DNA from: Guillardia theta CCMP2712
Lineage: Eukaryota; Protista; Cryptophyta
DNA length: 54,328 nucleotides
NCBI RefSeq assembly: GCF_000315625.1
Contig: NW_005434623.1
Coordinates: 410,768 to 465,095, forward strand
Direction of reading: 5' to 3'
Shown here in pieces: positions 1 to 54,328 of the stretch. The notes beneath the pieces are model-generated. The model saw only the letters and a list, made by a program, of their open reading frames with translations. It was not told where the DNA came from and searched no databases. The position numbers and the translations under genes were made by a program. The stretch's first letter is position 1, and each line of letters begins with the position of its first letter.

Positions 1-776
1 CCCTCCCTCCCTCCCTCCCTCACTCACTCACTCACTTCCTCTCTCCCTCCTCCCTCCTCCTCCCTCCTCTCTCCCTCCCTCCCTCCCTCCCTCCCTCCCT
101 CCCTCCCCATCTTTCCATGTCCTTCGATTTCCTGATTGAAACCACTTATGCCCACCTGTTGAACAGTCTGTGCCTGTCGATATTCAAGCTGTAAACCTGT
201 TCTCACGATTAAACTCCTTAGCCTCCGCCTCCTTCCACCGCCGCCTTTCCCACATCCCACATCCGCACTATCCTCGCTCTCCTCTCTGTGCTCCTCGTCC
301 TTCCCCTCCTCTCCCTCCCTCTCCGAATTCTCCTCTCACCTCCAAGTCTGTCTCTCGAAACCTTGCTGTAGCCTCCTCGCTGTCGGTCGCCAGGTACACC
401 TTGTGCCGCAGATCATTCACAACTGCGATCGACGAGCATGCAGCACCCGTCTGAGGCCATAGCGGGAGGAGAGCTGGCGGGCAGCGAGAAGGTAGCGGTC
501 TACAGAGACGCATCCTTCCTTCACCGGCGGGTTCTCGACGTTGGCGAACCTCGCAGTGTGGGTGCAAGAGTCGCCCATCCTGACATGAACGGAGATGTAG
601 GGCTCTACGATCCCTGCCAAGACACTGAGGAGGTAGTTGAAGGAAGGTAAAAACGGAGGCGGACGAATAGGAGGCGGACGAATAGGTGGAGAGAGGAGGA
701 GGACGAGCACGAGGAGGAGGAGGAGGAGGAGGACGAGGAGGAGGAGGAGGAGGGCGCTGAGTCTGTAACAGCAGAA

Positions 777-809
<33 letters not shown>

Positions 810-3800
810 GCTGATGATGATGATGATGACGATGCGCGCATGAGGTACTGGGGGAACAAAACAAGGAGGAAAAGCAGGAGAAGCAAGAGCTGAAGAAGGA
901 GCAGGAGAAGGAGGAGTAGAAACAGAAGAAGCAGAAGAAGGAAGAGCAGGAAAAAAGCAGGACAAGGCGCATCGAACAGAACAAGGGCAAAGAGGAGAAG
1001 GAGAGATGAAGTTGCGTTGCTCACCGAGACTGTTCTTGATTCTCCTGAGCAGAAGTTGTAGGAAGGAGCTGCAAAAAAACTCTTCAGACCGGCAGAGATA
1101 TTCCATGGCGTTAGCAGGACCTTGGCTGGAGGAGCTGCTGAACTAGATGCGATCTCCACCACAACTTGCCGTGAGGAAGCAGACTCGAGAACTCTCCTTG
1201 AAACTCCTGCCTTGCAGTGAAGAGACGAAGGGGGCAGGCGTGTGAGCAAGAGCAGCAGAGAGCGAGAGCAGGAAGAATAGGGAGGAAGATGAAGAGTTGA
1301 AAGCGAACGAAAGAAGGTCAAGAGAAGCGAGAAAAAGGAAGGCAGGAAGGAAGGAATGTAGCAGCAACAAGACAAGACAGAGGAGCAGGAAGAATAGAAT
1401 GAGCAAGTGGAGTACGAGTAATTAGGAAAGCAGGAGCAGGGACAGAAGCAGGAGGAGCGGGAGAAGCGGGAGGAGGAGGAGGAGGAGCAGGAGGAGCAGG
1501 AGGAGCAGGAGGAGCAGGAGCAGGAGATTGATTGATACCAAGGGCGCATCTAGCGACTTGTCGGGGATGCCATCTGCTCGGGAATGCACTGGGAAACCAA
1601 CACTGACAAGAAGGTCAATAGGAGGCGCGATGACTTGCTGCAGTAAAACACTGTAAGATCAGCTTGCACCAAGATGCAACTCTGGCGATGACCGAGAGTG
1701 CAAGAAGACAACATCTCGCATGAAGAAAAACTCAACCGTTGTTTGAAGGATACATGCATCAGCATCATCACATCCAAAATAAATCACCATCAAATAAAGA
1801 TTACATCTATCGATAGTCAACTCTTCATCGCGACCAACATCTCCTAGAAACGTACCGCATCACAGGGGCAAAGCGATCGCAAGAGCTTATGGGTTTGAGC
1901 AAGCATTTCCATCCTTTCTCTTCGCCTGAGTTGCTCATGAGAGAACCAAATCACACAACTCTTGTACAACATTGCGGAACGTCACCATACAACCATCTTC
2001 CCAAAGCTGCATTCTCTATCATGACAGGCGTCTGGAGTTAAACTTAGAATCGAAGTTTCTGTTCAACGATCGAACTTCACCTGATTGCTTTCCATAGCGA
2101 TCGCCAACATGTGCGAAACGTAGTGAATGTTGAAGCCGAAGCCATGAAGTGGAGGTCCAAAGAGAAATAGACCATCTGTGTGCCCACATTAACTCAATCC
2201 CCCTCCCTTCTACTTCTCTCCCTCTGCTCCGACACCCTCACCATCACTACATCTTCCCTCACCATCACTACATCTTCCCTCACCATCACTACATCTTCCT
2301 TCACCATCACTACATCTTCCTTCACCATCACTACATCTTCCCTCACCATCACTACATCTTCCTTCACCATCACTACATCCTCCTTCACCATCACTACATC
2401 TTCCCTCACCATCACTACATCTTCCTTCACTCCTGCCTGCCACCCTCATCTCCTTTCTCGCCTCCCATCACCTTTGATCTCGTCCAAGCTGCTGTCCACC
2501 TTGTCGCACTTGCTAGTCAAACGAGCCATCCTAGTCCCTGCCGTAAGAAATTGCCTCCGCCTTCCCCCGGTCCCCTTCCCCCCCCTTCGTGTTCCTCCCT
2601 TACCCCCATCCCCCGCTCCCCCCCCCCGCTCCAATAACTCGCTTCTTCCTCTCTGCTCAGCGTTGCACCTTTGTTGTAGGGTATCAACTCCTTCCTCCCA
2701 TGCGATCGCCTTTCAGTCCGGTGAAAAGAAATTCAAGGATTTACACAAGTGAGCAGAGAGAAAGAGACAAGGGTCGGATGCGGAGGAGCAGAGGCATCGA
2801 GGGAGGCAGCACAGACCTTGATGCATCGGGAAGGAGACAGGTTGGGATCACGATCGGGGAGGAAGGAGGAGTTTGAGAGGATCGAATGATCGCACGCCTC
2901 TCCTGCCCAGTTGCCCTCGCACAAACAGACTCCTCGCACACACTTCCCATGCCCGTTGCAATCTCGCTCACCCTCACAGACATCTCCATCCTCGCATTCA
3001 TCCGTCATGATGGTTTGAAATCGAACGGTCTCCTCCTCCCCCTCCTCCCCCTCCTCCCCCTCCTCCTCCTCCTCCTCCACAGATTCTCCATTTTCATCTT
3101 GATACTTCTTGCTATTCTTCAATCTACTACTGGCATTGATACCAGCTTCCCCGTCGCGTACGACTGAGTTCTCCTTCCCCTTCCTCTTTCCCTTCTTCAT
3201 TTTTGCCTCGTCCTCCTTCACACAGTCATGGCGGACCCAAAAGCTGATAGTGTGCTCAAGTTCGTCGAACTCCATAGTTTCGTTAACCAGCCGGCATGAA
3301 GCCACATGCTCGCCATCCGATAGATCGACGACGGGCAAGTGGGCGCCGACGTCTCCTTGAAACAGCATCCCGTCATCACAACAATGGTCGCCATCGTTCT
3401 CGTCGTCAGCATCATCGGCAGCAACAGCAAACAATCACACTAGCCAACGAATTTGCACCATCATACTATTCTTCGTCATCTCCATCACCATCTCCGCTAT
3501 ATCGCCAACATCAACTCCATTCTCAAACAAATCCGTCATTCCACATCATGATCAGTCTATCACCGAATGCGTTCATGAGTTCTGTCGCTCGCCATCTACC
3601 CACCTGCCATCATCTGTGACACCTGGCTCATAACACTCAAAGATTGCCTCCACGGCATCCAGCTCCAACACCACATGCCATGGCTTCCAAACATGATGAA
3701 GCTCTGCAGGAGATCTCATCAGGGAACCAGTACGCTCCTCCTCGCACTCTCCCCCTTGTTTCTTCCTTCTCACGCGCGGAGATTCAGCGACGCCCCAGTG

Positions 3801-3916
3801 ACTTGATACCTTGGAAGCTTCTCAACCCCTTCCATGCGGGATCCTTCAAGCCTCGAAGTGCAAGAACGATGGACAAGGTCTACAACAAGTGTCACTCTAC
3901 CACATGAAGGCGAGTC

Positions 3917-3974
<58 letters not shown>

Positions 3975-4186
3975 TTTCCTCGTTCTCCTCCAGGGGGGCA
4001 AACGTAAAATCTGCACAAACAGAGCTATGCAGTCATCCCATCATGTCATGACTCCGCACATGGCGCTTCCAAACCTTGAGGGGGGTGGTCGAACAGCACT
4101 GACGGCAGCCCTTCAGCACGTCTCGGGTCCAGTTCGATCTGCAAGAAGAACAAGAAGCAAAGGAGAGACAGGTGTCCTCCTCGCAT
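1..4186 (-). CDS. GT23 (FUT8/NodZ-like) alpha-1,6-fucosyltransferase-like protein with signal peptide and EGF-like domain; multi-exon, 3' end runs off the window
   Basis: Manually spliced exons read: MRGGHLSLLCFLFFLQ (ATG 4186); EGF CNGHGKCVRGVCLCEGNWAGEAC (~2960-2890); HGFGFNIHYVSHMLAIA (~2145-2090); GWKCLLKPISSC (~1915-1880); ISVHVRMGDSC (~600-565); VYLATDS after intron 446-400. These are GT23 motifs in the expected order. Confidence 0.8.
2239..2430. repeat. 21-bp minisatellite (CACCATCACTACATCTTCCYT), 9 copies, intronic
   Basis: Direct tandem copies with no spacers, lying between exons of the GT23 gene. Confidence 0.9.
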
Positions 4187-4279
4187 GCTTGCTGTACCCT
4201 GTCACCGTCTCTTTGCTCACATCCTTGTACTTGTAGCTACCTACCGCCCATGGACTCGTGGCTGCCTAGCCTTGTGCGA

Positions 4280-5050
4280 CCGGTTCCGTGTTTGTTCTGA
4301 TCATCGGATCGGACCCTCGGTACGGTCCGGTCCGTCCGGCGGCCGGGCCCGGCCGGGCCCGACGGACCACGGTACCGTACGGTAGCCGGCCCGGCCCCTG
4401 CTCGGAGTCACGCAGCGCGGCCTCACTGAGTTACCGTAGCCTACGTGCCAGCCTCAGCCGGCAGGCGGGTCGATCTGGGCGACCGTGTACGGTCCGATCA
4501 GTGTACGCCGGTCCGGTCGCGGGCGCCGCCGGGCCGCCCGGAGCCTCGGCCTCCGGGAGTCCAATGAGGCTCTCGGCGGCGGGACCGGCCGGGCCGCCCG
4601 GACCGCGCCCCGCACTGCAGCCGCCGGCGCACCCGGCCGCGCGTTGAATCGGCATGATGGCCCGACCTCGGACCCGGCGTCACCGACTCGGAGTCCCGGC
4701 GTCGACCGGCCCGGCGGTCCGGTCCGGTGGCGGCCCGCGGCGGCCGGCGTCCCCGCCGCCGTCGGACTCGCGGCCCGGCGCCCGGCCGTCGACTCAACCG
4801 TGGCGACTGTGTCAGTCACTGAGTGTTGAACTTACACGGTGCACGGGCCGGCGGGCGGCCGGCGCGGCACCCGTACCGCCGGTATCATAGTATCGTGCCG
4901 TGACGGACGTCGTCGCCGGGCGTGGGCCGGCCGGGGCCGCGCGGCTCCGGGCCGGCGGGCCCTCAGGGGACGGGCCTGCAATCAGTGCCAAACAGGCTTG
5001 AAAGTTGAAGCGGCTCGGATCTCGCGCCGTACGAAACTTGAAACTCGAGA
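4280..5050. other. CCGG/GGCC-rich intergenic island
   Basis: Very GC-rich, dense CCGG/CCCGGG, ACTGAGT and GACTCGG words; lies between divergent genes. Confidence 0.7.
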
Positions 5051-6616
5051 CGGTCACCCGGAACAAACGTCGGAAAAAAAAAAAGCAGAAAGGGGGCTTG
5101 GCGGAGCACCGGTTTGTGCTGAGGCGGGCTTGTTTCTGTCCCCTTCAGGCTTTGAGAGTAGTGATGAGTCACGGTGCCGTAGTTCCTTGTATCTGCTGAC
5201 GATGACCGTACCTACCCCTCCCTGTATCGGCCACCACCCCGTGGTCGTAGGGAACATGAAAGAGTCAGCCCCTGTAGTAATGTTCGGGAAATGTCGCTAT
5301 AACCATCTTAAAGATAGAGTCACAAACCCCTTCAAAGTCAGGAGCCGTTGTTGATTCCCCAAAAGGTAGCTGTTCCAACTTTGCCGAGCCCAAATCTCAT
5401 TTGGAGATTGTCAAATTGCATCGATTCGTTGCGTGCAGATATCTTACCACACGGAATTTTCTAACGGATTAATTTACTACTCAATCATTCAAGGGGGTAC
5501 TTCACGAGAGAAAGGACGGGTACAAGATGCAGAGCCAGTGCCGAAACGATGTGAGATTGTGTCCTATGGTAACACTGGTTGTAAACTTCTTCTGCTGGGG
5601 TGGGTGGATGGGAGAACTCGCAGGGTCAACTTTCAGCGGACGACCGGTGGTGAAAAGAGTCCAGGTTTGAGGCAAAGAGCCATATGCTAAGGTAGTAGAT
5701 TTTCTATTTGGCATAATAGAATCTGAGAAGCTCATACCTAATGACCCCCTTGCAGGCAATGAAGCACTTAGAGGGCGGCTGGGAAGATTTACAGAAGGGG
5801 GCTGGGCTGTAACTTGATACAGGGGTGGGGTGAAGGGTCCTTGCAGTCAAAATTAATTTTTCAACAAATATTTTGATATTCCGTACAACAAAGGGTTCAT
5901 TCGGGAAATGGTACAGTAGGGTGGGGTAGGGTAGACCACCTATGGGCAGGTTAGGGGTCATCTTATAGGAAAAGTCCTAATGCGGTAGCAGAAGTTTCGG
6001 AAGTTCAATTAACATTATTTTTACCCTCTAACCACCCCCCCCCTTGGGGGGTCATTGTACACGTTGCCAAGGCAAGGGTTGTACTTTTATGGACTTTTGG
6101 TAGGGGTACTTTCCTGGGATCGAGGGGGTGGTTGCGGTAGTTGGAGTCCTTCCAAGTTGTTAAGAAGTTTACAGATAGGGGTGGTAGAGCGATAGGGGAA
6201 GGGGAATTGTAGACATACATGGGGGTAGGGGTACATTATATGCCTTAGAAAGTAGGAGGGTAGTGTAGCGGGGTGATGGACGGGCAGCATCGGAACCGAA
6301 AAGTCTAAAGTGTGGGGGTAGGGGTAATGTAAGACACTCAAAAGGGTGGGTAGAAATAAGTATAAGAGGGGGTGTGATCGAATTGGGGGGTGGTGAGCAG
6401 ATGTCGTGGTTTGCGGAACAAAAACTCCCATGTAGAGGGGGTAGGGGTTAAATACAACGTGGCAGGGGTGGGGGATCAAAACAGAAACAGGGTGGAGGAA
6501 GAACAGATAAAGGGGACAGGCGAAGTTATCTGCCCAAGAACCTCCTTGCGCTACACCATCCACGAGTTCCCCTTGTCCCCTTTTCATCTCTCCTTCTTGT
6601 CCTTTTGAGCAACATC

Positions 6617-7327
6617 ATGCAGCAGCAGTCTTCCTCCTCCCCCCCCTCCCCCCTCCTCGACCTCCCCTCCGACCTCCCCAGAGTCGAGATCTTCCCCCGC
6701 AAGAAGCAAGGCCAGAAGTCCCTCTCCAAGCGCCAGGGCGTCAGCTTGACCTTGACCGACGTCCAAGGGATGTTCCATCTCAGGCAGTCAGAGGCTGCCA
6801 AGCTCCTGGTAAGCGCCTCCTCTACCTTGCTCTATCTCCTTGCAACCAATCTCACCCGCTTTTCCTCCCAGGGCATCTCCCTTACCGCCATGAAGAGTGC
6901 ATGCAGAAGAATTGGGGTGACGCGCTGGCCGTACTCACGTCACCGGCAGTCGCCCGTCACGATGCAGGACCAGCATCATGCTGCTGGAGCGAGCACGGAG
7001 GTACCGGCTACCCCCGGCTGGCAGGAGGGAGACGCTTACGGGGATCATCTGTCGAGTGCGAGCTCGCCGCATGCTGGAGCAGACTCAGACGACATGTCGG
7101 ACATGGAGACGATCTGCTATGCAGGGGAGGGCGCGAGCCTGTCATCGTCGAGTATGGCACAGCCTGTGGAGATCGGAAATGAGAGTGGGACCAGAGGCGC
7201 TCAAGGAAGGAGCATCAAGGAGGCAGAGGATCCTCTAGAGAGGGAGTGGATCGAGTGGTACATGAAGACACCAGATGTAAACAGTGAGAATCTACTGACC
7301 ATGTCACGACTTGGTAAGTTCTGGTGA
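6617..7327 (+). CDS. RWP-RK domain transcription factor, copy 1 (intron 6809-6871)
   Basis: LTLTDVQGMFHLRQSEAAKLL|GISLTAMKSACRRIGVTRWPYSR after removing a 63-nt GTAAG..CAG intron. Confidence 0.9.
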   Translation: MQQQSSSSPPSPLLDLPSDLPRVEIFPRKKQGQKSLSKRQGVSLTLTDVQGMFHLRQSEAAKLLVSASSTLLYLLATNLTRFSSQGISLTAMKSACRRIGVTRWPYSRHRQSPVTMQDQHHAAGASTEVPATPGWQEGDAYGDHLSSASSPHAGADSDDMSDMETICYAGEGASLSSSSMAQPVEIGNESGTRGAQGRSIKEAEDPLEREWIEWYMKTPDVNSENLLTMSRLGKFW

Positions 7328-8310
7328 AGGGACCAAAGCTTAACAGAGAGTGTGTATTCTAGTTACAACTGAAACCCAAGCTCGTTCTTCTTGTAAATTT
7401 TGTCTGAACCTGTAGACTTCTCTTTATCGAACTGGAAATGAACATTTGTTGTATAGTGAAATTGAGTCTCTTGCACTTACCATGTTGTTGAATGCGGATG
7501 ACAGCATTGAGAAATTCTGGTCTGAATACTTTGAGCATGTTCGTTTCTAGAAGGGATACGGTCATTCTGTTGTATCAGAGCTCTGCGAAGGCGGGCTGAA
7601 GCCTCCACAGGAAAGAATCTTATTGAGCAGGAGTGGGCAGCAAGAGAAGCTATGGTCTTCTCTTACAGGCACGAGGGCAGCAAGGGCTCTAACGGCTACT
7701 GGACCTCTAGAATACAACCCCTGTTGGGCGACAGAGTGCGCAAAGTACGGGTGGTATCTCCTGTACTGGTACGATTGGATGAACCTCGACGAGGAGCAGG
7801 CATCAGATCTGAGCGGACGCACGAGGGATGCTCGCTCTTGCGTGAGGAGCGTTACCATCCCTGGTGGTTCCCCTCGACTACAAAAGGATCTTCAACGACT
7901 GCTAAGGTGGTCTGTCCTTCCTGTGTGTGCCACAAACCGATAGTGTGTTCGTGTTATCAAAATCACTTCATATCTCTACTCAAGACGTCTGCACCCCTTA
8001 AAGCTTCGGGGTGTGAAATGTCTATGCCGAACTCCGCCAAGAGCATGATGCAAAGATGTGAACCGCAACACAGGTCTGCAAAGCATATCGTGTCCAACAT
8101 TTATATTGTATGGCATTCATTTTAACCGTAAGGGTTTAAATTTGATGCAATTACATCGCTATGTTCTTAAGTTTAAGTTGTGTACATTACTGTTCAGAGA
8201 GTATTTCTAGTTTCCAACAAGCCCCGCACGATCCAACATTTCCATCTCACTCAAATCGAGCTTCTTGTATCCACCAACCCCAGTGCCATGAATAGCAGAA
8301 CCTCCTCTTG

Positions 8311-8940
8311 TCATGACATCGTCAGTGTCTCCTCGCTCCCAACCTCCGGTGTCTTCATGTACCACTCGATCCACTCCCTCTCTAGCGGCTCCTCCTCCGG
8401 CTCCATACTGTTACAGGGCCGAGGGCGTGAGGTCTCGATCTCATGCTCAACCAGTTCAGACTGAGAATTGCTGGGTGACATAAAGAGATCCTTGTCAGAG
8501 TGCTGGTAAGTGTCTCCCTCATGCCAGCCGGGGGTAGCCGGTATCTCCGTGCTCGCTCCAGCAGCATGATGCTGGTCCTGCATCGTGACGGGCGACTGCC
8601 GGTGACGTGAGTACGGCCAGCGCGTCACCCCCATCCTACGGCATGCGCACTTCATGGCGGTAAGGGAGATGCCCTGGGAGGAAAAGCGGGTGAGATTGGT
8701 TGCAAGGAGATAGAGCAAGGTAGAGGAGGCGCTTACCAGGAGCTTGGCAGCCTCTGACTGCCTGAGATGGAACATCCCTTGGACGTCGGTCAAGGTCAAG
8801 CTGACGCCCTGGCGCTTGGAGAGGGACTTCTGGCCTTGCTTCTTGCGGGGGAAGATCTCGACTCTGGGGAGGTCGGAGGGGAGGTCGAGGAGGGGGGAGG
8901 AGGGGGAGGAGGAAGACTGAAGCATATCAGACTCGCTCAT
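8311..8940 (-). CDS. RWP-RK domain transcription factor, copy 2 (intron 8736-8674)
   Basis: Same RWP-RK core and identical intron in inverted orientation; start ATG uncertain (8940 or 8925). Confidence 0.88.
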   Translation of the reverse strand: MSESDMLQSSSSPSSPLLDLPSDLPRVEIFPRKKQGQKSLSKRQGVSLTLTDVQGMFHLRQSEAAKLLVSASSTLLYLLATNLTRFSSQGISLTAMKCACRRMGVTRWPYSRHRQSPVTMQDQHHAAGASTEIPATPGWHEGDTYQHSDKDLFMSPSNSQSELVEHEIETSRPRPCNSMEPEEEPLEREWIEWYMKTPEVGSEETLTMS

Positions 8941-9906
8941 GGAGAAAGATGTAGGAGGAGGAGGAGGAGAGTGGTTGAGGAGGAGGTGTATGGACAATAT
9001 CTGATGGATTCAGGTGGAGGAGGAGATCGGCCTATGCTGTGGTGTGGTGGGGGTGTGGATGACGATTTGCTGTCCCTTCCGCTCTTGAAGATGGTTACCT
9101 GGACTACCCCCACCCTCGACCTCCCACTGGGGGAATAATGACCCCCACCTCACGGAAGTTAAATTGCTGCTCCGAGAGTCAACATTTGGGAAATACCACC
9201 CCTCCTTTGGAGCCCACTTTCACCCCTGCCGAGGGTTGGTGCTTTAATCGTGTCTCCCGGTGGGACCGCCCACATGATCGGCAGCCGTTGGGGTAAGGGT
9301 ATGTAGGGTAGTGGAGAGTATTTACTACAGTCTTTACTACTGTCCGAAAGTCGACAGGCAGGGGCCAGCAAGCTGGGGCCCGGGGCCCGGGTTACCGTCG
9401 GAGATGTAACTCAGGTCACTTGGGGCCACTGCCAAGTCGACAGTTTACTACCCGGACCTTTTACTCAACGTTAAGTTAAAACTCGGGCCCAGTTGCTCTA
9501 TAAATGGGCAGATCCTTTACCGCCCGGGCTGTGACTCGGACCTGGCGGAACTCGGAAGGTGACGGGACGGGCGGAGGACCGAAGGCAGGAGGAAACTCCA
9601 AGGGCTCTCACGGGAGTCTCGGCGGCTGGGCCGGGTGGGTTCCGGCGCTTTTTTAAACTTTACACGCCTTTTACGTGATTCTATTCTTGGGCGGTTTTCT
9701 GGATGGATTTGGGATTCGGTAGGGGTGCTATGAGGGACAAAAGAAGATTATTGGGGGTGGGGTGGTAAAAGGCAAACTTGTTGATAAAAATGGAATCCCA
9801 TGAAGCAACTGGACGGGAACACAACGCAACTATCCCTCTCCACAACCACCGACAAGCATCTCCCTCCTCCTTCTTGCATCCTTCGAAGCTCATCCTGACG
9901 AAGACA

Positions 9907-10575
9907 ATGCAGCAGCAGTCTTCCTCCTCCCCCTCCTCCCCCCTCCTCGACCTCCCCTCCGACCTCCCCAGAGTCGAGATCTTCCCCCGCAAGAAGCAAG
10001 GCCAGAAGTCCCTCTCCAAGCGCCAGGGCGTCAGCTTGACCTTGACCGACGTCCAAGGGATGTTCCATCTCAGGCAGTCAGAGGCTGCCAAGCTCCTGGT
10101 AAGCGCCTCCTCTACCTTGCTCTATCTCCTTGCAACCAATCTCACCCGCTTTTCCTCCCAGGGCATCTCCCTTACCGCCATGAAGTGCGCATGCCGTAGG
10201 ATGGGGGTGACGCGCTGGCCGTACTCACGTCACCGGCAGTCGCCCGTCACGATGCAGGACCAGCATCATGCTGCTGGAGCGAGCACGGAGGTACCGGCCA
10301 CCCCCGGCTGGCAGGAGGGAGACGCTTGCGGGGATCATCTGTCGAGTGCGAGCTCGCCGCATGCTGGAGCAGACTCAGACGACATGTCGGACATGGAGAC
10401 GATCTGCTATGCAGGGGAGGGCGCGAGCCCGTCATCACCATCCATGTTGCAGGATACCGCGCAGTGGAGCTCAGAAGGCATGGAGCCGGAGGAGGAGCCG
10501 CTAGAGAGGGAGTGGATCGAGTGGTACATGAAGACACCGGATGTTGGGAGCGAGGAGACACTGACGATGTCATGA
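9907..10575 (+). CDS. RWP-RK domain transcription factor, copy 3 (intron 10099-10161)
   Basis: Same core; an upstream in-frame ATG exists at 9790. Confidence 0.9.
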   Translation: MQQQSSSSPSSPLLDLPSDLPRVEIFPRKKQGQKSLSKRQGVSLTLTDVQGMFHLRQSEAAKLLVSASSTLLYLLATNLTRFSSQGISLTAMKCACRRMGVTRWPYSRHRQSPVTMQDQHHAAGASTEVPATPGWQEGDACGDHLSSASSPHAGADSDDMSDMETICYAGEGASPSSPSMLQDTAQWSSEGMEPEEEPLEREWIEWYMKTPDVGSEETLTMS

Positions 10576-10698
10576 TGGAGAGTGTTATGGTGAAGTGGAG
10601 AGAGGTGGTACGATCGATCGATTGATGAACCATTTGCTAAGGTTGTCTGTACATTTAGAAGTGAACTAAGAATGAACGAGTGATCGGTAGAGTCAGGA

Positions 10699-12482
10699 TC
10701 AGAGCTCGAGTTTTGTGACTCTGAAGTTGAAGTTTGCCCCATGATAACGAGCACGGACCTGTGTGGGAGAGACAAATTTTGAGATTTGTCAACATCATCA
10801 CAGCTGACCTGTTTGCCGATCAACTCGGCGGCATCGGACGTTGTCATTGCGAACTTGATTGTGTCCTCGAACTGTTCGACTTCAACGGTATCCTGGGGGA
10901 AGGCTTTGGAGGAAAGCTTTCAAATGCGTCAATCCCATGATGGGCTTCTTCAAGGAGAACAAACCATCTTAGTTTTCTTCTTTTTCGTCACTTTCTCTGC
11001 ATCTGCTTCCTTGGCTTCGCCTGGCAAGAACTCAGCGCTGCTGGGCTGATCCCTGTTGGATCACCTTCATCCTGATTGCTTTCAAGCCCCATCTTCTTCC
11101 TGATCTCCTTGCGGTCTCTTGGATTAAACTCGTCATTTGTAAACCTTCCTTCCTGCAGTTTTGATCTTGCTTCAGACCCAACACTCTCTGCGACAAGTCG
11201 CAAGCAGCCCAACCCTCACCTGTACCGTCACTCCTGACGTCTCGCTGTGCCAATCCGCGATCCCGCCCATGATCTGAAGCATGTCCACCTCGTGTTTCTC
11301 ATCTGCTCGTATCTGCCCGTATCGTCCTGTCTCTCCCACGTGTCTGAACCTGCGCACTGCGTTCGCGATCGCTGCGACCCTGCGGCCCCTCAGTCAGCTT
11401 CAAGCAGCTCCTGCAGGTGAGACCCACGGATCGAGCATGGTGCTTGTTGCTATCCGGCAGATACCGTCGCCATGCCGCATTCCCTTGCGCCAGAATCCGA
11501 GGTACACAGTGCCGCTCTTGGACAGTCGTTTCCCGATCCCATCTGGGAGAGCGTTGAACACAACGAGCATGCCAGCAGGTCAGCAGCAGCTCACGGTACT
11601 TGTCGTTCCGCCATTGGCCCGCATATTCTCTGTGCGGCTCGTCCGGGTGCTCACAGAAGAAGTACCTGAGGCAACAGCTCAAAGCCTGCTGGGGTCGGAA
11701 ACACAACTCACATCCCACTCCCGTGCCGATCGCCGAGGTTCCATTCACCGGAGTATGCTGCTCCGGAGGCGTACTCCGCAACCTTGGTGCGACAGGGGTC
11801 AGCGATCGAGCGACAAGAGGCGGTGAGGTACCCCCATGCCGTGAGGAAGTCCCTGGTACCACATGCCCTGGTACGTGTCCCCCGTCGGCCATGTAAGGAT
11901 TCCGTTGCCATGGCTGCAGGACGTCAGCGCCCGAGGCTGACAGGGGTGGAGGAGGAGGAGACCGTTTTCTCTCGTTCACTTCTCCCTCGTAGACGCTCCC
12001 GTCTGGATACTCGATCTTGGTGATGCCTGTCCTGACGATGATATCCGGCGTCCCAAGCACGACTCGCCTCTGAGCACCGACACATGAGCGGAAAGAGAAG
12101 AGGAGGTCAGAGAACCTTGAGCATGGCACGTGATGGCCATGGAGCATGCGGGATGGTATCGAGATACTCAGCACCAGGGATGACAGGAGCAGCAGCTTGC
12201 CACTGTACGCACGAAAAGTCAGCTTGCTCATGGCTGCCCTCCACCCTCCACCTTGGCTTCCTCCTCCTGCTCCAACAAGCTCCCTTTCTGCCCTTTCAGC
12301 CTCTCGATGTAGAGATCCGCATCCAGTCTTTCATATCTCTCTGGTATCGAGAATCTTGAGCATGTTTTGCACATCCTGTTTCTCCTTCCCACTTTCGATG
12401 TCTCGAACTCTTTCGCTGTCTTGTACTTGTAACAACGAGAGCATAGGACTCTGTCATCAGACTTGGCTTGTCCTGCCTTCAT
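10699..12482 (-). CDS. MORN-repeat protein with N-terminal CxxC...CxxC zinc-finger-like motif; 5' exons uncertain (may extend to ~13228 across the gap)
   Basis: Spliced exons: CSRCYKYKTAKEF..RMCKTC; GITKIEYPDGSVYEGE; HGNGILTWPTGDTYQGMWYQGLPHGMG; YASGAAYSGEWNLGDRHGSG; EYAGQWRNDK; GTVYLGFWRKGMRHGDG; ends FRVTKLEL* at 10699. Confidence 0.8.
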
Positions 12483-12908
12483 GTACAGATGCCTGGTCTG
12501 TCACTTGTAAACCTGAACCTTCGATGTCATCTCATCGCCATCACAAAAGCTGTTATGTCAGCAGACAAGGTATCTCAAGGGCTCCAGATGCCTTCTGACA
12601 TTCTCTGTCATTACCCATGACATTCTTTCAAGCTCCCCTGTTTGTCTCTCCATATTATCAACCCCCTGGTCCCTTTCCTCTCACGCTGACTCTCCCTGCT
12701 CCCTATCAAGCTCTCAGTCTACTCCAATCTACACAGTTTGTCGCCCTTGCATTCCCTTTCCATCCCTCAGCTCCCCTCAGCTCCCCTCAGCTCCTCCTCT
12801 ATCCGCCTCCTCTCCTACCCCTTTGTCCCTCTCCCTCCCTCCCTCCCTCCCTCCCTCCCTCCCTCCCTCTCTCCCTCCCTCCCTCTCTCCCTCCCTCCCT
12901 CCCTCCCT

Positions 12909-12963
<55 letters not shown>

Positions 12964-13063
12964 NNNNNNNNNNNNNNNNNNNNNNNNNNNNNNNNNNNNN
13001 NNNNNNNNNNNNNNNNNNNNNNNNNNNNNNNNNNNNNNNNNNNNNNNNNNNNNNNNNNNNNNN
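12964..13063. other. Assembly gap (100 N) flanked by (CT)n/(CCTC)n
   Basis: Run of N. Confidence 1.
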
Positions 13064-13072
13064 GTCGTCGTC

Positions 13073-13139
<67 letters not shown>

Positions 13140-13299
13140 CTCTCTCCTCCCTCCCTCCCTTCCTCCCTCCTCTCTCTCTCTCTCGCTTCTTCACCTGCAT
13201 CTTCCGAAGGTCTGCGGTTATCCGGCATCTGCCAGCATCATGTGTCGCTACCAGCGAACGGGAGTTGAGCCCCTCGTCCCCCACATACCCGTCATTTAT

Positions 13300-13610
13300 T
13301 CACGGTGCCGCAGCGGTGCCGCCGCGGGGCCCGGCCGGCCCGGCCACTGAGCCCCCTGGGCGCGGGGCCCGGGGCCCGGGTGAACTTCCGAACTCGGAAG
13401 TCGACGGGCCGCAACTTGGCAAACACTTACTAGTCGGACTAGTGCCGGGCCGATCAGCCCGGAACGGATCCCGGGCCCACACCGGAGTCTGCGGCAGACC
13501 AGCAGGCCGGGCCGCACGACCACTCGAGCGGACTCGGATGATCGCCAAGTCGCCGGCCGTTGAAGACCGTGACTGCGGCATCATGTGGCCGCAGGTGAGA
13601 GTGACTCGTT
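13300..13610. other. CCGG-rich intergenic island
   Basis: Same composition as 4280-5050. Confidence 0.65.
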
Positions 13611-13663
13611 AAGAGGATGTAATGTGCATTCAAACAAAGGCTGTCTCCAATCTACATAAGGTT

Positions 13664-14046
13664 CTACAAGTACAAGGAAGCTGCAAACACAATGTCTCTC
13701 TTCATCATCTTCGACGCTTCTTTGAACTTCTTCTCAAGCTCCGTGTTGCCAATAACTTTACATACACCTACAGCAAGTCACTTCTTCCACATGCAAACAT
13801 CCGCCACCATCCCCCTCCCTCCCTCATTCCTTCCCCTCGCTCCCTCCCGTCCTCCCTCGCTCCCTCCCTCTTCTCTTTAGCTCACCCGCTAGCTGTGTCA
13901 CGAGCTCCTCGAGTCGGCGGATGCATCGGATGACGCTCCCTTCGAAGATCTGCTAGACCATCAGGCAGAGAAAGAGAAGCGGAACGAGGCAGGCAGGCAG
14001 ACGGACAGACGGACAGACGGACAGGCAGGCAGGCAGGCAGGCAGGT

Positions 14047-14081
<35 letters not shown>

Positions 14082-17000
14082 CAAGAAGCAAGAGACCAAG
14101 GGCTGGGTACCTCAGACTTAGCCATCAGGTCGACGAACTTCACTCCTTGGCACCACCTCAGCGTCATCTCCGCTAGCCCAGCCTTGAACTTCTTGACGTA
14201 CTCCTCCACGTCCACTTGTAGCTTGCTCTCAGACTGCACGGTCGCCACCTCCTTGCCTTGTCCTTGAGCACGTCGATGGGCCTCTTGAGCTCGTCCGGAA
14301 GTCGGAGGTTCTCGTCGGTCTTCTCGTCGAAGACGAAGCAGGAGAGCACAGCAGCGCAGACCTGGAGGAGAGCGTGAGGACGCGAGAAGGAGGGGGGGGG
14401 GGGAAGGGGAAAGGAGACAAGGGATGGAGGGGAAGGGGGGGAGGAAGGGAAGTTGGGAGGGGACGAGGAGGGAGGGAACGAAGGGAAAGAAAGAAGTGGT
14501 GGGGGTAAAAAGGCGAAGCATGAGACTTTCAGGAGTGGAGAGGGGCTGAAGGCTAGGAGGAGAGATGAAGTGCGAGGGGGAGCAGAGACGCAGGGCGGGA
14601 GCTAGAAACGTGAGGGAGGAGGGAGCTAGATCCTATACCTCAGGCGCGAGGTCATTGAAGACTCCTTCAAAGATCAGCTCAGTCAGAACAAGCTCGTCCC
14701 CGCAGTCGATCTCTGCGGCTGCCCTCCCCTTGATCTGGACCACATCCTCCCCGTCCGTGTACTTGAGCCTTCTCAAGACCCTCTTCATCCCCTTGAGCTC
14801 GCTCCTGAACACCATCCCGCTCGCTCCCTTCATGCTCTTCTGCAGCACAGCGATGGAGGACGCAATCGCAAGCTTCTTCTTGTAGCTCTCGTACGCCTTT
14901 GCATACTTGGAACTGCTCTTGTTCACCTTGTGCTGCTTCACCTTGGTCTCCAGCGACTCGCTCTTGCGCACCAGCCGCTGGAACTCCTCCTCCTTGATCT
15001 GCATGTCCTCCACAGGATCCAGCAGCGGGATGCCATCGGGAAACCGCTCCTGCACCACTGACATGGTCTTGCCGACTGACCTCCTGTTCTCTGCCGACCG
15101 CAGGTCCTGGGGGACGTAGACTCTGATCGAGCTCAAACTCTTGACCATGGACAGCGGCAGTTGCACCACTTGGATCTCATGCTTTTCTCCTTCCCGAGGA
15201 GGGTGGAACGAGTCGTTGTCCCCGACCGGCATCTCCTTCCCAGTCGGGAGGATGATAGTCTTCCTCGTCGAGCAGGGCAGGAGGAGGTCGAGGAGGTACG
15301 AGGCGCCAGGGCTGCCCTTGTCCTTTTCCTTCTCCGCCTTCTTGAAGCTCACCAGCACTCCCCATCCCCATGTTTGAGCATGCGTCTCGTCTGCAAAGCA
15401 CTCCACGAACCTCCCGGGGTTGAGAAAGTTCACGGCGACCTTGGGGGACAGAACGTACGATCTCATCTCCTCCTCCACCTTCCCCCGCTGCGTCACCAGC
15501 TCGTGGTACTCCGCAACCAGCCCCTCGTCGTGCACCACCAGCTGCCTCCTCTCAACCTCCAGGTCCTCAATCTGACCCTGCAGGTCGGGCGCCTGCTTGT
15601 CCATCTGGAACTGGTAGAAAGATCTCTTGATCAGGTACTCCGGGTCCGCCCCCTCGAACCGCAGCAGGTTCAGGAGCATGTTGTACCCCAGCCTGAAAGA
15701 GGAGTTGAGGGGGTCCGACTGACCCTTCACCATCCCCTTCGCCACGTCAGGCTCCATCTTCTCGTCCACCATGAGGATCACGATACCTCTATCGTCCAGC
15801 CCTCGTCTCCCTGCTCGCCCGCTCATCTGGATGTACTCTCCTCCCGACACCCACCGGAACGAGTCTCCGTCCCACTTCCTCACCCCCGTGAACACGCACG
15901 TCTTGGCCGGCATGTTGAGCCCCATGCTGAAAGTCTCGGTCGCGCAGAGGCACTTGATCAGGCCCTCCTGGAACAGAATCTCAATCACCTCCTTGAGGAT
16001 CGGAAGGAGGCCGCTGTGGTGGATGCCGATGCCGCGCTTCAGCAGCGGGAGGATCCCCTCCACAGCTGGGATCTTGCGATCGTCGGCAGAGAGCGAGTCG
16101 ACGGCGCTGTTGAAGATCATATCGATGTTGGCCTTCTCGTCGTCGTTGTTGAAGTCCAACTTGGACATCTGCAGGGCGAGGGCCTCGCAATCTTTCTTGG
16201 AGAAGCAGAACACGATCACGGGGTCATAGTTCTTCTCCATTATCATCTTGATGATCTTGTAGATATCGCTCCCTCCGCGCTCCTTGATCTTCCCCTTCGT
16301 CCCCGGCCCTCCCTTCTTCCTCGCTGCGATCTCCGTATTCGCTGCCGACGTGTCCAGCCTCGCCAGCGCCTTGTGAAAGTTCTCCTCCCTGAAGTTGCCG
16401 TCCTCGTCCACCACCAGGTACAGCCCTTCACCCCCAGCTGGGAACATGTAGTGCTGGAGGGGAGTTGGGCGGTAGTCCGTGTAGATCACGTTGCAGGGCT
16501 GGGAGTGGACCCGGGAAACCCAGCAGGCAAAGTCAGGGGCGTTGGGGATGGTGGCGCTGAGGAAGACGAATCGGATTTTGGAAGGGACGAGGACGATGCT
16601 CTCCTCCCACACCACTCCTCTCTCCCTGTCTCGCATGTAGTGGATCTCGTCGTAGATGATCCACACCAGCTCGCGGATCAGCTCGCTGCCCTTGTACAGC
16701 ATGCTCCGGAGAATCTCCGTCGTCATCACCAGCAAGCTTGCCTCGGGGTTGATGGTGATGTCACCAGTCATGAGCCCCACGTCTTGGAACTCGTCCGTCA
16801 GCTCTCGAAACTTCTGGTTCGACAGCGCCTTGATAGGGGAGGTGTACACAACCCTCTGCTTGTCTCGCAGCGCCATGGCGATCGCGTACTCGGCCACCGC
16901 CGTCTTGCCTGCCGACGTATGCGCCGACACCAGCACAGACTGGCCCTTCTCAAGGCTCTTCACAGCTGCTGCCTGGAAGGGATCTAGCTGGAACTTGTAC

Positions 17001-17377
17001 TCCTTGGCCGGAGGCTTCGGGGGAACGGGGCGCTGCACCTCCTCCAGGGTCATGGTGGGAGGGATGGCGATGTGATGGCGGCAGGCCTTCCTGCCTGACT
17101 CCTGTCCCTCCGGCGTTATGTCGTAGATCTTCACGCTGCCTTCTCCCGTCACAGGGCACAACTTGGCATCCTCGTTCCTCTTTGACTTCTTCGACTCTGA
17201 AGGTTTCTCCTCCTCCTCCCCCTCCTCCTCCTCCTCGTTGTCCTCCTCCTTGGCTACTGCATCCTCGGCACTTGGTCTCTTCCTCTTCCCCGCTTCCTCT
17301 TCCTCCACTTGTTTGTGTCCACCGGAGCTGTTTTCTTCCTTCTTGGTGAAGAAATCGAAAAGCTCGTCTTCATCCAT
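13664..17377 (-). CDS. MTR4: Nuclear exosome RNA helicase MTR4 (Ski2-like DExH); exons 17377-14639, 14361-14111, 13949-13886, 13767-13664; apparent 1-bp frameshift near 14250
   Basis: AHTSAGKT, SPIKALSNQK, DEIHYMRD, LSATIPN, QMSGRAGRRG, arch/KOW region (WGWGVLV), C-terminal IFEGSVIRCIRRLEEL...KRDIVFAASLYL*. Confidence 0.95.
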
Positions 17378-17969
17378 GCTGGCCGCTGCTGACGACTACA
17401 CAACAGCTGTCAGGTTACAGCAAGGGCAAAAACCTTTCACTTGCATCCTCTTCCCTCTGCATGTTCATCACTACCACCTTTATCTCTTCTACTTTCATCT
17501 CATGAACTGACAGTTGATAATACCCTTTGCTAGTATGCTCCAAAACTGCCGCTAACGTTCCGCCAGTCTGCTGATGCCTCTACTCCTGACTTCTCTTCCC
17601 CTCAATCCGCGTGTCACTCTATCCACTAGCACGACTCCTGCAGCAAGTCCTTGATGCACGCCCGTCGTCCGTCGTGCATCAAAGCTCTCGCAAGTTCTCT
17701 CACCGTCCGATCAGTCCTCATGCGCTGTCTCCACTGACATCGCTGTCCCCACTGACAACACTATGACCCACTCTTCATGCTGCTTCACCTCCTCGTCTTG
17801 GCACCTGCTGCTCCCATCTCTCTCTCTCCTCTCATCGTCTGTCCTGTTCTTGTCCTCCCTGATGTTCCCATCCCATAGCAGCACGTGAAGCTTCCAGCGT
17901 ATCGAGTGCCACCCCTCCCTCATGATACCCCATCTTCGCCAGTGAAAGAAGGGGGTGTTTTACCTTTAT

Positions 17970-18370
17970 TCATGCCGGGCTGGGCCGCTTTGAGTAAAGC
18001 CAGGCTGGGTACTGACGGTGCCCCGGCCAGATCCCGGGCCGAGTCCGATGCCATGATCTGCCGGGCCGCGGCCCGGCCCGCCGTGAACCGTTGAACTTCG
18101 GAACGATCCCCGGGCGGCGGTACCGTACTACGGTACACGGCACTCCGACGAGTCGCTCTACCCAGTTCGAAGTTCAAGACGGCAGTGAAAAATGTAACTC
18201 AGTGAAACCGTCGTTGCGGGGGCCCCGGGGCCCGGCCCGGAAAGGCGTCCTGACGCCGCACTGGGGCCGGCCGGCACGCCGCCGGGCCACGGTTCGATCG
18301 CCGGCGGCGCCACCGCCGGGCCCGGCCGGGCGGCCGGGCGGCCCGTCTGGTCACCGCCGAGTCAGAGGCT
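17970..18370. other. CCGG-rich intergenic island between divergent MTR4 and the giant gene
   Basis: Composition as in the other islands. Confidence 0.65.
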
Positions 18371-18380
18371 CATCAGTACT

Positions 18381-18526
18381 GTAGTCAACTCTTGAACAAC
18401 TGTAGTCAATGAGGTAGTCAATCCGTTTGACCGCCCTGAGGTGATGTAGTCAATATCAACCGAATAATATTGACTATAGAGGCTCACATGACGGCTGTTG
18501 CCAAAAGCCGCACTCACTGTAGTCAA
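18381..18526. promoter_or_regulatory. Cluster of TAGTCAA/TTGACTA motifs upstream of the giant gene
   Basis: GTAGTCAA at 18381, 18402, 18414, 18446 and 18519; inverted copy forming TAGTCAATAT-N10-ATATTGACTA (18447-18476). Confidence 0.5.
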
Positions 18527-18711
18527 GCCGCTAGGGAAATGGCAGGCGGCAGATAGAAGGCGACGGTGATGGGAGAGGAGGAAGGAGGAGCGAAGACAAA
18601 CAGCAGCGGCAGATGAGTGCTTGCTGTCCAGCTATGGCCTCTCTGTGCTACCATCTTCCCCTGGGAGGAGAGGAGGAGCGCTGAGCTCTCCCTAGTCTCC
18701 ATACTGAAAGG

Positions 18712-21700
18712 ATGGGGAAGAAGAAAAGCGTGCAGATGTGCTTTCAACTCGCTCTGTGCCTTCTGGTATTAATGGCGCGAGAATGCGCGGGAGCGGACGG
18801 ATACATTGAGCTGACCAAGGATGGGTTCCGCGTGTCCGACATGGTCACGATGCAAAAGGTTCGGCGAGCTGTTGTTCAGTTCTGTGGGTTTGATGGTTTG
18901 TGATCAGGGGATGGCGATCGAGGGTGACCTGGTGATGAACGGGTACTTCCAGTCCTTCAACTTCACGGCAGAGAGCAGGAACACAGCTTGGGGAGGCTTC
19001 TATGATGGCGAATGCACCCCATCGAGAAAGGGAGCGATCAGGTCCTCGCGAACTTGGTTGACTGCTGTCTTGGCGACTGAGCTTGCTTGTCAGGTGGAGC
19101 TATACAATCTTCGAGTCCTGCGACGGCATTTCCTGGAAGCCGCTGAAGCACTGCTCACGAGACTGTGGGTTTCAACTCCCTCCCCCCTACGAGATCTCAG
19201 GCTGCCAGGAGTACAACTGCACCGAGTATTGCTGCCCTAGAGCAGACTCTATGGATTCTTGCCACGTCGTCTCCTCCTCCTTGAGGCTTTCCTCGACGGA
19301 CGTCATTGTCAACGGCTCTTCCAAGTGCGACATGCTTCTGAAGACGATCTGCAACCCCATGACCAACTTAACCTGCACTGAAGTCGAGATTTCACCAATC
19401 CCCTTCGCTACATCGAAGTGGTACACAACCAGTATCGATCCAGCGTTTCAGCAGACTTTCATCGTCCCAGAGTACAGCGCAGTGAACATCTCTAACTCCT
19501 CTGGCGCAGCTCGTCCCGTGCAGCAGTACACTTGCTCCACTCTAGACTACAACTCCAGCGCCTTCGACTATCTGAAGGCCTTGTACAACAGCAGCGGGTG
19601 GTGGAAGGCAGTGCCAGGAATTCCTCAGGACACAAACGCCGACAGCTTGAACTTCTCATGTTTTGACAAGGTACAGAACGCCGGCTTCGCTGCTGCGCCG
19701 ACGATTTTGAAAGGAGCTATTGGCGACGGACCGGGGAACTACGGTGTATATGAGAAGACAAACAAGTTCGGACCAACCATTCAGATCACTCTGTTCAGCT
19801 ACGTGTATGTTAGTGAAGACCCTACTGCTACCATCGATCTCACATTAGTGAACAATCCTCTGGAGGGCTGGGAGGTCGGGAGCGATATCAGGTTTACCTT
19901 CGAAGTCTCAGCTACCATATCAGGAGTGGTCCTGGACCAGTTGACTGCTGTCTTCGCAACAGTGACAACTTTAGACAAGGAGACGATGAAGATTTCTCTG
20001 ACGACTCCTTACACGCCTGACTCCAAGGCTAGTGTATCGACGTCTATCGGAATCAAAGGAGATGCGTCGTTGGTGATCCCGACTTTCTGCGTTCCCTTCG
20101 GAGGAGGCTGCAAGCCTGGCAACTATACCGGAACAAGCTGCGCCTGGAAGATCTCCTCCCCCAAGAGCTCGTACGTTCAGCTTCAATTCCTCAAGGTCGA
20201 GCTTGCAGACAACGTAGACTCAGTCTACGTCTATGACATCACCGGCCTCCCCGTCTACACAGATACCAACTACCTGAATGGAAACAGATCTGACATCGCC
20301 CCGCTTGCAATCTTCAGTGGCAACATGTCCGCAGCAGCGCTCCAGTCAATGCAGAGCAAGCTTATCAGTCCGTATGGCGGCGAGTTCCTCGTCGTGTTCA
20401 ACAGCGGGCCCACTACGTCAGCATGGGGGTTTGAAGCCGTTTACACCCTGATGCCGAGGCTGGGGAAGATGATCGACGAAGGAATTTTCACGAACCTTCA
20501 GTTCTCGATCGCGTTCCTTGAGTACTACAACGCCAATGTCACGAAGTTGATCTCCCAGTCGGCGAAGGGCAGATATGAATCATTGTACGACACAGGGACT
20601 GGGGTTCTGGGGCCTATGACGGAGGCGGAGCAGTGCTTCCGTTGCTGCTCAAATCTCATCCCGACTCACCCTGTAGTGTACCAGGGCCAGGGCTTCCCAG
20701 TCTTCAACATTCGTCCCAACATCGACCAGGTCGGACGGGACGCTGTCGCTACAAAGATGCTCTCGGCCGCGGTAGACTTGTCGGAGATCCCCGACCTCTG
20801 CAGGTACATGGGCTACCTTCCCGAGCACTACTACAGGACCGGTTATATCTCCCGCTTCCCGACCGGTAAGTTGCTGCTTGCTGTAGATAGCGCAGGACTG
20901 ACTGATTCCTCCAAGGGTCGATCAAAGTTCCGACGGCATTCCCGCTGGGCAAGAGGCCAGTCTGGGGAAAGTACGGCAATACCGACCCGTCGGCGTCCTC
21001 GCAGCCAGTGCGGGAGGCGATCGGGTGGGGGTTGAGCCCCGTGCTGGTCGGGTCGAGGAGCAGCTGGTTGAAGGGATGGGGAGACACTGAGGGGGACCAC
21101 GAGGGCGCGCGGTGGTGGGACGGGGATGGGGCCAACGGCAACGCAGAGCCTGACTGGTCGATCGTCTCTCCTCCGAATCAAGTGGTGGACGAAGTTCGAT
21201 TCAACTTTGACCTGGACCACGGGGACGTTCCCCTCTACAGCTTCGTCGACTCTCAGAGGAGGCTGGTGATCTCGAACGCGTTTGCGCTCTCCACACGATG
21301 CGGCCAGCTGGTCAACAGCAGCTGCGGCGTCTCGTGCGGGGTGAGGGGGACAGGGTTGAACATCCTCCAGTGCCTCGACAACATTCCCTTGACACGATGT
21401 GGCCAGCCGGTGGTGGACATGTGCAACAACGACTGCAAGATGTTGGGCGAGCAGAGGTGTAACGACACGGCAGTGGGACTTGGATCAGTTCGCATCGGGT
21501 CCCAGCACCGTATCCCCTCCGGGTACTTCCAGTTCGGGGTCGGGCGGCCGGACAACCTCCACAAGGACAACATGTTTCTCAGCTTTCAGAGTCTGTCAGA
21601 TACGGGGGCGACTCTAGAGCTGCTGCAGCTCATCAATGATCCTTTCGATGTGAGCAACCATATGATGCTGAACGTCTACCAGCTGCAGCAGATCCTTCCA

Positions 21701-24304
21701 TCCAATGTCCACCTCATCCTGAACAGAATCTTTGACAACATTCCTGCCATGAAATGTTCCCTGATTCCTCCAAACTGTGGGCAAACCACGTCAGCCAAGG
21801 GTTACTTCTCTTCCTACCAGCTCCAGAACCAGAGCTGGCCTTTCTGCCCCCTCTACAACACTTTCAACGACCCCATCTGCAAGCCCAACGCCAACCCCAC
21901 GGCTATCACCGTCTCCGACCTCTTCAAGTTCTACGATCGCAACTCCTCAGGCTACCTGGAGCGACCGGAGATCCTGAGCCTCAGCGCGGACTTGGAAAGT
22001 CGGCGGCAGCTGGTCAAGGAGGAGATCTGGTCAAGAGCGACGAGAGCCCAGAGGGATCTCGTTCGCTTCCAGCCATTGCGATCTGCCGCCGGAGACATCT
22101 TCGGTCTGGAGCTTGACAGCCCTTCTTGTCCCTTCCCCGACTTCTGCCTCGAGACGTTTAACACCAACACCATGCGGGTCAGCTCCTCCCTTGAGCTCCT
22201 CGGCGAGTACATCCAGATCGGGCAGAGCCGCTACGGCAACATCTCCAACTGCTCCAACATCAGCTCCACTGAGTTCTGCTACTGGGACGTCAGGCCGGAG
22301 CCCTTGAGCAGAGTCTTCATAGACGGCCAGATCAACGGGGCCTGTCCCGTGCAGATGTCGGCCAACCATGACTCCTTCAGCACTTCCCTGTGCGTGGAGA
22401 GGACGGACAATGAGAATAAGACGCTGCTGCTTCCCGACACCAACGGCATCGTCGTGCTGACCAGCAACCTCGACGTCGTTCCCTTCGTCCCTGGGCTGAG
22501 AGGGAACAGGACTCTGTTCTTCACAGGTGACATGTATCAGGGGAATATGCTTTGGAAGTACGACAAGTTCGTCAACCAAGACCCCAGACCTCCTGCCCCG
22601 AGGATCGACTGCGCCAACGTGCCCTGCTCCACCTTCCGACCTATGACTACCTTCTCCATCTCCTCGACCACCTTGGTCTGGACCTTGATCGACAGGGACG
22701 TGTACATGAGCTTGAAAGACGTGTACTTGCCTTCACTGCCGTCCTTCAAGAAGTACGTCTGCCTGACGGTCTTGTGCGACATCCAGAACGTCATCAACGA
22801 CATGCAGACCAAGTGGTCCCTGACGCTGAGACGAGACGCAGCGAAGCAGCAGGTGACGGTCAGCGGGTCCGCGATCGCGGCCATCAACGGCATTTATACG
22901 TATGTCAACGAGAGCTTGTACACCAACACGTTGGCCAATGGCAGGCAAATCTTCCTCATGAGGCTTCCAGCAAGAGGTTGAGACCTGTTTACAAAGTCAA
23001 TCCCTTCCCTGCTACATCCTACTTCTTCCACTTCCCAGACTTGCTCCTCCCTCCCTCCCTCCCTCCCTCTCTCTCCCTCCCTCCCTCCCTCCCTCCCTCC
23101 CTCCCTCTTTCTACATTCCAGGTGACATTTTTGCTTCCAGACCTCCAGGGAGGCGTTCCGGCCGCGTCTCGCGGCGAGTTCGGAGGGACTTGTGTAGATC
23201 TCGAGAAGAAGTTCGCGCTAGACTTCAACATCCTCAACCGCCGGTGACCTCTCCTCCTCCTCATCTTACCCACAGGCTGTCTGACACCTGCTACAGCAAG
23301 GAGGGTCAGTGTATGGACCTCAAGGTCTCAGTGATGAACTCTATCCCCTACTGCGGACCTGGATGTACCTTGAACGGGTCAGCAAGTTCTTCCTCCTCTC
23401 CCCGCTGTCCTGACGCTTGCCCTGTGCTCAAACAGCGTGACGGATGCGGCGTCCTATGGGGTGAGAGCAGCGTTGTTGTCGGTCTGCTGGTTGTTTGACA
23501 GCTATTCTGCAGCTGAACGAGACGAACGTCTGCTGTGACTGCGGGGGAGGAAGCACTCCTGCCCACGTGTATGACTTCTTGAGGGTGTACTACATGGAGG
23601 TGAGCGCTACTGACGCAAGGAGGAGGAGAAACGGAAGGGGAAAGAGAGGGAGGGGAGAGACGAGGAGGGAGGGAAGGGAGAGGGAGAGGGAGAGGGAGAG
23701 GGAGAGGGAGAGGGAGAGGGAAAACGGAGTCACTAAAGGAAGGGAAGGCAAAGGAGGAGGAGGAGGAGGAGGAGGAGGAGGAGGGTTCTATCTCACAGAA
23801 TATGACAGGGCAACTGGGATCCAGTCTACAACGGCAGCAGCGGCGCGTGGGGTCAATGGCAGACGCTGTCTACCGTACGCAAGACTCTCTTCAACCTGGT
23901 GGAGCCGCAGCCGAGTTGCTGTACAAGTGAGCGACGAGCCTTCCCTGCTTCTCTTCCTCACTCCTCCCACCCCAGGCGGAGTAGCCGCGAACCCCATGGC
24001 ATGCTCGGGATGCTCGCTGGACAGGTCAAGCTGAGGTTGTGCAGCGCAGCTAGACGGCTGACTCGTGCGGCAGTTACACTACCATGCTTGACTACCTCAC
24101 CCTGCACTCCAACGCCGAGATCAACGTCTTGAACATGGCCACTCAGGTGATGCTACTGGCGTCGTTGACCTGGTTTTGACTTTCGACGACTCCAGCAAAC
24201 GACCAGCGGCGGTCAGTTCCCTGTGACAGGCGTCGAGTCTTGCTACCTCTGTTGCCACCTTCCTGCAGCAGCTGAAGTCAAACCGAAGTCTGCCGCGGTA
24301 TGAG

Positions 24305-24354
<50 letters not shown>

Positions 24355-27300
24355 AGATCCTGATCCTGCTCCTGCTTTCGCTCTCGCTCGTTACCCCTCG
24401 CTCCTCCTCTTCGTGACATCGATCTTCAGGGGGTTAACGTCGCTTCCTCCATGTGCGAGTGGGTGGAGGTGTCTGGGTTGTACGTCCAGAAGAACCTGGA
24501 AGGTTTCTACCAGCAGATGTACCCGCTCGGCGATCTTGACCCAGGCAGCCAAGGACGACCAGTGTACCGCCACAGCTCCGGTCCTTCCCTTGTCTATCCT
24601 AAAACTCACACTGAAGGCTCGTCCTCCAGGTCGCTTCTACCTCTTCTTCCTCGCAAGGGCCTGCACCCATCTCAACAAGGCCCTCTGCCCTGCCCAGCAG
24701 CCCGCCTGGGTCGTGGCTGACACGTTGGGAACGGACTCGGCGCGCTTGATCGCGTACCAGGTCACCGACGGGCCAGGGCAGGTGACGACGGAGTGGCAGG
24801 AGTTCGACGGTTCCCTATACGCGCAGCGCAACTTCACGCTCGAGAGCCCCATCACGGTTCAGTGCACGCAAGGCAATGTCGGGCAGCAGAGCGAGCGGCC
24901 GATGCCGCTGTGGTCAGAGCCAGTGCACGAGCGACTGCTCAACTATACGACGGGCGTGGGTTTCGTGGATCCATCCGAGCATCACAAGCTCACACTCCCC
25001 GACACCTTGGTGCCTTGACTAGCTCCCGTCTTCTCCTCTTCTTGCGATGGCTGCTCCAGCGCTCCTTCTCTCCTGCTCCTTCTTCCTCCATCCCTTGCTC
25101 ACTCTTTCTCGTCTCTTCCCTCTCTCCTCTCCTTCCCTCTTCCTCTCCCTCCCTCTCCCCGTCATTCCGTTGCCCTTCCCATCGTTTGACCGCTTCGTCT
25201 CTGTCACTTACATCTCCCTCAGGGAACAGTCGTCGCCACCGGCGCATCCGAGCTGATCACGAGGCTCGGAACCCTCGTCTCTCCCATCGTCTCGCAGGCC
25301 AGCGCGCAGGACCTGACGAGGGTTCAGTTTGGGGTGGAGTGGCAGTACGTGAATGCAACGGAGAGGACCAACACCTTGAGCGGGAGGTACGTCATGGACA
25401 TGGCGTACTGCTACTTCAACAGGAGCGTCAGTCTCACTGCCAAGAGCAGGTAGCTCCTCCACCTCATGTCTTCAGTCACTGTGTTGACGCATGTTGCCTG
25501 CAGCAAGACCGTCGATGTTTGTGACCCCAGGACGGCGTTTGCCCTTCCTCTGGCCGATCGCTTCCTCTATGACTGCCAGCACCTCTTCTCGCTCGCTGGG
25601 CTCGACAACTCCAGTGTCATCATCCTCCAGTCTGACTGCGACAACTGTCTCTTCTGGTTCCCTATCAAGGAGGTTCTAGTCGGCAGCTTCTGCAAGGACA
25701 GTCTCGGTCGGATCACTAACATTACCTGCGAAGTTGGCGTGTCCAAGTGCGATTGTGTAGACGCGTACGAGCCGTTCGACGAGGTCGAGTACGCCAACCG
25801 CCTTCCAAACAACCGATCGAAGATCGTCCTCAGCGAGAATGTCTCGATCGAGTACGAGGTTGTGAAGGTCTGGGAGGGAGAGACGTTTTCAGTTACAGCC
25901 AGCTACCGTTCCAACAGCACCTACAAGCTCTGCCCCGCCTCCCCTTTGGCTCAGTCGACCTTCTCCTTCGGGTTTGCCCGCATCGAGACTCAGGTGGAAG
26001 CGAAAGTCGCAGTCGGCACCATCACACTTGACGAGGCGGTGGCCTCCCTCAACCAGCAGCTCGATCTCCAGCTGGGCAATCGGACCGTCCTGATCCGCTT
26101 CTCGCTCGATCGCCCCGGGCTGGGCTGGCGCACGCACGAGGCCGGAAATCCCATCCCCATCCCTGACCTGTTGGACCGGCAGAGGAATCAGACGGCGCTT
26201 TTACCAGGAGGAGAGGCGTACGATGGGTACGGGAGGTGCGGGGATCTCGACTCGGCCTCCTCCTACGACCCGGGCAAGTTCTTCTGCCCCTCGACGTCGC
26301 GAGTTGTTCAGCTGCAGACAGCAGTCTTCAACGCCTCGGGTCGGAGGTTTGCCAGCGACCTTGTTGCCGTCAAGTGGCACTCCAGCGCTCAGAGCTCGCT
26401 CCCTGCCAGCGACATCCCAGTGACGAAGCTGCTCAACTTCTACAGCATCGAGCAGTACGGACTGAGCGGGAGCGAGATCACGTTCCCTCTCGCGCAGGCA
26501 GCCAACACCTCCAACAGTGTCAAGGGCTCTACAGCAGACGAGCGCGGACAGCCGCTCATGAACAATACCGTGCACGTTCCCAGCTCTGCCGACGGAGTTG
26601 TGCTGTCAACGGGGAACCTGGTCGACATCAACAACTTGACTAGCTCGATGACGAGCTTCGCCGTCAACGCGCTCAAGGAAGCCTCCGCCGCCAAGGCCGT
26701 GCAGCTGCACGACTGGCTTGACTTCGGCCAGTCAGTGTCGGGCTACTCCTACATCGGGAGAACCTCGAGGATCTTCAACCCGATCTCTTACCCGGGGCCC
26801 GGCCGGGAGCTGGTGACAGCAGCCGAGCAGGTGCACCCCTACCTGGCCGACTTCGACCTGCAGGCTCTCCATGCTGCACTCAAAGATGACGTGGTGGACG
26901 GGGTAATGAAGAGCATGGGGACTCTGGTGGAGAAGCCCCCTTGGACGGCAGCCAGGGCTCAGATGCTCCAGCTGTTCTCCAGCAAGATCAGCGCGACGTT
27001 TGCGGGGTATGCGACCAGCGCCTTCTTCAGCAGGCTGGAGGAGTACGCGGCGGGAGGAGGGGCAGTCACTGGCATCGACTTCTTCGGCCTCAATTCCAAG
27101 GCCGTCAGGCTCGGCCAGTCCAGGTTCTCGTCTGGCGTCAGGCTGGTGCCGGACAGCCCGGAGGGAGTGGGGAAGCTCGCGCTGAACCTGAGCTCGCTGC
27201 CGAGCTCGAGCTCACAGGTGAGAGCGGGAGGAGAGTCGACGAGATGAACTGAAGGAGGTCCAGGTGTCCAAGAGGACCATCTTGAATTTCGAGCAGGTCA

Positions 27301-27407
27301 GTCTTGCAAGTTGTGATGTGTTGCTGTTGTTGCTTTGACGATGACAACGGATGTTATGTGGAAATGTAGATTATGATGATGACAACGACGATGACAATGA
27401 CAAGGAA

Positions 27408-27440
<33 letters not shown>

Positions 27441-30400
27441 AGTGGTGGTGGTGGTGGTGGTGATGACGATGATGATGATGACAAAGAGTGGTAGAAAATT
27501 CTTGACTGATAGTCGTCGCAGTTTCAGAAGCATCGTCCGGGGCTCGATAAATTCACTGGAAGCTCCTGGTTTGGCAGCAAGCAGTATCGACAGGACCAAG
27601 GAAGATTCGCCAATATTTCCTTCCTCAAAGTGCCGGCAGTGCAAGGTAATTCTCCTCCTTCTTCCTTTCTTCCCCTCCTCTGTCCACCTCGCCCCTCTCC
27701 CCTCTCCCCTCCTCTCCCCTCCTTCCCCTCTCCCCTCTCGCCCCTCTCCCCTCCTCTCCCCTCTCCCCTCCTCTCCCCTCCTTCCCTTCTCCCCTCCTCT
27801 TCTGCCAGGTCTGATTCTGCCGCGCAGGTTCGATCGTCACCACGGGGAACCTGGAGGACATCTCGGCGAGCTCAGGAGCGATCACGAGCGTCCACGTTAG
27901 TAACGACGTTGTGTTCCATGACACCGTCAGGCTGGGAGACAACTTCTTCCTGGGTGACCAGCTCCATATGCTCATTGCGCAGACGAGCGTGTGCGACGGG
28001 GTCTTGATGCCAGCAACCTCCCTTGCTGTCGGGGAGGGCATCGGGAGGGGGACGTGCTTCAAGAGCTTCAAGGGTGCTGTTAGCTGGGAGTCAGCCCAGC
28101 AGAGCTGCCGGGAGTGGGGAGGCTTCCTGGCCGTCTTCGCTGACCCGCAAACTCAAAGTTTCGCTCGCTCCAGGCTTAACTTGCAGGGGAGCAACTGGGT
28201 TGGGCTGTCCAGCAGAGACTACCCCACCGTGTGGGTGTGGAGGGGGCAGGGGATACCCGACGTGTACTTGAGCTCGAGTCAGATCAGCACGTCGCTGCTG
28301 ATGGATGCCACGGTGTCGTTCAGCAGGAGGTGCGGGGCCATGGACAGCAACAGCAACTGGAACGCCTTTGACTGCTCTTCCTCCCTTCCCTACGTCTGCC
28401 AGCGGCCTGATATGCCACTTGCCGCCATGAGCTACTCAAAGGGGTACGAGACGTGCGGCAACTCGTTCCATGCTGAGGGCTGCGGCAACTCGGCGACGCA
28501 TCTAGGGTTTCAGATCAAGGGGTTGGTGGACCCCAACATCTCTTTGATCGAGTTCCCCGTTGTCAACTCAGGAGTCGTCATTACCACCGGCAATCTACAG
28601 GACTTGACCTTCCTCGATCTTGACTACCTGTACCTCAACGGTACCCGAGCTTCTTGATCTCTTGCTCGTTTGACGTTTTTCTTTTGCAGCATCTGCCAAC
28701 TTGATGGGGCAGGTCACCCTTGGGTCCAACATCACGCACTACAACAAGCCGTTCCCCATCACCCCGATCTCTTTCCAGGGATACCTCATTGGAGACTGTA
28801 AGTTCAACTCCTCCTCCTACTTCTCCTCTAGTTTTCCCTCCTCCTGCTTCCCTTCCTCCGCCCACAACCTACATCTTTCCTCCTCCATCTTTCCTCCTTC
28901 TTCTTCTCCTCATGATGAGGATGATGATGATGATGATCATCATCATCATCTCAATCACCACAATCATCGCCACCACCACCACCACCACCACCATCGTAAT
29001 GTTATCATCATCATCACCATCACCATCACCATCACAATCCTCCTCCTCCTCCTCCTCCTTCTCATCATCATCATCATCATCATCATGCACCACCACACTT
29101 CATCCTCATCATCCTGATCTCCCTCGCAGTTGTCTTCAAGAACAGCATGGCTGACAGCTACAGCACCATCATCTTCGAGCCTCCCGATGGCCCTCGCACC
29201 ATTGTCTTCCCGGACGAGAGCGGTACCGTCATCACCACCGGCAACCTGGAGGACATTGACAACAACGTCGGGCTAAGGGGGCAGGACCCCATCATTGTCC
29301 ATCACACTCTTATAGACTATACCACCACCCTACAAGGGGTGGAGGTTCCCAACCCCTGGCTGATCGTTGACTTCGCCGCCGCTGGCTCCCGCGAGTCTCT
29401 TTCCCTCGGCCTCGTCCCCGTGCCGCTCCCTCCAGGATCCTCCAAGGGCAGGTGACGCTGCTGCCGTCCCCTCTTCCTTCTTACCTCCTTCTTCCTCCCT
29501 CCTCTTCCCCTCCCCCCCCCCCACCTCCTCCTCCTACCCCTTTCTCACTTTCCCCTTCCTCTCACTTCCTTCCCCTTGACCTCCCTCCTCCTCTTGACTC
29601 CAACCACAGTACGACCGTCGACTCCTCCTCCCCACGCGGCATCTGGTATCTCGTCGACCTGGGGCCCGACGGCAAGTTTCGAGACGGAGACGACATAGCC
29701 TACTACATGGAAAACACAACAAACTTGGGAGGGGGAAGGAGGCCGCTGACCGGCTGGACTGTCCCCTGCAGCCCCTTCGACACTATCACCATCGGCGTCT
29801 GCGCTCCCACCGACTGGGTCGACAGCTCCTACGACTTTCTCCACTGGGAGGAGTACCACGTTGATCTCGTCGGAGCCTCTCCTCGTCCTAGGATCGTTCC
29901 TGCTGGCACCAGCGTCTGCCCCTCAGCTTCGAACGATCAGGCCTTCATTGCCGGCGAGACTCTCCGCTATGCCACCCCCACCCAGCCGCTCACGACCTGG
30001 GACGACTCGCTCTACGAACCTTCCTTCCGCAACTGCAGCTACGTCATCTCAGGCGCTGGGTCCGCGGAGGTGAACGGGAGGTACGTGTACGCGGGGAAGA
30101 ACGACAACGTGGCTCGCTTCCGCAAGGAAGGGTCGAACATCTACCTGTTCCGATGGGGCAGCATGAACCAACGTATCACCTTCCCCGATGCCACAGGTGA
30201 CGTCGTGCTTGTTCCTCTCTCCTGCTGACGGTGTGCTGGGACAGGTATCGTCATCACGACCGGCAACCCCAACGACCTTGTTTTCACCAAGATCTCCCTG
30301 CTCAGTTTGGACCTGGACGCTGACAACTACGTCGGGTCCCTTGTGTCTCCCCTCACTGACTCCGGGTTCACCGTGATCTCCTTCGACAAGTACGAGTCCG

Positions 30401-33400
30401 TCATCGTCGGCAAGATGCAGTTCGCCAACCGAGCATGCCAGGGGTCGACTTGCTACCCCTTCCCCACGACAGCCCTGCACATCATTCCTCCTACCGTCAA
30501 GGACCTGACCACCATCGGCACTGCCGACTGGATCCCGGAGTTGTGCCGCGGGAAGGGCGTGCAGGAGCAGCTGGAGAAGTGCAACTACTGCACAGCAGGG
30601 GACGAGTGCGCATACAAGAGAGAGCTCCTGTTCCCCGACGCTAGCGGCACCGTCATCACCACAGGGAACATGCAGAACCTCCCGGCCGTCGCCATCCCCT
30701 ACAACGCACTCTCCGTCGGGGCCAACGCTGCCATGGAAGGAGACGTGACGCTGGGCAACCCGACGCCCGAGCTCGTGACGCCCGGCCTGCTGTTCAAGGC
30801 CCCCGAGTACCTGAGGGAGAGCAGGACCGTCACGTGCGACGGGTTCGAACACCACGACGAGAGGTGTGTCAGGGGGTCCGGGCACTTGGACGTGAACGAG
30901 GACGGGATCAAACGCAATGCCGTCATGATGTACACCAGCATGGCGGGAGAGACTGGGCTGACCTTCAAGCCTGCCTTCGACGTCGCTTCCAAGGTCCAGT
31001 ACCAGGGAGGCACCAAGTTCGCTGCCCCTGACATGGAAGGGATCGATGCGGCTCTAGAGTTCTTCCTGACCCAGGGCTCGCAGAGGCTCAAGATCCCCGT
31101 GCAAGACTCCAGCTCCTACGTACTCAACAAGGACTTCACCAGCACCCACAACGTCCTCCTGCACTCCCTGCGGCCCTCCAGGCGCGACATGTACCTTGGA
31201 GCCCAGGATATCGTGACTGTCCCCCAAGGATGGTTGATGCAGCTGGACGTGCTGCTCGCCAACCGCACCTACTGCTTCCTTCAGGGAGCTCTGTGCTCCT
31301 CCTCATCCTCCTGCGACAGCCCGATGCTCCAGAGCCCTTGCTCGTCCGAGCTCTACCGCTATGACATCCTCCTCGTGGCCAACACAACCTCTGACAAGTG
31401 TCTCCTTGCGGGCGTCAAGAGCGACTCAAAGATTGACATGCTGCAGAACCTGACGAGTCTCGTAACCTCCGCGTCGTCCATTCCCCTTGTCGTAACCAGG
31501 AAGAGCGTCCGACAACTCGAGCTGTTCGGATCGAGCTGGATTCTCAGCTCGATCTGCCGGGAGGACGGACAGTCTGCGAGTCCTATGTTCGGGTCCAGCT
31601 CATTGCAAGGTACAGTCAGGTTCTCAGCTCGCTCGCCCCTCGTCAGCCCTGCAGCTGGGCAATATGCCCTGCCCGAGGTGATCGCGTGGGTGAACAACAG
31701 GACCAACGACTTTGCGGGGAGCTTCGGAGCAGAGGTGAAGTTCAACTTAAGGGAGCCGGGCAAGTACGAGGACGGGGAGCTTGCGGCCCGGCCGTTCGTG
31801 GAGGTCATGGGCATGTTTGACAGCAGCGTCCAGAGTTTACAGAACTCGCTGACACTGCGCAGCAACTCGAACTTCATGCGCCTCCTCGGGTTCGATGCTG
31901 ACAGCGTCGCCCTCGTGCCTCCCTCGCCCTCCTCCTGCCAGTTTGACGACCAGGGCTGCTCCAGCTACCTCCGATCGAAGTCCTGCAACGTGTACGACAC
32001 GTGTCGGTTCCCGTTCATTACCAGGAGCACACAGGCACTCAATGTTTCCTCCCTTCCCCTCGAAGACTCCGTGCTCGCCTTCGTGCAGACCGTAACGCCC
32101 GAGCGCTGCTTCTCGATCTTGCAGGAGCAGAGCATAAACATCACCGGTTCGCAAGGCATCCATGACAGGCAGGAGCTGCGCAGGTGGCTGATAGAGCGAG
32201 GAGCCTTCCTGCCGACGCTCAGGAGAGGAGACGCCTACGAGACGCCTGTACCCTCCAACCTCCCGCAAGAGCTGTCAAACGTGAGCGACTGCAGTCTCAG
32301 TACGCATGTCACCATCCCCGCCGGCTCCTTCCTCGCCTTCGACTACAGCAGCCGCCCCATCTCCCCCTCCCTCCTTAGGATCGCTCCCTGCAGCCCCTCC
32401 AGCAGCATCGTCCAGTGGGTCCTCGAGGGTTCCAACTCAGGCCCGCACGAGGGGTTCCAGCCCGTCAACCTGCTTGTCAACCAGCAGATGGACAGCTGGG
32501 GAGGGGCGTACGTCTCGAACAAGGTTGACACGGTGTCAACGCAGACGTACAAGTGGCTGAGGATCGTCCCGACCCCAATGCAGGAGGCATGCTACGCCGA
32601 GGTCGAGGTGCACGAGGGGGAGGTGATGGTGGACATGGCGAGGCAGACGTGCGGGAGGAGGAGCTTCTTCATCAACTCTTCCTCCCTCGTCGATCCGAAC
32701 AACAACCTGACCGCATTCGTCCTCAAGTGCGCGTCCTACAACCTCTTCCCCAGGATCGACAGGATGGAGGACGTTGTCCTCGGATACGACAGCGGCGTCG
32801 TCCTGACAACTGGAAACTTCGAGGATGTGACCAGCGATGCTGGGGCGATGACGAGCTTGAGCGTCAAGTACGACGTGGAGATCAGTGGAGACTTCTCGGT
32901 TGGGACGGGAGCAGGAGCAAGAGGGAGCGGTGACATGGACTCTTCAAATCCTTCCATGGTGTTCAACTCTCTGATCAAGGACTCGCTCTCGTTCAAGTTC
33001 TCCTCAGCAGAGCAGACTCGAACGACGGTGCAGGTGGACCAGGGCATCGGAGACGCCGTCTTCCTCCTCGAGGACATCTCGGGCACGATCCTGACCGCCG
33101 ACCGCATGTCCAACCTCAACGATCTCAACGTTCTGACGCAGGGGACCGTAGCAGGCATGCTGAGCACCCTCGGAGACGTTCAGTTCGGGGATGTGAACGC
33201 TGCCTCCTCCATCTCCCTCCTCAGCCCCATCAGCGGGAGGGAGGCGATGAAGTTCTCCGGCAAGTCGCACGCCAGCGGCACGAAGACCATCCTGTCTCCC
33301 TCCAGCCTCAGCCTCCCCTCCTCCCTCCTGGTCCTGCCGGACGCATCGGGCTCGCTGCTGACAGCAGGAAACTTTCCCTCCACTATCTACAACGTCACGT

Positions 33401-35184
33401 TCGAGGGGAGACTGGAGGCAGCTGGTGGGATCTTGTTCGAGCAGTCGGTCAAGCTCGGGGACGTCGCGAGGCCGCTGGGGCTGAACTTTGACAACTCGTA
33501 CGTCAAAGTGCCGCAGGGCCTCCAGTTCCGCTCGTCGACCTCCAAGGAGGGCAGGACGATCCTGCACGTCGAGGAGCCGTCCAAGCTGCAAACTCTGCTG
33601 CTCCCGGATGCCTCTGGCACTATCCTGACCACCCGAGAGGTCTCTCAGATCCCCTTCGACCGCCTGAGGGTCCTGGAGGGGATTGACGTGACGGGGGCCG
33701 CAAGGCTGGAGGGGGAGAGGATCAGCATCGGGTCCTCTACAGTCGCGACGTCCCTAGAGCTGAACTCCAACATCCTTGGCAAGTTTCCGCTCTCCTTCGA
33801 CTGCGGGATGAACCTCAACGGCGAGCAGCAGCCCTGCCTCACGTTCGAAATGCCGACCTCATCCTCGTCCTCCACCATCACCTTCCCCGACTCCAGCGGC
33901 GTTGTCATCACTAGCGGCAACCTCCCCAACCCCCTCGTGACCGACTCCTCCTTCTCCCTCCACACAGACTCCCTCGTCGCCAGCTCCTCCTCCAGCATCT
34001 TCATCGGGCTGGACGCCGGCAACCCGGTCCACCCGGGCAGCTTCCTGTTTGTGGACTCGCTCCCTGCTGGGCAGGAGCTGAGGACTGACGGGGAGAACCA
34101 GTTCAAGGTCATCGCTAGAGGAGGCGTCTCGCTCGTGACTGGCTACAGCCCGACGGGCAGAGAGATCGGGGCCCAGCTGCTGCCGGGCTCCGGGTCCTGG
34201 TCGTCACTGAGCGATGGCAGCATGAAGGAGAGGGTGGAGAGAGTGGAGGGGAGAAGGATCGCAGAGAAGCTGGTGGGGGTGAACATCAGCGAGTGGAGCT
34301 ACATCGGTCAGAGCCAGAGACACGTCGGGCCCATGGCACAGGTCCCTCCTCCTCCTCCTTCTCCTCCTGTCCTGCTCCTCCTCCTGCTCTTGCTCCTCCT
34401 ACTCCTACTCCTAGTTCTCCTGATTCTCCCCTCGTTCGTTCCTGACATACTACTTCCCTCTCTCATCTCATCCTCCGCTCTCTTCTCCTCTCGCCTCTCT
34501 TCCCTCTGCTCCGTTCTCCTCCATCCTGCTGCTTCGCTCGCTCCTCTCCCTCCTCGAGTTCTTCGCTCACTCTTCACTCGCAGGACATCGCCAGGGCCTT
34601 CGGGTTGGGTGCGGACGAGTCGAGAATCGACGGGATGGACGCCGACGGGCTTGTGCTGGCGGCAGTGACTGGAACAGGAGCAGTGATGGTAAGGAGAGGA
34701 AGGGAGTTGGTCGTGGTCGAGGATGAAAGGGGGAAAGGATGGAAAGGAAGGGGGCGAGGGGAGAGGGGTAGTGGAAGGGATTGAAGGAGATGGGGGAAAG
34801 GGAAAGAAGGGAGGGAAGAGGAGGAGGTCACTGGAGGAGGGAGAGGAGGGGGAAGGAGGAACACAGGAGGGAGGGTCCTGACGGCGGAGCAGGAGGAGAG
34901 CTCGAGGAAAGTGGAGCAGCTCAAGGAGAAGCTGCTGGAGATTGAGGAACGGATGACAACACAGACGAAGAGGTGAGAAGAAAGAGGAGGGAAGGGGGAC
35001 GAGAGGAAGGGAGAGGTGGGGAGAGCGAGAGGAGGAGGAAGAGAAGTAGGAGGAGGAGGAGGAGGAGGAGGAGGAGGGAAGTGACGGGAGGTGCAGGTTG
35101 GAGAAGCAACGGAGCATCCTTGAGGAGCAACAGAGGAGGCTAGAGAGGATCGTGATGAAACTCTCAGCAGCTCCTGTAAGCTGA
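18712..35184 (+). CDS. Giant (roughly 4,000+ aa) secreted mosaic fibre-like protein with C-terminal peptidase-S74-type intramolecular chaperone and coiled coil
   Basis: Signal peptide MGKKKSVQMCFQLALCLLVLMARECAG. ORFs 19083, 21008, 24413, 25466, 27911, 29147, 29452 and 30307 are joined by GT-AG introns and share one repeat motif. CUB ~20118-20447, EF-hand DRNSSGYLERPE ~21935, C-type lectin ~28050-28403. Ends SWSSLSDGSMKE..WSY..RHVGPMAQ|DIARAFG..DADGLVLAA, then coiled coil, stop 35182-35184. The single-gene model is inferred, not every junction was phase-checked. Confidence 0.8.
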
Positions 35185-35498
35185 CGAGCCGGCGAGGAGG
35201 AGGAGGAGGAGGAGGAGGAGGAGGAGGATCGACTGTAAATAATCGACCATTTCGATTCTTTTGTATTCTTTTTGTTGAATGAATGGATGTAGAGTAAGAC
35301 GCAAGTCAAGAGGCGGACAGGCAAGGAGGAGAGCGAGGGAGGGAAGGGGAAGGAGAGCGAGGGAGCGAGGGAGGAGGAGAAGAGAAGGAGAGGGAGGGAG
35401 GGAAGGGAGGAGGAAAAGAGAAGGAGAGGGAGGGAGGGAGGGGGAAGGAGAAGGGAAGGAGATGCGAGACAAGTTGGTCCAAGTTCAATGAATGACTT

Positions 35499-39132
<3,634 letters not shown>

Positions 39133-39435
39133 CCTCGTGTTGTTGATTTCAACTTGTTTCAGAGCAAGACTCAGAGATCTCGACTGGCAACCACCGTCAG
39201 TCCGCAGCCGTCAGCTCTGTTCGGTCTCACCATCCCGCACAGGATCCTATCGTATCGTGAGCTCCCCTCCTGTCCTGTGACTCCTGTTTCGTGTCAGAGC
39301 CGCATCCCCTGGTCTCCGTTCTAGTCTGTGAGAGCAAATCTATGACGTCACTACTTGTTAGAACACCTCTACATCACTTCCTCGCACCTCCCCATTGTTC
39401 TTCCCCAGCTTTGCACCCGCCTGGTGCGTCCTTTT

Positions 39436-39540
39436 CCCCTTCCTCTTCCTCTTCCTCTTCCTCTTCCTCTTCCTCTTCCTCTTCCTCTTCCTCTTCCTCT
39501 TCCTCTTCCTCTTCCTCTTCCCCTTCCTCTTCCTCTTCCC
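39436..39540. repeat. (CTTCCT)n microsatellite, intergenic
   Basis: Direct inspection. Confidence 0.9.
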
Positions 39541-40635
39541 GGGCCTTCGAGCTCCGCTGAGGCTGAATCCTCTAATGGGCCTCCTTTCCTCCTCGATTTT
39601 TTCATAACATGCAGGGGCCGCAGTTAACGTGTTAAGCTGCACACCGTTGACTGACTGACTGTCCGTGGCACCCTCTTCCTCCCGCTCCCTCTTCCTTTCC
39701 CCTTCCTCCATCACTCTCTCTCTTCCTCGGAGTCTCCCTCCCTCTTCCTCCCCCTCTCTCTTCCGCTCCTTCCGCCGCCGCTCATTGCCAGCCTGCCCCG
39801 CAGCCTGAGCCGACGACATGACACTTTTTTGTGTCGGCCAGGATCTGGACTTTGTATCAACATTCAAGCTTACTTGAAATTCTAATGAAAACTTTGAAAT
39901 AAAAAGAGTGTCATTTGAAACCTTAGTTGATGGAAATCAAGTCCGCCCCGCTTTGAGCTTTAAAACAATATTGATCAGTAGAAAAAGTTGAACCCAGTTA
40001 ACTAATTCATTGTAGGTGATAATGACTTTTAAAATAATTATATCTGTTTATAAAAACATTTTATAATATTAGTTGGTCTTCCTGCGGCGGGCGCGTGATG
40101 GCGGTGCAGGGGAGCGAAACGAAGGGGAGGGATGGGGAGGGAGGAGAGGAGATGAAGGTATAGCAGAGGTCAGCACTAAAGTACAGCACAGCACATCACA
40201 GCAACTCATGGGTGGACCGTGGAGATAGGAGCAGACAAATGGAAAGATGGACGTTGCTCGGAGCTTTGGAGCAGGCAGGGACGGGTTGGAGGGGACGGTG
40301 GACCAAGGAAAGGATTTGAAGTGGAGGGAGATAGTGTGTTGGTTGATGCTAAGAGTGAAAATAAGAAGTGCAAGTATGAACAAAAACGAGATGAGAAAGA
40401 GGTTGAGTTCAAGTGTCGGGATATGTTCACGCGAGACTACTGAGGGGTCAGTACGACAGGGAGGAGATAGTGGCATGGGAGGGAGGAGGGACTACAGAGG
40501 AAAGATATCGATATCCAGAAACGACATGCCAGTCTTAGTACGCAGCTCAAACATCTGTTTCAAAGACTTAGATGGTGTAGCATGTAAAGCAATCCTCAAA
40601 GTTGCTCCACCTTTTCTCTGCTGATTTGAATGAAG

Positions 40636-42041
40636 ATGGCACTCGTTGCTGCTGGAGGAAACGACGGTCAGCTCATCACCAGACCGGGCGAAGCTCCTCT
40701 CCCCAACTGCCTTGCACGATTGATCCAGGTCAGAGAGACGTGGCTGTGTGGGAGGAGGCGATCTCACATGGGGCAGAACAAGCATCAGATTGTGGTGGAC
40801 GCGCTGCCTTACATTGACAAGGAGTATGATAACCCGCACTATCGACAAGTTGTGGATAGGTTGCTTACTTCACATTGATTCTCCCTTCTATCTGCGTTTG
40901 TTTTTTCTGTTCTCCTCCTCGTGTCTCGAAGCGGCTCTCCTTCATTCGAAGTGCATCACTAGTCCTTGACCCCCTCCTTCTTGTTGTTGACGCTGTGCTG
41001 AGTTCATGTGTGGGAGCGATGTTTGCGCTGACAGAAGATTGAAGGATGGTAGAGGAAGAGATGGAGTCATTTGCGCCGGAAGATTACATCTCCTCCCTGC
41101 CGCCGGTAAACCATGCTCGAGGAACAGTGCAGGACCTGATACCTTTCCCAAGATTCCCGCCCTGTCTTTGCCCGAAGGAAGCGCCTTGCGTGCAGAATAT
41201 GACAGAATGATGCAAGACGAGGAGTACAAGTTCGCTGAGTTTGATATGTCAAGGTGAGCATAACAAGGTCAATCCGTGTGCTGTTGATATCTGCAATCTC
41301 TGTTCATTTCTACCAGATGTTTTCTTGTCAGTGATGATTGTGTGGTTTCAGGTATGAGTGCCATGCGCCGCAAGGGAAAGATGCTGCAGATCCTGAGAAA
41401 TGGAAGGAGGTGAGCAACAGACCTCGGGCGATGTCAGTCGGCCCGACTGATGCTTGTCCTTGTAGGCTGTCCGCACTGCCCAGGCTCACCACGAGCTCAC
41501 CACAGCGCGAGGGGTAAAGTTGCTGCTGTTTGCCTTGCTGTCGCTCATTCATCCTTGCAGTACAACTCCGAGATGCTCGCCCAACATGGCTCGAACGCCT
41601 GGAGAGCTTACAACTCGGTGAGCCGTGCCATGCTGCCGCCTGCTAGCAGGATGACACGAGTGAAGGGCCTTGAAGACTTGAATCAAGTCTACAAATTCGA
41701 AAACGACCAGATGAAGGCCAAGGTAAAGCCTCCCCCCGTCGGCTGCCCGTCTGACAAGCAACTGGAGGTGGTGGAGATCAACAGGAAGAGAATGGCAGAC
41801 CAGCTCATGATGGAGAACAAGATCAGGCGCTTGAGCGAAAGGTGCGCATAAACGTGTTTCTTGCTCTCAATGACGCATGCTTGCAGATATCAGTTGGCTG
41901 TGACCAAGAACATGCGCATTGAAGCAGAATGCATCAGGTTTGCGAGGTGAGCAACCGTGCTGTGAAGATTCTTACGCCTCATGGAGGTTGGAGAAAGAGC
42001 TGGGGATCTCGAACGAAGAGACTACAGGCGAATCGTCCTAA
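40636..42041 (+). CDS. BCAS2: Pre-mRNA splicing factor SPF27/BCAS2 (NTC/Prp19 complex), many short introns
   Basis: VDALPYIDKEY; EYDRM..FDMSRYE; DPEKWKE; MLAQHGSNAWRAYN; EINRKRMADQ; KNMRIEAECI.LEKEL. Confidence 0.88.
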
Positions 42042-42627
42042 GCTGGAGGGAACGCAAGAGTTAAAGGGGAATGCGAAAGAATGATGATAGAACTGTTCTA
42101 GCAGCTCAACTGTAGTCATCTTTGCCATGATCAGGAGCCGGGATGATTGAATGATAAGTTATTTCTAGGCTAGTATATCCGATACCGATGGAGAGAGCAC
42201 CGCAGTAGTAGGCAGGCCCACTCCTCCGACTCGGATCTCGTAACGGGCTGTAACCAAGTTTTGTAGTGCATCTCAGTGACTTAGCGCTGGCCCTCAGCCG
42301 GACCGGGCCGGACCCGGCGATCGGCCGGGCCGGGCCCGGCCCGGGCATGATGATCACTGGAAGTTGACTGTAATCCCATTGACTATCAAGCCGTAACTGC
42401 TTGACTATGGTCGTGCAAACGGTATTGGACGAGAAAATGCGGTGAGGTGCCAGGAAAGAGGGAGAACGAAGCGAGGAGAGAGGGAGAGATAGAGAGGAGA
42501 GAGGAGAGCTTGAAGAGGATCGTCCGATCAACTTGCTGCATCATCGGTAGTGTAGGGTTGTCGTTGGAAGACGGCCATAAGAGGAAGCGAAGGAGGATAA
42601 GGCGGCGGCCTCGGGTTTACAGCAAGG

Positions 42628-44536
42628 ATGGTTTCATGTTCAGGCATCGCTGGCAAAGTCGTCATCATCCTGCAGTTGATGGTGATGACCTCGGCAGATT
42701 ACAAGACAGGGAAATTCGCAATGCCGAGCAGCCCTCTGCCGATCCATGCACATTGCGACCTCGTCCGACTGCCGCGCGGGGTGGGAGATCTTTCAATGCG
42801 GTTGCGAGGAGGCAAGGATCCTGAGCCCGTCGGTGAGCCACTCACACACACCTTGACACGTGTCAAAGACTGATGCTCTTGATCGCCACAGGTGACATGC
42901 TGAACTCGATCAGTCAGAACATGCAAAAGTGGCAGCAGGATTCCATGAAGTTTGTGGAGCGCATCGAAGTGCCGAGGATGGGGAAAGAAGCCCAGCAGGT
43001 CTTGTCCGACGCATCTCGAGCTTGCAGCAATGCGCTGGATGCTGTGCCAGGAGGGAAGGCGGCCAAGAACTTCTTCCTTGTTCCATGGTTGAACTTCAGG
43101 CAGAACGATCCCATCCTGAGCGAACGAGTCGCCTGCTCTGTTGCTGCCGTTGTCTCCTACGTGTGCGTGCTGCAGCTCGGTCAAGGGATCAGCCTAGCAG
43201 CAAAGATTTCTCACTACACATCCAAGGGTCTTCCCGCTAGCGTCATCGGCTTCAACTCGGTGGCTGTTGCTGGACTGGTTGCTGGGGAGGCATCACACAA
43301 TATGTACCAGACGCTGCGTTCCAACGCGCCGAGGTAGGAGAAGGGAAGTTTGTAAGCCACAATGACGTGTCATGTTGATGCTGACAGGCTCTACGGCCGC
43401 CGACCGGCTCCTTCTCGCGAGCGGAGCAACATCGACCGCCTGCAAGGTGACACGAGTCATGTGAGATCGAGAAGCCACATGACGCAAGTCTTTGCCGTCA
43501 GACCTGTTCTTTTCTCTGATCTTCTACAAGCTCATTCTCCGAGGAGCTTTCCGCACGATCGCTCCGACAGATCTGACAAAGCCAGGTCAACCTCTGCTGC
43601 GCGAGCAGGCGCGTTGACCCCCTTATCCTCCCCTGCAGGCGTGTTTGCGCGCGAGTGGGTTGAGACAAGAGGAGAGAACTACGCCACTTATGGTCAACGA
43701 GTTCGTGTCGGACAAGGTCAGACTGCCTGCCCTGGTGCCGCATCGGCTGACTGGGATGGTTCACAACAGTCGGCTGGAAGAGAGGATGTCATCATTGCGG
43801 GGTGAGATGCGCTCGTGTCCTCCCATTGACCTCGAGGCCTCCTTGATATACATGGCAGTCTCGCTTTCCTGGTGGAGTGCTCGGGCTGACCAAGAAGTGG
43901 ATCTGCGATCATCAGCCTCCAAACAAGATCGTCTCCCTCGGAGAGAGCCAGCGGTTCTATCCTCACTGTCGGGTATGCTTACTCGTCCGCCGTCTCACCC
44001 TCCTCCTCCCCTCCTTCTTCCTTCCTAGACCTCACAACAAGGGCAGGGTTGCTCACAGGCTCAATCCCTCACCTTGCGAGGACTGAGAAGTCCGTTCCGG
44101 CTGCACTGGCCATCTGGTCCTTCCATCTTCGGGGTATCCCAACACTGCCTGGCAAGCCACTGCCCCTCCCTCCTGACATAACACTTGCAGGCGTCTTTCC
44201 TGAGTATCCACCCGCTCATCGACTGGGCTAGCGACGTTTTCACCGGGAAGAAACAGCCGGAGCCTCGAGGACGAGTCGGTTACAAGAGGCCCAAGGAATC
44301 TGTCTTCGATGACTCGCCCAGCTCGTTTGGGGGGCTGAGCAAGGAGGACTCGACCAGCAGCTACGTGACCAAGCTGCCAAAGGTCAGACTACGAGCTGAT
44401 TCAATCACTTTTGTCACAGCTGACACGTTCGGATGTGACTCGACAGGCTATGAACTTTCAAAGGAAGAAGCGACAGTCGGAAGACTTTGACTGGAACACC
44501 GTAGACCACATCGAGAAGGATGAAGTTTGGAGATAA
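42628..44536 (+). CDS. Signal-peptide/LRGG membrane protein with Zn-binding HNH-like nuclease motif
   Basis: Hydrophobic N-terminus, MRLRGG, two hydrophobic helices, then spliced GWKRGCHHCG..WICDHQPP..QRFYPHCRGCSQAQ; ends KDEVWR*. Confidence 0.7.
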
Positions 44537-44589
44537 TCACACGGCCCTGCCAGTATCACTTGTATCCGATGATCATCGCGGACATCATT

Positions 44590-44900
44590 CACTACAGCGC
44601 CCGCCGCCGCGCTCACTGCCAGCCAGGCTGGCTGCCACTCAGCGGCCGGGCCGCGGCATTCAATGATTGAATCAGCCAGGCCCGCCGGGCCGCTGCCGGC
44701 ACTCTCAGTCCGACCCCGGGCCCGGGCCGGCGGCGCGAGTCACTGAGTCGCCACTCGACTCAGTCGCGGATCTCAGCCTGTCCTCCGGCCCGGGGGCCGG
44801 CCGCGGCGGCCGGGCTCCGGGAGCCTCGGAGCGGCCCGGCTGGCCGCGGCCACTGCCGTGAGCACGGCGGGCCCGGCGGCCAGTTGTACGGTCCGATCAC
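44590..44900. other. CCGG-rich intergenic island followed by GGGGT-rich tract (44930-45190)
   Basis: Composition as in the other islands. Confidence 0.65.
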
Positions 44901-45367
44901 TCACGGTGATTGTACGTGCGATGGGAAATAAAATGGGGGACGGGTGGTGGAGATAGGTAGGGGATGAGCTCGGGGAATGTGCCGGAAAGAAGGGGAACTG
45001 AAGGGATATTGGGGGACAAGGAGGGGGTGGGGTAATGAGTCACTGCTGTAGGGGTAGTGCTCAATGCTGGGGTAGGGGGTAGGGCGGACCCTTCATTTTT
45101 CAATAAACAAGAGGACTAGCAAGAGACCCTTTTGGGGGTGGGTGGTCAATAGTACTTTCACCAAGACGGGAGAGGGGTAGGTGAAGTTTGTAGAGAATTA
45201 TCGAGAACAAGTTTTGTTCTTCATGATGTAGTGTAAATTTCAAATTTTAGAACATCATTATGTGCGACTCTGATAAGACTCGGAGAACCTCCAAGCAGTA
45301 AGACCCTTGCCGCGAAAGATCTAGTGAAGTGAAAAGAATCTACGCAAACTCTAGTCTGCCTTCCAAC

Positions 45368-46875
45368 ATGTCTGGGGCATTGCAAATTGATGCGACAAGA
45401 GGAGGAGAAGAAGAGAGGAAGAGGCGATGTGAGGAGGAGATGCTGAGTAGATGAGGCGGTATCAGAGAGGGAAAGGATAGAATGCTGAGAATTGAACATC
45501 GCGATACAAATGGTTGCCTTTGGCGGATTTTGATCACCTTGCAGAACCATTTTCCTGAACGATACCATAGATTGAGCAATAGCAATAAGGCATGATGTCA
45601 GAACCGTGCACTGACATTGTTCCTTGTTGATGACAGGAATATGTCTGTAGAACCCACTCTGTCATCATGTCAGGCGGTAAAGTTCCCTTCATGCCCATGT
45701 GGGCTGTTGTTTGACACCCAGTTCAGTGCATCAATGCTTCTCGGATCGAGCAGAAGAGCGTTTGTTTCTATCCATCAACGGGTGATACTCTCTCGATCGT
45801 GCTATGGAACAACAGCCACTCACAATACCTTGGCCAGCTTCAGGGAAATCAGAAGTAGTCCAACACTTGGTGTGCAATTCGAACAAGGGTCAGTTCTGTT
45901 GCCCGACGTCGGTGAGAGAGTGAATGGTTTTTGAGTTTAGTTGGCTGACACGATCATGCAGGTTAGTGGCATCTCTTACACCTGCGGAGCAGCGTATCTG
46001 AAGTGCAAGTGCATCGATCCGAGGTGTTCATCGGGTCATGCAGAAGCAAGCATGTCTATCCTTGATATTCTTATTCCGGGTGAGCAAATGTGTTTATATC
46101 TCTTGCTTCTTCTCATCCTGTCTACTTTCTGCTTTATCAACTCTTGTCTACACCAGTTTTATCCTATTTGACTTACGGTCCGCTTTCCCTTCAGTGTTCC
46201 TTATCGTCTCAATAGTGGCCTGTATTGTATCCTATCGGAGAAGGTGCTGCTTCTAGACTGAGATGCTTTTCTGACGGCATCGCAGACAACAAATGTTGCG
46301 CTATCAGAGTTACCCAGATATGGAGATGTCGAATATGCCTGGCAATGGAGGGATTCCTTACGCTCAGGTGACTCTCCTCACCCCCTGCGTCTAGGAGGAA
46401 CGCTTACTAGATCGCAGCCCTACTATGGTCAACCCTACGCCAACGGTGCTCCGCCATCGTATGGGCAGGTTGTGGGAGCGCCGATGTATCAGGTGATGTG
46501 ATTGCGTCTTGTGCGATCTGCTTACTCTTAGTCATCTGCCACATGTTGATGACTCTGCGTACAGAATTCCGGGATGTCGGCTGGGACTGCTGGAATGTTG
46601 GGGGTCGGTGCAGGTTGGAAATAGAAGCTCAAACTCATCTTGATGGCGATATAATATCTTCTCTCCCTACAGGAATGCTCGGTGGGATGATGATAGGGAA
46701 TGCCATGGCTTCGCACGATCACTATGGTGAAGCAGTTTTGTAGTTCTTTCTCCCTCTTGACCGTCGCGTCCCAGGACACCATGGCATTCAGCCAAACATG
46801 AATGCTCAGCCACCTGCTGAGGTCAATGGAGATGCGGGTTTCGACGCCGGTGGCGACATCGGCGGCGACTTTTAA
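45368..46875 (+). CDS. Small single-pass membrane protein: Cys-rich ectodomain, TM, Pro/Tyr/Gly-rich tail with PPSY; start uncertain
   Basis: Exons VCNSNKGQFCCP, YTCGAAYLKCKCIDPRC, ILDILIPVFLIVSIVACIVSYRR, PYYGQPYANGAPPSYGQ, GMLGGMMIGNAM, GFDAGGDIGGDF*. Confidence 0.65.
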
Positions 46876-47199
46876 CTCAGGCGTTTGCGTGAATGATCAG
46901 TGAGATCACAGCAGACTATGGTAGTGTGGATTGCTGTCAGGCTGCTTGCCAGCTCAACCTGGCCGGCCTCAGTGTTGACCAACCTGGCCGGCCTGTTGAG
47001 ATGCTGACTGAGTTAGCCTCTAGTACAGTACTTCTAAATTTGTTTCAAACGTTCATGTACATAAAGCAGAAATTTTCATGTGCTGCCCAAGTTAAAGCCC
47101 GGCCTGTTTGAAGTATCATGCCGGTGATGGCTTGTATTTAGAGGCTATCATGTATTACTAGTTATACAACAGTAGGCTGGCCGCGCACAACTTGGCAAC

Positions 47200-47695
47200 T
47201 TGAAGCCGCTGACTCTGTCCGACGTTCCGGGCAGCCTGCGGCGGCTCCGAGTCCGACAGTTTCGGAAGTTCATCACCGTCTGACCGGCCGTAGTAGCGCC
47301 GGGGCCCGGTGCCACGGTGACTGAGTGCGGACGCCCCGTCGGACGGACTCTGGAATCGGAACCGAGGCTGAGCTGCCGAGCCTCGGGTCACAGACTGGGA
47401 GCGGCGGCGGAGCCTTACCGGGCCGCCGGCCTGCCACTGGGCCGCCGAGTCAGCTCACTGAGTCATAGCCTGGGTACGGGCAGTACCGGGGTCACGGTCA
47501 GCCACTGCGGCCGGTGACCGGGCGACCGGGAGTCCCGGAGGGGCCCGGGCCTCCCGCCCGGTGACCGCGGCCGCGGCCCCCGGGGCCGGGCCCGCCGACA
47601 GACTCCGGCCCGCCGGACTCCGGGGGCCCGGGAACTCAGAGTGCGGCCCGCCGCCGGCGGACTCCGGGAACTCGGAACTTCGGAACTGGCAGCAT
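47200..47695. other. CCGG-rich intergenic island
   Basis: Composition as in the other islands. Confidence 0.65.
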
Positions 47696-47938
47696 GAGAT
47701 GACCCCTACCTTCCTGGTATAGTAGAATCAAGGGGTGATGGGGTGTAAATACCCCACCCACCTTGAACTTGGACGGAGATATGTGGTCAGAACCACCCGT
47801 TCTAATAACTTTTTCCTTTCCACCCACCCATACATACTTGTACCCTCCTTGTTTACTGGGATGGCATGTGTACCCCATATTTCTAGCATGATAACACCCC
47901 TACTACTGGGATCTCACCACAACCCCACCCTCACCTTC

Positions 47939-48993
47939 ATGGAACCAGGCATATTGAAAGCGCCTATGCACTTGAGCGCGCTTCTCTTCGTCTCTATGGC
48001 CGCAGCTGCCAGCTGCTTCCTTCCTGGCTCCCCCTCTCCCCCTCTTGAGTTTCCCAGGTCCGTCTCCTCCTCTTCCTCCACTCCACTCTCCTGCTCCAAG
48101 GCATTCGCTCCCTCTGCTCTACCTTGTTCCACTTCCTCTCGTCTTGCGTCCTTTCCCTGGCATCGCTCTGCCTCCGCCAGCAACATGAGGAGAACTTTCA
48201 CGACTCGCGCGGGACGAGAACGACAAGGAAACATTCCATGCAGGATGAGTCTGGGTGATGGATCGAGCGGTCAACTGAAGCTACCCTGCGATCTCTACGA
48301 CTTGGAGTCAGAATTGAAGCTTGCAGTGAAGCTGGAGGATTATGGGAAAGCAGCAAAGGTACGAGACGAGCTGAAGAAGGCGAGGGAAGGAGATGAAGTA
48401 GCGAAGCTCCTGCTTGAGCTGGGTGAGTCTGTCAACAAGCAAGACTTCGACAAGGCCTCGGCCATCAAGCAGAAGCTCTCCGACGCGGTGTCCTCCCGTT
48501 CCCTCGGAGTGATGGAGAAGAGGAGAAGCGCGCGAGTCAACCGCCTGCTCGTCATGACACGTGAGGGAAAGCTGCTCACCTGCCGTCCTGACGGAGGAAG
48601 CATCGTCCCCGTCGGCAACAGCATGGACAAGGCCCAGTTCCTTCAGCCAACGTGGAGTCCTGGAGGCGACCTCATAGTAGCCGCCAAGATCGTGAGGAGG
48701 AGGGCGGAGGGAGTTTGGAGGTGTCGTGACTTGAGTTGAAGGAGATTCCACCGGATGGAAAGCCCTTGAAGATCAAAGAGAGTGTGATCGAGATCTTTTG
48801 GGCCCTCGATGGGACAAAGCTGGTTGAAGTCTCGGCCCCCTTCATTCCTTTCTATTACTTCTGGCTGGTGAGATTCCAAATCCTCGCGATGATGAGATAA
48901 TGCCAGTATGATGATGGAGAGGAGGAGGAGGAGGAGGAGAAGGAGGAGGAGAAGGAGAAAGAGAAGGATGAGGATGAGCTCATTAGGAAAAGG

Positions 48994-49057
<64 letters not shown>

Positions 49058-49918
49058 CAATGAAGAGTTAGGGCACGGTGATGGTGATGGTGACGATGAA
49101 GCATACTGTTTGGAGAGCATGACCTGTTTGCCAGCCGGACTCGAGGGGTTTGGTCTACCTCACGACATATGCGGACGGTCCCGCGCAGGCGGTGAGACGA
49201 AAGATGATGTTGAAGTCTCGACTGACATGAGATGAAGGGCTGGCAAGTGTCCATGGACATCCTTCGAGTGTTTGCAGGCGACGAGCGAGGGCTGCTTCCT
49301 GTGAGAAAAGAGATCGAGGAGCGTGGGAGGGAGGGAGAGGGGAGAGGGGAGGAGGGGGAGAACGTCTTAAGGTTCTGCAGAGTGGATCTATCATGCACCT
49401 GGAAGAAGGTGCTCCTCTCTTCGTCTGCCCCTCCCCGCGAGACAAAAGGATCCTCATGCACATTGGGAACAAGCAGAAGGTCCCGGAGAGCTGCTGCCGC
49501 TGGCATGTTGACATGAACGTTCAGGTTGCTGTGATCGAGCCGCTCTCTCTTGATGGGCAGGAAGTGATCTTGTCCTCGCGCCCTGGTGCTTTCAGGTTGT
49601 GCGGACCTCGATCTCGCACGCCTTCCTTGTGCTCGGATCGTAGTGATGTAGTGGAGGGTGTTGTGGAGATGATGTTGATGTTTCTTGTGTTTGTTTGTGA
49701 CGATCTTGTTTTGTTTGACTTGCTCCTTGTGTTGTCATCAGCTTCTTTCACTCCTTCTCCAGTTCCACTTGCTTCATTCTCACAGAGATGATGCGAATTT
49801 GTCCAGGTGCCCTCAATGGTTTCCCATCAAAGGAGAGAACGGCGAGGAGCTCGTGGCGTTCGTCGAGAGGTCCAACACAGGTGGGCCCTTGATGCTTTAT
49901 CATCATCACCACCACCAT

Positions 49919-49970
<52 letters not shown>

Positions 49971-51991
49971 TTGCTGGTGTTCACTCCAGTGCCCAGGGGA
50001 CTCGCAGTTTGTGGTTGTCGCGGATGCAAACAAAGGAGAGAGCAAGAAAGCGAGACGAGTGCTGACAGAAATCGAAGGGTAAGGCCGAAAACTGAGCAGG
50101 GTGCTGTGGAGGAAGCAGGGGGAGGACAGAGAAGGAGCGAGGAGAGGAGGAGGAAGAGGATGCAGTCAATGAGAACGTTGCAGGTTCGCTACCATCACAG
50201 TGAGTCCGGACGGGCAGAGAATGGCGCTGCTGGCCCGGTTGAAGAGAAACCTTGCGGTGAGAGAATGAGCAGCAGGCAGAAGAGGAGGAGGGAGGAGAGT
50301 GGCAGGTGGAGCGGAAGGGAAGGGAGAGAGGGGAGGAGAAGAGGAAGGGAAGCGGAGTCCACGGGGGAGGAGAGCAAGGAGCAGAGCTGGGCAAGGAGGA
50401 GGATGGAGTTCGGGGGTGGAGTACTAAGATCGCATGCTCAGGAGACATTGTCGATCATGGACGGACCTTTTGAGCTTTCGGAGGACCCCTGTGAGCTCCT
50501 CTTGATACCTGAGCTACCCCTCCTCCCCCTCGTCCCCCTCCCCCTCCTCCTCCTCCNNNNNNNNNNNNNNNNNNNNNNNNNNNNNNNNNNNNNNNNNNNN
50601 NNNNNNNNNNNNNNNNNNNNNNNNNNNNNNNNNNNNNNNNNNNNNNNNNNNNNNNNNNNNNNNNNNNNNNNNNNNNNNNNNNNNNNNNNNNNNNNNNNNN
50701 NNNNNNNNNNNNNNNNNNNNNNNNNNNNNNNNNNNNNNNNNNNNNNNNNNNNNNNNNNNNNNNNNNNNNNNNNNNNNNNNNNNNNNNNNNNNNNNNNNNN
50801 NNNNNNNNNNNNNNNNNNNNNNNNNNNNNNNNNNNNNNNNNNNNNNNNNNNNNNNNNNNNNNNNNNNNNNNNNNNNNNNNNNNNNNNNNNNNNNNNNNNN
50901 NNNNNNNNNNNNNNNNNNNNNNNNNNNNNNNNNNNNNNNNNNNNNNNNNNNNNNNNNNNNNNNNNNNNNNNNNNNNNNNNNNNNNNNNNNNNNNNNNNNN
51001 NNNNNNNNNNNNNNNNNNNNNNNNNNNNNNNNNNNNNNNNNNNNNNNNNNNNNNNNNNNNNNNNNNNNNNNNNNNNNNNNNNNNNNNNNNNNNNNNNNNN
51101 NNNNNNNNNNNNNNNNNNNNNNNNNNNNNNNNNNNNNNNNNNNNNNNNNNNNNNNNNNNNNNNNNNNNNNNNNNNNNNNNNNNNNNNNNNNNNNNNNNNN
51201 NNNNNNNNNNNNNNNNNNNNNNNNNNNNNNNNNNNNNNNNNNNNNNNNNNNNNNNNNNNNNNNNNNNNNNNNNNNNNNNNNNNNNNNNNNNNNNNNNNNN
51301 NNNNNNNNNNNNNNNNNNNNNNNNNNNNNNNNNNNNNNNNNNNNNNNNNNNNNNNNNNNNNNNNNNNNNNNNNNNNNNNNNNNNNNNNNNNNNNNNNNNN
51401 NNNNNNNNNNNNNNNNNNNNNNNNNNNNNNNNNNNNNNNNNNNNNNNNNNNNNNNNNNNNNNNNNNNNNNNNNNNNNNNNNNNNNNNNNNNNNNNNNNNN
51501 NNNNNNNNNNNNNNNNNNNNNTCCTTCCTCCTTTCCTCCTCCCCCCCTCCTCCTCCTCCTCCTCCTCCTCCCCTCCTCCTCCTCGTCTTCCTCCTCGTCT
51601 CACGATTCGCAACCCTACGGCAGGTCTACGACACCTTGACTGGAAGGAGCGTCCGCTTCGAGCACCACATGCCCTCACAGACCGTCCTCGCTTCCTACCT
51701 CCCGTTCTTCGATCAGTATGCTCTCTCGCATGCCGTATGGGTGAGCTTCCTCTACGTCCTCCTCCTCTCCTCTCCTTCTTTCACCTCTCCTCCCTCCTCC
51801 TCCTTTCGCTGCCCAAGCGCTGAGAGCTCTTTCAGTCCCCCGACAGCGACGCCTTCTGCTACGCTGGGGTCGGTATGGATGGAGCAGCGGGCGCGTGGGT
51901 GCAAGAGCTCCCCTCCTCCTTCGCCGAGAGTCCTCCTCCTCCTCGCCTCGTCATCAGCGGAGCAGAGACAGTTTCTTGGTCGCAGTGCTGA
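47939..51991 (+). CDS. Probably plastid-targeted protein with two UVR (UvrB/C) motifs and a TolB-like beta-propeller; spans an assembly gap
   Basis: MHLSALLFVSMAAAASC-F plus Ser/Arg-rich transit-like stretch; LESELKLAVKLEDYGKAAKVRDEL and a second UVR; QPTWSPGG; PFYYFW; YLPFFDQYALSHAVWSPDSDAFCYAG; ends VSWSQC*. Confidence 0.75.
50557..51521. other. Assembly gap (965 N)
   Basis: Run of N. Confidence 1.
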
Positions 51992-52270
51992 AGGATGAGA
52001 GCAGGCGAAGATGGAAGTGTCAAGAGTAGGGGAGAAGGAAGAAAGGAGGAAGAAAGGATTGAAGAAACAAAGTTCAAAGATGCTCGTTCAGTTTGTCTCT
52101 CCTCAGTTGGCATCGCAGCTGGACAGGCGGAGTTAAGGAAATGAAGAGAGTGCGATCAAGTGAACGAGGAGGAAGAAGCGTGGAGGAAAGATATGGGGGG
52201 GGGAGTGGGGGAGGCGGGGGAAGAAGAGGAGGGGCAGGAGGCAGTCAACAAGCTTCACTGCTGGTCAACT

Positions 52271-54096
52271 TCACTTGCTTCCCATCTGGCTCTTCACCCT
52301 CGCAGGTTCGCAGAGCATCCTCGTAACGACGTGCTGGGGAAGCATCCTCCTCCAGATCTTGACCGTCATGCCTGCATGCCCCAAGCTCAGGGCGATGAGA
52401 GAGCGAGTGAGAGCGGCAGAGGAGAGGAGGAGGAGGAGGAAGGAGACAGGCCGGAGGCGGTTGAGTGCGGGGAGTAAGAACGAAGGGAGGGTTCGAGGAG
52501 GAAGGAGAAGTGTGGGGAAGGTTGGGGGCGGGGGAGGGGGGGGAGGTGAAGGTTGGAGCTCACTGGCGAAGTAAACGTGTCTTCCTGCTAGAGTGCCGAA
52601 AAAGCACAACAATGTGGCGTAGATGGGGGAGAGGACTGGGAAAAAGTCAGGTTCTCCTCGCCGGAGGAGGAGGAGGAGGAGGAGGAGGAGGAGGAGGAGC
52701 TGACTGAAGGAGGAGGAGGAGCCTGCTTATCCTCCTCATCCTCATCCTCAGCCTCATCTTCATCATCATCGTTATACCCTCTTCCCCATCCTCCTCTTAC
52801 ATGTCAAGGAGGCGATCCTGTAAGTCCAAGGTCCCTGTATGAGAGAACCATTCGGCTCCTTGGATGATGTTAGAGACAAGACGCAGGAGAGGGAGAGGGA
52901 GAAGGAGAAGGAGAGGGAACGAGGTCATGTTGTAGGAGGGGGGATCAAGAGGAGGAGCAAGAGGAGGAGCAAGAGGAGATTGCGAGGAAGTGCTGCGAGC
53001 ATGAAGAGTTAGCGGGAGGACTTTTGGGGGGGGAGGGGGAGGGGGAGGTTTGTGGGTTTTCGCACATTCAAAACTTTTCGCAGAGCCTGAGGAGAACAAG
53101 TCAGCGAAGGCGAGCGAAGGGAGCAGGCAAGACCGGTCTCATCACCACAAGTGAGCATGAACCGGTCACCTGCTGAGTTGTGAGAAGGGAGAGGAAGGCA
53201 AAGGAGGGATAGGAGGAGAAGAGAAACGATGAGAAGACGGGAAAAGCGGTACAAGAGAATGATGAAAGAAATGGGACGAGGAGAGAGGAAATGAGGTAGG
53301 GAAGGGGATAGCAAGAAGATGTTTAAAGGGTGAAGGAAGAAGACTAAGACAATTAGACAACAAGACAAGCGAAGGGGAAGGAAGGAAAAAGAGCAGGGAG
53401 GGAGCAGGGAGCAGGGAGCAGGGAGCAGGGAGCAGGGAGCAGGGAGCAGGGAGCAGGGAGCAGGGAGCAGGGAGCAGGGAGCAGGGAGCAGGGAGCAGGG
53501 AGCAGGGAGCAGGGAGCAGGGAGCAGGGAGCAGGGAGCAGGGAGCAGGGAGCAGGGAGCAGGGAGCAGGGAGCAGGGAGCAGGGAGCAGGGAGGAGCAGC
53601 AGCAGTTTTCTTCGTCCGTCACCGCAAACACGACGCAGCGGTACGCCATCTCCCTCCACCACTCGCTCGAGTATCTCCCATGCTGAGGACGCTGCCTCGT
53701 CGTCCATGCCCAGAACTTGCTGACGGCAGAGCCCTGGCTGTCTAGGGGGTAACAAGAATGAGGGGAGGAGAAGCGAGGGCAGAGAGCGGAGAGAAGAAGA
53801 GAGAAGGAGAGAGAAGGAGAGAGAAGAAGAGGGGTTGGAGGGGGTTTAATCAGGGTGCGCAAAGGGAGAGATGACAGGCAGAGGAGAGGGAGGAGGTTCT
53901 TACCTCTCATGCTCGTGAGGCACCTGCCAGTATCATGACTCGTCCTGCCTGTCTGCTCGAATCTCCTCCATCCCTCCAGCCGTTTGCCGCAGGTCCTCTC
54001 AAGATGCTTGCCCGAGCAGCGTCGGAGCAGGTCAAGGCGAGCAAACAGTCTCTGCATGCGATTCGCTTCCTCTTTCCTGCCATGAGCGTCAGGCAT
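52271..54096 (-). CDS. Small membrane protein, DUF6787-like; start uncertain
   Basis: Exons WWREMAYRCVVFA|VTGSCSLVVMRP, GSLIQGPWTYRIASL, SPIYATLLCFFGTLAGRHVYFA, MTVKIWRRMLP; family assignment from memory of the VFAITGS..P.Y..LL..G pattern. Confidence 0.55.
53395..53592. repeat. 7-bp tandem repeat (GAGCAGG)n, intronic
   Basis: Direct inspection, more than 25 copies. Confidence 0.9.
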
Positions 54097-54224
54097 GACG
54101 CGCGTTGACCTTCAAACATCCGTCATGTCCCCCCTCCTGGTTCCCATCCCCTCTTCTCTTCCGCATAAAATCCTTCTCCCCCACCCCTGCCCGCCCCTGC
54201 CCCACTCTCTGGAAGGTGTGGGAG

Positions 54225-54328
54225 AGGAGGAGGAGGACGAGGAGGACGAGGAGGACGAGGAGGACGAGGAGGACGAGGAGGACGAGGAGGACGAGGAGGA
54301 CGAGGAGGACGAGGAGGGAGGACGAGGA
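54225..54328. repeat. 9-bp tandem repeat (GAGGACGAG)n
   Basis: Direct inspection. Confidence 0.85.

What the first reader, a model, noticed from the sequence alone, without database searches (positions are those of the whole stretch)
18712..35184. Giant secreted algal fibre protein ending in a phage-type self-cleaving S74 chaperone
Seen: a signal peptide, over 4,000 inferred residues, and a C-terminus S-D-G-S-M-K (Ser codon 34210, Lys codon 34225) followed by WSY, RHVGPMAQD, DADG and a coiled coil. Known: peptidase S74 / intramolecular chaperone domains use a Ser/Lys(+5) dyad to trimerise and then release phage tailspikes and fibres (e.g. K1F endosialidase). They also occur in MYRF-type transcription factors and in Bdellovibrio adhesive fibres. 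Inference: the alga secretes a very long homotrimeric, autoprocessed fibre, for example a prey- or surface-binding adhesin, a flagellar-hair or periplast fibril, or an extrusome-associated filament. I know of no characterised eukaryotic secreted structural protein of this type.
Basis: partly seen in the sequence, partly recalled or inferred. Interest (0 to 1): 0.9.

Follow-up and report, generated by a model that had tools for sequence, protein, structure and literature searches.

The report
Giant secreted phage-like fibre gene
A nuclear gene with many introns in this protist encodes a roughly 4,360-residue secreted protein built like a phage tail fibre, with sugar-binding-type modules and a self-cleaving S74 trimerisation chaperone at its end; such fibres are known from phages, bacteria and protist viruses but not as host genes of this lineage.

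Summary
A + strand gene runs from ATG 18712 to TGA 35184. It has about 20 exons and encodes about 4,360 residues.

- **C-terminus.** Ser 34210 and Lys 34225 form the SDxxxK dyad, which aligns to position 1 of Pfam Peptidase_S74. A 242-nt intron splits the domain. The spliced sequence scores 118.7 bits against an HMM of 119 database S74 ends; shuffled versions score 1.4 or less.
- **One gene.** Single-ORF homologues of 3,800-5,500 residues align collinearly from 18.8 to 34.7 kb. One homologue is a 15.4-kb polyadenylated mRNA of another organism, probably a eukaryote.
- **Secretion.** Its signal-peptide-like N-terminus matches exons 1-2 of the window.
- **Shaft.** Twelve LPDxSGTxxTTGN repeats are homologous to phage tail-fibre repeats (hhalign 98.5%).
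- **Inserted modules.** A C-type lectin domain and a CBM32-like domain are embedded in the shaft.
- **Host locus.** The upstream neighbour is an MTR4 helicase, GC3 is host-like, and there are two paralogues whose S74 intron positions differ.

Weak points:
- The sampled RNA gave only 7 reads and no splice joints.
- The junction at 27.2-27.8 kb cannot be closed by one canonical in-frame intron.
- The exons between 22.9 and 25.2 kb are uncertain.

The type is not unprecedented. Bdellovibrio MAT fibres, fibres of cryptophyte polinton-like viruses, and candidate Amoebophrya glycofibril proteins all end in S74/ICA. I rate this a new variant of a known kind. First-stage notes of this scan also flag S74 modules on other pieces of this genome.

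The parts
18712..35184 (+). Whole gene: start codon to stop codon, about 20 exons, about 4,360 residues in my model
   Evidence: An open GT-AG path exists. Single-ORF homologues give collinear tblastn matches from 18815 to 34673.
18712..18792 (+). Signal peptide (27 residues; basic n-region, hydrophobic core, CAG|A cleavage-type site)
   Evidence: Read directly from the sequence. It aligns to the signal-like N-terminus of the 5,000-residue homologue P0169. No predictor was run.
18712..18858 (+). Exon 1, followed by a 49-nt intron (18859-18907)
   Evidence: The splice recreates ..ELTKDGFRVSDMVTMQK/GMAIEGDLVMNG.., which matches P0169 residues 30-58.
18908..19041 (+). Exon 2, followed by a 52-nt intron (19042-19093)
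   Evidence: The junction GAIR/WSY matches GAVRWSI in P0169.
19094..20865 (+). Exon 3: Cys-rich N-terminal region with a CUB-like stretch (CUB is my reading; there is no Pfam hit)
   Evidence: 657-codon open segment. tblastn matches at 24-31% identity to five homologues. Pfam found nothing.
20916..22929 (+). Exon 4. It contains the most conserved block of the family (20915-21571, 43-47% identity, 44 invariant columns, many of them Cys) and the first shaft motif at 22412.
   Evidence: The AF2 model of the block failed (pLDDT 29).
22930..25222 (+). Stretch whose exon structure is uncertain: about five short exons among low-complexity introns. The last intron, 25010-25222, is supported.
   Evidence: Only the dynamic-programming path supports the short exons; there is no homology here. 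Intron 25010-25222 recreates LTLPDTLGTVVATG and the downstream match to homologues.
25223..27217 (+). Exons 25223-25449 and 25504-27217, with a shaft motif at 26588
   Evidence: tblastn matches at 25208-25426 and 26507-26773; motif HMM.
27218..27827 (+). Unresolved junction. No single in-frame GT-AG intron joins the two flanking exons.
   Evidence: Donor and acceptor enumeration. The model bridges it with a doubtful 118-nt ATG-repeat exon (27370-27487).
27828..28640 (+). Exon holding a C-type lectin domain (28079-28406) between two shaft motifs
   Evidence: PF00059 at 49.4 bits, E 8.5e-13, profile positions 3-107 of 107. Shaft motifs at 27833 and 28568. By my reading of the sequence, no EPN/QPD motif is evident, and WNA stands where WND is usual.
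28690..30196 (+). Exons 28690-28830, 29130-29451 and 29610-30196, with shaft motifs at 29183 and 30166
   Evidence: Dynamic-programming model; tblastn matches at 29105-29305 and 30163-30315; motif HMM.
30245..34341 (+). Largest exon (about 1,365 codons): shaft, CBM32-like module, tandem shaft repeats and the first half of S74
   Evidence: 1,479-codon open segment. About 30% identity over about 600 residues to the giant homologues.
32305..32635 (+). CBM32 / F5-8 type C-like beta-sandwich
   Evidence: AF2 model with mean pLDDT 67 and core blocks at 80-89. Foldseek top 24 hits are CBM32, F5/8 type C or related carbohydrate-binding modules, E 4e-6 to 5e-5, target TM 0.6-0.73. Family consensus ..GLDLG..VR..P..RWLRY..AE.E.H.G.
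32791..33930 (+). Tandem shaft repeats of about 90 residues (motifs at 32791, 33328, 33577 and 33862, plus a degenerate one near 33060)
   Evidence: Motif HMM. The family alignment has invariant P-D-x-x-G-T columns. hhalign to a phage tail fibre: 98.5% probability, E 3.3e-15.
34198..34341 (+). S74 domain, first half: GSGSWSSL / SDGSMK ... RHVGPMAQ. Catalytic Ser is 34210-34212 and Lys is 34225-34227.
   Evidence: PF13884 positions 1-47. Custom S74 HMM. Ser, Asp and Lys are invariant in the S74 alignment A4.
34342..34583 (+). Spliceosomal intron (242 nt, GT..AG, CT-rich) inside the S74 domain
   Evidence: Sequence. Homologues and both paralogues run straight through this point. Splicing adds 55 bits.
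34584..34688 (+). S74 domain, second half (DIARAFGLGADESRIDGMDADGLVLAAV..)
34890..35184 (+). Two terminal exons (34890-34972 and 35097-35184) encoding the coiled-coil tail and the stop codon. Borders are inferred.
   Evidence: Sequence and frame. Homologues carry a heptad tail that forms the trimer axis in the predicted complex.

Best explanation
This is one nuclear gene with many introns. It encodes a secreted modular fibre protein of about 4,360 residues.

**Layout, N to C.**
- A 27-residue signal peptide.
- A conserved Cys-rich N-terminal region.
- A long shaft marked by 12 phage-tail-fibre-type repeats (LPDxSGTxxTTGN), interrupted by a C-type lectin domain and a CBM32-like domain.
- About five tandem repeats of ~90 residues.
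- A Peptidase S74 intramolecular chaperone with the SDxxxK dyad (Ser4226, Lys4231).
- A coiled-coil tail.

**Proposed mechanism.**
- Shown here: the sequence features and the homology.
- Inferred from the family's established behaviour: after entry into the ER, three chains associate at the C-terminal S74/coiled-coil module. This registers and folds the intertwined trimeric shaft towards the N-terminus. Ser4226, with Lys4231, then cuts the chain before Ser4226 and releases a 135-residue chaperone fragment. The mature fibre of about 4,200 residues is exported.
- Inferred use: outside the cell the fibre acts as an adhesive, glycan-recognising filament, held by its conserved N-terminal region and binding through the lectin-type modules near its distal end.

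The fibre parts are of bacterial or phage type but have resided in this genome for a long time. The gene is almost silent in the culture RNA sampled, so it is probably used only under certain conditions or life stages.
For: **S74 domain.**
- Pfam position 1 falls on the Ser codon 34210.
- The spliced domain scores 118.7 bits against a custom HMM; shuffles score 1.4 or less.
- All 10 sampled training proteins carry PF13884 at 36-82 bits.
- Seven giant homologues (P0003-P0009) score 25.8-35.6 bits and the shorter P0017 22.7, all above the 22-bit cut-off.
- The dyad is invariant in alignment A4.
- The S74 profile hits the MYRF ICA structure 7dc3 (E 2.9e-4) and the phage chaperone 3gud (E 5e-3).

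**One gene.**
- Collinear matches to five single-ORF homologues.
- The N-terminus matches P0169.
- An open GT-AG path exists.
- Shaft motifs span 22.4-33.9 kb: 7 strict matches against 0.025 expected, and 12 by HMM.
- A homologue is a full-length polyadenylated 15.4-kb mRNA with the same 5' end in four runs.

**Trimer.**
- Three copies of P0169 residues 4720-5000 score 0.86, against a best control of 0.00. The runs agree in at least 78% of contacts and pLDDT is at least 70.
- The mark was reached by 21 of 30 solved homomers and 0 of 23 single chains, and a pass may come from the model's memory of solved S74 trimers.

**Shaft.** hhalign to a phage tail fibre gives 98.5% probability.

**Lectin-type modules.**

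**Host gene.**
- The upstream neighbour is an MTR4 helicase.
- GC3 is 0.80 against 0.83 for MTR4.
- There are two paralogues whose S74 intron positions differ.

**Extracellular character.** 108 Cys, 57 N-x-S/T sequons, and no hydrophobic segment outside the signal peptide and one doubtful exon.
Against: - **No transcript evidence in this organism.** Seven reads among 19.8 million, several in predicted introns, and no joints. Other runs guessed to be RNA hold none of the 3' 6 kb.
- **Unresolved junction.** The junction 27218-27827 cannot be closed by one in-frame GT-AG intron. The exons between 22.9 and 25.2 kb are guesses.
- **Pfam threshold not tested on the window's own domain.** Pfam scores exon A alone below its cut-off (18.6 against 22). 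I did not submit the spliced sequence to Pfam because it has no reference.
- **Chemistry inferred.** Cleavage, trimerisation and secretion are inferred, and the trimer test used a homologue.
- **Lectin function unproven.** The C-type lectin domain shows no evident EPN/QPD plus WND sugar-binding motif (my reading of the sequence). The CBM32-like model has only moderate confidence (pLDDT 67).
- **No anchor identified.** The AF2 model of the N-terminal block failed.
Confidence: 0.68

Rival explanations
1. The locus is a decaying or silent relic: a once-functional fibre gene that no longer yields a full-length protein in this strain.
For: RNA is almost absent. The junction at 27218-27827 needs a doubtful bridging exon or a GC donor. 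One DNA contig of run X3 carries an extra C after 26154.
Against: Open segments of 1,479, 691, 657 and 597 codons are intact. The catalytic dyad and family-invariant residues are kept. A complete open path exists. Runs X1 and X2 lack the extra C.
Confidence: 0.13
2. It is a viral structural gene: the fibre of an integrated polinton-like virus or giant virus, rather than a host protein.
For: Polinton-like viruses (PLVs) of cryptophytes encode S74-ended fibres of up to 3.9k residues. Language-model neighbours include Nucleocytoviricota S74 clusters, which is a lead only. The shaft repeat is of phage type.
Against: The gene has about 19 spliceosomal introns. It has a signal peptide. GC3 equals that of the adjacent MTR4 helicase gene. 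No viral hallmark domain was found in flanking ORFs. At 16.5 kb the gene alone is as large as a small PLV. The paralogues lie on two other contigs; their surroundings were not examined.
Confidence: 0.05
3. The interval holds two or more separate genes, and the S74-bearing one lacks the signal peptide.
For: There is no RNA continuity data. No homology covers 22.6-25.2 kb. One junction is unresolved.
Against: Five single-ORF homologues cover both sides collinearly, and one of them is a single mRNA. Shaft motifs occur on both sides of every doubtful stretch. Two shorter paralogues keep the same N- and C-terminal ends.
Confidence: 0.06
4. It works like MYRF: the S74 domain releases a functional N-terminal part from a membrane tether for signalling, rather than maturing a fibre.
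For: MYRF is the best-known eukaryotic use of this domain, and the S74 profile's best solved match is the MYRF ICA domain.
Against: No transmembrane segment follows the S74 domain; only a coiled coil and the stop codon follow. No DNA-binding domain was found by Pfam. The N-terminus carries a signal peptide, and the body consists of fibre repeats.
Confidence: 0.02

Closest known systems
Bdellovibrio bacteriovorus MAT (mosaic adhesive trimer) fibres, S74 subgroup, e.g. Bd3182 (PMC10769870)
   Same: Cell-encoded rather than virion-encoded. Both have a signal peptide, a conserved domain just after it, a long intertwined trimeric shaft, lectin-type binding modules (one MAT tip has a C-type lectin fold) and a C-terminal S74 with SDxxxK that cleaves itself. 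The nearest S74 relatives of the window's domain are bacterial chromosomal genes of this general kind.
   Different: MATs are bacterial, have about 1,000 residues and have no introns. This protein is four times longer, eukaryotic, carries its lectin modules inside the shaft, and has a different shaft repeat. Homology to the MAT N-terminal domain was not tested.
Phage tail fibres and tailspikes with the C-terminal intramolecular chaperone (K1F endosialidase 3GW6, T5 pb1 4UW8, phi29-like neck appendage 3GUD)
   Same: A trimeric fibre followed by an S74 chaperone with a Ser/Lys dyad. The shaft repeat is homologous to the repeat of podovirus-like tail fibres (phrog_38058) at hhalign probability 98.5%. 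The S74 profile hits 3gud.
   Different: There is no virion-attachment N-terminus; a signal peptide stands in its place. The C-terminal 117 residues of exon A found no tblastn match in 50,697 cultured phage genomes, and the last 560 residues hit no PHROG family. Introns and eukaryotic domains are present.
Fibre proteins of polinton-like viruses integrated in cryptophyte genomes (PMC12220804)
   Same: Large modular proteins (up to 3.9k residues) with carbohydrate-binding modules and a terminal Peptidase_S74, found in protist genomes, cryptophytes among them.
   Different: Those lie inside 14-40 kb viral elements and carry laminin_G_3, collagen or adenovirus-fibre modules. This gene sits next to a housekeeping helicase, has about 19 introns and a signal peptide, and contains none of those modules.
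TLP-12 glycofibril and its candidate Amoebophrya precursors (bioRxiv 10.1101/2025.09.30.679562)
   Same: Giant eukaryotic proteins proposed to form extracellular triple-stranded fibrils, with a C-terminal ICA (S74) domain.
   Different: TLP-12 is built from more than 1,000 GSxxSx7 dodecapeptide repeats in alveolates. This protein has no tandem pair of that repeat. It uses ~90-residue phage-type repeats with globular inserts.
MYRF / Dictyostelium MrfA membrane-bound transcription factors
   Same: A eukaryotic nuclear gene using an S74/ICA domain for trimerisation-dependent self-cleavage. This is the best solved-structure match of the S74 profile (7dc3).
   Different: MYRF has an Ndt80-type DNA-binding domain before the ICA and a transmembrane helix after it. 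Neither is present here.

Membership tests
Peptidase S74 / C-terminal intramolecular chaperone (PF13884) | Match to the Pfam model above its gathering score (22 bits) | tested here: inconclusive
   Exon A alone scores 18.6 bits, E 0.0023, positions 1-47 of 58. The spliced sequence has no reference and was not sent to Pfam. Seven giant homologues score 25.8-35.6 bits and the shorter P0017 22.7. The spliced window sequence scores 118.7 bits against an HMM of 119 S74 ends, of which 10 of 10 sampled pass Pfam.
Peptidase S74 / C-terminal intramolecular chaperone (PF13884) | Catalytic Ser and Lys five residues on (SDxxxK) | tested here: met
   S-D-G-S-M-K at 34210-34227, with Pfam position 1 on the Ser. 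Ser, Asp and Lys are invariant in alignment A4 and nearly invariant in A1.
Peptidase S74 / C-terminal intramolecular chaperone (PF13884) | Sits at the C-terminal end of a trimeric fibre or spike and forms a trimer itself | tested here: met
   The domain lies 135 residues from the end, after tandem fibre repeats. The homologue trimer scores 0.86 against a best control of 0.00, contact agreement at least 78%, pLDDT at least 70 (21 of 30 solved homomers and 0 of 23 single chains reach the mark). This is a prediction on a homologue and may reflect memory of solved S74 trimers.
Peptidase S74 / C-terminal intramolecular chaperone (PF13884) | Autoproteolytic release of the chaperone after folding | not testable with these tools
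   Needs expression of wild type against Ser-to-Ala and Lys-to-Ala variants.
Phage tail-fibre shaft repeat (as in phrog_38058 proteins) | Repeated ..F.G....t.L.v.dP....itLPD.sGTvvTtgNl.. units | tested here: met
   hhalign of the family profile against a phage tail fibre: probability 98.5%, E 3.3e-15, 288 columns. That phage protein scores 167 bits to phrog_38058. The window has 12 repeats.
Phage tail fibre (as a virion part) | N-terminal virion-attachment domain and a phage genome context | tested here: not met
   The N-terminus is a signal peptide. The neighbour is an MTR4 helicase. The last 560 residues hit no PHROG family. The query found no match in cultured phage genomes.
Polinton-like virus fibre protein | Encoded inside a 14-40 kb element with capsid, ATPase and integrase or polymerase genes | tested here: not met
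   Flanking ORFs give MTR4 helicase, PDZ and UVR domains and no viral domain. The gene has introns, and GC3 is host-like. Capsid proteins of such viruses are poorly covered by Pfam, so this is not exhaustive.
MYRF-type membrane-bound transcription factor | Ndt80-type DNA-binding domain before the ICA and a transmembrane helix after it | tested here: not met
   No such Pfam hit. No hydrophobic segment after the S74 domain.
Bdellovibrio MAT superfamily | Signal peptide followed by the conserved ~130-residue beta-rich MAT N-domain | not tested
   A signal peptide is present. No MAT sequence was fetched for comparison. The resemblance is architectural.
TLP-12-type glycofibril precursor | Long arrays of GSxxSx7 dodecapeptide repeats | tested here: not met
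   No tandem pair of the motif occurs in 4,360 residues.
C-type lectin domain (PF00059) | Pfam match above the cut-off; Ca-dependent sugar-binding motifs EPN/QPD and WND | tested here: inconclusive
   The fold match is met: 49.4 bits against a cut-off of 22.6, over the full profile. By my reading of the sequence, the sugar-binding motifs are not evident and WNA replaces WND.
CBM32 / F5-8 type C | Beta-sandwich fold matching solved CBM32 modules | tested here: met
   Foldseek E 4e-6 to 5e-5 and target TM 0.6-0.73 for the top 24 hits. The model pLDDT is 67, which is moderate. There is no Pfam hit, and ligand binding is untested.

The most novel reading that the evidence does not exclude
Host-encoded fibres of phage-tail-fibre type, folded and matured by an S74 chaperone inside the secretory pathway, may be an unrecognised class of protist extracellular filament. 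On this reading they were acquired from bacteria or their viruses, expanded into small gene families (three here), enlarged to 4,000-5,500 residues and fitted with eukaryotic lectin modules. They would be deployed only under particular conditions, for example to capture bacteria, to mediate cell-cell adhesion in a life stage not seen in culture, or to act as decoys for viruses.
Probability: 0.3. Interest if true: 0.75.

Novelty: new variant of a known kind. Interest (0 to 1): 0.6.

Why it matters
S74-ended trimeric fibres are the recognition organs of phages and of predatory bacteria. Among eukaryotic host genes, the domain's only well-characterised role is in MYRF-type transcription factors.

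A host gene family with many introns that keeps the whole fibre design (phage-type shaft repeat, lectin modules, self-cleaving chaperone) behind a signal peptide would show three things:
- a complete prokaryotic or viral adhesion device was taken over by a protist;
- the eukaryotic secretory pathway can fold and process it;
- it can be scaled up to over 4,000 residues.

It would also give a concrete, testable candidate for surface fibrils of unknown composition in protists. It adds a second lineage, with a different repeat chemistry, to the recent proposal that alveolate glycofibrils are made from ICA-ended giant proteins.

Tried and rejected
- **Pfam on large exons.** No family except a sub-threshold EF-hand. 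Pfam on exon B alone found nothing.
- **Solved structures by phmmer.** The window's last 200 residues of exon A and P0169's last 301 residues gave no hit. The 560-column family profile A1 also gave none. Only the S74-only profile A4 connected to solved ICA domains.
- **Cultured phages.** tblastn found no match. PHROGs on the window's last 560 residues found none.
- **Viral contigs.** The single-protein scan found nothing. The profile scan found only distant shaft relatives (22-50% identity over the best segment; 22-27% where 240 or more residues aligned) in phage-like contigs.
- **RNA evidence.**
It returned 7 reads and no joints.
  - Runs X1-X3 proved to be genomic DNA. So the RNA evidence neither supports nor refutes the gene model.
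- **AF2 of the conserved N-terminal block.** It failed with pLDDT 29. The language-model atlas search on that block gave only weak leads.
- **Identifying the organism behind the 15.4-kb mRNA.** A paper search for its run numbers found nothing.
- **Gene model.** The homology-weighted dynamic-programming model mis-set the first two introns. I corrected them by hand from the P0169 alignment.
- **Apparent GC-0.31 island at 50-52 kb.** It is an assembly gap of 965 N, not a feature.
- **Spliced C-terminus.** I did not type it into Pfam, fold or complex tools because it has no reference. The trimer test therefore used a natural homologue.

Full report
**Observation**

The window is part of an 87.1-Mb, 669-contig assembly. 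On the + strand, open segments in alternating frames tile the interval from 18.7 to 35.2 kb.

At 18712 an ATG opens MGKKKSVQMCFQLALCLLVLMARECAG/ADGY. This has a basic start, a hydrophobic core and small residues at positions -3 and -1. An in-frame stop lies 27 nt upstream.

The last large open segment (30229-34665) contains ..GSGSWSSLSDGSMKERVERVEGRRIAEKLVGVNISEWSYIGQSQRHVGPMAQ. The Ser codon is at 34210 and the Lys codon at 34225.
- A GT follows at 34342 and an AG ends at 34583.
- The next exon (34584-34688) reads DIARAFGLGADESRIDGMDADGLVLAAV.. .
- Two further exons (34890-34972 and 35097-35184) encode a heptad-rich tail ending at TGA 35182-35184.

**Is the C-terminus an S74 domain?**

- Pfam aligns position 1 of PF13884 to the Ser codon 34210. 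Exon A alone covers only positions 1-47 of 58 and scores 18.6 bits, below the 22-bit cut-off.
- The spliced sequence has no reference, so I did not type it into Pfam. Instead I built an HMM from the S74 ends of 119 database proteins retrieved by an exhaustive search. All 10 that I sampled carry PF13884 at 36-82 bits.
- The spliced window sequence scores 118.7 bits against this HMM. Exon A alone scores 63 bits, and 200 shuffles score 1.4 bits or less. The alignment runs without a gap across the exon junction.
- This training set was selected by similarity to the query. The test therefore shows membership of that S74 subfamily, not independent discovery.
- Ser, Asp and Lys of SDxxxK are invariant in a 16-sequence S74 alignment.
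- A profile of that alignment hits the solved MYRF ICA domain (7dc3, E 2.9e-4) and a phage neck-appendage chaperone (3gud, E 5e-3).
- Seven giant homologues (P0003-P0009) score 25.8-35.6 bits in Pfam and the shorter P0017 22.7, all above the cut-off.

**Is it one gene?**

The exhaustive search found 3,141 relatives. The best are proteins of 3,793-5,478 residues encoded as single ORFs.

tblastn of five of these against the window gives strictly collinear matches from 18815 to 34673.

The 5,000-residue P0169 begins with its own signal-like peptide, followed by WVALSKDGYVV... This aligns to exon 1 and exon 2 of the window once a 49-nt intron is removed, and the next junction (GAIR/WSY) matches after a 52-nt intron is removed.

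P0169 is carried on RNA-seq contigs from at least four runs. All have the same 5' end, and one ends in poly(A) about 160 nt after the stop codon. So in another organism, probably a eukaryote (giant-virus mRNAs are also polyadenylated), the family is expressed as a single mRNA of about 15.4 kb.

Other homologues lie on metagenomic contigs where the whole gene is present with a few frame breaks, as expected for genes with few introns.

A dynamic-programming search finds an open path with GT-AG introns from 18712 to 35184. With hand corrections from the homologue alignments, my model has 20 exons and 4,360 residues.

A shaft motif recurs 12 times between 22412 and 33862 by a motif HMM. A strict pattern occurs 7 times against 0.025 expected in shuffles.

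**Weak points of the model**

- *Short exons at 22930-25222.* No homologue covers this stretch, except that intron 25010-25222 recreates a shaft motif.
- *Junction at 27218-27827.* The exons on either side of this interval cannot be joined in frame by a single GT-AG intron.
  - Only GC donors or a bridging exon work.
  - The bridging exon chosen by the program is an implausible ATG-repeat stretch.
  - The RNA run gave 7 reads among 19.8 million, several in predicted introns, and no joints.
  - The three other runs were genomic DNA.
  - Other runs of the same species label, guessed to be RNA, hold none of the 3' 6 kb.
  - Expression in this organism is therefore not shown. A silent or decaying copy remains possible.
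  - Against that, four open segments of about 600-1,480 codons remain intact and the catalytic and invariant residues are conserved.

**Anatomy**

- *Signal peptide and N-terminal region.* After the signal peptide comes a Cys-rich N-terminal region. Its core block (20915-21571) is the most conserved part of the family, at 43-47% identity with 44 invariant columns. The AF2 model of this block failed.
- *Shaft repeat.* The family consensus is ..GxFPLxFDG....t.L.v..P....ITLPDxSGTxxTTGNxP.. with a period of about 90 residues.
  - A profile of the last 560 residues aligns to a tail-fibre protein of a podovirus-like metagenomic phage with probability 98.5%, E 3.3e-15.
  - That phage protein scores 167 bits to phrog_38058, 'tail fiber protein', and lies next to a ribonucleotide reductase gene.
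- *Globular modules in the shaft.*
  - A C-type lectin domain lies at 28079-28406 (PF00059, 49.4 bits, full length).
  - A beta-sandwich lies at about 32305-32635. Its model (pLDDT 67) matches CBM32 and F5/8 type C modules, with Foldseek E from 4e-6 and target TM 0.6-0.73.
  - By my reading of the sequence, the lectin domain lacks an evident EPN/QPD plus WND motif. Its ligand type is therefore open.
- *Extracellular character.* The protein has 108 Cys and 57 N-x-S/T sequons. It has no hydrophobic segment apart from the signal peptide and the doubtful exon.
- *Predicted processing.* Cleavage before Ser4226 would leave a mature chain of about 4,200 residues and release a 135-residue fragment.

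**Trimer**

Three copies of the last 281 residues of the homologue P0169 are predicted to form an intertwined trimer.
- The score is 0.86 against 0.00 for the best of three controls. The runs agree in at least 78% of contacts, and pLDDT is at least 70.
- The mark was reached by 21 of 30 solved homomers and by 0 of 23 single chains.
- The contacts after the S74 domain follow a heptad spacing, as in a three-stranded coiled coil.
- A pass may reflect memory of solved S74 trimers. It shows likeness, not binding.

**Host gene or virus?**

Polinton-like viruses integrated in cryptophyte genomes encode S74-ended fibres of up to 3.9k residues (PMC12220804), so this rival had to be examined.

- The immediate upstream gene (14636-17377, - strand) is an MTR4-type exosome helicase. 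Other flanking ORFs give PDZ and UVR domains and no viral domain.
- GC3 is 0.80, against 0.83 for the helicase gene.
- The gene has about 19 introns.
- The genome holds two shorter paralogues with the same N- and C-terminal ends, on contigs C61 and C38.
  - Their S74 introns lie at other positions, and both read straight through the window's AQ|D junction.
  - This points to a long residence in the genome, with introns gained after duplication.
- A fourth, unrelated S74 protein lies on contig C94.
- The nearest relatives of the S74 domain (38-50% identity over the last ~105-125 residues) are bacterial chromosomal genes beside housekeeping operons. Cultured phage genomes gave no match.

I conclude that the fibre parts are of bacterial or phage type and that the gene is now a host gene.

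**How it most likely works**

The S74 family is established as a C-terminal module that trimerises, templates folding of the preceding triple-stranded fibre and then cuts itself off at the Ser of SDxxxK. This has been shown for phage K1F endosialidase, T5 pb1, MYRF and Bdellovibrio Bd3182 (and the references cited there).

By analogy, the algal chains would enter the ER, trimerise from the C-terminus, fold towards the N-terminus, self-cleave and be exported as a very long filament carrying lectin-type modules. All of these steps are inferred.

The closest working analogue is the Bdellovibrio MAT family. It shares the signal peptide, a conserved N-domain, a trimeric shaft, lectin-type tips and, in 13 of its 21 members, an S74 end.

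Near-silence in culture argues against an abundant constitutive structure such as flagellar hairs, periplast or extrusomes. It favours conditional use instead.

**Novelty**

- A 2025 preprint assigns the TLP-12 glycofibril to ~20,000-residue Amoebophrya proteins with a C-terminal ICA domain.
- That fibril is built from dodecapeptide repeats, which are absent here.

A host-encoded giant fibre with many introns, phage-type shaft repeats, a C-type lectin domain, a CBM32-like domain and an S74 end has not, as far as my searches reach, been described. I rate it a new variant of a known kind, with interest 0.6.

Other first-stage notes of this scan flag the shaft repeats and the intron-split C-terminal module on this same stretch, and S74 modules on other pieces of this genome.

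Noticed in passing
window 50557-51521 and 12964-13063: Runs of N (965 and 100 bases): assembly gaps. The apparent GC-0.31 island at 50-52 kb and the long ORFs listed across it (49971-51998 +, 50455-51678 -) are artefacts of the gap.
   Followed up: yes
window 14636-17377 (- strand): A 914-codon exon of an MTR4/SKI2-type exosome RNA helicase (DEAD, Helicase_C, MTR4 beta-barrel, stalk, DSHCT), lying directly upstream of the fibre gene and divergent from it.
   Followed up: partly
G000:C61 about 109.3-116.7 kb (-) and G000:C38 about 529.9-541.6 kb (-); loci L016-L018, L020-L023: Two shorter paralogues of the fibre gene with the same N-terminal start and the same shaft-plus-S74 end. The C38 copy keeps the dyad as SDARSK. 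Their S74 introns lie at positions different from the window's.
   Followed up: partly
L001 (G000:C94:201938-205105), ORF 1153-3168 (-): A further S74 protein of this genome with a strong Pfam match (64-68 bits) and no other recognisable domain in the 672-residue open frame. It is not a member of the fibre family described here.
   Followed up: partly
window 26154: One low-depth DNA contig of run X3 has an extra C behind this position, inside a large exon. Runs X1 and X2 do not have it. It is probably a read or assembly error, but it would shift the frame if real.
   Followed up: no
window introns, e.g. 22930-23275, 27218-27827, 28831-29129, 34342-34583, 34689-34889: The longer introns are low-complexity DNA: CT-rich, GA-rich, ATG/ATC repeats, and CAC repeats that read as His runs. 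A second class of introns measures only 48-54 nt. The public DNA contigs break at the long ones.
   Followed up: no
L008 6001-9895: In a bacterial metagenome contig, two S74-ended proteins (841 and 455 residues) sit in tandem among housekeeping genes with no phage genes around. This is an example of the cell-encoded bacterial fibres closest to the alga's S74 domain.
   Followed up: no
window about 21917-21976: An EF-hand-like loop (DRNSSGYLERPE) in exon 4. Pfam EF-hand_6 scores 16.8 bits, below its cut-off of 25.
   Followed up: no
L004 15619-17196 (-): The RNA contigs that carry the 5,000-residue homologue run on into a convergent 525-residue ORF with no Pfam match. This suggests overlapping 3' ends of neighbouring genes in that organism.
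   Followed up: no
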